From the IMG/VR virus record IMGVR_UViG_3300021599_002865: a DNA stretch of 64,000 nt; one strand, written 5' to 3'. The notes beneath the pieces were generated by a model, which ran no database searches, was not told the DNA's origin, and worked only from the letters and a program-made list of their open reading frames with translations. Origin of the DNA: an uncultured virus (IMG/VR IMGVR_UViG_3300021599_002865) (lineage: Duplodnaviria; Heunggongvirae; Uroviricota; Caudoviricetes). Position numbers and translations under genes: made by a program. This document shows positions 1 through 64,000 of this stretch, piece after piece (positions within the stretch are counted from its first letter, which is position 1; every line of letters starts with the position of its first letter).

Positions 1-51
1 TTGGTAGTTACGAACTTTGTCTTGAACTGAAACTTGGGTTGTGGTAGTCAT
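1..51 (-). CDS. 5' fragment of a hypothetical protein (MTTTTQVSVQDKVRNYQ...), runs off the window
   Basis: ATG at 51, open to the window edge; host-type promoter at 73-103 directly upstream. Confidence 0.6.
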   Translation of the reverse strand, partial: MTTTTQVSVQDKVRNYQ

Positions 52-72
52 GGTGGATGTGTTTTGTGAATA

Positions 73-103
73 CAAAGATAATCATTTCACACAATTCACC
101 AAA
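73..103 (-). promoter_or_regulatory. Bacteroidota-type primary sigma promoter
   Basis: TTTG (100-103), 19-nt spacer, TATCTTTG (73-80). Confidence 0.75.
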
Positions 104-104
104 A

Positions 105-1016
105 TTATTTTTTTAAAAAACCAAGTTCATATACTAATGGTCTCATTCTATCTTCCAAGTTCTTATATAACTGACGAAACTCTTTGAACTCTTCTTGGAA
201 ATATTCTTTCCACACAAGTTTAAGTTGAGCATACCCTGCATCCCAAGAGTTGAGATGATTTTCATCGTTTGCCATAACTTGACGAAGTTCCATAGACCTT
301 TCAACAAGTTCTGTTGCTTTATCTAATACTGCTTTTGCATCAGGAGAAAGTTTGTCGTAGATTCTTTCTTCACCAAATAGAATTTTGTGAACATAACGGT
401 CTGAAGATGTCCTTGCGTCGTTGTAAAGTTCATCATATCCGTTTTGGTCCGCAAGTTCTTTCATCTTGTCTAAGGACATCCAAAAGAATTCGTTTTTTAT
501 ATCCCATAATTGGTCTTTGTATTCAACTTGACGAAGAGAAGATTGATTTGATTTAGACTCGAATAAAGAATAAACAACAGAATCATACTTGAATTGATTG
601 AACAATTCATGTTGTTCATTTGGAGCGAGATATTCGTCCTTTTCGTTTTTCCAATCTGCAGTAATCATTCTTCGAACTGAAAATAATAATAAAGACTCTA
701 TAAAATTTTTTTGAGTAACTGAAAATCCATGACCAACACTACAGGTGCTTGTAAACAAAGCGACATCTTCCATGCTCTTTCCTACATTGTTGGCGGTAGA
801 AAGTAAATAACCAAAACTATTAGGTAATAGTGAACCATACCCTTTTTGTTTCACTTTCAGAGATGAAGAAAGTTGAGGAGCATCTTTCGCCCCTTTTATT
901 TGACCTTTCGCATAATCTTTTAGTGACTTGAGTTGGTCTGTATTATAAACAAATTTGGTTGATTTATTTTCTATTTGAAAATCTTTATTTAATTCAAGTA
1001 AATCGTATGTAAACAT
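105..1016 (-). CDS. C-terminal (target-recognition-like) part of a split Type IIG-like restriction-modification enzyme
   Basis: Begins MFTYDLL right after the MTase ORF; its frame stays open across the upstream stop; no catalytic MTase motifs of its own. Confidence 0.55.
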   Translation of the reverse strand: MFTYDLLELNKDFQIENKSTKFVYNTDQLKSLKDYAKGQIKGAKDAPQLSSSLKVKQKGYGSLLPNSFGYLLSTANNVGKSMEDVALFTSTCSVGHGFSVTQKNFIESLLLFSVRRMITADWKNEKDEYLAPNEQHELFNQFKYDSVVYSLFESKSNQSSLRQVEYKDQLWDIKNEFFWMSLDKMKELADQNGYDELYNDARTSSDRYVHKILFGEERIYDKLSPDAKAVLDKATELVERSMELRQVMANDENHLNSWDAGYAQLKLVWKEYFQEEFKEFRQLYKNLEDRMRPLVYELGFLKK

Positions 1017-1041
1017 TTTGTTTTTTTTGTAAAGATAGGAC

Positions 1042-2526
1042 TTATTTTTTATTTGAGAAAATTGAAAATGAAAGTGCCCAAGAAGACACATCCGCGAAGT
1101 TGGATGAATCCATTATGTAACCTCCTGAAAATGAATATTCACCAAAAAAAAGTTTTCTAAATGTTTCGGAAGATGGTCCTGAAATCCATGTTAATGGAGA
1201 GAATATTGCAATATTCGTTTTGAACTCTTTTTGAATTCTATATATGAATTGAAGGTAGAGTTGTTGAGCCGAATTTCCCATTTTTTCTTTAACCATGATT
1301 TCATTTATCTTAGTTTTACTTGCACCCGCCCTATCATGTCCCTCTTCTTTATAAGATGTTTTTTTCGAACCCGTGGTGTAGGGTGGATTCATCAATACAA
1401 TAATCTCCTTACCTCCCTCAATCGCATTTCTCAAACCAATAGGGAGTTTCTCATAATCATCATTCAAGAAGTCATATTGAAACTTAACCGCTTCAGGGTT
1501 ATATCCCATTTGATTTGCAGTATCAATATCTGCCTGAATTAAAGTTGAACAATAAAGTTCTTTGAACTTATAATCACGGGTAAGATTCCCCGTCCCCCAA
1601 GCAGGGTCCCAAACAATATATTTTTCTTTCCAATCTTCACCGAACACTGATGTGATATATTCGTGGGCTTTGTCTACCCAAATTGAAGGTGTGAAGAACT
1701 CACCTTGTTTACGACGAACAGTATCTTCAACAATGCGGTCAACAACAGCGGCTAACTTATGTTTCTGAGATGGCGTATAAGAAGACGAAAAGTGTCCGAA
1801 GAATGATTCGAAGGCTTCACGAGATACTACAGGAACCTCACCTAACGCCTTTGAAACAACTGTCTTTCTTTTCTTGACAGGGTGAAGATAGTTGTCGTCC
1901 TTGTTCACCAAAATTTGAACAAATAGATTCGCTCTTTCATTGGTAGTGAACTTATTTTTTACAAGAACTTTTTCATCAAAATAACGGAATACCTCTGTAA
2001 TGTTTTTGTCCGTAACGAGAACTTTTCTTTGAACATTATCAGTGAGGTCTTTAACCTTTTGAATACACTCAGGAAAATGATGAGAATCATAGACGAATGG
2101 TTTGATTGATTCGTCCTTCATCATGGTTAATACTAAATCAGTAATTGAATGAGCAGATGAGGGTGGAACACTCCAATCCAAATCCATTTCTAAATACTTA
2201 ATGATATCATTGACATGTAATGTTAAGCACTCGTTTCTATCCCCGATGAAAATTGTAGATGGAGGAACAATTCCTTTATCGTAGAAACGCTTTACATAGA
2301 AAACAGATTGAGCAAGAACTTTTACAAGTTCAGATTTGTTTGACAAATTCAAATCATCTTTGAACTCCATAAGAGTTCTGACCTTGTGAGATTTGGAAAC
2401 TCCGAATCCATCGCATCCAAAAGGAGATGTGATTTCCATATCCTTGAATTTCTTTTTGAATTCGTGTCGGTAGGAATTTTCAACATCTTTTTCATTGAGG
2501 GCTATTGCCAAACTTTTGGACATCAT
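1042..2526 (-). CDS. Type IIG-like nuclease/N6-adenine DNA methyltransferase, N-terminal part
   Basis: PD-(D/E)xK-like CDGFG...LMEFK; GEFFTP; motif I WDPAWGTG; motif IV NPPY. Confidence 0.75.
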   Translation of the reverse strand: MMSKSLAIALNEKDVENSYRHEFKKKFKDMEITSPFGCDGFGVSKSHKVRTLMEFKDDLNLSNKSELVKVLAQSVFYVKRFYDKGIVPPSTIFIGDRNECLTLHVNDIIKYLEMDLDWSVPPSSAHSITDLVLTMMKDESIKPFVYDSHHFPECIQKVKDLTDNVQRKVLVTDKNITEVFRYFDEKVLVKNKFTTNERANLFVQILVNKDDNYLHPVKKRKTVVSKALGEVPVVSREAFESFFGHFSSSYTPSQKHKLAAVVDRIVEDTVRRKQGEFFTPSIWVDKAHEYITSVFGEDWKEKYIVWDPAWGTGNLTRDYKFKELYCSTLIQADIDTANQMGYNPEAVKFQYDFLNDDYEKLPIGLRNAIEGGKEIIVLMNPPYTTGSKKTSYKEEGHDRAGASKTKINEIMVKEKMGNSAQQLYLQFIYRIQKEFKTNIAIFSPLTWISGPSSETFRKLFFGEYSFSGGYIMDSSNFADVSSWALSFSIFSNKK

Positions 2527-2543
2527 ATCTATAAATATTTGTG

Positions 2544-2575
2544 CAAATATAAGACACAAACCCTATTATGCCAAA
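2544..2575 (-). promoter_or_regulatory. Bacteroidota-type promoter, with a TATTTAT motif at 2531-2537
   Basis: TTTG-N20-TATATTTG upstream of ATG 2526. Confidence 0.7.
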
Positions 2576-3831
2576 AGTTTTTTTCCTGCTCTTTCTCTAT
2601 GAAACTTTATTGCAAACCTGTGAACCTCTTCTTGAATAACTCCGAGAACGGACCAATCCATTGGATGTTGTTTACCATCAGTTGTATGAACGGTCTGTGA
2701 CCTGTGTTTTTGGTCTTTCGAAATTGATATCAAATCAATCCTGTTGGTAAGTCCAAGAGACTCAAATACCTTCTTTGCAACGTTTAATTGACCAATTCCC
2801 CCATCAATTAGAACAAGGTCAGGTAGTTGACCCTTTTCATCCAAGAGTCTCTTAAAACGTCTGTAAACCACTTCCTCGAATGACAGACAATCATTACCAT
2901 TGTTTGACTCCTCACGAATGATATACTTACGGTATTCACTCTTGAGAGGTTTGTTATTCACATATCTTACAGAGGCCGCAACATTTGAGTCACCCTGATT
3001 GTGTGAGTTGTCAAACGCCTCGATAATCAAAGGAAGATTTTTAAGACCCAAAACCTTTTTTATACCAAAGGCAATCTTGTTATATTTCCTTACACGGATG
3101 GGTTCGAGTTTCTCTTCAAGTTTTTTGATTTGATTAACCCTGTTGAGGTAGTTGTCCGCCTTTTCGAACTCCAAGTTCTTGGCAAACTCATGCATTTTTC
3201 CTGTGAGAAACACCTTTAACATCTTATAATCAAGTTCGAATATCTTTCGAACAATTAATTGATACTTCAGATATTCAAGGTTCGATTCCAAGGCAATGCA
3301 GGGTGCGTTACAACGACCAATATGATACTCAAGACATGGTTTGAATTTACCTGCCCCGATGTTTTCTTGATTCAAAGTATAGGAACAAGTTCTAAGTGGA
3401 AGGATGTCGTTGATAAGTTCCATAACTTCATACGCCCTTTGACCTGAGGTGAAGTTGATTCCACAGGTGTCCTCACCTTTCCCATGAGTTATTTGAAGTT
3501 TGGAGTATGGTCCACCAGTCAAAGACAAATGCCAAGTTCTTGACTTATCATCTTTACCTTTGATGTTGAACTTGGGTTTGTAAATTTTGATGAGTTCTTC
3601 CTCCATGATGAGAGCCTCAGCCTCAGATGAAGCAATCTGATACTCAACGTCACGTATTTGTTCAACAAGGGTCCTTGTCTTCTTGTCATCGTGTTTCTTA
3701 TTGAAATAAGACGCAACACGTTTGGGAAGGAACTTGGACATCCCCACATATATTACCTGGTCTTTGCCATCTTTGTAGATGTAACAACCAGGGTATTTGG
3801 GAGCTGATTTTATTTTTTCTTTGATGTCCAT
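2566..3831 (-). CDS. uvrC: UvrC-like excinuclease (GIY-YIG, UVR and RNase H-like domains; no C-terminal HhH)
   Basis: PGCYIY...IYVGMSK...RV.SYF; EALIMEEELIK..KPKFN; CLEYHIGRC; LEFEKA; IEAFDNSH; PDLVLIDGG.GQL; EEVHRFA; probable start MDIKEK at 3831. Confidence 0.9.
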   Translation of the reverse strand: MDIKEKIKSAPKYPGCYIYKDGKDQVIYVGMSKFLPKRVASYFNKKHDDKKTRTLVEQIRDVEYQIASSEAEALIMEEELIKIYKPKFNIKGKDDKSRTWHLSLTGGPYSKLQITHGKGEDTCGINFTSGQRAYEVMELINDILPLRTCSYTLNQENIGAGKFKPCLEYHIGRCNAPCIALESNLEYLKYQLIVRKIFELDYKMLKVFLTGKMHEFAKNLEFEKADNYLNRVNQIKKLEEKLEPIRVRKYNKIAFGIKKVLGLKNLPLIIEAFDNSHNQGDSNVAASVRYVNNKPLKSEYRKYIIREESNNGNDCLSFEEVVYRRFKRLLDEKGQLPDLVLIDGGIGQLNVAKKVFESLGLTNRIDLISISKDQKHRSQTVHTTDGKQHPMDWSVLGVIQEEVHRFAIKFHRERAGKKLLA

Positions 3832-4040
3832 TCTTTTCTGTGTTTGTAAAACCAATAGGAGTGAATGATGATAACGCACGAATTTACAACAATTGTCGGA
3901 CCTGCCGAAATTCCGAATCCATAAACTAACCAAAAAATTGCGCCAACCGTGTTGACCGCTCTAAGACGGAAAACGTCCTCAATTAGGAATGAACCTAAAA
4001 TGAGGACGCTCCCGATATATCCATATATTTCCCACATCAT
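3810..4040 (-). CDS. small membrane protein (YgjV-like)
   Basis: Three hydrophobic segments, GYIGS..IL.SF....LR.VN..G pattern; overlaps its neighbours. Confidence 0.6.
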   Translation of the reverse strand: MMWEIYGYIGSVLILGSFLIEDVFRLRAVNTVGAIFWLVYGFGISAGPTIVVNSCVIIIHSYWFYKHRKEWTSKKK

Positions 4041-4492
4041 TTCGCGAATGCTTTATCTGCCCAAGTCTTTGCTCCAACCAATGTCCACAAGTTCATATCA
4101 CACATGTCAGGGAAACAAGTTCTCATGGTTCCAACGGTGATTACCTTTAAGAAACCAAGGTCGATTGAATACCACTTACCACCTTTTGTAGTGTAAACGT
4201 TCATCCACTGACCGTATTCGTTCTTAACTTGAATGTTGACCAAAGAATTCTTGCCATATCCACGGATTACATCAACAGTTCCTTTGGTGTCGTGGATGTT
4301 GATAAACCCAGCTTTGCATTTGCCTGCGATGCGGAATTCATATTCTTTGTTGATATCTTTCAGGTGGTTTGAAACTGAAACGTCGAGAGATTTACCTTTA
4401 ACGAAAGTTCTGAATGAACCGTAAAAAACGTCAGAAGAATAGGCGTTGTTGGTGTTGATGTTTACTGCGGGAAGGGTAGTGGTTTGTGTCAT
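4037..4492 (-). CDS. hypothetical protein
   Basis: Start MTQTTT at 4492, downstream of promoter 4512-4543. Confidence 0.7.
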   Translation of the reverse strand: MTQTTTLPAVNINTNNAYSSDVFYGSFRTFVKGKSLDVSVSNHLKDINKEYEFRIAGKCKAGFINIHDTKGTVDVIRGYGKNSLVNIQVKNEYGQWMNVYTTKGGKWYSIDLGFLKVITVGTMRTCFPDMCDMNLWTLVGAKTWADKAFAK

Positions 4493-4511
4493 ATTGTTGT
4501 GTTTTGTTACA

Positions 4512-4543
4512 CAAAGATAGGGAACCACAATTTACCAGCCAAA
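4512..4543 (-). promoter_or_regulatory. Bacteroidota-type promoter
   Basis: TTTG-N20-TATCTTTG. Confidence 0.75.
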
Positions 4544-4549
4544 TATATT

Positions 4550-4972
4550 TTAAACTTTATCACAAATGTGTGGTTGGAAACAAGCTTGTCCCCCACCTTC
4601 CACATATCCAATTCTTTCATTTATATTTGTTGAACGAAGGTATGGTGATTCTTGTCCACAGATTACACATCTGTCTTTCTCATCCATCTTTGGGTCTCCT
4701 TGGAGAACACATCCCAAATGGTCATATCCTACAAGATAATCATATTCAACTTCAGAAGTATCTTTACCACAGATTGAACAAGTCCAAGGTCGAATGATTT
4801 TCTTTACACTTCCATCAGGAGCAATTTCCATCATGAAATGTTCATCATCTTGAGGAGGACCCTCAAGGTTTCTTCTTTCTTGCCAGTATTTGTTTCTTGC
4901 AAGACCACCAAGTTCGAAGTCGTTAGGTGTGTTTAGGATTTCTTCTGCTGTTAGTGTTACAGTGATTCCCAT
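4550..4972 (-). CDS. hypothetical protein with two CxxC zinc-finger-like motifs
   Basis: CSICG...HLGC and CVICG...C. Confidence 0.65.
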   Translation of the reverse strand: MGITVTLTAEEILNTPNDFELGGLARNKYWQERRNLEGPPQDDEHFMMEIAPDGSVKKIIRPWTCSICGKDTSEVEYDYLVGYDHLGCVLQGDPKMDEKDRCVICGQESPYLRSTNINERIGYVEGGGQACFQPHICDKV

Positions 4973-5032
4973 ATGATTTGTTTTTTAAAAACTAAAGGAA
5001 AATATTCAAAAGACAAATCTATTTATATTAAT

Positions 5033-5446
5033 ATGGAAAAATTTTCTAAAGAATGGAAATATAGATACAAAGAAACGCTTACGGAAAAGTTCAAGTATCT
5101 TTTCCTAAGTGAAATGCACAAACACTTTGAGTTGATAAACCTCCAAGTGACAGACATTTCATATAATGGTGATGTAATGGAGGGAATGGATGTTGATGTC
5201 GAAATTGATTATCAGGGCGCTTGTGACGGAGACGCACACAGTGTTGGACATATGTTATCAATAATCTCAAACCAAGTGCATGAATTTTTTTTCAAACACC
5301 AAATCGACCCAGTAACCTTTAAGTTTAAAGGAGGTGATGTTGATGGTTTAATTATTAATGACCCTATGATATTAGAATTCCATTACAAATTAGATGAACT
5401 ACATAAAGTTCTTTTATACATAACGATGAACTATGACCAACAGTAA
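5033..5446 (+). CDS. hypothetical protein
   Basis: ATG 5033 lies 6 nt after TATTTAT; overlaps the next gene. Confidence 0.65.
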   Translation: MEKFSKEWKYRYKETLTEKFKYLFLSEMHKHFELINLQVTDISYNGDVMEGMDVDVEIDYQGACDGDAHSVGHMLSIISNQVHEFFFKHQIDPVTFKFKGGDVDGLIINDPMILEFHYKLDELHKVLLYITMNYDQQ

Positions 5447-6290
5447 GATTTATAGATTAGCCAAAAGGATGTTTAGTGACTTTACTAAACCACCTCAGAC
5501 TCCAAATGATGTTTACAACACATTGACGGGAGAAAAAAACTATTGGGATTACTTTAAGTATATGGGTCCTGACAACTTCATTAAATTATGTATTGCCACT
5601 TGGGGTGTTTCACAAAACATACCCCAAGAACAAATAGAAGAATGGTATGATAAAGTCTTTTTTGCAACAGTCTTTTCAACGGAAGACGAAACCTACTACG
5701 ATGAATGTGGTATGTGTGATGGAGGAGGACATGTACGATGTGATAACTGTAATGGAATAGGTGATTTGGAATGTGATGAGTGTGAGGGTGACCTTGAAGT
5801 CACTTGTCATTTTTGTGATGGTGATGGTAAAATAGATGGAGATGACGGACCTGAGGACTGTGATGAGTGCGAAGGTAAAGGACAAAGGGAGTGTGACGAA
5901 TGTAATGGAACAGGTAAGGTTACATGTCACATATGTGGTGGTGATGGGGATGTATATTGTGATGATTGTAATGGTGATGGAAATCTCGAAACCGATGAAA
6001 AACTATTTGACATTCAATTTATAGTTTGTTGGAATAGAAACCTTTACGACTTATTCGAAATCAAAGAGGAAGAATTTGAAGAAGTTATACCAACAGATAG
6101 ATTCTATAATAGTAAATCTATAATTATACTCGGAGAAGTGACACAAGAACACGCTGAACTTTCTGATGAAGTAACCCCAGACCAAATATATTGTTTGGGA
6201 CTTTATAATCAACTTCCAAATGTTAGATTTGAACCGAGAAAACCTAAATTCTTCACAACACCAAGTTGGGACATAAGCCATCTCCAATAA
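5433..6290 (+). CDS. protein with eight DnaJ-type CxxCxGxG zinc-finger repeats and no J domain
   Basis: CGMCDGGG, CDNCNGIG, CDECEGDL, CHFCDGDG, CDECEGKG, CDECNGTG, CHICGGDG, CDDCNGDG. Confidence 0.8.
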   Translation: MTNSKIYRLAKRMFSDFTKPPQTPNDVYNTLTGEKNYWDYFKYMGPDNFIKLCIATWGVSQNIPQEQIEEWYDKVFFATVFSTEDETYYDECGMCDGGGHVRCDNCNGIGDLECDECEGDLEVTCHFCDGDGKIDGDDGPEDCDECEGKGQRECDECNGTGKVTCHICGGDGDVYCDDCNGDGNLETDEKLFDIQFIVCWNRNLYDLFEIKEEEFEEVIPTDRFYNSKSIIILGEVTQEHAELSDEVTPDQIYCLGLYNQLPNVRFEPRKPKFFTTPSWDISHLQ

Positions 6291-6300
6291 TTTATATAGA

Positions 6301-6780
6301 ATGGATGTAAAATATTTTTTAAAGGTATTAGAAAAAGAGGGTTATCCAAATCCTGACATTCAATCTATTGCCAAGATGGTTGGATACAACTTAGATTATT
6401 TTCTCCTTGGTATAAGAGACAGAGTTGGTGAGGAAGGTGTAATCGATTTTTGTGAAAAAGCAATAAATAAATTGCAAGGTGAAGATGGAGTCAGGGTTGA
6501 CTTGGGTGGAGACGAATATTGTTACATAAAAATATTTCCACAATACTACGACGAGAGGGAATCGGAAAATGATGTGATTGCTAAAAGTAGTTGGGGCGAT
6601 TCAAACATATTGAGTTCAGACCCAGAAACAGGTGATGAGAGCTACTTTACAATTCAAGTAGTAATCGACAATACAGACATGGGTGGTTGGAGTGACTTGG
6701 ACGAGTTATTGGACCACATCAAAGAACAAGCCTACAACATAGTATTCCAAAACTGTGGTTTCGGTGTTTGGTGGGAATAA
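6301..6780 (+). CDS. acidic hypothetical protein
   Basis: 159-aa ORF in the same operon as the upstream genes. Confidence 0.7.
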   Translation: MDVKYFLKVLEKEGYPNPDIQSIAKMVGYNLDYFLLGIRDRVGEEGVIDFCEKAINKLQGEDGVRVDLGGDEYCYIKIFPQYYDERESENDVIAKSSWGDSNILSSDPETGDESYFTIQVVIDNTDMGGWSDLDELLDHIKEQAYNIVFQNCGFGVWWE

Positions 6781-6807
6781 AAAAAAAAGGGGAGACCGAA
6801 GTCTCCC
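6779..6807 (-). terminator. intrinsic terminator
   Basis: GGGAGAC-TTCG-GTCTCCC followed by a long T run on the minus strand, between convergent genes. Confidence 0.85.
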
Positions 6808-6849
6808 AATAGGGGCTGAACGGTTTTGCCAGCCACTCCACCACCAAGT

Positions 6850-7149
6850 TTAACGAACTTGGAAACCTTTTGGAAATAATGTGTTGGCTAAAGAGGTAAG
6901 AGCCTCAGAACTTAAATATCCAACAACATCATCGTTAGCTTCAGGTAAGTAATATTTTGTCACGAAATCACCAGTCTCACTGTCCATAATTGCAATTTCG
7001 AAATCATCTTTGAAATCACCATACAACCCTTGAGCACCCCCAACAATTGAGAGTCCAATTTTTCCATCAGTCATATATGTCTGACGTGCACCCTCAACCA
7101 TATTTCTATGGGGTTTGGAGTGTTCTATAATATTTTCAATCGTTATCAT
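6850..7149 (-). CDS. hypothetical protein
   Basis: 99-aa ORF, ATGA overlap with the upstream gene. Confidence 0.7.
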   Translation of the reverse strand: MITIENIIEHSKPHRNMVEGARQTYMTDGKIGLSIVGGAQGLYGDFKDDFEIAIMDSETGDFVTKYYLPEANDDVVGYLSSEALTSLANTLFPKGFQVR

Positions 7150-7430
7150 AATCCTTTGAGTAATTGTCTTAATTTGATTTCTAAAAGTTCTAATGTGTTC
7201 TTATCCTTTGCGGTTTTATTTGGTTTTTTCCTTAACGAATCTATGAGTTCCTGTATAAAATCAGATTCACTTTTCTCTTGAACCACTTCGGCGTCCTGTA
7301 TGTCACCCATAGGTTCATCTGCAGGTGTGTAAGGTAAGGAGCTTTTTTGCCCTTTTTTCTCACCCAATTTATAGGCACCATAAACCAAGGCACCAACTGC
7401 TACTATTTTTACTAAATCACTGAATTTCAT
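7146..7430 (-). CDS. hypothetical protein with an N-terminal membrane anchor
   Basis: IVAVGALVYGAY; ATGA overlaps. Confidence 0.7.
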   Translation of the reverse strand: MKFSDLVKIVAVGALVYGAYKLGEKKGQKSSLPYTPADEPMGDIQDAEVVQEKSESDFIQELIDSLRKKPNKTAKDKNTLELLEIKLRQLLKGL

Positions 7431-7708
7431 TTTGTTACCTCCGCTTCGATTTTAGATTTATTAATAAGATGGTCAGTTAAAGAATAGAAATCAAGTTTAG
7501 TCATAACAATTGAATTAACCAAATGTTTGTGTGGGATATGAACCAAGAAATCCACACCATTGAAGAAGGTTAAATCAGTTTTCATCTCAATTGAACTTTG
7601 AACCATTTTAAGAAAAAGTTTGAACTGAATTTGATTAACAAAAGTTTCATCCAAAAGGGTTCCGAAAGTTTCATGTAGAATTTTGATGTTGAGACCTGAC
7701 ATGTTCAT
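7427..7708 (-). CDS. hypothetical protein
   Basis: First gene after promoter 7724-7754. Confidence 0.7.
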   Translation of the reverse strand: MNMSGLNIKILHETFGTLLDETFVNQIQFKLFLKMVQSSIEMKTDLTFFNGVDFLVHIPHKHLVNSIVMTKLDFYSLTDHLINKSKIEAEVTK

Positions 7709-7723
7709 ATTCTTTAATTTCTA

Positions 7724-7754
7724 CAAAGATAAACTTTTAAATTCAATTACCAAA
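7724..7754 (-). promoter_or_regulatory. Bacteroidota-type promoter
   Basis: TTTG-N19-TATCTTTG. Confidence 0.7.
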
Positions 7755-7816
7755 AAAAATTACATTTTGGCTCCGTTTTTCAATCCTGAATGAAACTTGT
7801 TTGTATTTATCTAAGT

Positions 7817-9952
7817 ATGTCAAATCCCGTTATAATTATTGGTCAACAAAGAATTGTAAAAAAAACTGAGAAAATTTCTTTTTCCAATCCTACTGACTCT
7901 GTCATAACAATAAATTATCAGAAGAGTTCGAATTTTCAGTGGGTTTACCAAGACGAAATACTACCTCAACAATCCAAAAGGATTTGGGCTGTTCCATCAT
8001 CAATACAAATTCCAAATTACTTTTCTGAGAATTTAGTTAGTCAAGATGACGGAGATATATTAAACATGATACAGACATATTCTTTGGGGGATGTTGTGAA
8101 TGTCAACACCGAATCTTGTTATGTATATGAATACCCATATCCGTTTCCAGTCACTTTAAGAATTTCAAGTGAATATGCCTTACCACCCAACGTTAATATA
8201 GATTATAGAATTGCAACATACAATCCTCCTTACATCGACCCAACAGTGTTCAACGGTATTCCTTGGACAAATTTAGTAACGAATTTTCAAGTTGGTGAGT
8301 GTCCCAATTATAACTTAGCAGGAACTGTTTATATCTCTTCTCCTTCTTTGGCTATCCAATATAGAGTGAGGGACTTATCTGACAATAGATTGAATTACTA
8401 TTACATTATTTACCCTGAAACCTGTTTCGGACCTGGAGAGGACCCTTGTAACATCAATTCAATACCTAGAATTTGGGACTTATTATTTTCTGGTTGTTCT
8501 ATAGATGGTATTTCGATTTATTTATTTGAACCATCCCAAATTCCCTTCGCTCAAGATGTTTGGATGGTATTGAAATCTCCTCCAGGAAACATAACCAACT
8601 GCACTACCCCAACTCCAACATCGACCGTTACACAAACACCAACCAACACTCAAACACCAACAAATACTTCTACACAAACTCCAACGCCAACTAACACTCA
8701 AACACCTACCAACACCTCTACCCCGACTCCAACGCCAACTAACACTCAAACACCTACCAACACTCAAACACCTACCAACACTCAAACACCTACACAGACC
8801 CCTCCTGTTTACTATTATTCAGCTCTTCTATGTGGGGACCCATCTTTCTTGAGATATTTCCGTTCGTCGAATCCAAATTTAACCGACAGTTGTTCTGTAA
8901 TTTACGGTTATTGTGATGAGGCACCTCATACTGAATGTGGGGGAGTTCCTCAATGTTTTGATAATGTAAGCCCTTCGGTTGTCGTGAATTCGAATGATGT
9001 TTTAGAATGTTTCGATAGTTGTGAGTGTTGTCAGGGACTTTGTCCAACACCATCCCCAACTCCTACAATAAACCCGACCTCAACACCAACACCGACCACG
9101 ACACCATCTCTAACCCCTACATTGACCTCAACTCCTACATTAACTCCTACATCGACCTCGACCTCTACACCAACACCAACAACCAGTCCGACAGTCACAG
9201 GCACACTTACTCCTACACCAACACAAACGAGACTTGCCGATTGTTATCAAAAAATTTATTTCGATGTAACATTAACTGAAACTTTTTTCAGTTACACAGA
9301 TTGTTGTAGTGGAGAAGTAAATATCCTGAGCGTTGAAGCTGGTGTTGATTCTTGGGGTGCACCCGAGGGTTGTATAGAATATGGTTCAGTAACTGTTATT
9401 TCAGGTGAGTTCAATAATTTGTATTATAATTCACCTTGTGCGTGTCCGACACCCACACCAACATTGACAGCCTCTAATACTCCAACTCCAACAACTACTA
9501 ACACACCAACATTGACCGCTTCTAATACTCCAACTCCAACAACTACTAGTACACCAACTAACTCACCAACAACTACCAACTCACCTACACCAACGCTTAC
9601 ACAGACTCCGACGGCCTCTGTAACTCAAACTCCTACACCAACACAAACAGAACCAACAGTTACACAGTCTGTAACACCATCTCAAACACCTACGCAATCA
9701 TTTGTATTTTACCCTTATTCAGTTACCTCAGGACAAACTTTTGTATCGATAGATTGTAATCCTGTTGTTTTAACTCAGACCTTATATGCCGCAGAATCAA
9801 GTTGGTATACAATTACCAAATTTTATTCAGATTCAAACCTAACAACACCATACAATGGTAATGACTTGTATTATACCAACAACACTTTAGGTTCCTCCGA
9901 TTGGTATAGAATCGCAACGAATGGTTCAATAACTGATAGCTACGGTTGTTAA
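7817..9952 (+). CDS. probable virion-surface protein with three Pro/Thr-rich linkers separating Cys-rich modules
   Basis: TQTPTN/TPTPT repeats at ~8605-8800, 9045-9230 and 9445-9700; Cys-rich modules between them; ATG 6 nt after TATTTAT. Confidence 0.7.
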   Translation: MSNPVIIIGQQRIVKKTEKISFSNPTDSVITINYQKSSNFQWVYQDEILPQQSKRIWAVPSSIQIPNYFSENLVSQDDGDILNMIQTYSLGDVVNVNTESCYVYEYPYPFPVTLRISSEYALPPNVNIDYRIATYNPPYIDPTVFNGIPWTNLVTNFQVGECPNYNLAGTVYISSPSLAIQYRVRDLSDNRLNYYYIIYPETCFGPGEDPCNINSIPRIWDLLFSGCSIDGISIYLFEPSQIPFAQDVWMVLKSPPGNITNCTTPTPTSTVTQTPTNTQTPTNTSTQTPTPTNTQTPTNTSTPTPTPTNTQTPTNTQTPTNTQTPTQTPPVYYYSALLCGDPSFLRYFRSSNPNLTDSCSVIYGYCDEAPHTECGGVPQCFDNVSPSVVVNSNDVLECFDSCECCQGLCPTPSPTPTINPTSTPTPTTTPSLTPTLTSTPTLTPTSTSTSTPTPTTSPTVTGTLTPTPTQTRLADCYQKIYFDVTLTETFFSYTDCCSGEVNILSVEAGVDSWGAPEGCIEYGSVTVISGEFNNLYYNSPCACPTPTPTLTASNTPTPTTTNTPTLTASNTPTPTTTSTPTNSPTTTNSPTPTLTQTPTASVTQTPTPTQTEPTVTQSVTPSQTPTQSFVFYPYSVTSGQTFVSIDCNPVVLTQTLYAAESSWYTITKFYSDSNLTTPYNGNDLYYTNNTLGSSDWYRIATNGSITDSYGC

Positions 9953-9990
9953 AAAAACAAAAAACCCCACCAGTAGAAACTGACGGGGTT
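9951..9990 (-). terminator. intrinsic terminator ending the ncRNA transcript
   Basis: Imperfect hairpin AACCCCGTCAGT-TTCT-ACTGGTGGGGTT followed by a T-rich run on the minus strand. Confidence 0.8.
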
Positions 9991-9999
9991 GGCAAAAAA

Positions 10000-10840
10000 C
10001 TCTGAGAATACAAGTTTTGGTGAGAATCTTTGGAAGGATTATGATTTCCCTTCGTTTCCACTTCCTTTTGAGAAGTAATCCTCAGTCACGGTCAATTAGA
10101 TTAACCAATCCTTAAGTTGTGTACCACTCTCTCGTTACTCATCACTCTTCGAGGTTGCCACCCCAATTAATCCTTGCGGGATTAGAGAACTTTCAAGAAA
10201 ATCCTGTCGGGCTTGGGACCCTTCAAGGCTAAGAACATCTCTTAACTATGTAGTGACCTGTCGCACACAACTGACGAGCACTTTTCCTTGTTTAATTTTG
10301 AGTTTGTTAAACCTTAATTAACAAAGTTGGTTTACGGATGATGAAAGTAGCGGCCCGTCTGAAGCCATGCCATCTTTTGGACGACACGATACTAAGCTAC
10401 TCTCTGAAGTCTCCCGACCTCCATATTTTGAGTCAACTTCATAACTAACCTCTTGGTAGAGAGAAAGTTAAGGTTCCATCAGCACCACCTGTTATGAAAC
10501 TTACCTTGTTCGGTGTTAAGCCAACTCTAATATTGAATCACGCAATTACTATGGTGGATGCCATAGTTTCTTACATTAATCCTTCAGGTTATTCTTATTG
10601 GTGTTCCCACCTCAATCAAACGACCCGTATCGCTTGATTACCCAACCACGTTCCCTACAGTGTCACCCTCAGTACTAAAGGTCAGATAATATCCTGATTG
10701 CCTACTCGAGTTCCCTTTCGGAAACCGCAGACCTCCCAAACCAGGGAGTTCCACTTTATACTATTTTCATAGTTTATTTAATGACCATAGGCGGCCAATA
10801 TCTTGAACAGAATGTCTCAGAATAAACCCGAAGGTTTCAT
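10000..10840 (-). ncRNA. large structured ncRNA of ~820-840 nt, GOLLD-like
   Basis: No ORF of 60 aa or more inside (one shadow ORF overlaps the 3' edge); long-range closing helix TCTGAGA (10815-10821) / TCTCAGA (10001-10007); hairpins with GGAA, GAAA, GCAA and UUCG loops and G-U pairs that work only on the minus strand; promoter, boxA-like site and tRNA upstream; terminator downstream. Family assignment rests on size and context. Confidence 0.7.
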
Positions 10841-10870
10841 CATCAACTAACTGTGAAGATAATATCTTAA

Positions 10871-10880
10871 TTCAAAGAAC
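10871..10880 (-). promoter_or_regulatory. boxA-like antitermination element
   Basis: GTTCTTTGAA just upstream of the large RNA; related copies at 11075-11085 and 11311-11320. Confidence 0.5.
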
Positions 10881-10960
10881 TTTCAAATTTAAAGGGAAGA
10901 AGAATCTTGACGACCATCCGAAGTTGGAACACTTACAACTCCTCCCCTTCAATTGTTTCA

Positions 10961-10992
10961 CAAAGTTAAGACACGTTTTTGGAACTGTCAAA
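10961..10992 (-). promoter_or_regulatory. Bacteroidota-type promoter P3 of the RNA island
   Basis: TTTG-N20-TAACTTTG. Confidence 0.75.
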
Positions 10993-11109
10993 TCTTTTTG
11001 AAACTTTTTTTGACTTTTTCTGATTCGATTCTAATACCCCCCACTCTTAATGGGACAGGTTCAAATTCAGTCTTTGTCAAAGAACATACGACTCTCATCG
11101 TGTGTTTTA

Positions 11110-11141
11110 CAAAGATAAGAAGGTTTTTTTAAACTCTCAAA
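11110..11141 (-). promoter_or_regulatory. Bacteroidota-type promoter P2 of the RNA island
   Basis: TTTG-N20-TATCTTTG. Confidence 0.75.
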
Positions 11142-11152
11142 TCTTTTTTTTG

Positions 11153-11225
11153 TTGCGTCGCCTTGGAATCGAACCAAGCTAAGTGGGCTTATGAGACCCA
11201 TGGAACACCTTGCCCCCCGCCCGCA
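11153..11225 (-). tRNA. tRNA with CAT anticodon (Met/fMet or Ile2), atypical
   Basis: T arm CTTGG-TTCGATT-CCAAG; anticodon arm TGGGT-CTCATAA-GCCCA; D arm GGGGC-AAGGT-GTTCC; irregular acceptor stem; no encoded CCA. Confidence 0.75.
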
Positions 11226-11346
11226 ATATAATGATTAACTCCTACTTACCCCTCGGTCACCTATCCACGTCATGCGCTGGTTGAACCAGCAGGAGTCATC
11301 ATTTCAATATTTTTAAGAACTATGTTGTTTTGAAAAAGAAGTCCCA

Positions 11347-11378
11347 CAAATATACGGAGATTTTCTCAAATAACCAAA
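11347..11378 (-). promoter_or_regulatory. Bacteroidota-type promoter P1 of the RNA island, enclosed by an inverted repeat
   Basis: TTTG-N20-TATATTTG; flanked by AGTCCCAC/GTGGGACT (11340-11389). Confidence 0.7.
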
Positions 11379-11508
11379 TTCGTGGGACTATTATTTCGAG
11401 ATTACTCTTTTATTCATCTCGAGTGTTTGGGGTGTTCGTCCTCTCGGACATGAACATATAAATATTCCGAAAAGTTCAAAAAGTAACCCTAAGAAAAAAT
11501 ATTTTTTT

Positions 11509-11613
11509 TTAGTGGTCCAAATCGTCAACCATTCTTCTGAGTTGTCTCATCATATCGAACCATCCTATGATTCCTATAACGATGACAAACATAATTAAAC
11601 CTAATACAATCAT
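11509..11613 (-). CDS. 34-aa membrane peptide (MIVLGLIMFVIVIGIIGWFD...), not in the ORF track
   Basis: ATGA overlap with the NUDIX stop codon; single hydrophobic helix. Confidence 0.5.
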   Translation of the reverse strand: MIVLGLIMFVIVIGIIGWFDMMRQLRRMVDDLDH

Positions 11614-12029
11614 TGTAAAATAATTTCAGCTAATTTATACATATAGTCACCTGTGTTTTCAGCACGGATTTCATCGAAACTGAAATACTTCCAATCAGTA
11701 TGTTCTTCTCCGTCAATGGCTTTCTCGAAATCTGGTTCAATACATTCTTCAACAATTAACAAATACACATACATCAACCCTTTAACTTTTTTACCGTCAC
11801 GAGTGTGTCTTGGAATGAGTCCAATAAAAGTAATTTCTTGGTCATCGATACTAACCGCTGTTTCTTCGAAAAATTCGCGTTTGGCACCTTCTTGTGTTGT
11901 TTCATTTTCTTCGAGTTTTCCACCTGGAATCGACCACATACCTGGGAAAGAACCGAGATTGTTTCTTTTACATAGTAAAACTTTATCCTTACATTTTACC
12001 ATAATTCCTACATAGCTTTGTTGTTTCAT
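11610..12029 (-). CDS. NUDIX hydrolase
   Basis: Nudix box GGKLEENETTQEGAKREFFEETA. Confidence 0.9.
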   Translation of the reverse strand: MKQQSYVGIMVKCKDKVLLCKRNNLGSFPGMWSIPGGKLEENETTQEGAKREFFEETAVSIDDQEITFIGLIPRHTRDGKKVKGLMYVYLLIVEECIEPDFEKAIDGEEHTDWKYFSFDEIRAENTGDYMYKLAEIILQ

Positions 12030-12043
12030 TGTATTTATTAAAT

Positions 12044-12391
12044 ATGATTGTTGAAATTAATGAAAATTATTTTAATGTTAAAACATTGGTTGACCCAAAA
12101 TCCCAAGCTATTGGGATGATGAGAAGAAAATTCGATGATTCATTCAATGGTTTATTATTTTTAATGGGTGGTAAAAAACAATGTTTTTGGATGAAAAATT
12201 GTATCATCCCACTTGATATAATAATGATAAAAAATAATGTTATTGTCAATATACATCACGACTGTCCTCCTTGTTTAGAGGAACCTTGTCCGAGTTATTG
12301 TGGAAATGGAAATATCGTATTAGAACTCGAGGGTGGGACCTGTGAAATGTTAGGGATTGAAGCTGGAGATACGGTAGAATATATCTTCTAA
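12044..12391 (+). CDS. DUF192 family protein
   Basis: GMM.R....GLLF....FWMKNC.IPLDII...VLELEGG...GI..GD.V. Confidence 0.85.
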   Translation: MIVEINENYFNVKTLVDPKSQAIGMMRRKFDDSFNGLLFLMGGKKQCFWMKNCIIPLDIIMIKNNVIVNIHHDCPPCLEEPCPSYCGNGNIVLELEGGTCEMLGIEAGDTVEYIF

Positions 12392-14544
12392 ACTGTGAAA
12401 TCTCTCACAAAAAATTTACTTGACCTCATTCTCAAAAATATTGTTTTTGGTTTCTCAGGCACTGTTCCAAAAAATGGTATTGTGGTTGAACCTATACTAA
12501 TATCTGAAATACCACCTGCTTTAGCAACATCTACTGCAAAGGTTGCACAATTCGAATCACCACCCTCTGTCAAATCTATGAATGAGTAACTTCTTGGTTT
12601 ACTAGCCTCGTTCACAGAGTCTGTGAAATTAGGTAATCTCATAACATTTGTCCACATTGTTAGATTTGGACCGTCTTTGAAAGTTTTGGCTTTACAAGTT
12701 CTTGCAACATCACCAGCATTTGTGAAGTTTCCTTGTGAATCTATAGTCGCAATTTTCCCCATTTCAGTTTTCAAAACCTTTCCGTTTCCATCGTTATCGT
12801 AAGGTCCAAACTCATATAATTTTACAATACCTGTATGGTCAACTAAAATACAACCTCCATGTCCAGTGGCATATATTTTGATTTCTCTCTTTCCAACTTG
12901 TTCATTCAAACCTAAATAATCCTCTACCCACTCCAATGCTCTTCCGTGGAATGCTAATATGCGAGCAATCCAAGAATCTGTCATTGAAGGTCTATATTTC
13001 GGAAAAACAAAGAACATAAAAAAACCTGATTGATTTTTGTCTATGGGTTGAAGTGACTTAAAAACAAAATCATCCTTCTGTCTTGCAATTGATAAACTTG
13101 GTACTCTAATGTCCCCCGAAGAGGGATTGTACTGTTCCTCCAATTTTGACTCAGATTGAGAAATTTTTTCCTTTAACTTTCTGAAGAAATCTGAAGCCAA
13201 CATTTTTGTAAATTTTACATATGGTGCATCTTCTCTTTCAGGGTCATATCTATATTGACCTTCGGGTGGTCTTTTGGACCTACCAAGATAGTTCAATCCA
13301 CTTATATTCGTGATACACTTGTGACCTCCAGAGTTTGCGTTGATTAATTCCCAAGCACTTACATTAATATTATCTAAGATACTTTTTTCTTCATCTGTTA
13401 ATGATGTAAATGGTTTTGACATCATTTCTTTAAGTCTATTCAAAGCCTCTTCTCCTCTTTCTTGTTCTGCAAATTTTTCACCATAAACCGCATTAAAATC
13501 CTCGAATGTAAACCCAACACTTTCAGGGTTAACACCTGTTTCACTAATCCATTTTATCGTTGATAACGGGACTTTTCTTTCCTTGAGTTGAGCTTCATAC
13601 TTTGCAATGACCTCTTTAGCAATCTCTCCGAGATTAACACCTTTGAGCTTCCTTTCCTTTTTAAAAGGATTGCATGATACTTGAAGTAATCCCATCGGCC
13701 ATGCCATGATGAGAAAGTCTGCTTCAGGGTTATTTCTAAATGGGGTATACCTGTCATAAGAGCCAGGCTTAACCATACTACCTCCACCATATTGGTAAAT
13801 GATATTATCTTCAACATGGGGAAATCCTTTCATTTGTTTTGCATAATCTTGTGCGTGTTTTTGTAGTTCTTCTGGTTTTGGTGCATTTGTATCTTTCATC
13901 CATGTTTTGATGTTACTAAGTATATTCATCAAAGATGGTTCTGAATTCATTACAAGTCGCTCCAAAAATCCTTTCTTGTTTTTGAATGCTAAAATGAGTT
14001 TGTTTATAACGAAACCCAATAACATTTTGTTTCTTTGTAACGGCTTTTCTTTATCTAATCTAAAAAGATAATTGACTACCTCCTCGGGACTTATATCTTG
14101 TCTAGCGAAATCTGCGGAGTCAACAGTGTTAATCAATAAAACGTCAGATGAGGGAAATAAATCTTTGGGTGAAATTATTTGTGAGATTGTTTCCACGTTT
14201 GAACGTGCTTGTCTAAATGATTTCGAAGCACCTTTTTCCGCACCTATTTGTTTGTCATGATGGTCCGTGTGGATAACGAACATTGGTTTACCATGAGCAA
14301 AGTCAACCAAAACAGGCATGGTATCACCCTTAGCGTCATTCTTCTTAACCGCAAATTCTTTTTCCCCATATTGTATTACGTGAACATCTACCACATCAAT
14401 ACCATTGTTCTCAAGGTATTTTTTCATCGCAATAGCAGTAGTTACACCATCTAAATCTTGGTGGAAATATATTTCAGCCTTCGGGTATCTTTTTCTTAAT
14501 GCGGAAATATCTCTTAAACCTGTCTCAGTTATTAGGTTCTTCAT
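12388..14544 (-). CDS. DHH-family phosphoesterase fused to a C-terminal permuted papain-like domain
   Basis: FHQDLDG, VDF, TDHH, SGGH; C-terminal TGHGG...YEFGPY...SNCATF. Confidence 0.75.
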   Translation of the reverse strand: MKNLITETGLRDISALRKRYPKAEIYFHQDLDGVTTAIAMKKYLENNGIDVVDVHVIQYGEKEFAVKKNDAKGDTMPVLVDFAHGKPMFVIHTDHHDKQIGAEKGASKSFRQARSNVETISQIISPKDLFPSSDVLLINTVDSADFARQDISPEEVVNYLFRLDKEKPLQRNKMLLGFVINKLILAFKNKKGFLERLVMNSEPSLMNILSNIKTWMKDTNAPKPEELQKHAQDYAKQMKGFPHVEDNIIYQYGGGSMVKPGSYDRYTPFRNNPEADFLIMAWPMGLLQVSCNPFKKERKLKGVNLGEIAKEVIAKYEAQLKERKVPLSTIKWISETGVNPESVGFTFEDFNAVYGEKFAEQERGEEALNRLKEMMSKPFTSLTDEEKSILDNINVSAWELINANSGGHKCITNISGLNYLGRSKRPPEGQYRYDPEREDAPYVKFTKMLASDFFRKLKEKISQSESKLEEQYNPSSGDIRVPSLSIARQKDDFVFKSLQPIDKNQSGFFMFFVFPKYRPSMTDSWIARILAFHGRALEWVEDYLGLNEQVGKREIKIYATGHGGCILVDHTGIVKLYEFGPYDNDGNGKVLKTEMGKIATIDSQGNFTNAGDVARTCKAKTFKDGPNLTMWTNVMRLPNFTDSVNEASKPRSYSFIDLTEGGDSNCATFAVDVAKAGGISDISIGSTTIPFFGTVPEKPKTIFLRMRSSKFFVRDFTV

Positions 14545-14915
14545 TAATATTTCAGAGTCAACAAGTATTTCGATTTATTAATCAAACCTAACATTTCATC
14601 TCTTAGATTCAATAAATCTGTATCATATCTCGAGTCCAATTGGTCAGAGATTCCAACTAAAAATTCTGTGATTCCGTCCATGAAATTCTGAATACTTAAC
14701 TTACTGATGTCTTGAAACATCAATCCAAACTCAGGTTCAAATTCAGGTCTACCATACTTTCCCATCATGGTTTCAGTGAACTCATCAATGAGACCATCTA
14801 ATCCCTCATAAATTGCACCGTAGGTTTTATGTTTTGCATCACCAAACGTCTGCCAGTGTAAAAATCTCCATTGAATTTGGATTTGGACTAATTTTTTTAT
14901 CAATTCTTCTTTCAT
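14544..14915 (-). CDS. ferritin/Dps-like protein (DUF5856-like)
   Basis: HWQT...KHK..G..Y..LD.LIDEF.E...GKYGR...DLLNLRDEML..INK.KYLLTL. Confidence 0.75.
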   Translation of the reverse strand: MKEELIKKLVQIQIQWRFLHWQTFGDAKHKTYGAIYEGLDGLIDEFTETMMGKYGRPEFEPEFGLMFQDISKLSIQNFMDGITEFLVGISDQLDSRYDTDLLNLRDEMLGLINKSKYLLTLKY

Positions 14916-14930
14916 ATAATTTAAATATTA

Positions 14931-16145
14931 CTAAGGTAAAGGATTTAACGAACCCGAAAACATATTACTAAACATGTTTTGAACTGGATTATTTTCTTTC
15001 GGTTTTTCAGATGAACTTTGAGGTTTGTAAGCACCAGAACCAAAAAGAGGTTGAATTTGCCCATACCCTACTTTACCTGAACCACCATCTTGACCTGCAT
15101 CAGCGTTTATTGCTTGGTTAAAGTCCGACTCAAAATTATTTTGAGCTTCTTCTGTTTTATTATAGTTTTCCATATTTTTCAGAAGTTCGTCTTCACCAAT
15201 TTTAGCCGCCAATTCATCGGGTCCGACAAAATTTGCAATATTCATATAATCTAATAATCCCATCCACCATTTTGTTTGTCTCATTAAACTTCTTACGGAT
15301 GCATTTCTATTCAATAGTTGAGGCATTCCTCTGAAAACACTTTTCCAAGACAAAATTCCTTTGGTTGTTCTATAACCTGAAAATAAACCTGGTGCTTCTT
15401 TAGCTAGTTTGGTAAGTTCTTCGAGTGCCGCTAGTTGTTTAGCTTTTGACCATACTCCAACAGATGTAGTTGCAGTTTTCAATCCTGTCATACCCCTCAC
15501 TATTTCTTGACCTGTTTTTCTCAAAGGTGCTGTTGCTTTATTATAATTAGCGAATAAATCAAACCATTGTAAAACAGTTTTCTTTAACCCTCCCATCAAT
15601 GGCATCGGAACTCTTTCGATATATCCTCTTAACTTACCAGCGATTTTACTGAAAGCTGAAACAAATCTTCCTGTCACACCACCCATCGCGGTTATATTAT
15701 CAAGCATTTTAGCCGCTTCGGCTGTTTTTCCTGCTTCAACCAAGGCGGTAACTTTTCTCAAATTCTTCACGCCAGGACCACCAATTTTGAGGGCTGCCAT
15801 CATAGGTTTGGCAACGATGTCTCCAGCATATGGTAAAGCTGAAATGATTGATAATAATCCGAATAATTTATCTCCTTGTTTCAAATAAGAGATACCGTTT
15901 ACTAAATCAACTACCCCTGTTGGGTCAAAAATTCCAACGATATCACCAAGGGTGTTATACCACTTTGCTTCGTTTACTAATTTACCCTTTGATGGATATA
16001 GAACACACAGTGTTTCGACGATTTGTTTTTTTTCCTCTTTGGAAAACTTTGACCAACTTTCTTCGGCAAGCCTATAATTGTCTTGCTTGAGAATTTCTAA
16101 ATTCAAAAGTTGGAGTTGTTTTTCAGAAATTATAAATTCTGCCAT
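14931..16145 (-). CDS. probable virion or ejected protein with a pre-toxin-TG-like helical hairpin
   Basis: DIVGIFDPTGVVDLVNG...GLLSIISALPYAGD; TATTTAT upstream. Confidence 0.5.
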   Translation of the reverse strand: MAEFIISEKQLQLLNLEILKQDNYRLAEESWSKFSKEEKKQIVETLCVLYPSKGKLVNEAKWYNTLGDIVGIFDPTGVVDLVNGISYLKQGDKLFGLLSIISALPYAGDIVAKPMMAALKIGGPGVKNLRKVTALVEAGKTAEAAKMLDNITAMGGVTGRFVSAFSKIAGKLRGYIERVPMPLMGGLKKTVLQWFDLFANYNKATAPLRKTGQEIVRGMTGLKTATTSVGVWSKAKQLAALEELTKLAKEAPGLFSGYRTTKGILSWKSVFRGMPQLLNRNASVRSLMRQTKWWMGLLDYMNIANFVGPDELAAKIGEDELLKNMENYNKTEEAQNNFESDFNQAINADAGQDGGSGKVGYGQIQPLFGSGAYKPQSSSEKPKENNPVQNMFSNMFSGSLNPLP

Positions 16146-16177
16146 GGATACTTTTTCTTATAAATATCCCTCGGATA

Positions 16178-16204
16178 TAAAAAAAGGAGGTTAGACCTCC
16201 TTTT
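16178..16204. terminator. intrinsic terminator, possibly bidirectional
   Basis: AAAAGGAGGT-TAG-ACCTCCTTTT. Confidence 0.7.
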
Positions 16205-17054
16205 CAAAATCAAGTTCTGGTTGATTTTTTTTATCTATAAAATGTTGAACTCTTTTTCGAGCGACTTCCGCATAATTAGGACTGAGTTCAATCCCTATCC
16301 ACCTTCTATCTAATATCTCTGCCGCACATGCACTTGTTCCACTTCCCATGAATGGGTCAAGAACCAAATCGTTCTTATAGGTTAATATTTTTATGGCTTT
16401 CGCTGGAATATCCATTGAGAAGGTTGCCTTGGTAAGTTGTTTTGTATCAGCGAAATAGTCCCATTGACCATATACTAAATCCATAAACTCACGTTTTTGC
16501 TCCTCAGTATACATTGTCTTATTTCTTTTTTTTCCATCCTCACTCTCGATTTCCTCAACAACTCCAACCCATTGCGGCTCCCCCTTAATCTTTTTGATTC
16601 TATCTTTTTTATATGCTAAAATCACACATTCTTTCGGATTGTAGATATAAGGAGAGGACGGTGACATCCATGAGCCCCAAGCAGTGGTCTTACTTCTATG
16701 TGGTGAGTTTTCATTCAGGTCAACCAGTCCGTAAAACTTATAACCAATTTTTTGCATGATTGACCATAATTCCGAAACCATGAAAATTCTCCCACCTTTA
16801 TCTTGTCTATTGATTTCATAAGGTATGTTCAGGGCAATTCTTCCGTCGTCTTTCAAAAGTCTGAAAGCTTGGGTCAACCATTTTTTTGAAAATTCCTTGT
16901 AATCTTCAAATTGAACGTCGTCGTCATGAACATCGTATTCGATTCCAACACCATACGGTGGTGATGTTACAATTAAATCAATTGATTTCTCAGGTAGGGT
17001 CTTCATGACTTCAACACAATCTCCTTGAGTTATTTTTCTTATATAATTTTCCAT
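16191..17054 (-). CDS. beta-class amino (N4-C/N6-A) DNA methyltransferase
   Basis: IVTSPPY precedes VLDPFMGSGT; GIELS. Confidence 0.9.
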   Translation of the reverse strand: MENYIRKITQGDCVEVMKTLPEKSIDLIVTSPPYGVGIEYDVHDDDVQFEDYKEFSKKWLTQAFRLLKDDGRIALNIPYEINRQDKGGRIFMVSELWSIMQKIGYKFYGLVDLNENSPHRSKTTAWGSWMSPSSPYIYNPKECVILAYKKDRIKKIKGEPQWVGVVEEIESEDGKKRNKTMYTEEQKREFMDLVYGQWDYFADTKQLTKATFSMDIPAKAIKILTYKNDLVLDPFMGSGTSACAAEILDRRWIGIELSPNYAEVARKRVQHFIDKKNQPELDFEKEV

Positions 17055-17455
17055 TACAACTTTCCCTCTTGTTTCATTTGTTCTCTAATCTTTGTTGCAG
17101 AGATATCATGAATGTCCTGAGGTGGAACATGTTCAATAATATCATAACCTACTCCTCTTCCAAAATTGACAGATTCAATATCGGGTATGACAATTACTTT
17201 TACCGTTTGGTCACTGAGCAATTGCCATAATTCTTTTTTTATGTTCGCCTCAACTTCTTGAGCGGAAAAAGGATTTTTTTCATCAGGGGCAATATCCCTA
17301 ATACAAATCAAAACATTTTTACCTTCGTTGAGTCTTTGGTCAATCAACCATCTGTGTCCAGCATGCCACGGTTGCCATCTTCCGATAAACATGGAATACT
17401 GTTTTGCCCCCGTGTTTTTTAACTTAGGGTCACCCTCTACGTGAATTTTTTGCAT
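17054..17455 (-). CDS. HxGH-superfamily (cytidylyl/adenylyltransferase-like) nucleotidyltransferase
   Basis: FIGRWQPWHAGH and ISATKIR motifs. Confidence 0.85.
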   Translation of the reverse strand: MQKIHVEGDPKLKNTGAKQYSMFIGRWQPWHAGHRWLIDQRLNEGKNVLICIRDIAPDEKNPFSAQEVEANIKKELWQLLSDQTVKVIVIPDIESVNFGRGVGYDIIEHVPPQDIHDISATKIREQMKQEGKL

Positions 17456-17879
17456 AGTCTAAAACTTTTTTTGCAGATACCTCAACACTTTCATTTGTGG
17501 TGTCGATACTAAGATATCTTTCGGTAGGTGCCTCATATTCTTTAACAAAGAAACTTTCTCTTCCTCTTACCTCTGTTGTATGAATATAAACCTCAACCAT
17601 ATTATCCCCCATCTTCTGTTTGAACTTGTCTCGTTGGTCTTTGTAAGGGGAAACCAACGATACTAATACATCTTTACCTTTGTTGTGAAGGTATTGAGCG
17701 ATTTGTTGTGCGAGTTCTATGTTCTTTCTTCTCCCTGTTTCAGAATAATCTTTATTATCGAATAAATCTCTTAGGTCATCACCGTCGATATGAAATATTC
17801 TATGGTCTCTAATGTCCAAGATTTCGTTACAGATTGTTGTTTTGCCAGCACCAGGCTGTCCTGTTAACCAGTATATCAT
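17430..17879 (-). CDS. cysC: adenylyl-sulfate (APS) kinase
   Basis: WLTGQPGAGKTT, IDGDDLR, R..NI, SLVSPY...R, YEAP. Confidence 0.85.
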   Translation of the reverse strand: MIYWLTGQPGAGKTTICNEILDIRDHRIFHIDGDDLRDLFDNKDYSETGRRKNIELAQQIAQYLHNKGKDVLVSLVSPYKDQRDKFKQKMGDNMVEVYIHTTEVRGRESFFVKEYEAPTERYLSIDTTNESVEVSAKKVLDYAKNSRRG

Positions 17880-18058
17880 TTTTTGTCCTCCAATTGTTTT
17901 ATTCTCAATTCATTAACGAATGATGAACCCATCCAAAGAAGTGTAATGAACTGCCAAGTAAAGTCTTTACCATCAATAAAAGAAAGTATTATCGAACCTA
18001 TCACACCAATAAAACCTAACAAGAAACAGGTCTTTGCTAGTAAACTCAATTTATTCAT
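17876..18058 (-). CDS. small two-TM membrane protein
   Basis: Two hydrophobic segments; overlaps its neighbours. Confidence 0.6.
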   Translation of the reverse strand: MNKLSLLAKTCFLLGFIGVIGSIILSFIDGKDFTWQFITLLWMGSSFVNELRIKQLEDKK

Positions 18059-18278
18059 TTTCTAAATTTTGTATTTTTCGGTTTAAGTAAAATGAAGCCT
18101 TTTTGAGGTCTTCTAATTCTTTTGAAGAATCTTTTTTACCGGCTCTTGCAACGTATTTGACTACATTGAAGAGATATGCATCTTTGTGTAACTCCCAAGC
18201 CTCACAAACTTTAATCACCTCGTAAGGATTTTCTTCTCCACCATAATGATTCGGGTGGTTTACCATTTCTTTACTCAT
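18051..18278 (-). CDS. DUF3310 family protein
   Basis: VNHPNHY...YEVI...NVVKYVARAGKK...EDLKKA.FYL. Confidence 0.85.
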   Translation of the reverse strand: MSKEMVNHPNHYGGEENPYEVIKVCEAWELHKDAYLFNVVKYVARAGKKDSSKELEDLKKASFYLNRKIQNLENE

Positions 18279-18481
18279 TATCTAGCATTTAAAGTTGAAT
18301 CTGAGATTTGACTGTGATTTGTGGGATATGAATCCAATTCTTTTTTTATGAACTCTTCTTGGATGTGATTTTGATTTTCATAGTTAACCAAATAAATTAT
18401 AATTGTTACCCAAGAAGCTAACAAAATAGACAAGTATATTTTAAGTCCATCATCTAATTTGTTCATTTTTTTGAGCCCCAT
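18278..18481 (-). CDS. small membrane protein (true start may be MNKLDD at 18466)
   Basis: One TM helix; stop/start overlap. Confidence 0.5.
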   Translation of the reverse strand: MGLKKMNKLDDGLKIYLSILLASWVTIIIYLVNYENQNHIQEEFIKKELDSYPTNHSQISDSTLNAR

Positions 18482-18588
18482 TTGTTTTCCATGTATTCAA
18501 TATATCTATGAGTCTTATTTCCATTATACAACATCCATACAATGTAATAGTCAAACCACCAATCTATTTTTTTTAATATTTTTTTCAA
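18463..18588 (-). CDS. 41-aa hypothetical protein (MKKILKKIDWWFDYY...), not in the ORF track
   Basis: TTG start; fills a gap; ATGA overlap with the next gene. Confidence 0.45.
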   Translation of the reverse strand: MKKILKKIDWWFDYYIVWMLYNGNKTHRYIEYMENKWGSKK

Positions 18589-18593
18589 TGTAA

Positions 18594-18782
18594 TTAAATT
18601 TCTTCTACGTTTTGAACGTGAAAGTCTTCACCTCCTGATGTTTCTTTTTGCCAATGGTCGTCATTGTCATCAATCTCACCACTCTCAACCATTTCGATTG
18701 CCTCATCTTCAGTCTCGGCTTCAACGGTGTAGGTGACATATTCATCAATAGTTCTCACACCTACGATTGTGAATCTTTTCAT
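18594..18782 (-). CDS. small acidic hypothetical protein
   Basis: VEAETEDEAIE pattern; tight operon packing. Confidence 0.6.
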   Translation of the reverse strand: MKRFTIVGVRTIDEYVTYTVEAETEDEAIEMVESGEIDDNDDHWQKETSGGEDFHVQNVEEI

Positions 18783-18783
18783 A

Positions 18784-18999
18784 TTATAAAAAGTATTTTT
18801 GTAATGTTTCTAATTTATCATCGGCATCCACCAACATTTGGAGTGCTTCTTCAGCATTTTTATAGAAATCTCCTGTAGAGTGGTCTCCAATTCCTGATGC
18901 ATGATTTGATAACAATTCCAAAGTAAGTAATGCTTTGGCTTTTTGTGCTTCAGCTTCTAAACGAAGCATTTCGATTAAATGATTCTTAACGTTTCCCAT
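18784..18999 (-). CDS. hypothetical protein
   Basis: GIGDHS motif in a helical protein; tight packing. Confidence 0.65.
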   Translation of the reverse strand: MGNVKNHLIEMLRLEAEAQKAKALLTLELLSNHASGIGDHSTGDFYKNAEEALQMLVDADDKLETLQKYFL

Positions 19000-19232
19000 T
19001 ATTGTTTGTTTTTATGTTTTTCAGATTTTTGACCCTTCTTGTAGGGTTTCTTTTCTACTTGTTCGGTTACTTGCTCTGTAGTTTTAGTTTTACGGTTTAC
19101 AAGTTTCCATTCTGATTTGGGAATATATGCCCACATACTCCCAACCATGTTGTAAGCGGTTTTGTCATCAACTCTTTTGATGTCACCGACCTCAACGTCT
19201 TTCGATGCTTTTAAAGCTTTAATACACTTCAT
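18999..19232 (-). CDS. basic hypothetical protein
   Basis: Operon packing. Confidence 0.6.
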   Translation of the reverse strand: MKCIKALKASKDVEVGDIKRVDDKTAYNMVGSMWAYIPKSEWKLVNRKTKTTEQVTEQVEKKPYKKGQKSEKHKNKQ

Positions 19233-19431
19233 TGGTTTTTTCCTCCATGTTTTTTATAGTTAATAGAATTTCTTTTTCGTTTTTTCCACTTTTGTAATAT
19301 TCATAAACTTTTGAACTCAGTTCATCTTCAAAAATTAACATATCACTTTTTCCATAATAATCTTTAAGACTATTGTTTTCAAGTGCTTTCAATGTGTATT
19401 CAGCTGAAATAATTCTTTTGTTGAATCCCAT
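19219..19431 (-). CDS. hypothetical protein
   Basis: MGFNKR start; operon packing. Confidence 0.6.
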   Translation of the reverse strand: MGFNKRIISAEYTLKALENNSLKDYYGKSDMLIFEDELSSKVYEYYKSGKNEKEILLTIKNMEEKTNEVY

Positions 19432-19449
19432 AAAACAAAAATAATAATT

Positions 19450-20229
19450 TTATAGTTCAGAGTCAAAATTATTTATTTTTTCTAAATTAACAATCTGAAA
19501 AACGTATGCCATTATTTTTCTTTTCATTATGGGTAAGAAAGTTTCCTCCATTGGGAAATCATTCGTGGACTTCAATTCAAAAATAGGTAAATCTTTAAAA
19601 TGTTCTTCTTCATTCCAAGTTGAGAAGGTTTCTATAATTGAGTTCAACGTTACATCACTTGGTAATGTGTTGTATATGAGGTTTAAATAAATTTTACTAT
19701 TGAAATTCTCGTTCTCGGGTTTTTTTATTTCATATTCCCAAATGAAAATTTCATTCAAGGATTTTTTGAAATAGTAAACATACCCCTTCCCCGCGGCTAA
19801 ATTATTTTTATTTCTTTTGAGACTGAGGTCCATGTGGTCGTAAGCCATGTTCCAAATTGACTTAGCCATATTGAAGGCGTCAAATAATTTGTTACCAGAA
19901 TATTTGATTGTCTTGTCAAGTTCATTGGATTCAGAATCACTTAATTGTCTTGGTTTTTTTTGAACCAATTCTTTAAGAAGAATCTCATCATCACATGACT
20001 CGAATGTCTTATTTGTAAGTAGTAACCTATTTTCTTTGACAAGTGATTGTATGTTAGCCAAATGAAGTGAAAGTTCTACAAAGTCAGGATAAATTTGTAG
20101 ATTGTTGAAATTGTTTTCGCACTTCTGAAGGTAATCCAATAAAGTATATTTGTTGTATTCGAAGTCAACAGGTTTTTTCAACATCCAATCGGGCTTCAAT
20201 CTGAACGGTTGTTTCTTTTGTCTAGCCAT
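19450..20229 (-). CDS. hypothetical protein
   Basis: 259-aa ORF. Confidence 0.75.
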   Translation of the reverse strand: MARQKKQPFRLKPDWMLKKPVDFEYNKYTLLDYLQKCENNFNNLQIYPDFVELSLHLANIQSLVKENRLLLTNKTFESCDDEILLKELVQKKPRQLSDSESNELDKTIKYSGNKLFDAFNMAKSIWNMAYDHMDLSLKRNKNNLAAGKGYVYYFKKSLNEIFIWEYEIKKPENENFNSKIYLNLIYNTLPSDVTLNSIIETFSTWNEEEHFKDLPIFELKSTNDFPMEETFLPIMKRKIMAYVFQIVNLEKINNFDSEL

Positions 20230-20255
20230 AACAAAAAGATAATTTATTATAACTA

Positions 20256-22016
20256 TTAATCAATTCTCATTACGTAAAACCATTGGTCTTGAATTTTCAC
20301 CTCATCAGCATTCCCATCGTAAGAATTAAGTGTTTGCCCAAATCCATCAGCATCTATCACCCCTTGTATAAATTCATCTTTGTCTATAAATTGTTCCCAG
20401 TCAATCCCATGCTCATTTAAAAAACCTTCGGGGTCTCTCATAACATCATCAACTAATTCATCAACTTTTTCTTCAACCAAATCATCAGGGAATTCTCCAT
20501 CAGGGTCGTTCTCAATATCATCGATTTCATCCTGATATTCTACTATCAATTCACTTAGTTCATCTATTTTATCTTGAATCGAATCATCATCTCCCCCGTC
20601 CCCAATTAGTTCCTCAAATCTCTCAATTTCTACTTCGGTTCTTTTTATTCTCATTTTGAGAATTTCGATTTCTTCTTTTTGTTTGGAAGATAATTGTCTC
20701 TCACTTTCATCCAAATAAACCTCAGGATTTTGATATACATCGTCCCCTAAGTAGTCTCTTGCATAGTCCGCGACTTGTTCATCGTCAATGAAACCTCTCG
20801 CAAACCCACTACTGAAACCGCCATAACCAATATCGTCAATTAATGAATCCACCCTTTCCTCACAACTTGATTGCATTTCACCCTCCGTTCCCACCGCATA
20901 TTTTCTATCACTCAAACCTGCATCTATTACCTCAAATTCCGTGCAATCATAATACTCTCCTGTGGGTATTATGTTGTATACATCAATTTTTTCCTCTAAT
21001 TCATTCAACTCATCCTCTAAGTCACTGATTTCGTCTAAAATGTCTGTTTCTACTTCCTCACTATTATCGTATTGGTTTTTAAGTCTCTCGATTTCATCTT
21101 TAAGTCTCTGAATTTCTATTCTGTCCTCATTTGTCAACGCTGAAACGTCACTTGTGTCAACCAACCAATCTAAAAGGGCGTGGGCTTTCAAACCCTCTTC
21201 AGGACAATCGGGACCAAGAGCCCATTCATTTTCCATCCTTCTCTCCTCAGCATCGTCTCTCATTTGCCTTAATATTCTTGCTTGTCTTAGTGCTTCTTGT
21301 CTCTCTTTTTCTTTTTTCGCGGCTTCTTTGTCATTAAAAATCTTTATTTGTTCAGAATACTCTGAGTTCATGTATTCAGTTATCTGATTAATTATCTCAT
21401 TGTATTTAGCGGTGCCCACATGAGCAGGATATATATTTGTTTGTTGGTCTGTGGCCGTGAAAAAACTTTTGTTACCGTCAAATTTGTTGAGCAAGGCTAC
21501 TTTGTAGAATGGGTCAGATGAATCAGCACTTCTATCTAAAATATAAAACAATTTACCCTCTGTGTTATAATAATTGAATTGGTGGTCTGAACTTGCCACG
21601 GTGCACCACTTTGTTCCTTTACCGTAATAGCATGAAGCCTGATGTGTTTGAGGATTCACAACAAAAAATCTTCCATCATCGAAAACAACTTTACCACCCT
21701 CAACTTGTTTATAATCTCTTCTTGGTCTGTTCGCATATTTTTGTAATTCATCACTGAGTTCGGAAACACTTTTATATGAATTAATATCAGTTTTAGGTAG
21801 GTTTGATGAAATCTTATCAAATTCTCTAAGTTTTCTGACTAAGTCTTGAAAGTTAGATTCAAAGTTCATCACCTCAAAGTTTTTGGCAACCCAATCCCAA
21901 AATTTTTGAGGAACGTTATCAATGATTTTTTTCAATTGCTCCTCAGAAAATTTCGTTCCATACTTAGCTTTGAGTTCTTCTGATTTGTTTTCTAATATTA
22001 ATTCTAAAATTTTCAT
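20256..22016 (-). CDS. hypothetical protein with an ASCYYG..TKWC domain and a very acidic coiled-coil C-terminus
   Basis: N-terminal domain resembles that of 36896-38218; TATTTAT upstream. Confidence 0.75.
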   Translation of the reverse strand: MKILELILENKSEELKAKYGTKFSEEQLKKIIDNVPQKFWDWVAKNFEVMNFESNFQDLVRKLREFDKISSNLPKTDINSYKSVSELSDELQKYANRPRRDYKQVEGGKVVFDDGRFFVVNPQTHQASCYYGKGTKWCTVASSDHQFNYYNTEGKLFYILDRSADSSDPFYKVALLNKFDGNKSFFTATDQQTNIYPAHVGTAKYNEIINQITEYMNSEYSEQIKIFNDKEAAKKEKERQEALRQARILRQMRDDAEERRMENEWALGPDCPEEGLKAHALLDWLVDTSDVSALTNEDRIEIQRLKDEIERLKNQYDNSEEVETDILDEISDLEDELNELEEKIDVYNIIPTGEYYDCTEFEVIDAGLSDRKYAVGTEGEMQSSCEERVDSLIDDIGYGGFSSGFARGFIDDEQVADYARDYLGDDVYQNPEVYLDESERQLSSKQKEEIEILKMRIKRTEVEIERFEELIGDGGDDDSIQDKIDELSELIVEYQDEIDDIENDPDGEFPDDLVEEKVDELVDDVMRDPEGFLNEHGIDWEQFIDKDEFIQGVIDADGFGQTLNSYDGNADEVKIQDQWFYVMRID

Positions 22017-22103
22017 CAAGTTTTCTTTAATAAATATCTTTTTTTAATTATAATTGGTTGGAAGTAATATTTATATAAATAAAAACTAAAAAATCTTTTT
22101 ACC

Positions 22104-22283
22104 ATGGGATGCGGATGTAAAAACAAACAGAATACCTCGCCTGAAGCTCAAAAGCTAGCTCAAGAGGCAGTTCAAAAAACAATTATGACCAAAAATCAAG
22201 AATTGAAAGAAACAGTTAAAAAAACTGTTGAAAAATATTATAACACCAACAAAGGACAAACTAACGGATACATTAGGGACTAA
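22104..22283 (+). CDS. 59-aa protein starting MGCGCKNK, not in the ORF track
   Basis: TATTTAT at 22068, clean ORF, terminator-like hairpin downstream. Confidence 0.65.
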   Translation: MGCGCKNKQNTSPEAQKLAQEAVQKTIMTKNQELKETVKKTVEKYYNTNKGQTNGYIRD

Positions 22284-22310
22284 TATGTCCACTTCACAAA
22301 AAAATAATTC

Positions 22311-22337
22311 AAGGGACAAAATTTGTCCCTTTTTTTG
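22311..22337 (+). terminator. intrinsic terminator
   Basis: AAGGGACAAA-A-TTTGTCCCTT inverted repeat followed by a T run. Confidence 0.65.
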
Positions 22338-22349
22338 TATTTATATGAT

Positions 22350-23360
22350 ATGGAAAATGAATATTCTATACGTGGTTTCTTGGAATCATTCAATAATAAT
22401 GACTTGGATGTAAAAAAATATTTTGGTGATTATGAAACATGGTTCAATGTGTTGAAGAAAAGAGGTTTGATGGGTGAAATCGACCCGAAGAATGCTGCGG
22501 GTTCCGAAGATTGGCAAAATGAATATCTTTTGTGGTTATACGATAATGATAGAGAAAAATATTACAAATGGATGAATGAGATTTTATCTGATGTTGTAAT
22601 AGAAGGTAAAGATGTTTATTGGCAAGGTGACAGAGTTGATTTAGCAATTTTATTTTGTGATGATAGAAGAGACGGTCCGAGTAGAGATACAATTGAAAGT
22701 ATTTTAGTTGGTGAGGATGTTTTCGAACCTTATTGGGACACAACCGATGATGTTTACAGAGATGTCATTGAAGAACTAACCAAAGAGAATTTAGAAATTT
22801 TTAAAGAAAGGATTGTTAAAGAATTATCAGGTCAACAGTTGAGTCCTGATACGGAAGAAATGGAGTTAATAGCCACTGAGCAAGGACATGAAAATTATTG
22901 GACTATAGATTCAGAAAATGTGACGAGAATAATCGACGATGAGGAGTCCATGAATAGTTTACTAAAAGATGAGCTTGCCGATGTAAAATCTGATTTATAC
23001 TCTGTTCATTCTAATTCATATAATTCTGCTTACGAAAGTGAGGTATATAATAGCATTTTCAATAAATTGGATGAATATTTCAACACCGAAAAAAAACAAT
23101 GGATAAATGTTCCCCACCCATACAAAAAAGAAACTGTGGTTGAAAAATTCAAAATACCAATATATGATTTCGAAGGTATCGTGAATGATTTTTTACATTC
23201 TAACAAAGGTTATGGAAATTCAGGAACACTTGATTACCATGGAAGTTTTATAGAAATAATTAGGGAAGAAAAGGATTGTCTCAGATTGTGGTTTCCTGAT
23301 TACCCTGACTCAAGATTGCTTGACAAAAACATAAATGAAATATTTTCTGATTATTTTTAA
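22350..23360 (+). CDS. acidic hypothetical protein
   Basis: ATG 5 nt after TATTTAT. Confidence 0.75.
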   Translation: MENEYSIRGFLESFNNNDLDVKKYFGDYETWFNVLKKRGLMGEIDPKNAAGSEDWQNEYLLWLYDNDREKYYKWMNEILSDVVIEGKDVYWQGDRVDLAILFCDDRRDGPSRDTIESILVGEDVFEPYWDTTDDVYRDVIEELTKENLEIFKERIVKELSGQQLSPDTEEMELIATEQGHENYWTIDSENVTRIIDDEESMNSLLKDELADVKSDLYSVHSNSYNSAYESEVYNSIFNKLDEYFNTEKKQWINVPHPYKKETVVEKFKIPIYDFEGIVNDFLHSNKGYGNSGTLDYHGSFIEIIREEKDCLRLWFPDYPDSRLLDKNINEIFSDYF

Positions 23361-24142
23361 TGGCTTACGTAAAATACATATTAGTTGAACAAAGAGGCTT
23401 TACTCCAAGAAAAACTCCTCCACCAAACATCAAAAATATTTTATCCCAAATAGAACTTTTCGAGATGTATCCAAAGATTTTTGCTCTTGTCATCAAAGAC
23501 GACAAATTAAGAGCAAGAGTTTTTATGAGGTATCAGGAGTTTTATGAGTCAGATTCCGAGACATTTAGAGGAAAAGGTTTCAAATGGTATGACTACGTGA
23601 AACATTACAAGAAAAAGACCAAGAAAGATTATTTCTCTTATCATGAAGATTGGGCAGGTTATAATATCCCTTGTAACTCAATTGAATCTTGTATGAAAGT
23701 TATTCCAGACGTAAATTTTTATGATTTGATAATGTTTAGTGTAATAGATACGATTAGAACGTTAGTAGGTGGAGAGGATTTCTATTTAATTGGTATTGAC
23801 CAAAGTAATGGTGAAGACCCTTCACTTATTTTTCACGAAGTAGCACATGGTCTTTGGTTTTCATCTCCAATTTATAAGAACAAACAAATGAAAAACATAG
23901 AAAGACTCGAGCCAAATGTAAGAGAATCGGTAGCAAGAAAAATAACTGGTATGGGATATGGAGAAAATGTGGTAGATGATGAGATTCAAGCCTATTTATC
24001 TACAGGGATAGGAGATAACATGACAAGAATCAAAAACATCAAACAAGCTCAATTACCTTTCAAACAAGTATTTGATTCTTATACAGGTAAAATCAAACCT
24101 AATAAAATAAACATAGATTGGAGGACTGATTTGAATGCCTAA
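23360..24142 (+). CDS. HExxH zinc-metallopeptidase-like protein
   Basis: IFHEVAHG...DEIQAY. Confidence 0.6.
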   Translation: MAYVKYILVEQRGFTPRKTPPPNIKNILSQIELFEMYPKIFALVIKDDKLRARVFMRYQEFYESDSETFRGKGFKWYDYVKHYKKKTKKDYFSYHEDWAGYNIPCNSIESCMKVIPDVNFYDLIMFSVIDTIRTLVGGEDFYLIGIDQSNGEDPSLIFHEVAHGLWFSSPIYKNKQMKNIERLEPNVRESVARKITGMGYGENVVDDEIQAYLSTGIGDNMTRIKNIKQAQLPFKQVFDSYTGKIKPNKINIDWRTDLNA

Positions 24143-24986
24143 ATTCATCAACATATTATCCGATATTTTATCTGAAGCTAAAAGATATAAATTCACACCT
24201 GAATTACTACAAAAAATTAATTCGGTCGTAGAAAACCTTTGGAATGACCGAAACAAAAATTACGGTAATAAGAAAGAGGTTGTTGATGTTATCCCCTTCA
24301 AAACTGCAAATGGTGTTGACGGTTTGGTAAAAGTGATTGTTAATCCAAGATTGAAATACTTGGGATTTATGGGAACTAAACCGAGTAAATCTTATGACCC
24401 CGCAGACATTTATATCGAGGTAAATCCAAAATATTACGAATCTAAGAAAAATCTTTATCTTACAATCTATCATGAGATGATACACGCCAGTGACCCAACT
24501 CAAAGTAGTTCTTGGTCTCCAAAATATATGTTGAGCTATGATGAAAAGTCTGATGAAAAGTATTGGGGTCATCCAATAGAATTCTTTGCGATATCAAATG
24601 AGTTCTTGGAAGGTCTTGTAAGAGAATTTGAAAGAAGAGCAAAAAGATTAAGAAAAATTGAAAACAAAGAGATTTTGGATAAGTCTTTGAAAAATATTCT
24701 CAACTATTTTGCCAAGGGTGAGCCATTAAATAAGCTCAGTCAAGACATTCTTTTCAGAATCAATGACGAACACGTAGGACAAGATTCATTCAAAGTTCTT
24801 AAGAATCTGACCGCAGATATGCCCCATTTGGCGGACTTACTTCCTGAAAGAGGTGAGGAACCATATTATTTACACTATGTCGAATTGATTAAGAAATTTA
24901 ATCCTGAAATATGGAAAAAGTTCCTAAGTATGTTCTACAATACAACTTTCGAGATTAGAGACATTATCAACAAAAACTATAAATAA
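24135..24986 (+). CDS. HExxH zincin-like protein
   Basis: IYHEMIHA...YWGHPIEFFA. Confidence 0.6.
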   Translation: MPKFINILSDILSEAKRYKFTPELLQKINSVVENLWNDRNKNYGNKKEVVDVIPFKTANGVDGLVKVIVNPRLKYLGFMGTKPSKSYDPADIYIEVNPKYYESKKNLYLTIYHEMIHASDPTQSSSWSPKYMLSYDEKSDEKYWGHPIEFFAISNEFLEGLVREFERRAKRLRKIENKEILDKSLKNILNYFAKGEPLNKLSQDILFRINDEHVGQDSFKVLKNLTADMPHLADLLPERGEEPYYLHYVELIKKFNPEIWKKFLSMFYNTTFEIRDIINKNYK

Positions 24987-25016
24987 AAAAAAGGGATTTT
25001 TAAATCCCTTTTTTTC
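24985..25016. terminator. bidirectional intrinsic terminator between convergent genes
   Basis: A8-GGGATTT-TT-AAATCCC-T7. Confidence 0.8.
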
Positions 25017-27342
25017 CGCTTGCTAACATTTCCAATTTTTCTAATTTCCTTTCATGGAAATCTAAAAGGGTGGATTGTTCTTTGATTGCCTCTAAACAAG
25101 CTGATATAATCGTTTCAAATCTTATTGATAACATTGTGGTTTCTGGGTCTTCATAAACGAGTTCAGGAAATACCAACTGCAACTCTTGTGCAATAAAACC
25201 TATCTGAAGTAACTCGGGTCTTTCATCATCTTTTATTAGATGGTAGGAAACACCTCTAGTCTTTAATATTTTGTCCAAACTATCTGTAATTGGTCTGATA
25301 TTAGTTTTGAACCTTAAATCCGATGGTCCAGGTGCACCTGATGCACCTTGTGCCCCTGTTGGTCCTGTGCCACCTTGTGGACCAGTTCCACCACCTCCAC
25401 CTTGAGCACCTTGTGGACCTGTTCCTCCTGTTCCACCACCAGTCCCTTGAGCACCTTGATTACCCGTAGGACCGGTTGGTCCTCCAGGACCTTGAGCACC
25501 TTGTGCACCTTGGTTTCCATTACCTTGTGATGGACCTTGGGCTCCTTGAGAACCAGTTCCACCTCCTCCACCAGGAGGTCCTGTGTGACCTTGAGCTCCC
25601 TGTGGACCTCGGTTACCCGTTGGTCCGCCAGGACCCTGAGCACCTTGTGCTCCGCCAGGACCCTGAGCACCTTGTCCACCTTGAGAACCTTGAGCTCCTT
25701 GAGCTCCTGTTGCACCACCACCACCTTGAGAACCTTGTCCTCCCTGTGAACCTTGGGCTCCTTGGTTTCCACCACTGCCTTGAGCTCCTTGCGCACCTTG
25801 TCCTCCTGCCGGTCCTTGTGCTCCTTGGTTACCTTTACCACCTTGAGCTCCTTGCGCACCTTGTCCTCCTGCCGGTCCTTGTGCTCCTTGGGCTCCTCCT
25901 GGGCCTTGAGCTCCTTGCGCACCTTGTCCTCCTGTTGGTCCCTGAGCTCCTTGGTTACCTTTACCACCTTGTGCTCCTTGAGCACCTTGTCCTCCTTGAG
26001 AACCTTGTGAACCTGTGGCACCTACAGGCCCCTGTGCTCCTTGTGCTCCCTGTCCACCTTGTGAACCTTGACCACCTTTGGCACCTTGTGAACCTTGTCC
26101 TCCTTGAGCTCCTTGTCCACCTGTTGGTCCTTGTGCTCCTTGATTACCACCCGAACCTTGCGCTCCTTGAGCTCCTTGTCCACCTGTTGGTCCTGTAGCA
26201 CCCTTACCACCTTGAGAACCTTGTCCTCCTTGAGCTCCTTGTCCACCTGTTGGTCCTTGAGCTCCTTGATTACCACCCGAACCTTGCGCTCCTTGAGCTC
26301 CTTGTCCACCCTGTGAGCCTTGGGAACCTGTGGCACCCGCAGAACCTACTGGACCTTGTGCTCCTTGGCCTCCCTGCGAACCTTGTGAGCCCGTGGCCCC
26401 TTGTGCACCTACTGGCCCTTGAGCTCCCTGTCCACCTTGTGAACCTTGGGAACCTGTGGCTCCTGCTGAACCAACGGGACCCTGAGCTCCCTGTCCACCT
26501 TGTGAACCTTGTGAACCTATGGCACCTTGTGAACCTTGTCCACCTTGAGCTCCTTGTCCTCCCTGTGAACCTTGGGAACCTGTAGCTCCTTGTGACCCAA
26601 CTGGTCCTTGTGCTCCTTGACCTCCTTGTGACCCTTGGGAACCAACCGCTCCCTGAGAACCTGTGGCACCTTGAGCACCTTGACCTCCTTGTGAACCCTG
26701 AGAACCTGTAGCACCTTGTGACCCTACCGGCCCTTGAGCACCTTGTCCACCTTGTGAACCCTGAGAACCGACCGCTCCCTGTGAACCTGTGGCACCTTGA
26801 GCACCTTGACCTCCTTGTGAACCCTGAGAACCAGTATCGCCTTGTGCACCTATTGCACCCTGAGCACCTTGACCACCTTGTGCGCCTTGTGGACCTACAG
26901 CACCTTGGGAACCTTGTGAGCCAGTAATACCTTGAGCCCCTGTTGGACCTTGTGCTCCTTGACCCCCTTGTGAACCTTGAGCACCTTGACCACCTGTCAC
27001 TCCCTGGGAACCTTGATTTCCTTGAGCACCTTGTCCCCCTTGAAAACCAATACTACCTTGAGCACCAGTTGGTTCTCTATTACCAACCCATCCTGTAGAG
27101 TTGATAAGTGTTCCTGCTGAATTTTTTAAACTAGTTGTTATCTTGAGGTTACTATTGTAAGTTACAAATGAAGGTTTATCACTTCTCCAAGCAAGATAAA
27201 CAATATTACTATTATCTGTCCAATGCAAATGTAGTAGTGGTGAATCGTCTTCAAGCTTCAAATATGTTGAGGTTGAGCCAGAATCAACGAATTCGACCGT
27301 GGGAAACGCATAATCAGGATATATTATTATATTTTCAGACAC
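25000..27342 (-). CDS. collagen-like fibre protein C with a C-terminal peptidase S74 chaperone domain
   Basis: ~194 G-X-Y triplets (aa 93-674), then [12 protein letters not shown]...IGFIAQE...PELV and a coiled coil. Confidence 0.9.
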
Positions 27343-29764
27343 TTAAATTATCTTTTAAAATTTTTATTCTCTCCATTATTGAGATTATTCTTTTCTGTTG
27401 TTCTTGAAGTGCACCAATACCCAAACTTACCATAAGACCATATTCAACTGATTTAAAGCCCTCCTCGTCTGTCCAAACAACTTCTGGGACGATATCTTCA
27501 ATTTGCTGTGCAATAAAACCTATTGTTTCACCAGTAAATGCACTTGGAAGAGATATTGCACGGTTCATTGATATTTTAGGATGGTCAACCCATTCGAATC
27601 TAACACCCTCAATACCTTTAACTTTTTCTAATACATTTGTTAAGGATTGAATATTATCTTTAAGTCTTTGGTCTGAAGGTGGACCCTGAGCTCCTTGAGC
27701 TCCTTGACCTCCTGTTGGACCAGTTCCACCCTGAGGACCTGTAGGTCCTACGTTACCTTGAGCACCTTGACCACCTTGGCCCCCACCTGAACCTGTAGCA
27801 CCTTGGGCACCTTGACCCCCTTGACCACCACCCGAGCCTTGAGCCCCTTGGGCTCCCGTAGCTCCTGGTCCTCCACCAGGCCCCACTGCTCCTTGGGCAC
27901 CTTGTCCTCCTGTTCCTCCTGTAGGTCCTGTTGGTCCCTGTGCTCCTTGGAATCCTGTTGCACCTCCCCCTCCTGTTCCACCTTGAGCCCCAACAGGACC
28001 CTGAGCGCCTTGAGCTCCCTGAGCACCACCCTGTGCTCCTTGAGCACCTGTGGAACCACCTCCACCTTGGCTTCCTTGAGCACCTGTAGTTCCACCTTGA
28101 GCTCCTTGAGCACCTGTTGGTCCTTGAGCACCTTGGTTACCTTGTGCACCTTGGTTACCACCTTGAGCTCCTTGGGCTCCTTGTGAACCTTGGACACCAG
28201 GAGCACCTTGTGCACCCGTATTTCCTCCTTGGGCTCCTTGAGCTCCTTGTGAACCTTGGACACCAGGAGCACCTTGTGCACCTGTTGAAGCTCCTTGAGC
28301 TCCCTGAGCCCCTTGAGAGCCCTGAACACCAGGAGCTCCCTGTGCTCCCGTTGAACCACCTTGAGCTCCTTGGGCTCCTTGGGCACCCTGATTACCTGTC
28401 GCACCTTGGGCACCTGTTGAACCACCTTGAGCACCCTGTGAACCTTGTGCCCCTTGTGCTCCAGTATTACCTTGAGCTCCTGTATTGGCTCCTTGTGCTC
28501 CTTGAGCACCTTGTGGTCCTTGTGCACCTTGGTTTCCTTGTGCACCTGTATTGGCTCCTTGTGCTCCTTGAGAGCCTTGAGCTCCTTGAGCACCTGTATT
28601 ACCTTGAGCTCCTGTATTGGCTCCTTGTGCACCTTGAGCACCTTGTGGTCCTTGTGCACCTTGGTTTCCTTGTGCACCTGTTGAAGCACCCTGTGCACCT
28701 TGCGCTCCCTGTCCTCCTTGTGAGCCTTGACCACCTTGAGCACCTGTTGTTCCTCCTTGGGCTCCTTGTGCTCCTGTTCCACCTTGAGCTCCTTGACCTC
28801 CTTGTGCCCCCGTGGTTCCCCCTTGGGCTCCTTGAGCACCCTGTCCTCCTTGTGAACCTTGAGCTCCTTGGGCTCCTGTTGTTCCTCCTTGTGCTCCTTG
28901 AGAACCTTGTGCACCTTGTGCTCCAGTTGAACCCTGAGCACCTGTTGTTCCTCCTTGAGCTCCTTGAGCTCCTTGTCCTCCTTGTGCCCCCTGTGCACCC
29001 TGAGCACCTGTTGTTCCTCCTTGGGCTCCTTGTGCACCTTGTCCTCCTTGGGCTCCTTGTGCACCCTGAGCACCTGTATTAGCTCCCTGAGCTCCTTGTG
29101 AACCCTGTCCTCCTTGTGCTCCTTGAGCTCCTTGAGCACCAATTGTTCCACCTTGAGCACCTTGAGCACCTTGTCCTCCTTGTGCACCTTGTGAACCCTG
29201 AGCACCTGTGTTAGCTCCTTGAGCACCTTGAGCTCCTTGACCACCTTGAGCTCCTTGACCACCTTGAGCTCCCGTATCCGCTCCTTGAGCTCCCTGTGCT
29301 CCCTGTCCACCCGTAGCACCTTGAGCTCCTTGAGGTCCTATCGAACCTTGTGAACCTTGAGCACCTACATTTCCTATTGCTCCCTTAGCACCTTGAGAAC
29401 CTTGCGCTCCTTGAGCACCTATTGACCCCTGAGAGCCTGTAGTTCCTGAAGCACCTTGTGCTCCTTGAGCACCGGTAAATCCAGATATACCCTCAGCAGG
29501 TCCTACCCATTCGCCAACTTCATTAATCATTTCTATACCACCCACATACAATCCATATATTCCTCCGGTGACCTTTGCACCATCAACGAGTAATTCAGCT
29601 CCGATAGTTGCTATGTTACTTTTTGTTGTTGATGAAACTTGGATATTTCCAGAACCATTAACAGATAATTGTATTTTGTCCGCGGATGAAATCCCTTCAA
29701 ATTCCATATGAGGGTTAGGGTTTCCACCACTTTTACCATTGGGATATATTATAACGTCAGACAT
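27335..29764 (-). CDS. collagen-like fibre protein B with periodic interruptions and a peptidase S74 domain
   Basis: 195 units (aa 92-696), including 20 G-X-X-X units spaced 22 aa apart; SDQRLKDNI...IGFIAQQ...PEVV. Confidence 0.9.
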
Positions 29765-32388
29765 TAATTAAGAAGGTTTTCAAGTTCATTTATTTGTTTT
29801 TCGATATCTGATATAAATACTTGTTGCTCTTTAATACCTTCAATCAAAACGGCGTTCATTCTATTATATTCAACAGTATAAAAACCATCAGAACCGATTT
29901 TAACTACTGTCGGGAAAAATTCTTTAACATTTTGAGCTATCAGACCAATCGAGTGAAGCTTGTTATTGTTTAATCTTTTAATGTAATCGCTTTTCGTCAA
30001 CTTTTCATTCCAATCGTATTCTACGACTCTAAGTTCAAGAATTTTTTCAAGTGTATTATCAAGTGATTTAACATTATATTTGACTCTTCTATCAGAGCAG
30101 CTGCCCCCGTATGTAAAATAACCATTGAAGTTAGTAGAACCATAATACAAATATGTAACACCAATCGTAATTGAACCATAGGTCCACTGAAATGTTGAGT
30201 TTTGACAAGTTGTAACATCTGAAGCGAGTTGGATGCTAAAATTTGCTTGCCAGTTAATATCTTGGGAATAAACTGTTCTGTTTTGACATGCCCCCGCGTT
30301 TACACAAATGGCGTAATAAGAATCACCACATAGATTCTGAACAAAACAAGAGGTGAACGAGCCAGGTCCTGTTGCACCTTGTGCACCTTGGGCTCCTTGT
30401 CCTCCCGTAGGACCCGTAGGACCCGTAGGACCACCCGACCCTTGTGCACCTTGGTTACCCGTAGGACCAGTAGGACCACCTGGTCCTTGTGCACCTTGGT
30501 TACCTTGAGGTCCTGTTACACCTGGTGCACCTTGAGCACCTTGACCTCCGTTTGGACCTTTCGGTCCAGCAGCTCCTTGCGCCCCTTGGCTACCCGTAGC
30601 ACCCCCACCACCTTGAGGACCTTGAGCACCTTGAGCACCCTGACCTCCTGTTCCACCTTGTGGTCCTGGAGCACCTTGAGCACCTTGATTTCCTGTTGCT
30701 CCTTGTGCACCTGGATGACCTGTAGCACCCTTACCACCCTGTGAACCCTGAGCACCTGTTGCTCCCTGAGGACCAATTGCACCTGTATTACCCCCTGCAC
30801 CTTGTGCACCTTGTGGTCCTGTGGCACCTTGTGCTCCTGGATGTCCTGTTCCTCCACCAGAACCTGTTGGACCTTGTGGTCCTGTGGCTCCCTGTGCTCC
30901 TGGATGTCCTGTTCCTCCACCTGAACCTTGAGGACCTTGTGGTCCTGTGGCTCCTTGTGCTCCTGGATGTCCTGTTCCTCCACCCGAACCTGTTGGACCT
31001 TGTGGTCCTGTGGCTCCTTGTGCTCCTGTATGACCAACGGCACCTTGAGCACCTTGAGGTCCTGTTGGTCCTGTTGCTCCTTGAGCTCCTGGATGTCCTG
31101 TGGCTCCTTGAGCACCCGTCGAACCTGCATTACCTGTAGCACCTTGAGCACCAGGGTGACCTGTGTTTCCTGTTGGCCCCTGTGCACCTTGTGGTCCTGT
31201 AGCACCTTGAGCACCCGCATGACCCGTCGCACCTTGTGCCCCAGTAGAACCAGCATTCCCCGTAGCACCTTGTGCACCTGGATGACCTGTATTTCCTGTT
31301 GGTCCCTGTGCTCCTTGTGGTCCTGTAGCACCCTGAGCACCAGCATGACCCGTCGCACCTTGTGGTCCTTGAGCCCCTTGAGGACCTGTAGCACCTTGAG
31401 GTCCTACTGCACCTGTAGAACCTGTAGGTCCTTGTGCACCTGTATTACCTGTGGCTCCTTGTGGGCCAACATTTCCTTGTGCTCCTGTATTACCTTGTGC
31501 TCCTGTGTTACCTGTGGCTCCTTGTGGTCCTACGTTACCTGTAGCCCCGGTAGCTCCCTGAGCCCCTGTGTTACCTGTGGCCCCTTGTGGTCCAACATTT
31601 CCTTGTGCTCCTGTATTACCTTGTGCTCCTGTATTACCTGTGGCCCCTTGTGGACCAACATTTCCTTGTGCTCCTGTATTACCTTGTGCTCCTGTGTTAC
31701 CTGTAGCTCCTTGAGCACCTGTATGACCCTGTGCACCTGTATTTCCTTGTGCTCCTGTATTACCTGTGGCCCCTTGTGGTCCAACATTTCCTTGAGCTCC
31801 CGTGTTACCTTGCGCTCCTGTGTTACCTGTGGCTCCTTGTGCACCTGTATTACCCTGTGCACCTGTATTTCCTTGTGCACCGGTATTTCCCGTGGCTCCT
31901 TGTGCACCTGTATTACCCTGTGCACCCTGGGTTGTGCCTTTAGCACCCTGTGCCCCTTGGGGTCCAACCTGACCTTGTGCACCTGTATCACCTTGTGCAC
32001 CTTGTATTCCTTGTAACCCTTGTGCACCCAAATTTCCCTGTGCACCCGTATCACCCTGTGCACCTGTATTGCCCTGCGCACCTTGGTGACCCTGAGCCCC
32101 TTGAGCTCCTGCAATACCTGTGGTTGGTCCAATCCAATCCAAAGTTCCATCAATTACTTGAACTGAGTCAATAGCAAAATAATCAGAAACATTAAGCGTT
32201 ACAACACCAATTGTTTGGCTAGAACGGTCAATAACTAATTGATTAGTAACTGATGCTGAGCTAAGATTAATCTTACCCGTTGGCACAACTCTCCAAACAC
32301 TTGTTCCACTGTTAACCCAATTTATATAAGGGACTCTGTCTGGTGTTCTAGAAATGGAATTACTCGGAACTATTAAAATATCACCCAT
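29764..32388 (-). CDS. collagen-like fibre protein A with a Cys-rich tip domain and a peptidase S74 domain
   Basis: 195 units (aa 91-676); ~88-aa Cys/aromatic-rich domain; SDRRVKYNV...IGLIAQ. Confidence 0.9.
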
Positions 32389-32488
32389 GAATGTTTTTTT
32401 CTATTTATATAAATACAAGTTGAATAGAATTTGTATTCATTTTTATTTTGGAAAATTTTATAATTGACACTATTATAATTATTAATTT

Positions 32489-33202
32489 ATGACATTAAAA
32501 AAAATAGGTAGCAAATCTTACGTTGTAAACTTACTTTCAGACTACATTCTTTCTGAGATATCAACTGAAGAGAACTCAATAATAAAAGTAATCGACTGTG
32601 GTAATTTTTTTGTTATCAAAGGAAAAACCACTTCAAAAGAAGTTTTATTTTTACCAAACATAATTTCTAAATTTAATGAGAGATTCGAAATACCCTCTAA
32701 ACTCACCCATACAATTGACTTAATTGAATATGATTCTGATTTACCTGATGTAAAGTCAATTTCCCACACATACCACAGTAATACCTCCAACTGTTCATAT
32801 AATCAAACCGAAATCGAAAAAAATGAGATTTCCGAAGAAACTGATGAATTAGTATACGTTTCTTCATTTCCCCACGGTTATTCCCTAACTCAGGGTAGAT
32901 TACTTTATTATTATGGGAAAAAAATATTCTACAACATTCCATCCAATTACCTTGTCACGAGTTTGGAATTTCATCTAACAAATGAGAGAAATGATGAAAA
33001 TGAATTTGGATTCAGCGTTTACGATGGATTTTACAAAACAAAGGATGAAGTGCTTCGTTCTGCGGTCTTAGATATATTTGATTTCAATATGGAGCCAATC
33101 GCCAAAGAAATAAAAAAAGTGGATTGGAGTATCGAACTCACAGACCCACTTTACGAATATGATTTTTTGAAAGAAAAGGTTGAGGGATTTATTATTATAT
33201 AA
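32489..33202 (+). CDS. hypothetical protein, possibly a degenerate SAM-synthetase (MetK)-fold protein
   Basis: Weak pattern resemblance only (NLLSDYIL; FFVIKGKTT; PHGYS...GR..YY.G..I; DIFDF). Confidence 0.45.
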   Translation: MTLKKIGSKSYVVNLLSDYILSEISTEENSIIKVIDCGNFFVIKGKTTSKEVLFLPNIISKFNERFEIPSKLTHTIDLIEYDSDLPDVKSISHTYHSNTSNCSYNQTEIEKNEISEETDELVYVSSFPHGYSLTQGRLLYYYGKKIFYNIPSNYLVTSLEFHLTNERNDENEFGFSVYDGFYKTKDEVLRSAVLDIFDFNMEPIAKEIKKVDWSIELTDPLYEYDFLKEKVEGFIII

Positions 33203-33494
33203 TACCTAATTTTTTTCTGTGTCCTTGTATAATTTGAATTGCCTCAGTTAATTCATTATAATTTCTTTCTGGAGCATATAAATGAGGTTCATAATCTTTA
33301 TCGTCACCTTCGATAATCATCAAAGCTGGAACCATGTCATTTTCCGTCACTTCAGAATACATATTATATTCTTTGGAATACTCATCGATGTCTCGTTCAA
33401 AGAAGTCTATGTTTTCGGTTCTCAACATTTTTTTGAATTCATCACAATGAGGACATCCTTTCATTGTGTATACTATAACGTTTAAATTTTTCAT
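33195..33494 (-). CDS. glutaredoxin
   Basis: VYTMKGCPHC...VP. Confidence 0.85.
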   Translation of the reverse strand: MKNLNVIVYTMKGCPHCDEFKKMLRTENIDFFERDIDEYSKEYNMYSEVTENDMVPALMIIEGDDKDYEPHLYAPERNYNELTEAIQIIQGHRKKLGII

Positions 33495-33495
33495 T

Positions 33496-33819
33496 TTAAT
33501 CTAAAAGATTTAATACTTCGGGTGCAGTCATGACACCAGGTTTAGAAAACACCTCTTTACCTTCTTTAAATATTTTAATTGTTGGAACACTTCTGATTTG
33601 AAGTTCGTTTACGACATACTCTCTATCGGAATCAATATCCAACTTATAGATTGAATACTTGGGTGAACTTGTTGACTCACTAATCAGGGATTCGTTCACC
33701 TTTTCGAGATTGTATAACATTATTTTACAAGGTCCGCACCATGTTGCAAACAAATCCAATACAAAATTTTCTCCGTTGTTAATTTTTTGTTTAAGTTGTT
33801 CCGTTGTTATCTGTTCCAT
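33496..33819 (-). CDS. trxA: thioredoxin
   Basis: LDLFATWCGPCK...IRSVPT..IFKEG. Confidence 0.9.
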   Translation of the reverse strand: MEQITTEQLKQKINNGENFVLDLFATWCGPCKIMLYNLEKVNESLISESTSSPKYSIYKLDIDSDREYVVNELQIRSVPTIKIFKEGKEVFSKPGVMTAPEVLNLLD

Positions 33820-34150
33820 CTTTGAAGGGTTTTAAAAGTTGAGTTGTTAAAAAAACAAGTTCTTTAAATTGTTCAGGTTTATAATAAATAGTGAGTCCAA
33901 ACTCATCTTCTCCATTTACGTTTATTGTATTAACTTGAAGATAGAACTTTTGAGCTGTTTCGTAAATGACTTCCTCCCATTTAGCTTTGCCTCGGTTGGA
34001 AACTACTCCTCTCTCATAAACTCTCTTAAGTTTTTTTTCATCCAAATACTTGATTAAATCATCTGGATATCTGTGAAAATCCAAAAGGGAAAAAATACCT
34101 TCTTTTTTTTCTAATTGATTAATAAAATCTGGTTTACCTAAAAATCCCAT
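33791..34150 (-). CDS. hypothetical protein
   Basis: Overlaps both neighbours in the operon. Confidence 0.65.
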   Translation of the reverse strand: MGFLGKPDFINQLEKKEGIFSLLDFHRYPDDLIKYLDEKKLKRVYERGVVSNRGKAKWEEVIYETAQKFYLQVNTINVNGEDEFGLTIYYKPEQFKELVFLTTQLLKPFKDGTDNNGTT

Positions 34151-35751
34151 GTGTAATAATTGTTTGTTGTTTTTCTCTCAGTCCAAATCAAGTTTCCATC
34201 ATCATCAAAATGAGAACCTGAGGAAAGTTTGATTCCGTTGTTACAAACTTTTTCTATCGAGACTGTTTCGAATTTTTTATCCTCAAAGCAAGATAAGACA
34301 ACTTCATCTAATTTCAATAGAACCTTACTCCAAGATGAATCAAGTTTTTGATTGAATTTTCCTAAAGTTTGAACTCTATCCACATGTATTTTGTCTATAT
34401 TTTTCAGAAAAACAATTCTATATTCAATCGTTGCTCTTTCTGTGGAATCAATTGAATTTTTTCTAAGTGAAATTATCATGGAACCCGCTTTACCAATATA
34501 TCCTTTTACACAGTTGGATTGATTAAAACTTTCATGATTATATTCTTCACTAGTTTTCAATAAGACAGGAAAAAAATCATCTAAAGGTTTTTCGATTCTG
34601 TCATAAAAATACTCAGGATAAAGTCTTATGTAAGACCCTTTACGATAATGGTCCAATTTATCAGTCCAATCCAAGTGTTCTGCTTGGAATTTATTGTAAT
34701 CATTACCATCAGTCGTCCACCTTGTTTCAGTCTCACCGAATTCTTTTAAGGAAGTGTAGGTTCTTACATGGTCATTAAATGTCCAATTGTTCATTGTGTC
34801 ATTGAGAATCATTCCTTTAAAAACAGAATAAACTTTTTTCAATTCTTCGTTGGAAAGATAATTTTTGAAATTATCAGGTATTGATATGGATTTCCCTTGA
34901 GAACTTAGAATTTCTTTGATGATATCACCATCTTGATTTAACCAATCCTCTCCGAATAATTTCTTAGCACAAGTATAAAGTTCAACATTGAGAAAATTTA
35001 CTTCATGTAGATATTTTTTAAGTTTTTTTCCTTTAAAACTCCAAACTTGCATAAATGTATCAACAATTTTCTTGTCATTTTTTTTCAAGATTTTTCTGTA
35101 ATCCTTACCCCACATGAAATTCACATAAATCCAAAAATTATTTGGATACTTGAAACCCTTTTTGTCCAAATAGAATTTCATTAATTTTTCATCATTATCC
35201 AATTTATCCAAATTTAAATCTATTCTTTCGAAGAATTTATTAGCAACTTCGAAAATAACCTCAGATGAGTTGTCACAAAAATTGGAGAGATGATTTTTGA
35301 TACTTGACAGTATAGAGGAAAAAGGGTTATTAGGAAAATAATTTCTTCGTATGGATTTAGTGAATTTTTTTTTCTTTTGGTAATTGTGCAAATATCCTCT
35401 ATAAAAATCGCCCGTCTTTTTGTTTACGGTTAGAAATTCAACATTTTTAGAGACTTTGAACCATGGCTTCCCAACCCCTCTGGCCTTTCCACCATAGAAA
35501 AATTTCAAGGATAATTTATCATCTTTTTCTTCAATTACAATCATACTGTAATACCTGTTTACAGCATAGATGGGGTTGGCAAAATTCTTTACGAATGTTT
35601 CCTCATCGTGAAATTTGTTTTCAATTACGAATAAAGGATGTCTCAAGTCCTCTGTTTCTCCAAAAACTATATTCCTCTCATTCAAAGATGAGTGGTCTCT
35701 ATATTTTTCAGAAATGAATTTTGTAAAATTTACTTTATAGATTTCAGTCAT
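34138..35751 (-). CDS. PcfJ-domain-like protein
   Basis: C-terminal EYNHESFNQSNCVKGY...RATIEY...Q..GKFN. Confidence 0.7.
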   Translation of the reverse strand: MTEIYKVNFTKFISEKYRDHSSLNERNIVFGETEDLRHPLFVIENKFHDEETFVKNFANPIYAVNRYYSMIVIEEKDDKLSLKFFYGGKARGVGKPWFKVSKNVEFLTVNKKTGDFYRGYLHNYQKKKKFTKSIRRNYFPNNPFSSILSSIKNHLSNFCDNSSEVIFEVANKFFERIDLNLDKLDNDEKLMKFYLDKKGFKYPNNFWIYVNFMWGKDYRKILKKNDKKIVDTFMQVWSFKGKKLKKYLHEVNFLNVELYTCAKKLFGEDWLNQDGDIIKEILSSQGKSISIPDNFKNYLSNEELKKVYSVFKGMILNDTMNNWTFNDHVRTYTSLKEFGETETRWTTDGNDYNKFQAEHLDWTDKLDHYRKGSYIRLYPEYFYDRIEKPLDDFFPVLLKTSEEYNHESFNQSNCVKGYIGKAGSMIISLRKNSIDSTERATIEYRIVFLKNIDKIHVDRVQTLGKFNQKLDSSWSKVLLKLDEVVLSCFEDKKFETVSIEKVCNNGIKLSSGSHFDDDGNLIWTERKTTNNYYTWDF

Positions 35752-35767
35752 TAGTATACAAATATAA

Positions 35768-35797
35768 TAAAAAAAGAAGGGAGAAAACTCCCTTCAA
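35768..35797 (-). terminator. intrinsic terminator
   Basis: GAAGGGAG-TTTT-CTCCCTTC followed by a T run. Confidence 0.75.
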
Positions 35798-35800
35798 AAA

Positions 35801-36556
35801 TTAACCACAATATGATTCAGCCAATTCCCAAAGACCGGTGTTGATTTTATTAATGGTTTGGAAGTTTTTCAATTCCTTCATTGTAACCAAACGACCTCTC
35901 TTGGATTGATATTTAGTTCCACCACGGACAAATTTTTCTTGAATCACATTAAAGACTTTCCAAACAGAATTACCGCTATCAGCATCTCTCTCGGGACGAA
36001 GTAATTCTTCAACGTTTATTGAGGTAGGAACTGAACCTTTTTCCCAACGAAGGAGGGATGCCTTATTCATCATATCAATTGTTCTTTCTTCGTTGAGTTC
36101 TGTCGTTTCCATACGACCTACAGCTCTTTGGATAAGTGGGAGACGGTCAGCGAACTCATCAGTGATTTGACGAACAACCCCCATGTCAACACGCATATGT
36201 TTAACAGAAATACTGTCAGCAACTGATGTTGGAACAGTAAGACCATTTGAGCAAACCAAACGGAAAAGACCGGCGCTCACTGAAAAGGTGCTCATGCCAT
36301 TGTGTGAATTTCGAATCACTGCCTCAACCAATGAATCTCCGACTTGAGGTAATTCTCCATTTCTTAAACGTAGTTCGTGACTCGAAAAACGACCTTGACC
36401 TATTTGTTTTGCGGAATAGAGTCTCCAACCTTCACGGTCAAAATTTTCCAAAATTTCCATGGTTGGAACGAAGGTATACTTCTCAGACATTTTAGGGTCT
36501 GCACTTGTAGAGAAAACGGCGGGAACTGTGTTACGAATAGAATCGAGTGTAATCAT
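35801..36556 (-). CDS. DUF932/DUF945 family protein
   Basis: S.KY.FVPT...GW...NSHNG......AGLFRLVCSNGL...W.VFN.IQE...GG. Confidence 0.85.
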   Translation of the reverse strand: MITLDSIRNTVPAVFSTSADPKMSEKYTFVPTMEILENFDREGWRLYSAKQIGQGRFSSHELRLRNGELPQVGDSLVEAVIRNSHNGMSTFSVSAGLFRLVCSNGLTVPTSVADSISVKHMRVDMGVVRQITDEFADRLPLIQRAVGRMETTELNEERTIDMMNKASLLRWEKGSVPTSINVEELLRPERDADSGNSVWKVFNVIQEKFVRGGTKYQSKRGRLVTMKELKNFQTINKINTGLWELAESYCG

Positions 36557-36574
36557 GTTTATTAATTTAGATTA

Positions 36575-36604
36575 CAAAGATACAGTATTAATTTGAATTA
36601 CAAA
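36575..36604 (-). promoter_or_regulatory. Bacteroidota-type promoter
   Basis: TTTG-N18-TATCTTTG. Confidence 0.6.
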
Positions 36605-36606
36605 AA

Positions 36607-36885
36607 TTAATTTAAACAAACTAGACCAAATTTAGTCTTGAAGAAAGGTGCAAATAATTCTTTAGTTTCGATTGGTTTCTGATTAAGCTCTCTACACACG
36701 TCAATGAGTTGTTTCTGAGTTAAACTAACCTCTTTACCATTTTCGATATTATCAAAGGCTACCTCACGAATCTTTACATAAAATTCTTCTTCCTTGTCTT
36801 TTGGAATAAGATTAAATAAGTCTTTTGGATTTTCCTTGAAAAACTTGACGATGTTATTCATATATATGTCAACATCTACGCTCAT
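36607..36885 (-). CDS. hypothetical protein
   Basis: Probable start MSVDVDIY at 36885. Confidence 0.65.
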   Translation of the reverse strand: MSVDVDIYMNNIVKFFKENPKDLFNLIPKDKEEEFYVKIREVAFDNIENGKEVSLTQKQLIDVCRELNQKPIETKELFAPFFKTKFGLVCLN

Positions 36886-36895
36886 AGTGAAATGA

Positions 36896-38218
36896 TTATT
36901 CCTCACCTTCCAAATCCCACATATTGTTACCCATGTCACTACCTTTTCTTTTGATACATTCAGGAACTTGACAATTGTCACTTCCTTTCAGATTAATAAA
37001 GAAAAGACTCGGCATGTTACACACACATTCAGGGATAGAAGTAAGTTGTTTGTTATTAATAAGTGCTAAGAACTTCAACTTTGGTAATTCACAAATTGAA
37101 TCGGGCACAGTTTCAACACAATTATCAAGTAATATCATTCTCAAGTCTTTGAATCTAGAAATCGATTCAGGAATGTTAATAATAATATTATTTTTGTCTC
37201 TATTTTGGATTTGAAATTCAGTCAAGGTAGATGGTAAGTTATCTATCAAATCGTCTAAACCATAAAGGGCAATGAATTTTCCAATTGCACCATGAGAAAA
37301 ACTATCAATAACAAGTTTTTCACCTCCAACAGTCAAACCTTTTGCAAATTCTGGTTTGAATAACGGTTTCAATTCAGACATTCTTCCATTGAGTAGCCCA
37401 ACTAAATCTTGTTGACGGTCATCCTTGTCCATAAATTGATTGGATGGGAAATGGAATTGAAATCTTTCAACAGGTAAACCTGTTTCAGAGGCTTTGTTAG
37501 GGTCATTTGGATTGAACACAACATATAATGGACCGTCCTTAATATATCTATCAAACCAAGACAATCCAGGTGCAGAAGTGCACCATCTAGTCTCTCTATT
37601 ATTTCCACCGTAAAAACATGCGGCTTCTTTTCCTGATAAACCCTTGTCTTCAATCTTAATCACTCTCCAATCTTCACCGTCATACATGAGTTCAGCACCA
37701 GGGTGAACTTCGGCAGTTTTTCTTTCTGCTTTAGTTGTTGTTGCCATCGTAAGGTCGAAGTCTTTAACTTCGTCATACAATTGGTCAGGAGTCAACTTCA
37801 TTATATCCCTTTTTTCCAAAGGAATACGTTTGTAAAATCTTCCGAATTTCTTCAAATCATCTGTAACCTTATACAGGTCTTCCAAGAATGTTTCCTTTAC
37901 TTGAGCAAGTTCTCTTTCATAACCCGTATCACCAGGTTGTCTTTCAGTCTTAACGTTCAAGAAACTTTTGATGAGCCAGTTAACATACTTACCTGCCTTT
38001 ATTTTTTCAAGTTCTTTGGAGTCTGCACTCTCAGGGTCAACGTTATTTAATTTAGTGGTAGGGTCTGCCTGCACCAATTTTAAAAATTCAGCCACGGTCA
38101 TCTTGGGCTTTTGTTTTTTTCCCTTCTTGTCTTCAGTAGGTTTTGTTAAAGCATTTCTCAAAATCTCAAATCTTGATTGCTCCAACAAAATATCTTTAAG
38201 TAATGATGTAAATTTCAT
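36896..38218 (-). CDS. protein with an AACFYG..TRWC domain and C-terminal leucine-rich repeats
   Basis: IPESISRFKDLRMILL / VPDSICELPKLKFLAL / IPECVCNMPSLFFINL. Confidence 0.75.
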   Translation of the reverse strand: MKFTSLLKDILLEQSRFEILRNALTKPTEDKKGKKQKPKMTVAEFLKLVQADPTTKLNNVDPESADSKELEKIKAGKYVNWLIKSFLNVKTERQPGDTGYERELAQVKETFLEDLYKVTDDLKKFGRFYKRIPLEKRDIMKLTPDQLYDEVKDFDLTMATTTKAERKTAEVHPGAELMYDGEDWRVIKIEDKGLSGKEAACFYGGNNRETRWCTSAPGLSWFDRYIKDGPLYVVFNPNDPNKASETGLPVERFQFHFPSNQFMDKDDRQQDLVGLLNGRMSELKPLFKPEFAKGLTVGGEKLVIDSFSHGAIGKFIALYGLDDLIDNLPSTLTEFQIQNRDKNNIIINIPESISRFKDLRMILLDNCVETVPDSICELPKLKFLALINNKQLTSIPECVCNMPSLFFINLKGSDNCQVPECIKRKGSDMGNNMWDLEGEE

Positions 38219-38262
38219 CTACCACGAATTTATTAATAAATATATTGATTACACAAAAATAA

Positions 38263-39102
38263 CTAATAATTCAATATCAAGAGCTCTTCACCCATATTTT
38301 GTTTCGTCCCTTTTTTCGCAGCAGCTGCTTTAGCAAACTTCTTCTTTTCCCATCTGAATCTATCTGTTGAATACCATTGACTTAAAAGGTCAAAATCGTA
38401 GTAAGATAAACTAAACTTACTTTGGACTGAATTCAACACATTTGCCAATCTTTCGTGGTCTGCTCTGTCGAAATCATGGTTGGAATAGTAATTTTCAGTT
38501 TTCCAATATGGTGGGTCCAAGTAAATATAAGTTGACGGGGAGTCGTATTTCTCTATAACCTTTTGGAAATCCATATTTTCAACATGAGTAATCTTATTAA
38601 AGTGTTCGACCCATTTTGGATTAGATAGTTTGTCTCTGAAAGACAAATATTTTGAACGATACTTTCCCTTCAAATCTATAAAGTTAGAAGTTTCAGGTTT
38701 ACTTCCACTGAACACTTGAGTGACAATGTAAACGTATTTTGCAGCAACTTCGTAGTCAGGGTAATTTATAGTAAATCCCGATGAAAATAATTCAGTTTGA
38801 TACTCTCTGAATCTATCCTTGTAACTTATGTCTGTAACTAATTTACCAAACTCTTGAACCGGTATGGTGTCCAAAACTCTTTGGAGTTCAGCAGGATTCT
38901 GAACACATTGAAATAGATTGTAGTTTAGTGGGTTGAAGTCATTGTAGACCACTCGTTTGAGGTTTGTGAATTTTTCTAAATTCATGTTGAAATAACACCA
39001 AAACATTCCCCCGAATGTTTCGACATATGTTTCCATATCCTCAGGATAGTATTCGACTATCCATTTTCCAATTTTTGATTTTCCTCCGATATAACTTAAC
39101 AT
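38263..39102 (-). CDS. Dam-like (alpha-class) N6-adenine DNA methyltransferase
   Basis: YIGGKS, YVETFGG, YNDFN, YLDPPY, ELLILNY. Confidence 0.9.
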   Translation of the reverse strand: MLSYIGGKSKIGKWIVEYYPEDMETYVETFGGMFWCYFNMNLEKFTNLKRVVYNDFNPLNYNLFQCVQNPAELQRVLDTIPVQEFGKLVTDISYKDRFREYQTELFSSGFTINYPDYEVAAKYVYIVTQVFSGSKPETSNFIDLKGKYRSKYLSFRDKLSNPKWVEHFNKITHVENMDFQKVIEKYDSPSTYIYLDPPYWKTENYYSNHDFDRADHERLANVLNSVQSKFSLSYYDFDLLSQWYSTDRFRWEKKKFAKAAAAKKGTKQNMGEELLILNY

Positions 39103-39138
39103 ATAAGAAATATAATAAAAAAAATCAAAAAAGCAAAT

Positions 39139-39315
39139 TTAGTTATAACAATTTTTGTAAGGTCTACATGAAGCTTTCTGAGTAAATCCCATATCTGAGC
39201 ATGATGTAGATTTACAATATGATTTACTATATTTCCTTGGTTTCTTAAATTTCTTTTGTTCTTTCTCGTCCAAATATTGGTAAAGAACTCTTTTAATAAT
39301 TTGTTCCAAAATCAT
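39139..39315 (-). CDS. 58-aa Cys/Lys-rich protein (MILEQIIKRV...YCKSTSCSDMGFTQKASCRPYKNC), not in the ORF track
   Basis: ATG 4 nt after TATTTAT; four Cys. Confidence 0.6.
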   Translation of the reverse strand: MILEQIIKRVLYQYLDEKEQKKFKKPRKYSKSYCKSTSCSDMGFTQKASCRPYKNCYN

Positions 39316-39325
39316 AATTATAAAT

Positions 39326-39466
39326 ATGGCATGTAGTAGTTGTAAATCAAATCGTCCAATAAATAGAGTTAAATGGGGCGTGTTAATTTTAGGAAGTTAT
39401 ATTGTTTTCTCATCTGTTTACGGAACAATCGAAATATTCAAAATTATAATAGAATTTTTTAAATAG
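39326..39466 (+). CDS. 46-aa membrane peptide starting MACSSCK, not in the ORF track
   Basis: CxxC N-terminus plus a TM helix; fills a gap. Confidence 0.55.
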   Translation: MACSSCKSNRPINRVKWGVLILGSYIVFSSVYGTIEIFKIIIEFFK

Positions 39467-40379
39467 GTCTCTCGAATTTCAAATTGAGTTTAACATAAAA
39501 ATCACCACCTTTATATCCTTTTCCTCTTAATCTTAAAGGTTTAGATGTGTCTATTATTTTTGGTGCTTGTAAATTTAAATCACCATCTGGATGTGGAATT
39601 AAAAATTTATCATTTTGTATTTGTTCCAAATTCAGTGTCAAATTATAAACCAAATCTGAATTAATCTTTTCAAACCCATCTTTCGGGACCATTTCCACTT
39701 GAATTACCAAATCCCCCATACCTCCGTTTTTGAAATCACCCAAGTTTGGTAGTTTGAGAAACTGTCCACTATCAATACCTTGTGGGACTTTGACCCTAAT
39801 GCTATGAATGGTCTGACTTGTTCCTTTTCCACCACACAAATAACACCTTTCAACTAAAATGGTTCCTTGACCATTGCAGTTCCCGCAAATTGTCCTTATT
39901 TGTTGAACCATGAATCCTGTCCCAAATGTTTTGATAAAGAAACCTTGACCACCGCAAGACCCACAGGTTTGATGCTGGCCCCCGTTACCTTGACAAGAAT
40001 TACACGGAATATCTCTACTATATTGAATTTCCTTTTCCCCACCCAAATAGGATTCAATTGGTGAAACTTGAAGTCTCACAACTTTGTCTGGTGCATGCCT
40101 CGGTCTTTGTCCTTGGAAATGAGGATTGCGACCAAACATGTTATCAAAGAAACTCTCAAAATTGGTTCCTTGATATGGGTTGGACTTTTGATTATTATAC
40201 TGAGCTCTTTTTTCTCTGTCTCCCAAAACTTCGTAAGCTTCGTTTATCTCTTTAAATTTTTCAGCACCATCGGGATTGATGTCAGGATGAAATCTTTTTG
40301 AGAGGTTTCTGTAACTCTTTTTGATTTCATCTTCTGAGGCATTCTCTTCAACTTCTAGAATTTTGTAGTAATTTTTCAT
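39459..40379 (-). CDS. dnaJ: DnaJ chaperone
   Basis: J domain with HPD, four CxxCxGxG motifs, C-terminal GDL and LRLRGKG. Confidence 0.9.
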   Translation of the reverse strand: MKNYYKILEVEENASEDEIKKSYRNLSKRFHPDINPDGAEKFKEINEAYEVLGDREKRAQYNNQKSNPYQGTNFESFFDNMFGRNPHFQGQRPRHAPDKVVRLQVSPIESYLGGEKEIQYSRDIPCNSCQGNGGQHQTCGSCGGQGFFIKTFGTGFMVQQIRTICGNCNGQGTILVERCYLCGGKGTSQTIHSIRVKVPQGIDSGQFLKLPNLGDFKNGGMGDLVIQVEMVPKDGFEKINSDLVYNLTLNLEQIQNDKFLIPHPDGDLNLQAPKIIDTSKPLRLRGKGYKGGDFYVKLNLKFERPI

Positions 40380-40381
40380 AT

Positions 40382-41026
40382 ATGGCTAATTACCTCGTGG
40401 TATTATTCAAGGATAAAAAAAAGAAAAGAATAATAAATAAGTTTATCACCCCTTCCAAGGCTAAGGATTTTTTCAACAAAAAAATGAAAGAATCCAGTGA
40501 CGTAATTTTTGATGTAAAATATGAATCAGGAAAGGAAGTCGACTATGAAATGGGTATAATACATATGAGTTCAAAACAAGAAGTGCCAATCTATCTAACC
40601 GACGATTTGGGTAGAAATTTGAGAGTAAAACTTGATGAACCTGGTATGACATTGATTTTAATATCTCCATACAAAAAGGAGGAAAAGGTTTTCGACATTC
40701 AAACGAAAAAGAAGATAGAAGTCCAAAGGTTGATAAAAACTTATTTGAAGGGCGAAGGTGTAAAAATGATATCAATGTTGAATAATAAGGTTATCATTCA
40801 AGATGAGGAAAAAGTCTTTTTGTTCACTTTGAAAAATGAATCAGAAGCATCACGTTTTATTGATTGTCTATCAAATTACTTTTGGAAAATCAAAAGGGGT
40901 GATTGTCTGTTTGTTAAGGACTTTTCTAAACCACAGAAAAAATACTTATATCAATTGTTGGAAAATAAAGGATTTGATAAGTCCATCTTATACAGAAGAT
41001 TTACTTCTCTTCCTCATCAAGAATAA
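40382..41026 (+). CDS. basic hypothetical protein
   Basis: 214-aa ORF, divergent from dnaJ. Confidence 0.7.
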   Translation: MANYLVVLFKDKKKKRIINKFITPSKAKDFFNKKMKESSDVIFDVKYESGKEVDYEMGIIHMSSKQEVPIYLTDDLGRNLRVKLDEPGMTLILISPYKKEEKVFDIQTKKKIEVQRLIKTYLKGEGVKMISMLNNKVIIQDEEKVFLFTLKNESEASRFIDCLSNYFWKIKRGDCLFVKDFSKPQKKYLYQLLENKGFDKSILYRRFTSLPHQE

Positions 41027-41231
41027 AGTGAAATTCAGTTCCTGAGATGTCTATTGAAAATTGTTTGTGATGTCTTTCAATCTCTCTGAAATGATTAATG
41101 ACTTTGGTATATTCTTCCTTTTTCAGCTCGAATATCATTGTTGCTTTTCCGACAAAAACGTTTTGACAAGCGTCGGCAATCAAAGCTAACTTTTCTAATT
41201 CCCCAAAATCAGTATTTTTATTTTCTGCCAT
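41001..41231 (-). CDS. hypothetical protein
   Basis: Operon packing. Confidence 0.6.
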   Translation of the reverse strand: MAENKNTDFGELEKLALIADACQNVFVGKATMIFELKKEEYTKVINHFREIERHHKQFSIDISGTEFHFILDEEEK

Positions 41232-41383
41232 AAGGTTAGTTTTTTTGGTTTGGGAAATATGTCTTCTTTATTCAACTTTTTTATTTGACGTATGAAGCTT
41301 TCTTTTTCCCTTTCCAATTCTTTTTTATCCTTCGCTTTCTCGCTGTTCAGCCATTGTAATATCTTCTCCTGTCTCTGACTCAT
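41195..41383 (-). CDS. hypothetical protein
   Basis: Operon packing. Confidence 0.55.
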   Translation of the reverse strand: MSQRQEKILQWLNSEKAKDKKELEREKESFIRQIKKLNKEDIFPKPKKLTLWQKIKILILGN

Positions 41384-41774
41384 CGTTAATTTCTAATTCA
41401 GTTTGTTCTAATTCGAAATCGAAATATAATGTTTTAAGTTTATCTAAATCAGTCTTTTCGAAAGTTTCTTTCAACTGTTCTATTGTATGTTTGAAAAGTT
41501 TTTCTTTGATTTCTTTTTCTTTATTCAATTTAATTATTTTTGAAATCTTAGACAAGGTAGAAGAGGTGTTGGCCTCATCCAAGGGTGTAACGAACGAAAT
41601 CCCTTTTTTATTGGAATCCTCTGTTTCGAAAGAAACTACTTGTCCTTCCTCAACCATACTCTTTGGAATTACCCATTTAGAAGGAAACTCTATGTCGAAA
41701 CTCAAATAGGTTTTGAGCTTCCTGATTGAACGTATGTATTCAATGAACGGGGCTATTTCTTTGTAAAAACTCAT
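41325..41774 (-). CDS. hypothetical protein
   Basis: 149-aa ORF, ATGA overlap. Confidence 0.7.
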   Translation of the reverse strand: MSFYKEIAPFIEYIRSIRKLKTYLSFDIEFPSKWVIPKSMVEEGQVVSFETEDSNKKGISFVTPLDEANTSSTLSKISKIIKLNKEKEIKEKLFKHTIEQLKETFEKTDLDKLKTLYFDFELEQTELEINDESETGEDITMAEQRESEG

Positions 41775-41959
41775 TTCGTAATAAGATATGTTATTATGTA
41801 ACTCAACGATAAACCTAAGAAGATAAGTTCCCTGTTACTATAAACCATTGGTTTTGGTTCTTTTTGTAACAGGGCGCTTAAAAATTTTGTGACATTTTTT
41901 AATGTTACTAATATTGTGAAAACAAATATAAAAATATATATCGTTTCAATATTATGCAT
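41771..41959 (-). CDS. small two-TM membrane protein
   Basis: Start MHNIET; two hydrophobic segments. Confidence 0.6.
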   Translation of the reverse strand: MHNIETIYIFIFVFTILVTLKNVTKFLSALLQKEPKPMVYSNRELIFLGLSLSYIITYLITK

Positions 41960-42134
41960 TATCCTCTGTCTTTTTGTGTTCAAGAATTTCACCTCTGAGT
42001 TTCTGTAAAAGAGCTTTCAATTCTTGTGCAGATTTTCTTGCTCTTGTTCCCGCACTCTTATTTCCTTTGAAAAACTTTGTTGTGTCAACTGAAAGTAGTT
42101 CGGTCAATTCTTTGATTTTTTCTAATGTTTCCAT
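41952..42134 (-). CDS. histone H1-like Hc1-family protein
   Basis: KFFKGNKSAGTRARKSAQELK..L..LR signature. Confidence 0.8.
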   Translation of the reverse strand: METLEKIKELTELLSVDTTKFFKGNKSAGTRARKSAQELKALLQKLRGEILEHKKTEDNA

Positions 42135-42214
42135 TTTTCTATGGTTATAGTTGTTTATTAATAGTTATAATATTAACTTTTTTACGTCTGGTGTAAATAG
42201 AATCAAGATTTTTT

Positions 42215-42682
42215 TCAAATCATATTTTTTTCCATTAACTTATATAGCTCGGTCAGTATGTCCAAGTCAGACTTACTAAAATCTTTTTCGACATCAAAAA
42301 CATCATTGAGGAATTTGGGTATTGACATTTTTACGTTATCTTGTTGTTGATTATAAAAACTGTCTGAAAAAAATTCTTTGAAATACTCTTTGTGGTCCCC
42401 TTCTCTGTTTATTTTAATATTTTCCGCTAGAAAATTCTCTAATAATTTATTCCAACACCACTCGAAATGTTTTTCTTTATCTTCTTGCGAAAGGTAAATC
42501 TTAGTTTCACCCTCGGTGTCTCCCATATAAGTGTTGATAATAATATGGTTTAAACTTTTGAATAGGTCACCATATAGCTCAATCTTTTCATAACTCATGT
42601 TATGAGTATTGAACCAAATCAAAACTTCATCTTTAGGTATTGTCTTGGACATCCAATTAAAAAAATTCTCCATAGAGTTCAT
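42215..42682 (-). CDS. hypothetical protein
   Basis: 155-aa ORF. Confidence 0.7.
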   Translation of the reverse strand: MNSMENFFNWMSKTIPKDEVLIWFNTHNMSYEKIELYGDLFKSLNHIIINTYMGDTEGETKIYLSQEDKEKHFEWCWNKLLENFLAENIKINREGDHKEYFKEFFSDSFYNQQQDNVKMSIPKFLNDVFDVEKDFSKSDLDILTELYKLMEKNMI

Positions 42683-42721
42683 CTATGGAGAATATAATAA
42701 ATTAAATTTCAATGTGAATTT

Positions 42722-44509
42722 TTACTGAGTCTTTCTGTCGTAACTAATAAGATTTTTCATCTTTTCCATTTCTTCAGAAATTATTTTTGATTTCTTGTCC
42801 TCAGTTGATTCTAATTGGTTGAATATTTTTGCAGATTTTTCAGTTGATGATTTTATTTTTTTGAGACTTCCAGTTGACTTGGTCTCACCTGCAACGTCTA
42901 CAGGTTGAGGTTGTCTTTTATAAGATGCGTTTTGTTGTTCTGCACCGTATAGGTTGTCCTTATAATTTTTCATGAACTTTTCACCTACCTCACTCGGGAC
43001 CACGTTACCTAACGCTTTACCATCTTTGTCCTTGACAGCATTACCTGTTTTTGAATTTCCTTTCAAATACATTTCGATTTTTTCATCTTCAGGTTTGATT
43101 TCATCATAAACAAGATTTGTCATACCAGGGTATGCGAATGCATCAATATATTCATCGACTGCTTCAGACGGATGATACTTTTTTGTTTTTTCTTTCATAC
43201 CTGAAAGGTCATAATTACTCTCTGGAAACGCCTCAGGGTTTTCACTAAATTCACCATTCGAACCTGATTTGAGATAATCCTTCATTTTTTTCACAACACT
43301 CTTAGCATAATCTTCATTTTCTTTTTTCGACGCGTTAAGAGCTTTCATTGTTTTTTTCAAACCTTCGGGTTCTTTCTTTGAGATGTTTGATTTTTCCTTT
43401 TTTTCTTTTTGCTCGATGACAATATTTTCAATCAAATCTATAAGTTCATTTTCAGTGAAAACGATTTTATTTTCATTTTCCTTTATTCCTTTGAGGGTCA
43501 GAACTAAATTAACTTGTTTCAAAGTTTTTAAGTCCGAAGAAGACAATTTTTTATCCCCTTCAGCTTTCTTCATTAATTCTTTTTTCAATGATTTCAATTT
43601 TGATTGAGGAATTTTCTCATCATCTGGGACATTCAATTTCTTGTGAAGTGCACCTTTTTTAATATCAGTTTTTTGAATCCATTTTTTTTCAGATTCTTTA
43701 GTTTCTTTTTTGTGATTACATTTACAATTCATCATACCACACTTCGCACACTTCTTACCTTTAGATTCTTTAACATGATATTTTTTTCCATCTACTTCAA
43801 AAGAATCTCTTCCGTCTTTTTTAGCATCCGCTAAAGCCCCTGTAAAAGCATTTCCTTCTTCAGTCTCAGCTTCTTCTTCTAAACCTTTCATGATTCTAAT
43901 TTTCATTGGACCATATTTGTCCTTATACATGTCGAAAAATTTCTTACCTTCTTCACCAGGTGCAAACCAATTAGTTTTTTCACCAAATTTTTGGAACATA
44001 GGTTCGAACTCATCGTATTCTTCTTCATCAAAATCGAAATCAAAATCTCCTATATGAGCTCTATCTTTTTCATCAAACCAACCATGTTCATCGCTAAATG
44101 AACCAAATATTTTGTTTTTGAGGTTAGCTTTCATTTTATTGTCTTCCAATCCTTTACCAACGTAAGTTGGTTCATTCTGAGACAATTCTTCTGCATCCTC
44201 TTCAGCCTCTTCATCACCTTCGTAATCACCATGTGTTGATTTATCTTTATCATAAAAAAACCATTCATCCATTTCTTCGGTTTCTTTAGTCTCTTTCTTT
44301 TTACTTCTTAATTTTTTGAAGTCTGCAGCATCTAATTTACCCTTTGGCTCTGCAACATCTAATTTCTTTTGACCTCCTTTGAGTCCTTCCTCAACTTCAA
44401 TTTCCTGCCATTCACCTTTTTCTTCGGTAATTTGTTTAACCTTGCTCTCGATTTCCTCATTGAGGATTTTAGAAATAAGATTGTCAATATGTTTTTGAAA
44501 CTTGTCCAT
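42722..44509 (-). CDS. highly charged modular protein, probably an internal head or scaffold protein
   Basis: K/E-rich; many short modules separated by x-x-E sites; TATTTAT upstream. Confidence 0.55.
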   Translation of the reverse strand: MDKFQKHIDNLISKILNEEIESKVKQITEEKGEWQEIEVEEGLKGGQKKLDVAEPKGKLDAADFKKLRSKKKETKETEEMDEWFFYDKDKSTHGDYEGDEEAEEDAEELSQNEPTYVGKGLEDNKMKANLKNKIFGSFSDEHGWFDEKDRAHIGDFDFDFDEEEYDEFEPMFQKFGEKTNWFAPGEEGKKFFDMYKDKYGPMKIRIMKGLEEEAETEEGNAFTGALADAKKDGRDSFEVDGKKYHVKESKGKKCAKCGMMNCKCNHKKETKESEKKWIQKTDIKKGALHKKLNVPDDEKIPQSKLKSLKKELMKKAEGDKKLSSSDLKTLKQVNLVLTLKGIKENENKIVFTENELIDLIENIVIEQKEKKEKSNISKKEPEGLKKTMKALNASKKENEDYAKSVVKKMKDYLKSGSNGEFSENPEAFPESNYDLSGMKEKTKKYHPSEAVDEYIDAFAYPGMTNLVYDEIKPEDEKIEMYLKGNSKTGNAVKDKDGKALGNVVPSEVGEKFMKNYKDNLYGAEQQNASYKRQPQPVDVAGETKSTGSLKKIKSSTEKSAKIFNQLESTEDKKSKIISEEMEKMKNLISYDRKTQ

Positions 44510-44535
44510 TATGTGTGTTTTTAATATAAATATCT

Positions 44536-45741
44536 TTATTTTGGTCTTTTATTAATTTTCTCAAACTCGTGCTCCAATATTGTGATAATAACATTTTCAC
44601 TGATTTTGAATTTTTTGGAAATTGATTTTATTGCTTCTTTTACAGACTCATTTTTCGTAATTTTCAAAGCATTTATGTCACCCTGATTACAATATGGGAA
44701 TTTCGTGCATTTCTTTTTTACTTTTACAAATGAACCACCAGGGACTTGGGTTTTCCTACTTGGCCCCCAATCTTTTTTCTTTGTGGATTTAGCCCACATT
44801 GCAGGTGTTTCATAACCACCAACTGAACCCGAACCTGTCGCTTCTTTTGTTTCAGCCTTTTCAATACCATTGAGGCCCATTGCATTTACTGCAATACCCT
44901 CTTTAAGTTTTGGAGTTTCAGCAAAACTCTTTCTTAGAAAATCACTGTCTTTAAATGCAATAGGACCCGCAAATGCCCCTGATGAACCTGACCCTGTCGC
45001 CTCCTTATTTTCAATTTTTTTTCCCAACCCACACTTTTGAAAAAAGTCATCGTAATCAAACTTTACACCTTCTTTCTTAAATTTTTGAACCATGTTTTTA
45101 GCAACCTTCATCTTATTTCCTTTATCATTAATTTGATTCAGAATTTCAATGATTCCGTCCACCATATCTTTATCATTACCTTTCAACTCCTTATCTACTT
45201 TTTCATTCGTTTTCTCTTTGCCAGGTCTACCCCACTTTCTTTTCTTGATGTAAGGGTCATCTTTCGTTACATTGGGTAAACCGAAGTTAAACTCCTTATA
45301 TCCTTGTTTGTATTTCGCTCTCTTCTTAAAATCGATATAGTCTTTATCGGCTTGTAAATCTGTCGCAAATTGTCTTTTTGCGGTAACTTTATCGTCCTCC
45401 TTAGTTTCTATTTTACTCAACTTAGAATAATATTTTGGGTCTTCATATAAGTGGTCCATAGCGATTTCTTTGGCCATGTTCTTATCCTTGGTGTGTTCAG
45501 TCTCAATTTTGACTCCTTTAAGAAATTCATGTGTAAGTTTTTTGACATCAACCTTGTGTTTGTGAGCAATGTCACCCAAACTCATTTTATCTGCCTTACC
45601 ACCCTCTAGTTTCTCTTCTTTAAATGATTGTTTCAATCTAGTTGCATCTTTCATAGTTGAGGAATTCAACTTTACATTTGGTTGTGTTGTGAAAGCCTTG
45701 TCTATGGCTTTTTTGAATTGTTCTGCAGCATTAAATCCCAT
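44536..45741 (-). CDS. modular basic protein with a DUF5661-like segment
   Basis: GG.AD...G.KIE.EHT.D...A.EIAMDHL.EDP.YY.KL; repeated EATGSGS(S/V)G. Confidence 0.6.
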   Translation of the reverse strand: MGFNAAEQFKKAIDKAFTTQPNVKLNSSTMKDATRLKQSFKEEKLEGGKADKMSLGDIAHKHKVDVKKLTHEFLKGVKIETEHTKDKNMAKEIAMDHLYEDPKYYSKLSKIETKEDDKVTAKRQFATDLQADKDYIDFKKRAKYKQGYKEFNFGLPNVTKDDPYIKKRKWGRPGKEKTNEKVDKELKGNDKDMVDGIIEILNQINDKGNKMKVAKNMVQKFKKEGVKFDYDDFFQKCGLGKKIENKEATGSGSSGAFAGPIAFKDSDFLRKSFAETPKLKEGIAVNAMGLNGIEKAETKEATGSGSVGGYETPAMWAKSTKKKDWGPSRKTQVPGGSFVKVKKKCTKFPYCNQGDINALKITKNESVKEAIKSISKKFKISENVIITILEHEFEKINKRPK

Positions 45742-45742
45742 G

Positions 45743-45988
45743 TTAAGCGTTTTTCAATCTAGGTTCCCAATAACCTCTGTTGGTCCACATGAACTGGTAA
45801 AATTCACGGAACATCCTAAGAGTTATATCTTTTATATCACCTTCGAGTTTTCCTTTTTTGATTTCTTTTCTTATTGTATCAAGAAGTTTATCCTCGAATT
45901 GTTTGACAGTATTATTCTGCATAAAGTTTCTAACCTCCTTGCGGACTAATGTTTCAATTTCTTTTATTTCTGAATTTGTAAATGCCAT
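45743..45988 (-). CDS. hypothetical protein
   Basis: Operon packing. Confidence 0.65.
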   Translation of the reverse strand: MAFTNSEIKEIETLVRKEVRNFMQNNTVKQFEDKLLDTIRKEIKKGKLEGDIKDITLRMFREFYQFMWTNRGYWEPRLKNA

Positions 45989-46398
45989 TATTTGGTTATT
46001 AAAAAGAACGTTAATACAGCAATCAGACCTGTGCCAAGGATAGAATTGAATTTACTTTTTACTTTCTCTTTCTTCAAATCAAATTCTAATTTTTTTGAAT
46101 ATCTTTCCATGATATCAAACTTTTGTTTCTCAGAATCAATTATTGTGAGATAATTCGTTTCTTTTGCTCTAAGAATTGTAATAACGCTGTCCTTGAGTCC
46201 TACTTTTTTCTCGGTTTCAATAAGTTGGAATTCAGTGAGTTTCAATTGTGCCTTTGCAGAATCTCCACTTATTAAGTCTTTCATTATTTGCTTAACCACA
46301 GGTAAGGGAAAACACTTTTCAGTCTTACTTGTATCTATCTGTGAAAAAGCTATCGACTTCACGAGAAGTAAGCTTATCAATATTGCTAATTTTTTCAT
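45988..46398 (-). CDS. exported coiled-coil protein with a C-terminal TM helix (spanin-like)
   Basis: Signal peptide MKKLAILISLLLVKSIAFSQ, coiled coil, hydrophobic tail. Confidence 0.5.
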   Translation of the reverse strand: MKKLAILISLLLVKSIAFSQIDTSKTEKCFPLPVVKQIMKDLISGDSAKAQLKLTEFQLIETEKKVGLKDSVITILRAKETNYLTIIDSEKQKFDIMERYSKKLEFDLKKEKVKSKFNSILGTGLIAVLTFFLITK

Positions 46399-46687
46399 GA
46401 TAAATTTCTTTGACAATTGTTTTTTGATTTTTTATTTTGCCGATAGTTTGGTCTACTTTTTCAATTTCATTGTTGAAATCAGAAATCTTGTTTTCCAATT
46501 TCAAATTATCTTCGTGAAGTTGCTTAATAACAACATTGAGTGAATCAAGTTGTTGTTTTTGGTCGGCAGCCATTTGGACCCTTGGTGTCAGGAAAAATAT
46601 TAAATAATAAAGGATGAACAATCCGAAAATAACTTTAAGGATTGTTATGTAATGTTTCTTTAAGAAATTTAGAATTTTACTAATCAT
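46325..46687 (-). CDS. TM-anchored coiled-coil protein (i-spanin-like)
   Basis: N-terminal TM helix then heptads; overlaps the downstream gene. Confidence 0.5.
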   Translation of the reverse strand: MISKILNFLKKHYITILKVIFGLFILYYLIFFLTPRVQMAADQKQQLDSLNVVIKQLHEDNLKLENKISDFNNEIEKVDQTIGKIKNQKTIVKEIYHEKISNIDKLTSREVDSFFTDRYK

Positions 46688-46688
46688 A

Positions 46689-47270
46689 TTAAATTGGTGA
46701 TTCTTTTGTTTTCTTTCTACTCGCCAAAACTTTACCCCATTTGGATTTGAATTTTTGGTAGAATTGTTGAAGTTTATTAATTAAATCCAGAAATTCTTGG
46801 TCAACCTTAACCATTTGTCCATTGATATAAATTCCACTATCTTCCCCAATTGTGAAGATAAATTCCAAGTCTTCATCAATTAATTTCCCAGACCATTCAA
46901 CATTATTTTGATAAACATTCAAGACATTGAAATCTACAAGGTCAGAAACCTCTTCTACGAATTCATCCATGGTTTCTTGGAATGCAACTTTATCGTCTGT
47001 TGTAATATCCAATTCACTTCTGTCCTTACCATGAAGGGCTAAGATTCCACCTGAAATTCTATATTTCTGAGTTTTGTCTTCAGGTGTTGGTTTTTCACCT
47101 TTCTCTTCATCAGAAACCGCAGTATCATATTGATTGTCTCTTTCAATCCTTTTTTCAAGGTCTTTGGCGACATTGATTTGTGTCTCTTGTTCGAATATCA
47201 GTCTCGATTTTTTCAAAAGAGATTTGATTTCATCGTATCTTTCTTCGTTAAGCATATTGTTCATTTTCAA
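46689..47270 (-). CDS. hypothetical protein
   Basis: 193-aa ORF. Confidence 0.7.
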   Translation of the reverse strand: MKMNNMLNEERYDEIKSLLKKSRLIFEQETQINVAKDLEKRIERDNQYDTAVSDEEKGEKPTPEDKTQKYRISGGILALHGKDRSELDITTDDKVAFQETMDEFVEEVSDLVDFNVLNVYQNNVEWSGKLIDEDLEFIFTIGEDSGIYINGQMVKVDQEFLDLINKLQQFYQKFKSKWGKVLASRKKTKESPI

Positions 47271-47853
47271 AATATTTTTGTAAGGTCTCGAATTGAAATG
47301 AAGGATTTAGGTCCGTATACATTGTGTCGATATTACTCCTTGAAATTATTCCCTCCCAATCAGTAATCCCATCGATTTTTGTGTTATGACCTATTGACCT
47401 CAGTTTTATGTTAAGCGACTCTCCTAGCATTTTACACAGTTCAGCTGTTGATTCCATTTGAATGTCAGTGTAAGGTTGCCAAAAAAAGTAGTCTCTCCAT
47501 TTTTTTTCATAAACCTTGTCATTATAAATACTTCCAATCCAGTTAATATAATGATTGGTTAATGGTTTCTTTTCCAACCATCCAAGGTTCTCAAGACATA
47601 TTATGACTGAGTTCTTATTGATTTGTTCCTTAGGAAATATGTTCGAATGACCTAACTCTGGTAGAAGTTGTAAAACCTCACCCTTTCTTGTTACAACGTA
47701 GTTTGGGATTTTATCATATTGTCCATTATATCTAAATTTAAGGGAGACCAGGAATTCCCCGACCTCCCTTGAAGTATGACATAATATTATTTGATTTTTT
47801 TTCTTTTGTTTCCCAATCGGTTTGAAGTTTCCGTATTTTTGGATTTTAAGCAT
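47248..47853 (-). CDS. N-acetylmuramoyl-L-alanine amidase (Amidase_2)-like protein
   Basis: IILCHT, NYVVTRKGEVLQL, NKNSVIICLEN, PYTDIQMES..EL, DLNP. Confidence 0.7.
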   Translation of the reverse strand: MLKIQKYGNFKPIGKQKKKNQIILCHTSREVGEFLVSLKFRYNGQYDKIPNYVVTRKGEVLQLLPELGHSNIFPKEQINKNSVIICLENLGWLEKKPLTNHYINWIGSIYNDKVYEKKWRDYFFWQPYTDIQMESTAELCKMLGESLNIKLRSIGHNTKIDGITDWEGIISRSNIDTMYTDLNPSFQFETLQKYFENEQYA

Positions 47854-48565
47854 CTCTTCTCAAATAACTCAATACCTTTTTATTATTAGTTTCTTTAACT
47901 GAGGGTGTTTCATCATAAACAATTGGTTCTTGTAGGTTTCCAAACTTTTGTTCATTTAGTTTCCTCAGTTCTTCTTCAAGTTTTTTTAATTCATCTTCAG
48001 TTGGAGTGAATTTTTCTTTTTCGATTTCGGCCTCTTTCAGTCCAGCTTGTTTACTCAATTCTTCTATATCCAAGTCGAAATTATTGACCGGTAGTTTTCT
48101 TTTTTCTTCCTCTTCGAATTTCACAAGCATGTGTAGGAACGATAAGGATATCAATGGTAACATACCACCTGCGAACAAAGCCAAGAATCTTTTGTGTCCA
48201 ACGAGGTCACCAGATTCTACACCTAAAAATGAAACGATGGGGTCAACCATATCAACCCAATCTTTGAAAGATTCGCTGTTTATATCAATATATTGATATG
48301 CAAAAAATATGTTTCCAATGAATTGTATCAACGTAACAATGATGAATGGGAAATATACTTTTTTACCCATTTGAGCCGCAATTGCGGCTAACGCTGATAA
48401 AGCAGCGATTTCAATCCCTATTGAAAGATATATCGACCAACTCAATGGATTAGAAATACCATACCAAGTTGTTACGTGAGAAATGGAAACAATAGCAACC
48501 GTAATAATCGGAACCAAGAAGGCAACGTATATTAGGGTTTTAAAGTTTTTTTGTATCCAGTTCAT
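47846..48565 (-). CDS. four-TM membrane protein with a charged tail (holin/antiholin candidate)
   Basis: Four hydrophobic helices; next to the amidase. Confidence 0.55.
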   Translation of the reverse strand: MNWIQKNFKTLIYVAFLVPIITVAIVSISHVTTWYGISNPLSWSIYLSIGIEIAALSALAAIAAQMGKKVYFPFIIVTLIQFIGNIFFAYQYIDINSESFKDWVDMVDPIVSFLGVESGDLVGHKRFLALFAGGMLPLISLSFLHMLVKFEEEEKRKLPVNNFDLDIEELSKQAGLKEAEIEKEKFTPTEDELKKLEEELRKLNEQKFGNLQEPIVYDETPSVKETNNKKVLSYLRRDA

Positions 48566-48846
48566 TATTTTTTATTTAATTTTTTTATTTCTTCTTCGAT
48601 TTCAGTTTGTCTTCTTACATCAAGAAGTTTTCTATCTGTCGCTTGAATCATTCTTTTTTCAGCCTCAAGACCTGAAATCTTAAGTTCCTTATTCAACTCG
48701 GTTTTAGTATAAGTTGAATCTTTTATTGCTCTTATTTCTGATTTAATCCTACTTAAATCTCTTGAATCTCCACATCCCTTAAAAAAGGTTAATACCGCAA
48801 TTACCAATACGATAACTGTGAAATTGTTTTGAATAAATTTTTTCAT
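48565..48846 (-). CDS. putative lipoprotein with a coiled coil
   Basis: Hydrophobic leader ending FFKG-C. Confidence 0.5.
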   Translation of the reverse strand: MKKFIQNNFTVIVLVIAVLTFFKGCGDSRDLSRIKSEIRAIKDSTYTKTELNKELKISGLEAEKRMIQATDRKLLDVRRQTEIEEEIKKLNKK

Positions 48847-48899
48847 AATTTTATAATTTTAATACAACTTAGATTTATAATTTTAATATCATAAAAATA

Positions 48900-48930
48900 T
48901 AAAAGGTGTATCTAATAAATACACCCTTTA
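48900..48930 (-). terminator. hairpin after the sigma gene that contains a TATTTAT motif
   Basis: TAAAAGGTGTAT-CTAATAA-ATACACCTTTTA. Confidence 0.6.
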
Positions 48931-48937
48931 CCTTTAA

Positions 48938-49735
48938 TTACATGTAGTCGAACAAACTACCCGTTTCATTCCTAAGTTTTCTGAGGGCTTTTTCTTTGAT
49001 TTGTCTAACCCTTTCCTTAGTTAAATCAAAGTCATTACCAATATCTTCTAATGTTCTTGTTGAGCCAGATAACCCGAAATAATCTTGGATGATTACCTTT
49101 TCTCTTTCATCGAGAACATCGAGAAGTGAAAGTAATTTATCTTTAAGTGTTTGCTCTGAAGAAAGTCCTGAGTCCGCACTTTCAGCATTTGGATTTGGAA
49201 CAACATCCAAAAGCGTATCTCCCTCTTCGTTAAGTGGGCTATCCAAGTTCACAATAGATGGTAGGTTGAGAAACTTCTCAGGAAGTTCAGTCCCCACCTT
49301 GTCAAGTTCTTTTTTCGCCTTATGTAGTTCTTGAACCACATTTACTGGTAGTCGAATTGTTCTAGCATTTTCATTCAAGGATTGAAGTATGGATTGTCTA
49401 ATCCACCACACAGCGTATGATATGAATCTAAGATTTTTTGACCAATCAAAATTCTCAATCGCTTTCATAAGACCATAATTACCTTCAGCGATAAGGTCAG
49501 GTAAATCTAACCCTTGGTTTTGATATTGTTTGGAAACAGTAATCACAAACCTTAAGTTACCCTCGAGAATTTCTTTTTTTATTTCTTCCTTCTCTTGGAT
49601 TGAGATTCTACCTGATAACATTTTTCTAGAAAGTTCTCTTTCTCTCTCTACCGTCATTACCTTAAGTTTTCTTACTTCTTTAAGGTAGGCGTTAATTTCT
49701 TCCTGATTAATTGGGATTACACTTTTTTCCTTCAT
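48938..49735 (-). CDS. RpoD/sigma70-family sigma factor without region 1.1
   Basis: YLKEV, NLRFVITVSKQYQNQG...DLIAEGN.GL.KA, RFISYAVWWIRQSI, RTIRLP, TLEDIG...LTKERVRQIKEKALRKLR. Confidence 0.95.
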   Translation of the reverse strand: MKEKSVIPINQEEINAYLKEVRKLKVMTVERERELSRKMLSGRISIQEKEEIKKEILEGNLRFVITVSKQYQNQGLDLPDLIAEGNYGLMKAIENFDWSKNLRFISYAVWWIRQSILQSLNENARTIRLPVNVVQELHKAKKELDKVGTELPEKFLNLPSIVNLDSPLNEEGDTLLDVVPNPNAESADSGLSSEQTLKDKLLSLLDVLDEREKVIIQDYFGLSGSTRTLEDIGNDFDLTKERVRQIKEKALRKLRNETGSLFDYM

Positions 49736-49738
49736 AGA

Positions 49739-50257
49739 TTAATTTTTACTATAACTCTTTAATATATCTTTTTCGAACTCTGTAAGATTTTCAAACCCTT
49801 TGTCAATCATCTTGTCCAAAATTTGGTCTAAGGATGGTTTAGGAAACAGGTTATTCTTTTCACCCAAAAGTAATGCCACAAAATCGTCATCTTCCTCTTC
49901 GTCCATGAAATCTAAATTCCTTTTAATTCTATTAAGGTCGATATTCATCTCAACGTCATCACTTGAATTTTCTAAGTCTAAAAGATGACTTTCTATTTCT
50001 TTCGGCATAGACAATGTCATATTGTCATGTAATTCTGTCAGAATAAATGCTTCGGTTATACCATAGAGAATTCCACGGATGTATTCAAATATTTCACTTT
50101 TTTCAACCTCAGAGGCAAAATGGAATATCAAAATACCGTTTGTGTGTTGGAATTTCATGTGAGGTGAGTCAACAATAGGGGTTAATGATAGTGCTAACTC
50201 TTGACACATCTTCTCGTTTTCGAATTTACCAATTACTGATAAAATGTATTTTTTCAT
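49739..50257 (-). CDS. hypothetical protein
   Basis: C-terminal LDQILDK....G.ENLT..EK..L motif; TATATTTG at 50262-50269. Confidence 0.7.
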   Translation of the reverse strand: MKKYILSVIGKFENEKMCQELALSLTPIVDSPHMKFQHTNGILIFHFASEVEKSEIFEYIRGILYGITEAFILTELHDNMTLSMPKEIESHLLDLENSSDDVEMNIDLNRIKRNLDFMDEEEDDDFVALLLGEKNNLFPKPSLDQILDKMIDKGFENLTEFEKDILKSYSKN

Positions 50258-50271
50258 AAAGCAAATATAGG

Positions 50272-50811
50272 TTAAACTCTCTTGGATAATCCAACTATTT
50301 GATAAAAATCTTTTTTTCCTTCACAATACTCTTTTACCAAAGTAAGTAGCCCGCGAAACATAAAAGCATCATCTGATTGTTTTTCACACTTTGAAAAAAG
50401 TTCAACAAATGCTGTAATTGTTTCAACTGTATAATACCCATGACCCCTAAGTTGAGAGTGTTTATTACCCATAACTTGTGGGTGTTTCAAATCGTATGTA
50501 TTTCTTTCTTGAATAGATGAGAACTTTTCGGACTCATCGTAGATTTTTATGAGGTCATTAACAAAACTATATAGATAGTTCATTTTGAAAACTGAACTAT
50601 GAGACCCTTTAACCAATAAGTCAACTATCCAATGTGTGTGAGATGGGGTTCTCAACCTTTTTCCCTCTTCTTTATACTTAACCACAAAATCAAGCTCGGG
50701 GTTTTGACCTCGTTCGCCTTGATAAATAGCAACTTCTGTAACTAAGTCAGTTTTCCAAACTTTGATTGGGTGATGTTCAACCCCTATTTTCTTGAATGTT
50801 AAATGTTTCAT
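50272..50811 (-). CDS. hypothetical protein
   Basis: RLRTPSHTHWIVDLL; ATGA overlap. Confidence 0.7.
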   Translation of the reverse strand: MKHLTFKKIGVEHHPIKVWKTDLVTEVAIYQGERGQNPELDFVVKYKEEGKRLRTPSHTHWIVDLLVKGSHSSVFKMNYLYSFVNDLIKIYDESEKFSSIQERNTYDLKHPQVMGNKHSQLRGHGYYTVETITAFVELFSKCEKQSDDAFMFRGLLTLVKEYCEGKKDFYQIVGLSKRV

Positions 50812-51284
50812 AGATATACTCTTCCTTTTTTTCCTGAATGTTGTTCATACCATTTACCTTCATTATCCAACCATACGTAAGGGTCTGAAGGGTCTTCGGA
50901 CCACCCATATTTTTGATAAAATTCAGGTTCTTTTTTCAAAAGATTGGCACGGTGAGATGAATGAAATCTTTCGTTTCCAATGAATGGTGGTATAATAACA
51001 TCATTCTCAATGTATTGTTCAAAACTCATCGTATTCTTGAATCCTCGACAAATCCATTCTGCAATTGAATAATTCATATACAATTTCAACGCAGGGACAT
51101 AGTCTCTCCACATAACCGTGCAAGGATGGTTTAACCAACCTTTGTATGGTGTTCCATCTAACTTAGGCCTACGGGTGATTGCTGATATTATTTGATAAGT
51201 TTCAACTCTTTGTTTACCGAGACGTTTGTTGTCGAGGGATTTAAGAGATTTTCTCATATCGGAATATGGTAAGAAAATTTGCAT
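50808..51284 (-). CDS. pyrimidine-dimer DNA glycosylase / endonuclease V-like protein (MSMEG_6728-like)
   Basis: MQIFLPY...LDNKRLGKQRVE..QI...GWLNHP..VMW...HSSHRANLL.K.P..Y. Confidence 0.85.
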   Translation of the reverse strand: MQIFLPYSDMRKSLKSLDNKRLGKQRVETYQIISAITRRPKLDGTPYKGWLNHPCTVMWRDYVPALKLYMNYSIAEWICRGFKNTMSFEQYIENDVIIPPFIGNERFHSSHRANLLKKEPEFYQKYGWSEDPSDPYVWLDNEGKWYEQHSGKKGRVYL

Positions 51285-51312
51285 GCTGCAATGATACTGA
51301 ATATTTTTACAA

Positions 51313-52083
51313 TTACAAAATTTGGTCCAACTTAATAATAAGTTCATTTTTGGGTATACTTCTTGGACCTGTAGTATCACCTGAACTAAATTGAATTTGT
51401 GATATTAAACGTTGAGCTGTTTGAGGGTCTTCGACTCTAAGAAAATAATGTGAAGTAATTGATACATCTGTATCAGTGAAAACATCTCCAGCATTGATAC
51501 CAACTCTTCTGATTGCTAAATTCGCATGTTGTTTTGTGGTGAAAGTAAATTTTGTGGGAGAAAGTTTTATTTCTTTCTCTCTAAGAACTTCGGTTTTTTT
51601 CAAGATAACCCAAACACATGGGACCATGAAATCTTTTCCTTCGAACGTAAAAATATCCTCAGTTAAATCCTGAATTAATGAAACCTCAAAGTTGAGAGGA
51701 ATCTTGTCAATCATTGACCTTTTTTTGAAACCTTTGGGTAATATGAATGCGATTGTGTCTGCGTGAAGACAACACTTTTTTATAAATTTTAATGCAAGAC
51801 TTGAATTTCTCCCAAATGGAGGATTACCAAAGAAAAGCACTTTACGATTCCCCAAGAAACTTAAATCCTTAGTCAAAAAATTACATTGTTCTATATCATC
51901 AGACTTAGGTTCAATGTCGTAGGCTATTTTGTCTTGGTGTTCCGCCAAATGAAAAAAAACACCCTCTCCTGCCGATGGCTCTATGATTGTATCATAATCA
52001 GTTAGATTCAGAGTCTCTAAACACCTTCGAGCGACCTCAGATTTTGTATAAAATTGGTCTAAACCATACTTACTTTTTGACAT
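51313..52083 (-). CDS. N6-adenine DNA methyltransferase (gamma-type motif order)
   Basis: LDQFYT, IIEPSAGEG, YDIEP, GNPPFG, IAFILP. Confidence 0.85.
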   Translation of the reverse strand: MSKSKYGLDQFYTKSEVARRCLETLNLTDYDTIIEPSAGEGVFFHLAEHQDKIAYDIEPKSDDIEQCNFLTKDLSFLGNRKVLFFGNPPFGRNSSLALKFIKKCCLHADTIAFILPKGFKKRSMIDKIPLNFEVSLIQDLTEDIFTFEGKDFMVPCVWVILKKTEVLREKEIKLSPTKFTFTTKQHANLAIRRVGINAGDVFTDTDVSITSHYFLRVEDPQTAQRLISQIQFSSGDTTGPRSIPKNELIIKLDQIL

Positions 52084-52588
52084 AATCTAAAAAAGTTTCC
52101 AAGTTTTTGTAAGAAACCGCAGATTGTATTCTACGTTGGGTTTTATGGTCTCTTTTGAATCTAGGTTGAACGATTCTTTCTTCACCCCACTTTTCTTTCC
52201 ACTCTTTTACTTCAGACTTCCAAGTGGTATCGTAGTCATAACTATTGGAAACAACATTTTTAATCCAATGTTTAAGTTCTTCGAAGTGTTCCCAAGTGAA
52301 TAACTCTTTCCATTTTTCAACGTCTACTAATATAACTTTTTCTTCAACAATGTTTGATTTTTTACCTTTCCAAACACCATACATTAAATAGAAGTCTTTA
52401 TCTCTCGATACATTATTGAATATATCGGCCAAGGGAATTTCCGAATTTTGTTTGAAGGTTTTAACTACACATGGGGTTCCATCTTGACGATAGGCATCCC
52501 AAATACCCGTGTAGTTATCATCTGAAGATAGGTTATATCTTTCACAGAGTTGTCTTTGGTAATCAAAACCGTGACCTTGTCTTTCCAT
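52070..52588 (-). CDS. putative Type II restriction endonuclease
   Basis: Overlaps the MTase; QGHGFDY...WDA...VKT.K......AD nuclease-like pattern; QRRIQ. Confidence 0.5.
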   Translation of the reverse strand: MERQGHGFDYQRQLCERYNLSSDDNYTGIWDAYRQDGTPCVVKTFKQNSEIPLADIFNNVSRDKDFYLMYGVWKGKKSNIVEEKVILVDVEKWKELFTWEHFEELKHWIKNVVSNSYDYDTTWKSEVKEWKEKWGEERIVQPRFKRDHKTQRRIQSAVSYKNLETFLDYVKK

Positions 52589-52606
52589 ATCGCAAATGTA
52601 TGGCTT

Positions 52607-54985
52607 TTATTGAGAAACTTTAGAAATATTTTCCGTTTTTGAAATTCTAACCACATTATTAGCCCAATTGTTTACCAAAGGATTGTGCGTGATAACAAAA
52701 ATCTTCTCGAAGTATTCTCTCATCTTAGAAAAAAACTCCCCTACCATTTCTAAGTTTTCGTTTGAAATCTTACCAAAAACTTCGTCCCATACAATAATGT
52801 TTGGTTTTGGTAATGAACACACTTTTGACAACACGGCTCTTAGTGCCATAGCAGCTATCGTTCTTTCATAACCAGACCCTGATGTCATTGGTTTTTCGAT
52901 TCCAGTTGAATTATCAATCATCATGAATTCTACCTCATTTTTATCGTTAATTCTTATTTCAAGATTGAAATAACAAGAATCCATGAGGAGTCTTTGAAGT
53001 TCTTGATTGATTAACGGCATCATCGTCTTCATTATAATTTTCGAGATACCATTTTTACCAAATACCTCCAAATATATCTTATATATTTTTTCCCTTTCAA
53101 ACTCCTCGGTAATTGTTTGAATCATTTCGAGATTCTTATCGATTTGTTGTTTGAGGTTTTTTATTTGAAGTTGGTTAGATGTTATAGTTCTTTCGTAATC
53201 TCTCTTCTCATTAATTAAATCGTCTATCCTCATTCCCGCCTTCACTAACTGAGCATCAATATCATTGTTCTTTTTAATCTTATCTTGAACTTCTTCATAT
53301 CTTGTCAGTTTGTCTTGAGCTTGCTCGAGTTTAAGTTTCGTAGACTCCAAAGACAATTCATACTTTTCTTTTATGAGTTTGTTTCTTTCATACTCATCAA
53401 AGTCTTTTTTCAGTTGGGTGAAAGACTGTTCTTTTTTTTCTAAATCTCCGATTTCTTTTCTGAATTCCCTGACAAGTTTTTTATATCCTTCTAACTGTTC
53501 TATTTTTTTCTTTGTTAGGGATGCCTCCATTAATTTGATTCCGCAGTGCTCGCACTGGATTCCATCCCCATACTTTTCTATCAATTCTTGTATTTCTTCA
53601 ACTTTATTTTCTGCTAACACCAACTCACCATTTCTCGATTTGATTACATCTTTCACCGCGTCGTGTTGGTCTTCATGATAGAACTCTTTGGGCTCAATAA
53701 TCTTAACTTCGTTTATTTGAGTTTGAATCGACTTAGATGAATTTTTGAAGTTTTCTATTTCTGTCTTGAGAGTATTTGGATTTAGTCTAACAAGTTCTTG
53801 GTCTATGTCGTTATGCTTGGATTTAAGAAGATTTTCTTTATAATCTTGACCCTTTTGAAGCCTGTTATCAACATCTTTCATTTTTTCCTGAGAATCGATA
53901 ATTTGACTGTCGAGAACTTTTATTTCTTCATTTGACTCTGAATTGTTTTGCTTCAAAGTTTCAGTATTATATACATTGGACAACATACCTTTAGAAAAGT
54001 CAGAATAAATTTCTTTACCTGTTTCTTCTTTTTTCTTCAGGAATTCGAGCCCCAAAAATCTACTCAACACTTGTCCACGTGCTGTTGGCTTTGCCTCCAA
54101 TAAATCCTCTAAATTCGAAGCGGTAGTCACAATGGTCATCAAAAAGTCATCGATATTACCTATCGATTTTTTGATGAAGTCCTCAGTCTCTCTCCTTTGT
54201 TCACCAGTGAAGTTTTGAAGTTGTCCATCAGCGAGTTTTTTGAAAAACTCCAATTCAGTTTTAACATTCCATTCTCCTGACTTAGCCTTTTTTCTTTCAA
54301 TTTGTCTTGCAATAACATATTCCTCACCATCAATAACAATTTCACCTCTAACGGTTACTTTGTTTTTGTCAGAAAAACGGTTAAAGATTTCCTCTGCTTT
54401 CTGTGTTTTGGTTGTTGAGTTAAAGAATAAGAACAATAATAAATCTACCGTCAATACAGTTTTTCCTCCAAAGTTTGGTGGGTCAGATTCAACTACTGTG
54501 ATACCATTACACTTGTCAAAATCAATTACTTGATTTTCCCCGTAAGAAAGAAAGTTACTAAACTCTATCTTTTTGATATACCATCTCTTGAAGGGGGTTA
54601 CTTCGACCTCATTTATCAACATTCTATTTTCAACCGCTAAGTCGATATTCATGACTTGGTCAAAATACTGATGTTGGTTTTTAGATTCCAAGAAATTTCT
54701 GACCAACTCTCTGAGATAGTTTTGGTCCATGATATTCATGGTAACATCTATAGTTTGCTGGGTATCGTCTGTTGTTTTTACTTTGGTAATTACATTTACG
54801 TTTGTTGAGGCATACTTCTTCATGAAGTATTGCTTAACAGACTTGATTCTTTCTTGTGTAAAATTTTCAGAAGAGTCTTCCCAAATCACTTGAATGTAAG
54901 GGTTATCCAAAGCTGAAGTATCGAGTTTGTGTGACATCTCTTTGTAGTTAAATTCTGGTTTTGGATTGAACAAATCCCATTTCAT
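52607..54985 (-). CDS. sbcC: SbcC/Rad50 (gp46-like) recombination ATPase with an N-terminal extension
   Basis: FSNFLSYG, NFGGKT, zinc hook CEHCG, signature SGYE, Walker B IVWDEVFG, ITH. Confidence 0.9.
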   Translation of the reverse strand: MKWDLFNPKPEFNYKEMSHKLDTSALDNPYIQVIWEDSSENFTQERIKSVKQYFMKKYASTNVNVITKVKTTDDTQQTIDVTMNIMDQNYLRELVRNFLESKNQHQYFDQVMNIDLAVENRMLINEVEVTPFKRWYIKKIEFSNFLSYGENQVIDFDKCNGITVVESDPPNFGGKTVLTVDLLLFLFFNSTTKTQKAEEIFNRFSDKNKVTVRGEIVIDGEEYVIARQIERKKAKSGEWNVKTELEFFKKLADGQLQNFTGEQRRETEDFIKKSIGNIDDFLMTIVTTASNLEDLLEAKPTARGQVLSRFLGLEFLKKKEETGKEIYSDFSKGMLSNVYNTETLKQNNSESNEEIKVLDSQIIDSQEKMKDVDNRLQKGQDYKENLLKSKHNDIDQELVRLNPNTLKTEIENFKNSSKSIQTQINEVKIIEPKEFYHEDQHDAVKDVIKSRNGELVLAENKVEEIQELIEKYGDGIQCEHCGIKLMEASLTKKKIEQLEGYKKLVREFRKEIGDLEKKEQSFTQLKKDFDEYERNKLIKEKYELSLESTKLKLEQAQDKLTRYEEVQDKIKKNNDIDAQLVKAGMRIDDLINEKRDYERTITSNQLQIKNLKQQIDKNLEMIQTITEEFEREKIYKIYLEVFGKNGISKIIMKTMMPLINQELQRLLMDSCYFNLEIRINDKNEVEFMMIDNSTGIEKPMTSGSGYERTIAAMALRAVLSKVCSLPKPNIIVWDEVFGKISNENLEMVGEFFSKMREYFEKIFVITHNPLVNNWANNVVRISKTENISKVSQ

Positions 54986-54987
54986 TA

Positions 54988-55173
54988 TTATTGAGGTGTT
55001 GTTGTTAGACCTGATGTTTGAGCATCTTTCTTCTTCATTTCCTCTATCTGTAGTTTCATTTGTTCCTCAAACAATTTTTGCATAACATTTTTTTGTGCAT
55101 TGATTTGAGTGTTTCTTGATTGAACTCTTTTTCTGTGAGCCTTTGCTCCACCTCTTTTTTTTGACGTTCCCAT
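54988..55173 (-). CDS. small basic hypothetical protein
   Basis: Operon packing. Confidence 0.6.
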   Translation of the reverse strand: MGTSKKRGGAKAHRKRVQSRNTQINAQKNVMQKLFEEQMKLQIEEMKKKDAQTSGLTTTPQ

Positions 55174-55176
55174 TTT

Positions 55177-55530
55177 TTAATTGTTTTGTTGTGGTCTATT
55201 TTGTTCAAACCACTCGATTATTGAATTAATTGCCCATACAGAACCAGAAGCCAACATCCCATCAAAAAACCACGATACAAATGGTGATACTTCAAGTATA
55301 GTATGAACTGGTGAATATAAGAAAATTCCGAAGAAAAATCCAACCCAAGTTGGTGTGCACATCATACATTTCAACATATCGGATAAGAAAACCCAAAATC
55401 CATTGAATAGTGTATGCTCGCTTGCCGCCAATTTGTTTATTTTATTTCTCGGTCCGTTGAAAATGCTCCCATAAACCAAGATGTTGCTTATTCCATAAGT
55501 CATTATCATCCATAAAATTAATTGTGTCAT
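55177..55530 (-). CDS. membrane protein with CxxC (DUF1360-like)
   Basis: IF..PR...CMMCTPTWVG with TM helices. Confidence 0.6.
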   Translation of the reverse strand: MTQLILWMIMTYGISNILVYGSIFNGPRNKINKLAASEHTLFNGFWVFLSDMLKCMMCTPTWVGFFFGIFLYSPVHTILEVSPFVSWFFDGMLASGSVWAINSIIEWFEQNRPQQNN

Positions 55531-55536
55531 AAAATA

Positions 55537-56352
55537 TTATTTATAAAGATTATCATCAAGATTCGAGCCCCTCAAGAACATTGCTTTTTTATCTTCTTGG
55601 AACTTTTGAATATCTTGAATTGTTTTTTCGTATTCTTTTATTTTTTTGTCTTTTTCTATGTTGTCTTGTTTTAGTTTCTGAACTGTATTCTGTAAAGCAT
55701 CCAGTTTAGGTTGTAAATCCCCTCCTGTGACTTTTTCAATCACCACTTCTTTGATGACCTCAATTGGAATTTCTTTAGTAACCTCCACTATTTTTTCCTG
55801 TATCACAACTTTGTCAACAGGGATTTCTTTTACAACTTCAACAATCTTTGGTGGTTGATTTTCCAACTGTTGTATTTTGAACAACAACTCATTTATTTGA
55901 GTATCGTCTGAAACTTTTACGATTTTTTCAATCACTTTTTCAACAGGCACCTCTTTTACTATTTCTTTGACCACAACTTTTTCAACAGGGATTTCTTTGA
56001 TTACCTCGACCACATTTTCAACTACCTTTTCAATTGGAATTTCTTTTATGACCTCAACAATTTTTTCTACAATAACCTCTTTGATAACTTCGACTGGTTT
56101 TTCAATCTCCACATATTCAATTTTGACAACTTCTTTTTCAATTTCCACCGGTATCTCAACTCTCTTTACAACTTCTTTGATGACTTCTTTTTCGGTCACT
56201 TTTGGTCCAGCATTTAACAAACCATATCTTTCAATGTTGAATCCAGTTGTAAAGGATTCCTTGACAACTGAGCTTATAAGTAAATCGTTGAGATTACAAT
56301 AAGAAACCAATTCTTTAAGTTCATCTTTGGAAAGATTAAGTTTAACTTCCAT
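55537..56352 (-). CDS. protein with V/I/E/K/P (articulin/IMCp-like) repeats and a coiled coil
   Basis: Repeated EKIVEVIKEIP(V/I). Confidence 0.75.
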   Translation of the reverse strand: MEVKLNLSKDELKELVSYCNLNDLLISSVVKESFTTGFNIERYGLLNAGPKVTEKEVIKEVVKRVEIPVEIEKEVVKIEYVEIEKPVEVIKEVIVEKIVEVIKEIPIEKVVENVVEVIKEIPVEKVVVKEIVKEVPVEKVIEKIVKVSDDTQINELLFKIQQLENQPPKIVEVVKEIPVDKVVIQEKIVEVTKEIPIEVIKEVVIEKVTGGDLQPKLDALQNTVQKLKQDNIEKDKKIKEYEKTIQDIQKFQEDKKAMFLRGSNLDDNLYK

Positions 56353-56353
56353 C

Positions 56354-57133
56354 TTAATAATTAACTAACTTTTCAGTTCCCTTCTCTAAATTATCAATTG
56401 AATTAATATAGAATGAAAGGAAAGGTTTAGGGTTAGGTAAATCAATGAAAGTGTATTCGTCTTTTTCGATTTCGTATACTCCGTATCCGTGTTTCCTTAC
56501 TGTTTCACCAAAGTTTTGTTGTATAGTGGAACCAATCATATAAGCTTTCTTACCACCAGGTATGTCAAATATCTGCCTTTTGTGAATATCGCCACATAGA
56601 ACTAAATCACACCCTTTGAATTTGTTCGAATCGAAACCATCCTCAAACTTATAACCAATATCAGTGTATAATCCTTGAACGGGTCCATGAAATAAACCTA
56701 TATTAATTCTTTCTGACTTTTTTATTTCAGGTGGAATGTTATGCTCCATGAGAGAGAACACACACCAATTAATATTATCATCCTCATAAACACCTCTGTT
56801 TTTGAAATAAGAAATGTTTTCGTTTTTGAGTGAGTCTATTATCGGTGTCAATGCATCGAGACGAGTGTTGTTGTTTTCCAAAAAATCATGATTACCGATA
56901 ATTACAATTGTTTTTGTTATTTCAGCACATTGAGCCAAAACCCAAGCAACAAATTCAACCAATTCAGGTGTCATTTGATTTTTGGAGTGAACCAAGTCAC
57001 CTGTGAATACAATTCTATCAGGCGCAAGAGCTTTCCACTCGCTAAGTGCTTGCATCAAAATCCCACGATAAAGTTCGTGGTCTTTGAACAACCTAATATG
57101 AAGGTCAGAAAAATGGACTAATTTTTTAATCAT
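56354..57133 (-). CDS. sbcD: SbcD/Mre11 (gp47-like) metallophosphoesterase nuclease
   Basis: SDLH, TGDLVH, GNHD, LFHG, GDIH, GS..QQNFGE. Confidence 0.9.
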   Translation of the reverse strand: MIKKLVHFSDLHIRLFKDHELYRGILMQALSEWKALAPDRIVFTGDLVHSKNQMTPELVEFVAWVLAQCAEITKTIVIIGNHDFLENNNTRLDALTPIIDSLKNENISYFKNRGVYEDDNINWCVFSLMEHNIPPEIKKSERINIGLFHGPVQGLYTDIGYKFEDGFDSNKFKGCDLVLCGDIHKRQIFDIPGGKKAYMIGSTIQQNFGETVRKHGYGVYEIEKDEYTFIDLPNPKPFLSFYINSIDNLEKGTEKLVNY

Positions 57134-57362
57134 TAATTAATGATTTTGTTTCTTCTTCAAATGGATTAAATCCTTTATTAACATGTCCACAACTATCACA
57201 CTTTGTTACTGAGAAGGGAACATTTGTGTCTTCTCGGGAACCTGTCATCAGTGCAGGAACTCTTTTTAGAAGTAATACTTCACGGAAAAAAATCCCACCA
57301 CAGTTCTCACACTTGACGTTGTCACATTGTCTCAAATCAATTTTTGGGGTTAAATCTTGCAT
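57126..57362 (-). CDS. zinc-ribbon protein
   Basis: CENCGG...CDSCGHVN. Confidence 0.7.
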   Translation of the reverse strand: MQDLTPKIDLRQCDNVKCENCGGIFFREVLLLKRVPALMTGSREDTNVPFSVTKCDSCGHVNKGFNPFEEETKSLIND

Positions 57363-57393
57363 ACAGTTTTTATTTAAAATATAGTAAAAATTA

Positions 57394-58236
57394 TTATTTA
57401 TTCAAATATTTTTTGATGTCCATACCCATCACAGTTTCGATTACTTTTTTTGGAACTCTGAACTCTTCAAATTGTGTATCTTCTCTGAGATGTGCAATAA
57501 TACAACCATAAACTTTGATATTTTCATATTTGGAACCCTTTAACATTTTCAATAAGAGTTTTCCATAAAGAGGTAATTGAACAAAATAATGTCCCAAGGC
57601 ATTATTCGGTAATTCCTCGAAAGGTTCATACATTCTTTCTGTGTAATCATTTTCAAGGAAGTTTTTTGGTTTATTTGTTTTCCAATCTGTAATTAACAAT
57701 CCGAAGTCATTTTTATTAACATTATGGGTTAACCATACTTTATCAGGTTGACCCGTATAACCAAGTTCAGGGTCTCCGAGAACCATCTCGGTATCTAACA
57801 ATACAACTTCTCTTTGTTCCAATAAATCCAAATATCTTTTACCCGCAACTATCATTTTATCACTTTTCATGAGTTGGGTTAAATCGCATTCGAAAACAGG
57901 TTTTCTAACCTCTTTATAGGAACCATATCTCTTAATGGCTTCTTCTTCCAAAACGAAGTGCACTCTACTTCCCAAATTCGTGGAATAAGAACCAGCTGCC
58001 GCCCATTCCTCGATAAGTTGTTGTTGTTTTTCAGGGTCACCACCAGCTTTATTATACGCAGCTTCCTCGGTGGGAAATGGCTTATAAAAATGTTTCAAGA
58101 CTTTCGAAACTGATGGCCAACTTGTCTTACCATCCATTGTGTATATATGTTTTTCTTCTTGGAAAGTAAGACCTAATTCGTCTTGTCTTCGGGAAATTAT
58201 TTCCCTTAATTCATTGGCTACGTTACTTAATTTCAT
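57394..58236 (-). CDS. PD-(D/E)xK-family exonuclease
   Basis: PSVS, GSRVH..LE, E...GQPD...DWKT, QL.LY. Confidence 0.8.
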   Translation of the reverse strand: MKLSNVANELREIISRRQDELGLTFQEEKHIYTMDGKTSWPSVSKVLKHFYKPFPTEEAAYNKAGGDPEKQQQLIEEWAAAGSYSTNLGSRVHFVLEEEAIKRYGSYKEVRKPVFECDLTQLMKSDKMIVAGKRYLDLLEQREVVLLDTEMVLGDPELGYTGQPDKVWLTHNVNKNDFGLLITDWKTNKPKNFLENDYTERMYEPFEELPNNALGHYFVQLPLYGKLLLKMLKGSKYENIKVYGCIIAHLREDTQFEEFRVPKKVIETVMGMDIKKYLNK

Positions 58237-59140
58237 AATAGAATTCTTCGATGTTACCTTTCAAATCACAAACGTCTTTGTCTTTAGGTAATTTAACAAT
58301 TTTTATTTTATTATACAAACGACCTCCATTCAGTTCGTGATACATTTTGAGACCGTCATCCCAAGCATCACCATCGACACATATTGTAATATTTCCATTT
58401 GCCCTTGTATAAAGGGTTTCGAAAATGAGTTTACTCATTTTTTTACCAAGCATCACTAACGGGTTTGGAAGAAAGAATGAGTCAAAGGCACCTTCTACGA
58501 GGTATATTTCCTTATCCCAATCAATTAGTTTTTCATTGAATATGATTTCGTCTTTAGGGACTGAAGCAGGATTTTTGTATTTCATCTTTTTATTAACCCA
58601 TGCTCTACCAACAAAATAATTCAAGACACCTTCTTTGTCAAAAGACGGTATAATTACTCTATATGCAAAATCTCCTTGAACCGTATATCCAATCTTATAT
58701 TTTTCAATCATTTCATCTGATATACCACGAGATTGAAGGTATTTGTAAGCTTCAATATGAGGAATGAATCTAGGATTTGAATCTTTAAATAAAGTGAACC
58801 CTTCAGGTAGTCTTAATCTGAGTCTTTTTTTATCCTCCTGTTTGAACTCTTCGGGTTTGATAAGATTGTAAACTTTCTTTTGTTGTTTTGTTGCATGTCC
58901 ATCGAAAAGTTTACCCAAGGGTCCGTGTGTTCCGTGAGTTTCACCACAAGCCCAACATTTGTAAACGTGTCGGATATAGTTAATCTCAAGGTTTCCTTTA
59001 CCGTCTCCTTTATCCAAACCTTTTTCATCCGCACAGACAGGGCAGTCAAAAGATATTTGCCCCTTTGATTCATAGTGCTGATTAGGTTCACCTAAAAAAT
59101 CACTAAGGAGTTCAACTAAAACCTCTATTTCATCACTCAT
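58223..59140 (-). CDS. DNA primase (zinc finger plus TOPRIM)
   Basis: CPVC...CWAC; YLQSRGI; IIP...GR; LVEGAFD; DGDA; KDV. Confidence 0.9.
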   Translation of the reverse strand: MSDEIEVLVELLSDFLGEPNQHYESKGQISFDCPVCADEKGLDKGDGKGNLEINYIRHVYKCWACGETHGTHGPLGKLFDGHATKQQKKVYNLIKPEEFKQEDKKRLRLRLPEGFTLFKDSNPRFIPHIEAYKYLQSRGISDEMIEKYKIGYTVQGDFAYRVIIPSFDKEGVLNYFVGRAWVNKKMKYKNPASVPKDEIIFNEKLIDWDKEIYLVEGAFDSFFLPNPLVMLGKKMSKLIFETLYTRANGNITICVDGDAWDDGLKMYHELNGGRLYNKIKIVKLPKDKDVCDLKGNIEEFYYEIK

Positions 59141-59298
59141 ATGTCGATATCTTTAGGTGCTTCTGCCACAACGTGTTTTCTCCACCATTTTTTTACCGGA
59201 TGATTTTCATCAAAATTTTTTTCTATGAAACCAGCAAAAATGAAGAAAACGACCGTTATAATAAGAAGCGTGACCCAAATGTAAAAAAATATTATCAT
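59137..59298 (-). CDS. 53-aa membrane peptide, not in the ORF track
   Basis: ATGA overlaps at both ends; one TM helix; HPVKKWWRKH. Confidence 0.6.
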   Translation of the reverse strand: MIIFFYIWVTLLIITVVFFIFAGFIEKNFDENHPVKKWWRKHVVAEAPKDIDI

Positions 59299-59663
59299 TT
59301 CCAAATAATTTTCTTAATCAAATCATAATAGGGTATTTCAATATCGAAATACTTTAAGTAAGTTTTAACATCAAAAAAAATGTTTCGTCTTATGAATCGA
59401 TTGACTTTAATTTTTGAAACTCTTCCCCCATTTGGAAAAACGTCAGTCATGACTGAAGAACTATACCAATCTTTTTTCCTATTATAGTGAACGAAAATTT
59501 GCCCTTCGAATATTATATCTACTTCTTCGAGGTGAGAGTATGAACGGTAGTTTTTGATTGTAAAAGTTCCTTTGAGTTGTGAGTTGGATATGGGTATCTT
59601 GTTACCAAATTTTTTTACAACTTTGGAAATTGACTTTGTGTGTGGTGTTCTCAACATGTGCAT
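59295..59663 (-). CDS. basic hypothetical protein
   Basis: Directly after promoter 59668-59699. Confidence 0.65.
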   Translation of the reverse strand: MHMLRTPHTKSISKVVKKFGNKIPISNSQLKGTFTIKNYRSYSHLEEVDIIFEGQIFVHYNRKKDWYSSSVMTDVFPNGGRVSKIKVNRFIRRNIFFDVKTYLKYFDIEIPYYDLIKKIIWK

Positions 59664-59667
59664 ACCA

Positions 59668-59699
59668 CAAAGATATGCTTTGTTCTTTAAATCACCAAA
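59668..59699 (-). promoter_or_regulatory. Bacteroidota-type promoter
   Basis: TTTG-N20-TATCTTTG. Confidence 0.75.
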
Positions 59700-60294
59700 T
59701 TTCTTTCATCTTCATGTAACCTAGTGCTGCACAGTAAGCGTCTGTTTGGTCGAAGTTTTCTTTTTTAAGGGTGTTGTTTTTTGTGTATAACCAAGTAATT
59801 TGTGGTTCTCTTTTCGCAATCAACTCCCATATGATAACTTTTTTATCTATGTCTTTAGGAAAACCCCCGAACAATACAAATTTACCTTTATCATTTTTCT
59901 GAACTAAGTGTGGGAATGCAAATTTTCTTGAGTTGTAAGTAGACATAAATTCAGGAACTACTCCTAAGATATCATACACTTCTTTACAAATCAAAGTGTT
60001 GAACCTCATAAGAGTTCCAACCGTATACACGTTGTTTGAATTAAGTAGTGGTTCCTCGATAATGACATTTTGGATTCCTAATCCTACATATTCAGAAAGT
60101 TTGTTCCTAAAAATGCCCGATTTGAGAATGAGTTCCTCGATTTTATTTTCACTTTTTGGTTTTGGGACCGGTGAAATATGTGTAAGTTCTAATAAATTTT
60201 TTGATTCAATATCAAACAAAGCCCATCCAATAGTTTTGGTGGACACATCCAATCCTAAAATCTTAGGGGAGTCTTTAACAATATTTTTAGCCAT
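59692..60294 (-). CDS. RuvC-like Holliday junction resolvase
   Basis: ILGLDVSTKTIG, IIEEP, DKK, DQTDA. Confidence 0.8.
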   Translation of the reverse strand: MAKNIVKDSPKILGLDVSTKTIGWALFDIESKNLLELTHISPVPKPKSENKIEELILKSGIFRNKLSEYVGLGIQNVIIEEPLLNSNNVYTVGTLMRFNTLICKEVYDILGVVPEFMSTYNSRKFAFPHLVQKNDKGKFVLFGGFPKDIDKKVIIWELIAKREPQITWLYTKNNTLKKENFDQTDAYCAALGYMKMKEIW

Positions 60295-60295
60295 A

Positions 60296-62539
60296 TTAAA
60301 AATCTAATTTCACTACGTATTGTTGAATACCTTGTCTCAATTCGGGAGACTGTAGCTTAGATATAACAATAAGGTCTTTATTGGAATCGTAAAGACCAAT
60401 TTCGGTAACATATGAAGTAGTTCCACTTGTCCATGTTGGGTTAGAAGTGTTAGTGAATTGATTTCTTCCCAAATTTATCAAGTATCTCATCTCATATATT
60501 GTTGCCGAAATATCTGTTGTGAAATTACCATAGAAGTAATACTCATCACCAAAATTCAAATAATCTGTTTGATTGTTTGTTGGAATGTCTATGTAAGAGG
60601 CGAGGTTATATATATCACTGTTTGTAACTGCACTTTGATACGTTGCCAAATCTATTTGGAATGTTGTGCCTGTCAATCCTGACATTGTAATATATCCATT
60701 AACCGATGAACCAGATATTTGGTCTGTAACATCAATGTATTTCCAATCAGTTGGACTTGGTCTAGTGTCACCTGAAACCATTTGACAAAGAATCATCAAT
60801 GAGTTTGCACAATATCCTGTCAGATTAATAGCCGTAGAAGAAGGTGAAGGTTGATTCAAAAATTGAAACTCTGGTCCGAATCTGACAGCAACATTTTGAC
60901 TTGTGTCTGTGCAACCTGTTGAAGGTCCAACAATTTTCGAATAATAATTACAGTGTAATGAATCAGTAAATCCTGTATTGTTGAATCTATAGGTTACCCA
61001 AAGTGTTTGTGTATCAGCAGTAAGTAAACCTGTGGCGGTTGAGTTGTTCGTGAAACAAGTATTAGGTGCCAAATAAGAAAGTTTAGGTGCTGATAGAGTC
61101 CAGTTTCTATTAGCCTTATAAGACATAGCCGCTATTACCTCCTCATCGTCAATTACAATGGTCTGTGAATCAGGGAAAACCTTGCCAATTCTATTCAAAT
61201 TACCATTACTATCAGGATTTGTATCCCAAAGATGATAATAACGAATACCAGGGTCGTTCATATCAATGTTTTTGGTTGATTTGATATAGTATGGTTTACA
61301 TAAATCATAACCTGGTGGGTCGATAAAGAATGTTTGACCAATTGTGTTTCCTGTCGACTTATGCCACATCAAAGTAGGTATTGTAACCTTAAGGTGTCTC
61401 GCTAAACCTGTTTGATTCGAAGGGTTCTGTGGGTCATAAGGAATAGTTGAAAACTTCTCGCCATAAACATGGTCAATATCTTGATTAGTGTAGTGTATGA
61501 TTGCAATTGCTTTTTGGTCTTGGGGTCTAACAACTACTTTCTCATCAAACGAATTGTAATAAAAAACTTGACTTGTATCGGTTTGACCTGAAGGCTCTTG
61601 ATATCCCAAATATTCTTTAGTCCCGATGTAAGTTACTGAACCGTATTTTGTATAATCTTCATAAGCGTTACTGAAAAGACCAGCAGGACTTTCTGACCAA
61701 GGAATATTCATGTTCCAAATTAAAGTATTTTCACGGTTTGAAACATCACATGGTGATTCAAAATTAATAGTGTCAGTCTGCCAATAAGGTGCTGGTGTTA
61801 TGAAATCATAAAGAACAGTCATACCTGAAGGATATATCAGAACTCTTGCATATTCTCCTGATAATGAAAAAGAACTTAAATCTGGAACACTTCTATCTAA
61901 GGTAAGTGTCCATGGAGTTGTTCCAGAGGTTCCTGTTGAAGGGCTTATGTTTTGAATTTTATATGTGAAAACAGGATAGTTACCTACAAAACCTGTAAGT
62001 CCTACTCCGAGTATTAATGTAACAAAATCACCTATTGAGGGTGTTCCTGATGATGGCTCGAGTGTAAGTGGGTTTGTATCTAATTCGATGTCTATCGTTG
62101 TTTGACCTGTGAGCGTATCTTGTGCAACCCAATAGTTAGAAGTTATTGTATATGCAGATGAAGTTTGTGCCGTCCAACTACCTTGAGTTCCTCCCGTCAT
62201 GAAAAATCCTTTTTCACCAGCAGAATTATAAACTTCTTGAAATGTAGAATCCATGTAAGGTATTCCGTATGTGTTACCGATACCACCCTGAACATAGTAA
62301 GGATATTTCACATTTTCTTTGTTGGACTGAGGGGAACCTGTGTCATTTTGAGCATTGAAATCAGGCATCAAAATGTTATTATTAGTTTGATTATAGTTAG
62401 GAACGGCCTGATAATTAACTTCACTATCCCCTATTTGGAAATAAGAAATGTTGAAATTCCCTTGTGATATCTTTCTACGACCAACGTCAGTTAATCTTGT
62501 GTTAATTAGACCCGAAGTATTTTTAATTATATAAGCCAT
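60296..62539 (-). CDS. virion structural protein (tail/baseplate, tail-collar-fibre-like)
   Basis: N-terminal LTDVGRRKI...F.IGDSE and C-terminal YVTEIGLYD....LIVISKL; TATTTAT upstream. Confidence 0.7.
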   Translation of the reverse strand: MAYIIKNTSGLINTRLTDVGRRKISQGNFNISYFQIGDSEVNYQAVPNYNQTNNNILMPDFNAQNDTGSPQSNKENVKYPYYVQGGIGNTYGIPYMDSTFQEVYNSAGEKGFFMTGGTQGSWTAQTSSAYTITSNYWVAQDTLTGQTTIDIELDTNPLTLEPSSGTPSIGDFVTLILGVGLTGFVGNYPVFTYKIQNISPSTGTSGTTPWTLTLDRSVPDLSSFSLSGEYARVLIYPSGMTVLYDFITPAPYWQTDTINFESPCDVSNRENTLIWNMNIPWSESPAGLFSNAYEDYTKYGSVTYIGTKEYLGYQEPSGQTDTSQVFYYNSFDEKVVVRPQDQKAIAIIHYTNQDIDHVYGEKFSTIPYDPQNPSNQTGLARHLKVTIPTLMWHKSTGNTIGQTFFIDPPGYDLCKPYYIKSTKNIDMNDPGIRYYHLWDTNPDSNGNLNRIGKVFPDSQTIVIDDEEVIAAMSYKANRNWTLSAPKLSYLAPNTCFTNNSTATGLLTADTQTLWVTYRFNNTGFTDSLHCNYYSKIVGPSTGCTDTSQNVAVRFGPEFQFLNQPSPSSTAINLTGYCANSLMILCQMVSGDTRPSPTDWKYIDVTDQISGSSVNGYITMSGLTGTTFQIDLATYQSAVTNSDIYNLASYIDIPTNNQTDYLNFGDEYYFYGNFTTDISATIYEMRYLINLGRNQFTNTSNPTWTSGTTSYVTEIGLYDSNKDLIVISKLQSPELRQGIQQYVVKLDF

Positions 62540-62569
62540 TACGAATAAATATTTGTCATCCTTTTTTTA

Positions 62570-64000
62570 TTAATCCTGTGCACATTTACAGCTCGCGTTT
62601 GAACATTGTTTTGATGAACAAGAGATAAGAGAATTATCTACGCTGTCAATACAATAAGCAACTATTGTTGGGTCAGGTCCTGGACTTCCTGAAACGTTGT
62701 CTATCATATTACCCGAAGAATTTCCACTTGTTATTGTTACGGTTTTATAAAATACCCCATAGTTACTCGTCTCAATCTGAATCGAAAAACTAGTATCAAT
62801 TGTCACAATGTTTTGCGTAGTAATTACTATGTCCACTGCGGGTTCACCCAAATTAGTAGTTGGTGTCACAATCAAACTTGTCACAGGATTACAAACAATA
62901 CTTCCACCATCACTATTATAAACCATCTTGAACACATCACCTGCAACAAGATTAATCGGGTTATACATAACAACACTAACACTTTCATTTATTCCCGCAG
63001 AACAGAATCCGTTGAAAATACCCGAGCCAACTTCAACGTCATTCAGCATTGCTTTAACCTCAACATAATAATTGTCGCTTGTTGGTGTTTGGAAGTTTGC
63101 CTGCATGTATTGAACATTATTATTTGGGGATATACCACACGGATATGTGGATAGTCCTGAATCAATTGTAAGAACACCACCAGTAGGGCTATATCTGAAA
63201 TTTTGGAAACAACCCACCTTATTTGGTCCTGAACAAATTAATCCTCCAACTAATTGATTCATGTTGAGATAAATGTTACCACTTTGAATAACACCTTGAC
63301 ATGTTACACATTCAGGTGTATCAACCTGACCTTGATAGGTGATTGAGTTGTTATTCACCTGTGTTTTTTCTGTATCACCTACCGCTGAACAACAAGTGCA
63401 TCCTTTGATGACTACATCAGAAACTTGAAAAGAAATTGTCTGTTGTAGATTAGTTGTGCAGTTGGACTGAGCTCCAACTTGACCATCGGTTATTGTTAAT
63501 ATCGAAGTAGTAGAACCTGAAACAGTGCTAAAATTTGAGAGTTCCAACGAATATTGGTCAGTCTCAGTATCAATTCTTTGTGTCTCGGGATTACAGTTTG
63601 GTCTACTTCCAATAACAGTATCTATGTCTGTGGAGAAAGGTGTCTTTGTTGAACCATTTTGTAGAATAGTAAAGTTGTCTACACAAGTTCCTGTTCCTGG
63701 TCCATTGAATGTCTTGATAGATGATGTTGTCAAATTGAAATTAACCACAACTCCATTAGGTATAGGCGGAACCGAAGTAACATAAAAATATGTTGTTTTC
63801 GTTGAAATATTATTTGAAGATACCTCAGTGTTTAATTGTGGTTGTGTTATAATATTAATTTGATATGTTTGTGGACTTCCCACTGAACTTATTTGAACCG
63901 ATTGATTAACTATATTATTCGCGGCATCTATAACTCTAATATTGTATGTGTTCGGGCAAAGATTTGTAAAAATATTTGAGGTTTGATATGATACCCCGTT
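62570..64000 (-). CDS. C-terminal part of a large Cys/Ser/Thr-rich beta-strand virion protein (start probably outside the window)
   Basis: Frame appears open to the window edge; composition typical of fibre/Ig-like modules. Confidence 0.65.
   Translation of the reverse strand, partial: NGVSYQTSNIFTNLCPNTYNIRVIDAANNIVNQSVQISSVGSPQTYQINIITQPQLNTEVSSNNISTKTTYFYVTSVPPIPNGVVVNFNLTTSSIKTFNGPGTGTCVDNFTILQNGSTKTPFSTDIDTVIGSRPNCNPETQRIDTETDQYSLELSNFSTVSGSTTSILTITDGQVGAQSNCTTNLQQTISFQVSDVVIKGCTCCSAVGDTEKTQVNNNSITYQGQVDTPECVTCQGVIQSGNIYLNMNQLVGGLICSGPNKVGCFQNFRYSPTGGVLTIDSGLSTYPCGISPNNNVQYMQANFQTPTSDNYYVEVKAMLNDVEVGSGIFNGFCSAGINESVSVVMYNPINLVAGDVFKMVYNSDGGSIVCNPVTSLIVTPTTNLGEPAVDIVITTQNIVTIDTSFSIQIETSNYGVFYKTVTITSGNSSGNMIDNVSGSPGPDPTIVAYCIDSVDNSLISCSSKQCSNASCKCAQD

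Follow-up and report, generated by a model that had tools for sequence, protein, structure and literature searches.

A full-length GOLLD RNA gene with both domains in the genome of an uncultured freshwater phage

GOLLD RNAs were first described in 2009. A cage structure for the family was published in 2025, and the parts of that article drawn on here describe env-38 GOLLD, an RNA of 833 nt, as a closed 14-mer cage with D7 symmetry solved by cryo-EM (PMC12286853). In this cage the 5' regions form the caps, the 3' regions form the ring, and a variable linker lies disordered inside, with the chains joined by kissing loops and A-minor contacts (PMC12286853). The same parts report that the central GC of loop L21a in env-38 switches to CG, with a symmetric kissing loop, and that L21b is conserved (PMC12286853). 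They also place GOLLD genes often near tRNA islands, and env-38 itself downstream of a Met-tRNA; expression goes up during phage lysis, and ribosomes co-purified with GOLLD in a pull-down (PMC12286853). The excerpts used from a second article give the env-38 structure as PDB 9MEE and describe the GOLLD of Streptococcus agalactiae, which at 700 nt forms a 12-mer, and whose 3' domain alone forms a 10-mer (PMC12990946). That RNA is about 100 nt shorter and is without P9, P11a-c and P21b; J13/15 is presented there as a single-stranded inter-domain region, sometimes with a tRNA (PMC12990946). ROOL (Rumen-Originating, Ornate, Large) is another large RNA of phages and prophages that is often near tRNAs and forms RNA-only cages, according to the excerpted parts of PMC12286853.

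We analysed 64,000 nucleotides of DNA (the window), which correspond to positions 242,769-306,768 of a 321,139-bp IMG/VR virus record. The record has direct terminal repeats, its completeness is estimated at 100, and it represents a jumbo phage. A sequence-only reading of the window had proposed a GOLLD-like structured RNA here, at 252.8 kb of the record, while allowing that it might belong to a new class. The locus is an ordinary full-length member of the GOLLD family, with both domains present. It resembles env-38 in its full match to the family model, in its two domains with a variable linker between them, in its size (~800 nt, compared with 833 nt), and in having a relative of a Met-type tRNA upstream. 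Env-38 is of the environmental GOLLD type, and the RNA in the window likewise comes from water samples. Where env-38 has P21a and P21b, the window RNA keeps two adjacent hairpins with GC loops, likened here by description. Unlike env-38, its upstream tRNA is a non-canonical look-alike that neither ARAGORN nor Rfam recognises, and its gene ends at its own terminator instead of running into tRNAs. With S. agalactiae GOLLD, deposited as 9L0R, it shares the family and the conserved 3' domain architecture; it differs, as far as the excerpts of PMC12990946 extend, in a longer 5' domain and in the two hairpins at the presumed P21a/P21b. The likeness to ROOL is that of a large, phage- or prophage-borne cage RNA with a different sequence and fold.

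Identity and genome context of the locus

On the minus strand, 10404-9999 matches the Rfam GOLLD family RF02032 over model positions 1-416 of 416, without being cut off, at 322.1 bits (E 1.9e-91), which is more than twice the gathering score of 150. The posterior probability of this match is 0.98. In the 64-kb window, GOLLD alone among the Rfam families passed its cut-off, and the whole phage record contains one copy. In the same window, no match to ROOL, OLE, HEARO or group I/II introns reached its cut-off. When hits with E up to 1 were allowed over 9800-11650, the matches to families other than GOLLD had at most 28 bits, all below the cut-offs, and a similarly permissive search of 10820-11560 gave no credible match either. 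Since RF02032 models only the 3' half, the 5' domain (~390 nt) is without Rfam coverage. This remaining 5' part shares homology with the 5' domains found at other GOLLD loci, and the proposal of a GOLLD-type giant structured RNA on the phage minus strand is thus confirmed.

The locus lies in a region that is poor in open reading frames (ORFs). Between 9952 and 11610 there is no ORF of at least 100 aa, the longest being 82 and 59 aa, which makes the ORF-poor region larger than the sequence-only reading had stated. That reading called it the only long ORF-free stretch in the window. This holds, because the two other gaps in the list of 100-aa ORFs (6780-7790 and 17879-19450) are taken up by ORFs of 60-99 aa that abut one another. 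Downstream, a convergent 720-aa ORF (7790-9952, plus strand) ends at the foot of the terminator, and a NUDIX hydrolase lies just upstream of the ORF-poor region (11610-12029). Other neighbouring genes encode three collagen-repeat (fibre) proteins with a C-terminal S74 chaperone domain, a DNA methylase and an SbcC-like protein. These neighbours fit a large, poorly known phage.

GOLLD genes frequently, though not always, lie near tRNA genes. Here, no canonical tRNA lies beside the locus, and ARAGORN called no tRNA gene in the 64-kb window. The phage genome contains 24 tRNA genes and one tmRNA gene at 125-161 kb, with the tRNA array (135-161 kb) ~112 kb away from GOLLD. Among 57 related loci, a tRNA or tmRNA lies within 1.5 kb in 33, most often tRNA-Met, and is absent in 24. 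Together with the gene's own terminator, the distance from the tRNA array implies that tight linkage to canonical tRNAs is not required for GOLLD.

Upstream of GOLLD lies a non-canonical look-alike of tRNA-Met (Table 1), which was called neither by ARAGORN nor by Rfam, even at E up to 10, in a search of 10820-11560. It aligns to tRNA-Met genes that precede GOLLD in three related loci (L021, L024 and L067) and follow it in a fourth (L073). The anticodon loop CTCATAA (CUCAUAA in RNA) and the T-loop are invariant and the T arm is kept; the acceptor stem has an interruption, and the place of the D arm is taken by a 6-bp hairpin whose loop has 3 nt. A consensus of six sequences, five of them distinct, folds into a cloverleaf-like shape with 8 of 22 pairs compensatory. 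Next to the upstream box described below, this aberrant look-alike is the other item here that is worth a further look.

Table 1. Features of the GOLLD locus and exactly matching contigs from four metatranscriptome runs (X15, X16, X18 and X19), in window positions
Feature	Position	Strand	Details
Intrinsic terminator	9955..9990	-	12 pairs at 9990-9963, 6 of them G-C, then a U run
GOLLD RNA	9999..10799	-	core 10797-9999; RNA-library contigs up to 10799; homologues ~10807-9995
Conserved 3' domain, ~280 nt	9999..10279	-	helices 24-40, 84-100% paired
Variable A-rich linker, 61 nt	10284..10344	-	between the two domains; poorly conserved
Long hairpin, helix 23	10363..10404	-	RF02032 position 1 at 10404; 10/12 pairs compensatory
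5' domain, helices 1-22	10406..10797	-	84-100% paired, every helix with compensatory pairs
Hairpin P1	10797-10782	-	loop pairs with 10693-10690 (pseudoknot helix 2)
Variable leader	10800..10858	-	contains UUCG hairpin and UCUGAGA; aligns poorly, absent in many homologues
Proximal promoter-like region	10859..10886	-	TTGAAA 10886-10881, box GTTCTTTGA 10880-10872, TATTAT 10864-10859
Non-canonical tRNA-Met look-alike	11155..11224	-	~355 nt upstream of GOLLD, same strand
84-nt folded element	11312-11229		precedes the look-alike; z -2.7; 86% identical in L021
X15 exact contigs	10167-10295, 10266-10339, 10310-10445, 10431-10670, 10641-10799		
X16 exact contigs	10152-10295, 10310-10431, 10416-10727, 10698-10799		
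X18 exact contigs	10095-10181, 10152-10295, 10299-10431, 10416-10727		
X19 exact contigs	10167-10295, 10366-10445, 10431-10799		

Homologues and consensus structure

Relatives were collected by scanning IMG/VR with a degenerate pattern taken from the 3' domain, which gave at least 119 loci. BLAST with window 10900-9960 matched 116 of the at least 119 loci listed. Among the IMG/VR matches listed are 59 distinct sequences whose alignment extends over ~810 nt (window 10807-9995), with identities of 64-84%. Of the 80 loci that were fetched with full flanks, 73 have at least 300 nt of the 5' domain in alignment; of the other seven, six end at a contig end and one (L075) is without any BLAST match. 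This implies that the 5' domain is common to the whole environmental subfamily sampled. We aligned the window with 56 distinct homologues (alignment A1, 57 rows), omitting the truncated L070 and L056 and the identical copy L051. The core measures 799 nt in the window and 790-830 nt across the 57 aligned sequences.

RNAalifold predicted 189 pairs on the alignment, 143 of them with compensatory changes. The structure that we tested combines an alifold run with one pseudoknot and contains 223 pairs in 40 helices. Across the 57 sequences, 95.8% of cells are paired, compared with 38-44% when the 3' partners were slid by 1-3 columns, and 161 of the 223 pairs changed on both sides; both relatedness among the sequences and the use of this alignment to derive the structure inflate these figures, yet the slid controls are still exceeded by a very large margin. 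None of 500 shuffles attained any of five measures for the 223-pair structure. Across at least 56 related phage loci, compensatory changes have preserved the fold.

The minus-strand assignment of the sequence-only reading agrees both with the strand of the Rfam match and with many near-invariant G-U pairs, which would be A-C mismatches on the plus strand (alignment columns 130:135, for example, are G-U in 57 of 57 sequences). The hairpins that it had picked out inside the RNA likewise recur in the consensus. In the 5' domain, 10726-10709 corresponds to helix 5 (5/7 pairs compensatory), 10638-10615 to helix 9 (7/10), 10611-10600 to helix 10 (4/4, with a GGAA loop in 57/57 sequences) and 10567-10548 to helices 13/14 (7/7). 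In the 3' domain, 10182-10170 is helix 34, with 4/4 pairs compensatory. Two of the four pairs in pseudoknot helix 2 covary, and the remaining two are invariant.

At the start of the Rfam-modelled part, the loop of helix 23 is CAAAA in 56 of 57 sequences. The linker that follows varies from 52 to 72 nt among the 57 sequences and is closed by the stems 10359-10353/10279-10273 and 10348-10345/10283-10280, with helix 24 compensatory in 6 of 7 pairs. ARAGORN found no tRNA inside it. Within the 3' domain, 15 of the 17 helices numbered 24-40 contain pairs that changed on both sides. Loop sequences of two of its hairpins alternate across the 57 sequences: helix 34 carries CGCAA in 36 and GUCGA in 16, and the hairpin at 10165-10150 carries GGCA in 35 and CGCA in 21, with CGCAA and GGCA being the forms in the window. 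Matched by description, these alternating loops would fit the published L21a and L21b.

The UCUCA that ends the loop of the terminal hairpin (10015-9999) is found in 57 of 57 sequences, and it overlaps one arm of a helix that had been proposed to close the RNA by joining its two ends. The segments in question, UCUGAGA (10821-10815) and UCUCAGA (10007-10001), do form seven Watson-Crick pairs, but the helix is not conserved. Compared with the invariant UCUCA, its partner UGAGA is present in the leaders of just 21 among the 57 sequences, and these leaders share one related type. In the solved structure, according to the excerpted parts of the article, L27 has its pairing partners, P23 and J24/26, within the 3' domain (PMC12286853); we take L27 to be the loop of this last hairpin. 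The listed RNA contigs also stop short of the leader. For these reasons, we rejected the closing helix. A UUCG hairpin that had been assigned to the RNA (10837-10824) does exist in the leader, but its folding energy (-6.5 kcal/mol, z -1.1) does not stand out from that of shuffled sequence. The leader (10800-10858) is probably outside the mature RNA.

RNA libraries and the transcription unit

The stretch was found in 20 public runs, six of which are metatranscriptomes from five studies that contain 57-63% of the sampled words. DNA runs contain 88-98% of the words of 9950-10900, and are labelled as lake water or freshwater metagenomes, along with four labelled 'fungus metagenome'. We mapped contigs from four of the metatranscriptome runs, each from a different study, to window positions 9000-12400. 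All four runs yielded contigs with zero differences within 10092-10799, at mean word depths of 51-130 (Table 1). Other mapped contigs were 90-99% alike, with many at 90-95%, and belong to related GOLLD variants. The four runs had no contigs on 9000-9911 or 10824-12400, and this uncovered part is no evidence of silence, nor does it argue against DNA carry-over. Judged from assembled contigs alone, from which strand, true ends and level are unreadable, and given that an RNA library can contain DNA, the GOLLD locus is apparently expressed. Among the contigs listed, the upper end of the exact matches is 10799 in three runs from three studies (X15, X16 and X19). This weakly hints at a start of the abundant RNA near 10799 (AUUGGCCG...), two bases ahead of hairpin P1.

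At the other end of the gene, the intrinsic terminator that the sequence-only reading had proposed is well supported: its folding energy is -16.4 kcal/mol (z -3.75), a value that none of 200 shuffles reaches. In alignment A1, terminator-like hairpins with changed stem letters also follow GOLLD in the five nearest homologues (L021, L024, L014, L013 and L067). The proposed promoter fared less well. The elements TTGAAA and TATTAT are present with a 16-nt spacing (10886-10859) and agree with the consensus at 10 of 12 positions, but promoter-like sites occur in the region at shuffle frequency (11, compared with 8.9 +/- 3.1 in shuffles), so that a promoter at this position is plausible only.

We are highly confident that the best explanation overall is a GOLLD RNA gene at 10799-9999 (minus strand) in the complete 321-kb genome of a freshwater phage. 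A novel class of large structured RNA, GOLLD-like in size and context only, would be in keeping with RF02032 reaching only 10404-9999 and with a 5' domain that is nameless in databases. It could also appeal to a blastn ('distant') search of 9960-10900 against 50,697 deposited phage genomes, which gave no match; this null result is uninformative on the family, because GOLLD is too divergent for blastn. Yet the 3' half comprises the entire GOLLD model, both halves align in 68 of the 80 flanked loci with the 5' half contiguous with the GOLLD match, and a 5' region of lower conservation has already been described for GOLLD in the excerpted parts of PMC12286853. The full-length match to Rfam, a comparison that the sequence-only reading had itself suggested, confirms the RNA and takes away the novelty of the class, and we reject this alternative as extremely improbable. 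It is also very unlikely that the locus is a relic, decaying or silent, that plays no part in the phage today, even though the adjoining canonical tRNA of many relatives has been lost here and the inner copy of the upstream box is degenerate. Decay of this kind is at odds with a complete model match at high posterior probability and with the window sequence which, as a row of the alignment, fits the consensus structure. It is equally at odds with the four other IMG/VR records, among the matches listed, that are identical to the window over all 941 nt, and with the exact-match contigs in RNA libraries from four studies.

A GOLLD RNA gene could still be transcribed in more than one way. It is possible, if doubtful, that GOLLD is the tail of a longer precursor and is cut out by processing, like RNAs from tRNA operons. 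Transcription would then start from sigma-70-like promoters at 11140-11112 or 10991-10963, or before the tRNA-Met look-alike. Such a precursor would be in line with the lack of an ORF of 100 aa throughout 9953-11609, with the look-alike and the 84-nt folded element on the same strand upstream, and with two upstream promoter-like elements that have A-tracts. It also agrees with the real tRNA-Met found upstream of GOLLD, on the same strand, in six related loci (L021, L024, L014, L067, L008 and L006), and the listed contigs stop at 10799, within the stretch that would be transcribed from any of those promoters. When further copies of the two promoter-like elements were sought in the phage genome, BLAST gave only short, chance-level pieces. 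Against a precursor, a hairpin at 10950-10891 followed by U-rich sequence could stop upstream transcripts, although its fold is only weakly above shuffles (z -1.8). Moreover, a conserved box directly precedes GOLLD in 55 of 57 sequences, which suggests that the RNA has its own start or signal. In the model that we favour, GOLLD would be made as its own transcription unit, from the upstream box (GTTCTTTGA, then TATTAT) to the terminator at 9990-9955. The variable leader of 55-70 nt would then be trimmed, placing the 5' end close to 10799.

The upstream box and the predicted role of the RNA

The box has the consensus GTTCTT[AT][AG]A and, in those 55 sequences, has a single occurrence in the 220 nt upstream of the core, at a distance of 19-121 nt; the two sequences that miss it are one letter off. 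The pair formed by the box and TATTATCC recurs in homologues. Counting both strands of 56 loci, 71 of 109 occurrences of the box precede a same-strand gene by no more than 130 nt, compared with 5.7% of random positions. Of those 71, 54 precede GOLLD and 17 precede a tRNA, mostly at 12-27 nt. In the phage genome itself, GTTCTTTGA occurs in 17 copies, compared with ~4 expected from base composition. These copies include one 16 nt before the tmRNA gene, one 36 nt before tRNA-Glu, the one before GOLLD (window 10880-10872), and another at window 11085-11077. A variant, GTTCTTAAA, is found at window 11320-11312, before the 84-nt element. In five tmRNA loci the box lies ~31 nt inside the tmRNA called by ARAGORN, not before it.

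We tentatively suggest, as a possibility rather than a probability, that the box is a dedicated signal of stable RNA genes in a wide group of uncultured freshwater phages, acting as a promoter or as a processing site. If it is a promoter, its sequence could mark a compact one that is read by a phage-modified or phage-encoded polymerase. Activator-box promoters are a feature of T4-like phages, and the position of the conserved box, in what would be the spacer of a sigma-70 promoter, may recall them.

By analogy with env-38, a relative compared here by description, we predict that the window RNA would self-assemble into a closed, RNA-only cage of the env-38 type. This prediction is based on the presence of both domains, a linker without a tRNA, and two adjacent 3'-domain hairpins with alternating loops. 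In such a cage, the 5' domains would form the caps and the 3' domains the ring, with the linker pointing inward. Our guess is that the cage might act on the translation apparatus in lytic growth, where it would hold or shield tRNAs, ribosomes or a host factor, because the family keeps company with tRNA and tmRNA genes and has an upstream box in common with them here.

As a class, nothing is new here. What the locus offers is a clean, complete two-domain copy in a closed 321-kb phage genome, and an alignment of 57 full-length relatives in which the 5' domain of the environmental subfamily is kept as well as the Rfam-modelled 3' domain, so that a full-length GOLLD model could be built. The same sequence is present in environmental RNA libraries from four studies with a recurrent upper boundary at 10799, and this recommends it as a practical construct for structural studies or pull-downs. 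The main fresh lead is the upstream box, which offers a testable indication of when, and with what, GOLLD is expressed. If the box is indeed such a signal, GOLLD would share a regulatory set with the phage tRNAs and tmRNA, and this would be the first regulatory link between a cage RNA and the translation toolkit of a phage.

Elements on the 5' side of the GOLLD core

Coordinates of the features discussed here are collected in the table below. The tRNA-Met look-alike, called by neither ARAGORN nor Rfam, retains the anticodon and T arms. Its acceptor stem is interrupted, and the D arm is replaced by a hairpin of 6 bp capped by a 3-nt loop. Conservation of the look-alike, including compensatory changes, extends to the related loci L002, L043, L013, L060, and L026. 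The neighboring 84-nt element forms a long closed stem in its predicted fold, with an energy of -25.1 kcal/mol and a z-score of -2.7, and its counterpart in the related locus L021 is 86% identical.

Two similar sigma-70-like elements also lie on this side of GOLLD, the large structured phage RNA. One of the pair reads TTGAGA-17-TATCTT, and the other, picked out by eye, reads TTGACA-17-TAACTT. Many other phage loci carry this element of ~50 nt upstream of GOLLD, often in several copies; it was not found elsewhere in the phage's own genome.

Features near GOLLD, in the remaining window, and in the full phage record
Feature	Coordinates	Strand	Remark
84-nt folded element	window 11229-11312	minus	directly upstream of tRNA-Met look-alike
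tRNA-Met look-alike	window 11155-11224	minus	
Sigma-70-like elements	window 11112-11140 and 10963-10991	minus	A-tracts upstream of each
Box GTTCTT[AT][AG]A	window 10872-10880, 11077-11085, 11312-11320	minus	
Box sites	own genome 125426 and 137468		
tmRNA and tRNA genes	own genome 125442-125835 and 134989-161483		
Large consecutive ORFs	window 25000-32388	minus	780, 809, and 874 aa

Collagen-repeat ORFs

Each of the three large ORFs encodes collagen triple-helix repeats and, at the C terminus, an S74 chaperone domain. G+C content in these ORFs is ~0.50, versus ~0.33 for the remaining window. The three are probably tail-fibre paralogues.

A conserved box near stable-RNA genes

The phage's own genome encodes one tmRNA, with the tag peptide AEEATVVA, and 24 tRNA genes, the majority of which fall within a single minus-strand array. 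In the related loci L005, L071, L033, L011, and L015, GOLLD is flanked immediately upstream by a tmRNA gene with the tag ANVDYSTEY[YF]AVAA and immediately downstream by a tRNA-Met.

Upstream of GOLLD, the 9-nt box GTTCTT[AT][AG]A was found in 55 of the 57 aligned sequences. Outside the window, the box was surveyed in related loci L002-L081 and in the phage's own genome. Many tRNA genes are preceded by it at a spacing of 12-27 nt, and it stands 16 nt upstream of the tmRNA gene in the phage's own genome. In the five loci with a tmRNA gene adjoining GOLLD, the box is located ~31 nt inside the tmRNA as called by ARAGORN. The sequence GTTCTTTGA occurs 17 times in the phage's own genome, versus ~4 occurrences expected. 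The box may be a promoter or processing signal of stable-RNA genes.

Follow-up and report, generated by a model that had tools for sequence, protein, structure and literature searches.

Three collagen-like genes of matched unit count in a jumbo phage: candidate chains of an A:B:C heterotrimeric collagen

Do three neighbouring collagen-like genes of a phage encode three separate fibres, or the three chains of a single one? The question is raised by a 64,000-nucleotide stretch of DNA (the window) from the uncultured virus IMGVR_UViG_3300021599_002865, a complete jumbo-phage record of 321,139 bp, in which three overlapping collagen genes, A, B and C, lie on the minus strand. A first reading made from the letters of the window (the sequence-only reading) had described three tandem, translationally coupled genes of one design, with an N-domain ending in W-x-G, a collagen domain and an S74 domain, and both the open reading frames and the Pfam matches agree with it. 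The features of the locus are these:

29764-32388, minus strand: gene A, 874 aa; NA N-domain, collagen, Cys-rich tip and SA-type S74 domain
32128-32388, minus strand: N-domain of A, aa 1-87, ending W85-I-G87, without known family
30361-32130, minus strand: collagen domain of A, aa 87-676; 196 units, 590 residues; units 1 and 22 have four residues
30097-30360, minus strand: tip of A, aa 677-764, 88 aa, Cys-rich
29767-30096, minus strand: S74 domain of A, aa 765-874, SA type; PF13884 match (E 7e-14) at aa 765-830
27335-29764, minus strand: gene B, 809 aa; NB N-domain, collagen with periodic four-residue units, SB-type S74 domain
27677-29503, minus strand: collagen domain of B, aa 88-696; 196 units, 609 residues
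27338-27676, minus strand: S74 domain of B, aa 697-809; PF13884 match (E 8.4e-13); the collagen ends G-P-P before the Ser
25000-27342, minus strand: gene C, 780 aa, GTG start; NC N-domain, collagen, SC-type S74 domain
25324-27084, minus strand: collagen domain of C, aa 87-673; 196 units, 587 residues
25003-25323, minus strand: S74 domain of C, aa 674-780; PF13884 match (E 2.8e-16)
24985-25016, minus strand: putative terminator hairpin by consensus match, 14 pairs followed by a T-run, spanning the stop codon of C

Genes A and B overlap by 1 nt (TAATG) and genes B and C by 8 nt (GTGTCTGA); the GTG start of C agrees with that of its orthologues. No terminator-like site was seen on the same strand between A, B and C, the sole one of the gene set lying after C, and the layout is that of a single operon. 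A, B and C are the only Peptidase_S74 genes in the genome, and no recognisable structural module was found among the neighbouring genes, PHROGs included. The cluster recurs in seven contigs from other samples with 0 mismatches over 9,401 bases, all sequences compared here being metagenome assemblies.

All three collagen domains match Pfam Collagen (PF01391; E 1.1e-73 for A, 1.2e-33 for B and 3.3e-40 for C). The unit count starts at the W-x-G glycine and stops at the S74 serine in B and C, and at the last G-P-x triplet ahead of the tip in A; in two relatives, L200 (G-T-A) and L202 (variant S74 motif), the end of A was placed manually with the help of the tip junction in the alignment. A naive walk from glycine to glycine reproduces the spans given in the sequence-only reading, namely A from aa 91 with one four-residue unit, B at aa 92-696 with 195 units that include 20 four-residue ones, and C at aa 93-674 with 194 units. 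The start of C admits one refinement: from its W-x-G glycine onwards the residues G-N-R-E-P-T make two units, the second with its Gly replaced, and the count becomes 196. Counted from the W-x-G glycine, the chains thus stand at 196/196/196 units on 590/609/587 residues, as expected from the claim that unit counts are equal and residue counts are not. Plain triplets account for 194 (A), 175 (B) and 193 (C) of the 196 Gly-led units, and the 21 four-residue units of B fall at unit 1, then at unit 25 and every seventh unit through 158. Each chain uses GAQ more often than any other unit, and the domains are nearly uncharged (K+R+D+E 0.5-1.4%). Encoded proline is only 3-8% and no hydroxylase figures in this analysis, which bears on how stable the helix would be.

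The equality was followed through 20 distinct lineages (60 chains), with 100 to 271 units per chain. The counts of A, B and C match exactly in nine lineages, both short (100/100/100, 120/120/120, 141/141/141, 162/162/162 and 175/175/175) and long (196/196/196, 217/217/217, 225/225/225 and 271/271/271). They agree to within 1 unit in 15 of the 20 lineages and within 2 units in 17. Agreement of this order did not arise in any of 100,000 permutations, whose maximum was 3 lineages at a tolerance of 1 and 4 at a tolerance of 2. For the 17 lineages that match, the spread averages 0.59 units, as against 6.16 when residues divided by three are compared, and since B carries 10-33 four-residue units per chain in these lineages, it is units and not residues that are conserved. 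The test set beforehand, that triplet counts should co-vary in relatives, therefore came out in favour of a shared length. Its second half concerned the loss of single genes, and no contig with enough flanking sequence lacks an N-domain type. Indels between L032 and L200 cluster at about 117-154 units in all three chains, at places that are not identical and within repeats where alignment is ambiguous.

Three lineages are mismatched, by 11-28 units, or by 13-28 when the longest chain is set against the shortest: L020 (133/161/147), L192 (158/171/169) and L202 (174/161/174). They rank 2, 3 and 6 of 20 for the longest exact tandem DNA repeats (rank-sum p 0.014, hand-counted), and these repeats mean that the mismatches may be assembly errors or fresh slippage. 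Independent contigs for these lineages break within the repeats and do not decide between the two. For L202, contigs from the four freshwater or lake runs with the locus span the non-repetitive parts only, and among the read-derived pieces listed none crosses a collagen block.

Large inserts leave the unit count intact. L016-A has 7+23+111 = 141 units around inserts of 221 and 92 aa, with partners of 141/141; L202-A has 93+81 = 174 units around a 180-aa insert, with a C chain of 174; and chain 1 of L196 has 6+216 = 222 units around a 241-aa insert, with partners of 223/224. Inserts in the relatives are of lectin type (PA14, 2.6e-11; Laminin_G_3, 1.9e-8). The repeat period is likewise common to the three chains and shifts in all of them together: in the window and in L008, L017, L020 and L021 the leading internal repeat lags are 7/14 units, and in L033 every one of the three chains has 13/26 in their place. 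The interruptions vary more in position. In the close family those of A and C overlap little; in the distant family zero shift is best in two of the three chain pairs of L034, whereas chains 1 and 2 of L116 give 3 coincidences at zero shift against 7.1 expected and 16 at their best shift, -2, which we suspect to be an index offset after large inserts.

The N-domains are about 87 aa long in all three chains and end in W-x-G. Searches of PHROGs, Pfam and PDB profiles gave no family match for them; a protein atlas lead to a baseplate N-terminal family (0.84) was set aside as too weak, the other hits being unnamed viral clusters. Among 77 loci with an N-domain match, 68 have one of each type, and the other nine comprise seven end-cut contigs of 5 kb or less and two loci of the distant family whose third type is below threshold. 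The NB and NC domains had no tblastn match among 50,697 cultured-phage records, and prokaryote genomes gave one, on a 2.7-kb MAG contig without context. Every complete trio has exactly one each of NA, NB and NC and of SA, SB and SC. This complement is preserved in L196, L034 and L116, where the pairings have recombined to NA-SB, NC-tip-SA and NB-SC. Paralogues are about 17-31% identical and orthologues about 31-60%. A model of NA+NB+NC together gave an ipSAE of 0.91 (runs 0.91, 0.91 and 0.90; best control 0.20) that does not discriminate the trio from paralogue homotrimers, with a partner pLDDT of 90 and contact agreement of at least 97%. The mark for such complex models was calibrated on 157 solved complexes, of which 116 attain it, and on 215 mismatched pairs, of which 2 do; these counts are a rough guide here, since the alignments used were our own.

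At the other end, all three Peptidase_S74 matches lie well above the cut-off of 22 bits (52.3 for A, 48.8 for B and 60.0 for C). The S74 domain of A also matches tail-fibre PHROGs (for example phrog_5668 at 2.7e-24) and keeps the motif S-D-x-R-x-K; all 60 chains of the 20 lineages have S-D-x-x-x-K, and Ser1 and Lys6 are invariant in three alignments of the domain. In S74 domains this Ser and Lys form the catalytic dyad. By the tail-fibre matches and the lectin-type inserts of relatives, the trio may be a phage tail fibre with a host-binding role. As the sequence-only reading had it, only A has a tip, and the collagen of B and C runs straight into the S74 serine. The tip has no Pfam family and contains six Cys in the window, four of them invariant among 11 lineages; the first lies 3-5 aa past the collagen and the last immediately ahead of the S74 Ser. 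The first and last Cys may bring the ends of the tip together, which would place the S74 domain of A level with those of B and C. A monomer model of tip and S74 domain from an 11-row alignment had a mean pLDDT of 45 and was unusable. The collagen of C ends G-P at the S74 Ser, one residue shorter than that of B. The distance from the last Gly to this Ser is three residues in 19 of 20 SB chains and two in 15 of 20 SC chains, the two being swapped in L202, and the offset would fit a built-in one-residue stagger.

The best explanation of these data, which we consider likely, is a heterotrimeric phage collagen in which the products of A, B and C co-assemble 1:1:1 into a single triple helix, as first proposed for the window; the matched counts, the inserts, the shared period and the one-of-each end domains all support it. 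Collagen rises 0.286 nm per residue, at which the helix would be about 168 nm long. Its virion-proximal cap would be a heterotrimer of the paralogous NA, NB and NC domains, and its distal cap during folding an SA:SB:SC heterotrimer that is then self-cleaved off. With both ends of the helix tied in this way, the chains would need equal numbers of Gly-led units, and a change of length in one gene would be selected against until the other two matched it. The extra residue in every seventh unit of B would bulge out without adding a step to the register; since a chain of a 7/2 triple helix completes one turn in seven units, all the bulges would come to lie on one face of the rod. For a triple-helical chain with at least 20 bulges of one residue each we know of no citable precedent. 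The tip of A and the PA14 and ConA-like lectin inserts would loop out of one chain only, and the fibre would thus carry single-copy adhesin domains. With somewhat less assurance, but still on balance, we favour the fuller reading of an obligate natural A:B:C collagen outside animals, with end caps that would hold register over 100-271 units, bulges in B, lectins that loop out and lengths that co-evolve.

Separate homotrimers A3, B3 and C3, kept to one length by bundling side by side or by a common anchor, appear to us unlikely, although they have precedent on their side. S74 proteins are not known in any form but the homotrimer, nothing in the composition of the collagen domains forbids homotrimers here, and the N-domain trio model is compatible with them. 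The available text of PMC8968730 reports prokaryotic collagen-like proteins in this form only. Lateral packing could in principle yield equal counts and shared periods, but in nine of 20 lineages the chains match to the unit, 0.86 nm over lengths of up to 233 nm, which is much tighter than packing should need. The 10-33 extra residues of B should also lengthen B3 relative to A3 and C3, unless they contribute no rise, and inserts of 92-241 aa in three copies would lengthen a fibre, yet the collagen units match. After cleavage B3 and C3 would be bare collagen ends with nothing tying them, and homotrimers offer no obvious reason for the retention of one of each N and S74 type despite recombination.

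Promiscuous assembly (AAB, ABB, ABC and so on), in which equal counts would let any mixture close both ends, we regard as improbable, more so than homotrimers. It draws on the fold-level likeness shared by the paralogous N and S74 domains and on the complex-model mark, which near relatives of a genuine partner may pass as well. The low identity of the paralogues relative to the orthologues, with types distinct in all lineages, points instead to three non-interchangeable positions, and the overlapping genes suggest equimolar synthesis. That no shared constraint exists, the equality being chance or left over from a recent triplication, would suit the equal counts of the window alone but is hardly credible, since paralogues far more diverged than orthologues place the triplication before all 20 lineages, the count has changed in every lineage in three genes together, and no permutation reproduced the agreement.

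The A:B:C collagen proposed here has its nearest parallels in animals, in complement C1q with its A, B and C chains and in type IV collagen, whose chain alignment is discussed in the available part of PMC11923368. Like these, the phage trio has three chains from clustered separate genes, matched lengths, non-collagenous end domains that would select the chains, interruptions or extra residues in single chains and a globular head at one end; there is no sequence kinship beyond Gly-X-Y. It differs in its phage-specific N-domain and self-cleaving S74 domain, its low proline and near lack of charge, and the strictly periodic insertion of one residue every seven units in one chain, and its helix would be far longer and more repetitive than that of C1q. 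Collagen-like phage fibres with S74 domains (PF01391 with PF13884), such as those of E. coli prophages described in the available portion of PMC3368898, share the order of N-terminal anchor, collagen stalk and S74 domain, but are single genes described as homotrimers, whereas here three paralogues always occur together. In Pasteuria ramosa, collagen-like genes stand in ordered triplets whose members represent three sequence groups, one apiece, share an orientation and are duplicated set by set (PMC13233619, citing McElroy et al. 2011); these belong to a bacterial spore surface and have BclA-like C-terminal domains and not S74, and the accessible text of that paper reports no length matching.

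So far, a mixed-chain collagen helix is known only from animals. PMC7743900, in the part available, treats heterotrimers as a general possibility only, and our search, with most subscription journals outside its range, brought up no heterotrimeric collagen described from a phage or prokaryote. Heterotrimeric collagens are central in animal biology and hard to produce. As far as the available text of PMC8968730 goes, prokaryotic collagens, being homotrimers, are of limited use as models for them, and correct chain stoichiometry and stagger are hard to achieve. If the A:B:C reading is true, these phages would provide a natural system, expressible in bacteria, from which defined A:B:C helices as long as about 230 nm could be made. 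It would come with two sets of end domains that pick the chains, chaperones that remove themselves, ready-made heterotrimerisation domains and a rule book for long, register-defined mixed collagens. For the phage itself, a fibre of this kind could bear one tip or lectin domain and not three copies, and the trio would represent a novel form of co-evolution that locks three repeat arrays to the same unit count.

The window is part of a complete virus record of 321,139 bp with direct terminal repeats, i.e. a jumbo phage. Three collagen genes are arranged head to tail on its minus strand between 25000 and 32388, in a region with a GC content of ~0.50-0.53 as against ~0.30-0.40 outside it:

29764-32388, minus strand, gene A, 874 aa
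27335-29764, minus strand, gene B, 809 aa
25000-27342, minus strand, gene C, 780 aa, GTG start

Pfam Collagen and a C-terminal Peptidase_S74 domain score above the curated cut-offs in all three products, which are the only S74 matches of the whole genome. The stop codon of A overlaps the start of B (TAATG), and C starts, with its GTG, shortly before B ends (GTGTCTGA). The stop codon of C is spanned by a terminator-like hairpin (14 pairs and a T-run), no terminator-like site was found between the three genes on the minus strand, and the flanking genes lie on the opposite strand. Judged by the overlaps, the lone terminator-like site and these flanks, A, B and C appear to form a single, translationally coupled transcription unit. 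Just past the neighbour of the operon (33195-33819, minus strand) are two small ORFs that resemble glutaredoxin and thioredoxin by their C-x-x-C motifs (CPHC and CGPC, noted by eye); they could be relevant to the disulfide-rich tip, the Cys-rich region between collagen and S74 in chain A.

The sequence-only reading had proposed from matched triplet counts that the chains form an A:B:C heterotrimeric collagen. A plain Gly-to-Gly walk returns the same spans and counts, and the observation is confirmed, in a form much stronger than was visible to that reading. For our own counts both anchors were chosen to be recognisable in all relatives: the start anchor was the glycine of the W-x-G motif that closes the N-domain; the end anchor was the serine opening the S74 domain in B and C, or the last G-P-x triplet ahead of the Cys-rich tip in A. 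The stretch between anchors was parsed by a dynamic-programming segmenter, with costs fixed before the relatives were looked at: Gly-led triplets were free, four- and two-residue units and Gly-less triplets were penalised, and long inserts were set apart. Parsed in this way, window chains A, B and C have 196/196/196 units (Gly-led steps) in 590/609/587 residues, the surplus of B being 21 four-residue units at unit 1, unit 25 and then each seventh unit to 158. The four-residue units of B (27677-29503) and of the B-type chains of relatives are mostly G-[AG]-[NST]-T (context in B, G-A-N-T-G-A-Q), starting at unit 25, and in most lineages another follows at each seventh unit without change of phase (index mod 7 = 4); relative L033 is an exception, with about two per 13 units. 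Seven triplets correspond to a full turn of a single chain in a 7/2 collagen helix, which would place the bulges of B's extra residues along a single face of the rod.

Viral and metagenome collections were scanned with the A N-domain, the A tip plus S74 and the B S74, and with alignments of the B and C N-domains; a genome-collection scan and two stretches of the genome that holds the window completed a set of 230 loci. At least one N-domain of A, B or C type (NA, NB, NC) is present in 77 loci, 68 of which carry exactly one of each. The remaining nine comprise seven contigs of ≤5 kb cut at an end and two distant-family loci with the third type under threshold. The N-domain profile found only 94 proteins at E ≤0.001 among 1.84 billion representatives, mostly short fragments, and the N-domains had no match in Pfam, PHROGs or PDB. 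Among 185,579 prokaryote genomes the NB domain had a single match (L230), in a Betaproteobacteria MAG, on a contig of 2,696 bp whose end truncates the gene; this is probably phage DNA binned with the MAG and hints only faintly, if at all, at the host. After removal of repeated fetches and identical copies (L018 = L017, L229 = L228, and seven contigs with the window's own cluster), 20 distinct lineages including the window were counted, with pairwise identities of the B-type S74 domain (SB) of median 0.59 and minimum 0.38. Loci in which a contig end cuts at least one gene (L108, L109, L111, L112, L113, L115, L230) were excluded from the counts.

Collagen units per chain, in gene order, in the 20 lineages (L plus number, locus of a relative)
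window 196/196/196
L008 225/225/225
L016 141/141/141
L017 144/144/143
L019 175/175/175
L020 133/161/147
L021 217/217/217
L031 100/100/100
L032 156/156/155
L033 162/162/162
L110 120/120/120
L191 143/143/142
L192 158/171/169
L196 222/223/224
L199 120/121/120
L200 160/160/159
L201 157/157/156
L202 174/161/174
L220 271/271/271
L228 169/171/170

The three genes agree exactly in 9 of the 20 lineages, to within one unit in 15 and within two in 17; in the other three (L020, L192, L202) the longest and shortest chains are 13-28 units apart. When B and C counts were shuffled among lineages, the observed agreement was reached in 0 of 100,000 trials, with a maximum of 3 lineages at tolerance 1 and 4 at tolerance 2. 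Several one-unit differences fall at ambiguous spots: G-G-S-P-T-G in L017-C is readable as two or three units, and C of L032, L200 and L201 ends A-T-P|S, not G-P|S (the bar marks the start of S74). In a parser-free check covering lengths of 300-814 residues, the collagens of the tip-bearing and SC chains (SC, C-type S74) were ≤5 residues apart in 16 of the 17 matched lineages, and 10 apart in L191. Mean spread over these 17 is 0.59 units versus 6.16 in residues/3, because B-type collagen has 10-33 extra residues. The glycines of a triple helix sit at its axis, with the three chains staggered by one residue, and a chain with an extra residue must let it bulge outwards. A shared glycine register would predict just such a constraint, one on the number of glycines and blind to extra residues. 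As a heterotrimer, the fibre of the window would be ~168 nm long, and those of the lineages 86-233 nm.

All sequences are metagenome assemblies. Assembly errors, if random, would upset equal counts, not produce them, and the window's cluster is identical to seven other contigs over 9,401 bases. The mismatched L020, L192 and L202, which count against a heterotrimer, between them take places 2, 3 and 6 when the 20 lineages are ranked by longest exact tandem DNA repeat (115, 111 and 93 bp). Either assembly errors or very recent slippage could explain this, independent contigs from four runs breaking off at the collagen repeats. The steps of L020 (133, 147, 161) each equal one 14-unit period, its own leading lag.

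The collagen of one chain is split by globular domains in three lineages. In L016-A, interrupted by inserts of 221 and 92 aa, the collagen blocks sum to 141 units against 141/141 in its partners; chain 1 of L196 (insert of 241 aa) sums to 222 against 223/224, and L202-A (180 aa) to 174 against 174 of C. The L202 insert is a PA14 domain (Pfam, E 2.6e-11) and one distant-family insert a ConA-like Laminin_G_3 domain (Pfam, E 1.9e-8); those of L016, L196 and L034 had no Pfam family match. Separate homotrimers would make the insert-bearing fibres longer than those of the partner chains, and nothing would then call for equal collagen sums. If the helix is mixed, an insert could loop out of its own chain alongside two partners that continue uninterrupted.

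Viewed unit by unit, every chain is built up of higher-order repeats. In the window, L008, L017, L020 and L021, lags of 7, 14, 21 and 28 units lead in A, B and C alike, with identity at lag 7 or 14 of ~0.3-0.6 versus a mean of 0.1-0.3; L033 differs, the peaks of its three chains being at 13 and 26 (0.29-0.34). GAQ is the commonest unit in A, B and C; otherwise GAT and GNT abound in A, GSQ and GGQ in C. Gene conversion is ruled out as the cause of the common period, since the repeat sequences differ from chain to chain. As a point against a heterotrimer, the helix is almost uncharged, and any chain selection must therefore fall to the end domains.

Profile HMMs of the end domains, built from 11 lineages, were applied to the 20 lineages and to two distant loci, L034 and L116. 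Every trio contains exactly one NA, NB and NC and one SA, SB and SC. They are paired NA-SA, NB-SB and NC-SC in 19 of the 20 close lineages; L196, L034 and L116 have NA-SB, NC-(tip)-SA and NB-SC and a different gene order, and thus keep the full complement though domains have moved between chains. This fits a cap at each end made of all three types. N-domain identity is ~17-25% between paralogues versus ~31-60% between orthologues, so the triplication is older than the sampled family. The last Gly precedes the S74 Ser by 3 residues in 19 of 20 SB chains and by 2 in 15 of 20 SC chains, the two distances being swapped in L202; the N-terminal junction reads W-x-G-x-x-x-G in A and B, and W-x-G-x-x-x-P-x-G in C. 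These fixed one-residue offsets between paralogues would fit a built-in stagger. The tip is dispensable in at least one lineage, since the SA-type chain of L228 (7867-14258; = L229) is without it and all three chains there end in bare collagen before S74.

The three N-domains, with six collagen units and an 11-row alignment each, were predicted together as a complex. For partner C the ipSAE was 0.91, 0.91 and 0.90 in three runs versus 0.00, 0.00 and 0.20 in controls, with a partner pLDDT of 90 and at least 97% of contacts common to the runs. In calibration, 116 of 157 solved complexes attained the mark, as did 2 of 215 mismatched pairs; for our own alignments these counts are only approximate. 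The prediction supports binding of the N-domains of A, B and C to each other, and its score would be compatible with a heterotrimer and with homotrimers of paralogues alike.

The distant sister family comprises two trios:

L034:2194-15465, three collagen-S74 genes
L116:6434-19396, three collagen-S74 genes

These genes are 1,300-1,900 aa with ~350-370 units each, ~50 interruptions per chain (often S-T-D-K, some at a 13-unit period) and lectin-type inserts in the tip-bearing chain. Their counts are only roughly equal (L034 368/366/370; L116 356/352/incomplete). Interruptions of the L034 chains coincide at 17-20 positions versus ~7.3 expected, zero shift being best or joint best in 2 of 3 pairs; those of L116 chains 1 and 2 coincide at 3 positions at zero shift and 16 at shift -2. 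As support for a heterotrimer this family is suggestive only. Outside the window, a fourth, very large collagen-like gene lies across the record ends (~1-5400 and 320273-321139, minus strand; L187, L188). It encodes ~2,100 aa, a length that is approximate because the terminal repeat falls inside tandem repeats, with G-T-S / G-S-S type repeats, 588 Gly-x-x-Gly steps and a globular, non-S74 C-terminus.

Elsewhere in the window, the 718-aa product of 12388-14544 (minus strand) weakly matches the DHH family at its N-terminus and has a TseH-like domain (E 5.6e-8); it may be a hydrolase of the cell wall. Other phage genes (48938-49735, 39459-40379, 2566-3831, 16191-17054, 38263-39102 and 52607-57133) encode a sigma-70 family factor, a full DnaJ, a UvrC-like nuclease (GIY-YIG plus RNase H domain), two DNA methyltransferases (N6_N4 and Dam-like) and an SbcC-like/phosphoesterase (SbcCD-like) pair.

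The literature searched yielded no account of heterotrimeric collagen from a phage or a prokaryote. For the gene arrangement the nearest precedent comes from Pasteuria ramosa, whose collagen-like genes stand in ordered triplets (PMC13233619). For Pasteuria collagen-like genes, the accessible sections of one paper raise heterotrimers solely as a general possibility (PMC7743900), and a term search of a 2025 preprint gave no mention of them.

An A:B:C heterotrimer would account for five independent sequence patterns, of which it is the most economical explanation, and it passes the one modelling test run, that of the N-domain trio. The trio shares with many phage fibres a collagen stalk with an S74 chaperone. 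It would work as animal heterotrimeric collagens such as C1q or type IV do but, unlike these, is built of phage parts.

Follow-up and report, generated by a model that had tools for sequence, protein, structure and literature searches.

The locus analysed here raises the question of why one of three neighbouring collagen genes in a virus should carry an extra residue at regular intervals along its Gly-X-Y repeat, and what such an array would do to the fibre. The three genes (A, B and C) lie in a 64,000-nucleotide stretch of viral DNA (the window), which is part of a 77.9 kb virus record. The original prediction was that B contains twenty one-residue insertions at a strict seven-unit period, that A and C share the period in uninterrupted form, and that all insertions fall on the same face of a 7/2 collagen helix, which could give either a regularly curved fibre or a row of modification or binding sites.

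The coordinates of the features are given in Table 1. All three genes are on the minus strand and overlap end to start. The collagen family (PF01391) was matched above its cut-off as a long Gly-X-Y repeat of about 194–195 units per chain; when counting started at the Gly of a conserved W-x-G motif and ended at the final Gly, the chains gave 195, 195 and 195. The rods are proline-poor (6–18% Pro at X in the three chains) and nearly uncharged. Peptidase_S74 (PF13884) was matched at 48.8–60 bits in A, B and C (cut-off 22), and the tails also gave PHROG tail-fibre matches. Collagen and Peptidase_S74 were the only Pfam matches in the three chains, with no C-terminal gC1q domain. The S74 tails of the three paralogues are 28–35% identical and, because the S-D...K motif is conserved, would be expected to cleave themselves off after folding. 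The Cys-rich domain of A is a candidate receptor-binding tip. The heads of A and B are homologous (hhalign 99.7%), and the alignment of the B and C heads spans only 12 columns. The heads had no sequence match in the PDB (0 at E <= 1) and no PHROG match. A homologue search with the B head returned 0 at E <= 0.001, and an exhaustive search with it returned nine proteins, all of 60–447 residues, the query's own cluster included.

Table 1. Locations of the collagen genes, their parts and the related collagen cassettes (window numbering unless a locus or record is named).
Feature	Location	Strand	Remarks
Gene A	29764..32388	-	874 aa: head of ~90 aa, collagen rod, Cys-rich tip domain, Peptidase_S74
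Gene A rod			195 units counted from W-x-G; one four-residue unit
Gene B	27335..29764	-	809 aa: head, collagen rod of 195 units with 20 periodic insertions, Peptidase_S74
Gene C	25000..27342	-	780 aa, GTG start: head, collagen rod of 195 units, Peptidase_S74
Insertion array in B	28019..29284	-	20 G-x-x-x units; period 66 nt / 22 aa / 7 units
Head of A	32119..32388	-	Homologous to B head; no known family
Head of B	29492..29764	-	
Head of C	27067..27342	-	
Cys-rich variable domain	30097..30360	-	Chain A only; absent in L021
S74 chaperone of A	29899..30096	-	S, D, K invariant in 18/18 aligned
S74 chaperone of B	27476..27676	-	S, D, R, K invariant in 18/18
S74 chaperone of C	25153..25323	-	S, D, R, K invariant in 18/18
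Period-6 S74 cassette	L015 4537-11056		
Trio without S74	L284 5944-13227		Also L321
Two-gene length-matched collagen pair without S74	L253 2781-9801		Also L256, L290, L279, L249
Second collagen	G001:C1 1-5420 and 319769-321283 (L223, L224)	-	Also 77475-77915 of the 77.9 kb record, outside the window
Second collagen in G002	L225, L226		

The B head is 100% identical across eight IMG/VR contigs of up to 321 kb. Judged by the T4-type major capsid protein (PF07068, E = 4.6e-62) and the tail-sheath match (E = 3.6e-9) encoded in the complete record G001, the carrier of the cassette is a jumbo myophage. Exactly three S74 domains were found in G001, and likewise in two other records searched. The head domain gave 0 matches among 50,697 phage records, and no cultured relative carrying it was found. 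An upstream neighbour on the opposite strand is common to six of the seven loci inspected. Other genes of the window, all on the minus strand, include a 718-residue protein with a DHH-like N-terminal part and a TseH-like C-terminal domain (12388-14544; Pfam E = 5.6e-8), adjacent DNA methylase, cytidylyltransferase-like and APS-kinase-like genes (16191-17879), a thioredoxin adjoining a glutaredoxin-like ORF (33195-33819), a full DnaJ (39459-40379) and a sigma-70 factor (48938-49735). No tRNAs were found in the 64 kb.

Gene B was parsed as 23 triplets, 20 four-residue units and 37 triplets. Neighbouring four-residue units are separated by exactly six triplets, giving 19 equal intervals of 22 residues from nucleotide 29284 to 28019, which bears out the predicted number and period of the insertions. 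Most of the four-residue units (17 of 20) end in Thr, as had been noted; the exceptions are GGTI, GGNQ and GGAQ. The probability of a constant gap under random placement of 20 sites in 194 units is about 1e-24, a null that excludes scatter only, since gaps of one size would equally result from tandem duplication by itself. The autocorrelation analysis that had been proposed as a check was run on the units of all three proteins. Peaks were obtained at lags 7, 14, 21 and 28 in A, B and C, with lag-7 z values of 14.0, 10.3 and 12.5, respectively, against 500 shuffles, and A and C thus have the period of B. The period fades over the last ~45 units of the chains. Tandem Repeats Finder (TRF) reported a period of 66 nt for B and of 63 nt for the other two genes. 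The description of A and C as uninterrupted applies to their 21-residue (63 nt) repeats, but A contains GTTQ at unit 21 and C contains one Gly replacement (GPSQGN). The 19 66-nt units of B are 59–91% identical (mean 73%), no two being the same, and the same layout is present in 8/8 other assemblies, so that the array is not an artefact of assembly.

Relatives were collected with a DNA pattern for a single site, which made no assumption about the period (55 loci), and with insertion-blind searches on tail or head motifs (77, 20 and 60 further loci). Because the heads are too variable for locus searches, tail alignment and DNA motifs were used instead; the tail-alignment scan covered 3 of the 64 parts of the database, and its matches were mostly unrelated S74 genes. 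In total, 220 loci were obtained, 136 of them with tails of the family, which formed 29 clusters at 85% identity. The B tails are 32–82% identical between clusters (median 54%), and the period is kept among these homologues, contrary to the loss that had been named as refuting the prediction: when each cluster is represented by one B chain, 579 insertion gaps are obtained, with 469 of 7 units, 35 of 14 and 23 of 6. All ten clusters that were reached without the insertion pattern also carry arrays, of 8–43 sites. The insertions are concentrated in B (524 in 26 chains, compared with 29 and 32 in equal numbers of A and C chains), and the best autocorrelation lag between 2 and 12 is 7 in 20/26 A, 23/27 B and 22/27 C chains. 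Counted from the head, the position of the first regular B site is 3 modulo 7 in 18/25 clusters; in 13 of these 18 it is one and the same inherited unit, number 24. Exceptions to the spacing are a mixture of 6 and 7 in L065 and a change from 6 to 4 in L190. Joint growth of the three genes in steps of seven units may account for part of the periodicity in A and C.

Duplication was clearly involved in the growth of the array, which contains blocks of 66, 132 and 198 nt, and would have copied the period for free. The array could accordingly be a neutral relic of a 66-nt tandem duplication, a reading against which several observations stand. The period survives across tails that are 32–82% identical, although neighbouring GAQ triplets are identical and would favour slips by one triplet; the other collagen of the phage has no such insertions and peaks at lags 16 and 8; and arrays based on deletions occur in unrelated families.

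The numbers of units in the three chains were compared in the 22 of 29 clusters with a complete anchored cassette, the other seven being cut by contig ends or missed in anchoring (one of the latter, L016, gave 174/174/174 in a separate count). The three chains agree within one unit in 14/22 clusters and within three in 17/22, over a range of 72–321 units; in 20,000 permutations of the unit matching the mean was 0.10 and the highest value 3. Phylogenetic independent contrasts of the unit counts gave r = 0.98 (21 contrasts). Among the 17 matched cassettes, the excess of B is 5–36.5 residues but only -2.5 to +1 units. Globular domains of 95–244 residues are looped out of the rod of chain A in L030, L181, L051, L172, L033 and L202; they leave the Gly register unchanged and lie outside the unit match (for example, 140/140/140 in L181). 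Five of the 22 clusters (L033, L051, L053, L159 and L185) are mismatched by 7–28 units. Of 21 pair differences larger than three, 18 lie within one of a multiple of seven, which would fit repeat collapse or slippage, but no comparable excess was seen when one chain was compared within a cluster (18/36).

A match in units and not in residues is expected of chains that are zipped Gly to Gly in one helix, and not of separate fibres of equal length. Three separate homotrimeric fibres held at equal length would nevertheless account for the intact S74 domain in each gene. S74 fibres have been described as homotrimers, and prokaryotic collagens are likewise called homotrimeric in a review (PMC8968730). 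Against separate fibres, the tip domain is present on A only, and one of each tail type is kept although the tails are reordered in 3 of 25 clusters. In the permuted cassettes (L027, L167 and L165) head a is joined to tail B, head c to tail A and head b to tail C. L165 has its insertion array split over two chains, one carrying it in the first half and the other in the second.

The association of the three heads was modelled using segments of about 100 residues each, with 3–4 collagen triplets included and a separate alignment for each head, the heads being paralogues. The ABC model scored 0.89, compared with 0.02 for the best of three controls, all of which were combinations other than homotrimers. 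The mark used for the score is passed by 116 of 157 solved complexes and by 2 of 215 mismatched pairs. The runs agreed in at least 95% of contacts, with a partner pLDDT of 91–92. The model supports an ABC trimer of the heads, as a prediction of binding and not of selectivity over homotrimers.

A relation between two of the chains was found at sites where the array of B is incomplete. For the count, one cassette was taken from each of 20 clusters in which B and C match. In B, 28 lattice sites are skipped, and at 20 of these C carries a one-residue deletion one to three units further on (+1 to +3), typically of the form G-x-S-P-x and mostly at +2; such a deletion accompanies 1 of the 372 filled B sites. 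The Fisher p value (2e-26) overstates the association, as compensated sites within one phage are non-independent and the deep nodes of the tree are weakly supported; the 20 sites belong to six clusters on about five branches of the tail tree (L027, L211, L061/L159, L030 and L028). The same offsets were seen in L167, L172 and L185, which fell outside the count because of truncation or mismatch. Eight of the 28 skipped sites are without a C deletion, and insertions in C lie at scattered offsets (+1 to +5). Recombination could have spread a compensated variant between phages. In 7/2 geometry, a deletion bends the helix in the same way as a B insertion at +1.5 or +0.5 in two of four staggers, and the agreement of this geometry with the offsets of the C deletions is consistent but weak. 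A chain order (leading, middle, trailing) assigned by hand from the offsets was dropped as under-determined.

A change in C within 1–2 triplets of a missing B feature is difficult to account for if the chains are not adjacent in one helix. This result favours a mechanical role of the array in a mixed helix and makes three homotrimers very unlikely, and the compensation in a different gene largely refutes the neutral relic, which we regard as barely credible. A, B and C very probably wind, one of each, into a heterotrimeric collagen. Since the compensation occurs in a different chain, the selected property appears to be the mismatch in chain length and not a particular side chain, and selection on a periodic mismatch of this kind is highly likely.

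The same result bears on the second half of the original prediction, a row of Thr modification or binding sites. The array could form a row of points at 6 nm intervals for glycosylation, for binding or for lateral packing, with a decorating protein, adjacent fibres or the tail sheath as possible partners. Thr occupies position 4 in 53% of the four-residue units (n = 599), compared with 18% at the Y position of normal triplets, the period is common to all three chains, and four GT2 and two GT1 matches in the genome make modification of Thr possible; glycosylated tripeptide trimers do occur in pond water, according to the accessible part of one report (10.1101/2025.09.30.679562). The fourth residue is, however, Gln in 35% of the units, and an insertion can be replaced by a deletion on another chain, with a sequence unlike its own. 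The glycosyltransferases seen are at a distance of at least 30 kb, and one of them adjoins another collagen, which is Ser-rich. We therefore do not favour a row of sites, which appears distinctly improbable.

The explanation that we favour for the array, and consider somewhat more probable than its alternatives together, is an ABC fibre that is bent by its periodic mismatch into an arc or coil with static curvature. One chain each of A, B and C would form a single triple-helical fibre of the virion. The three S74 domains would nucleate folding from the C-terminus and then presumably cut themselves off, and the head would anchor the fibre to the virion. The rise of collagen is 0.86 nm per triplet, and on this basis the rod would be about 168 nm long, with 21 nm of plain helix, 114 nm of kinked helix and 33 nm of plain helix ending in the Cys-rich tip of A. 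The extra B residue at every seventh unit would produce a slight kink in about every turn of the helix. The mismatch selected in each period would be either B longer by one residue or C shorter by one residue a unit or two further on, both of which would bend the rod in the same way. The likeliest use of such a fibre would be to capture or wrap a filament on the host surface.

The bend caused by one extra residue was estimated geometrically as at most 15–37°. In a toy model with the kinks in phase, 20 kinks of 10–30° gave 0.6–1.7 turns with a radius of 12–35 nm. A slip of 25° per period gave an open coil of 5–7 nm radius, and a 10/3 twist (a slip of 108°) gave a nearly straight rod with a radius of about 1 nm or less. 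Whether the kinks add up or cancel depends on the actual twist, which is thus the key quantity for curvature. Collagen helices with little proline should be wound less tightly than 7/2, and the interruption itself may add twist. Of the predicted location of all insertions on the same helix face, the regular spacing of seven has held; the face itself, which would require a twist of seven triplets per turn, is not established, the chains being proline-poor, other families having spacings of 6–8 and a glycosylated tripeptide trimer having a measured twist of 8.3 triplets per turn.

The mismatch could instead act in the ABC heterotrimer as a series of evenly spaced flexible joints or twist resets with no fixed net curve. 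Local loosening is suggested by the replacement of Gly at position 1 in 15% of the four-residue units, and the spacing tolerates values of 6–8. Interruptions are also described, in passages of PMC9898670 and of other sources, as lowering stability and adding flexibility, and short breaks in one chain as possibly only shifting the register. Joints of this type would need neither a partner deletion at a fixed offset of +2, nor a start phase kept modulo 7, nor the confinement of the insertions to one chain, and we consider them unlikely.

Other collagens with periodic irregularities were sought in the same database. A search for insertions with periods of 6–9 left open covered 14 of its 64 parts; clean insertion arrays were found only at period 7, all resembling the ABC family, together with one short period-5 case. 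A distantly related three-gene S74 cassette (L015, L035, L046 and L048) has insertions every six units in its third gene, a period of 6/12 in all three chains and heads of ~36 residues. The pattern search for deletions covered 7 of the 64 parts and presupposed period 7, so that it documents the existence of arrays and gives no measure of enrichment for 7. In all, 254 loci were examined, 151 with collagen and 33 distinct ones with some repeated gap. The deletion-bearing cassettes are without S74 and without similarity to the ABC heads. The L284 trio (no S74) has chains of 240, 242 and 240 units; one of them carries 29 deletions, and 21 of the 28 gaps are 7. In the L253 pair (313/313 units), 39 deletions are spaced by 8 and then by 7 units (22 gaps of 7 and 10 of 8), and L256 has 50 deletions with 44 gaps of 7, its second gene being split by a frameshift. 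The deletions of the L253-type pair take the form G-x-S-P-x every 7–8 units, and its heads appear Hint-like by eye; a 2:1 heterotrimer is possible for pairs of this type. Single-gene viral collagens with many loosely spaced deletions and no matched partner were also found (L266/L267, L245 and L288). L266/L267 are single genes of 1000–1500 units with more than 80 such deletions and a modal gap of 8, and L095, also a single gene, has ~740 units.

In four families the spacings cluster at 6–8, which suggests that they are tuned to roughly one helical turn. That large phages have, more than once, used phased one-residue indels on one chain to code the shape of mixed-chain collagens is a proposal that we make tentatively. 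Equally tentative is the content of such a code: the spring radius and pitch of the fibre would be tuned by a spacing of 6, 7 or 8, in a manner exchangeable between chains and resembling phased A-tracts in bent DNA.

The second collagen of the phage is a single gene of more than 650 triplets, almost exclusively GTS, GSS and GTD. It is without S74 and without periodic insertions, its best lags in G001 are 16 and 8, and it adjoins a GT1 gene. A glycofibril from pond water, TLP-3, is described in the available part of its report as a trimer of tripeptides composed of two small residues and an O-glycosylated Ser/Thr, the source of which its authors did not find (10.1101/2025.09.30.679562). The same part gives a measured twist of 105.6° for this glycosylated tripeptide trimer, i.e. 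8.3 triplets per turn. The second collagen gene fits this description and is a candidate source of TLP-3. This assignment was made by comparing the gene with the published description.

The closest known counterpart of the ABC fibre is the stalk of C1q, in which three different chains are encoded by three tandem genes. As proposed here for ABC, it combines three different chains, matched Gly registers and an extra residue in one chain that gives a kink. Passages of the C1q literature state that only the three-peptide mixture folds (PMC11869133), that the extra residue in one chain kinks the helix and that MBL-type peptides bend by 11–85° (PMC9898670). C1q differs in having one kink, a short stalk, gC1q heads and hydroxyproline, and has no homology to ABC; the sites of ABC number 20, or as many as 43 in relatives, and recur with a fixed period along 70–320 units, and its chains have S74 C-termini and unrelated heads.

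With regard to phage fibres, a C-terminal Peptidase_S74 intramolecular chaperone is present in the K1F endosialidase and the L-shaped fibre of T5. ABC shares with these proteins the PF13884 domain, the conserved catalytic S-D...K motif and the PHROG tail-fibre matches of its tails. S74 fibres have been described as products of one gene that form homotrimers, whereas ABC consists of three paralogues that co-vary in length. Fibres combining collagen with S74 are reported for polinton-like viruses in the passages seen of PMC12220804, and periodic interruptions in S74 fibres are not described in the passages of the literature consulted. The E. coli prophage protein EPclA forms a real triple helix according to an excerpt of PMC3368898. 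EPclA/B, streptococcal Scl and Bacillus Bcl resemble ABC in having Gly-X-Y rods without hydroxyproline and with Gln or Thr at Y; the EPcl proteins have at most a single interruption and are rich in Pro and charged residues, unlike the nearly uncharged ABC chains. Type IV and IX collagens share with ABC interruptions of unequal length among their chains (G3G insertions and one-residue deletions), which in the passages available are irregular, whereas the array of ABC is periodic. Such unequal interruptions have been proposed to kink heterotrimers, and the structural result is called 'currently not understood' in the available text of PMC11923368. Neither a heterotrimeric phage collagen nor periodic interruptions of a single chain were found in the passages retrieved from the open-access PMC and bioRxiv literature.

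If it is a heterotrimer, ABC would be a natural hydroxyproline-free mixed collagen with self-removing folding domains; recombinant heterotrimers with the correct stagger are stated to be hard to make in an excerpt of the source that gives prokaryotic collagens as homotrimers (PMC8968730). Its natural long arrays of one defined interruption, with exchanges of an extra residue in B for a missing one in C and with varied spacings, make the question of interruptions in heterotrimers directly testable. If the curvature is confirmed, it would provide a rule for designing collagen materials that curve or coil. Fibres of suggestive shape are on record: according to the passages seen, PBS1 has corkscrew fibres of ~125 nm that wrap flagella (PMC9266447), and corkscrew or curly fibres also occur in phages 0305phi8-36, chi and 7-7-1 (PMC2147016, PMC12796354); no link to collagen was found in the passages on these four phages. 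The likeness to ABC, which is known from its genes alone, is one of inferred shape only, and a confirmed curvature would make periodic mismatch in a mixed-chain collagen a candidate molecular basis for the curly fibres of phages.
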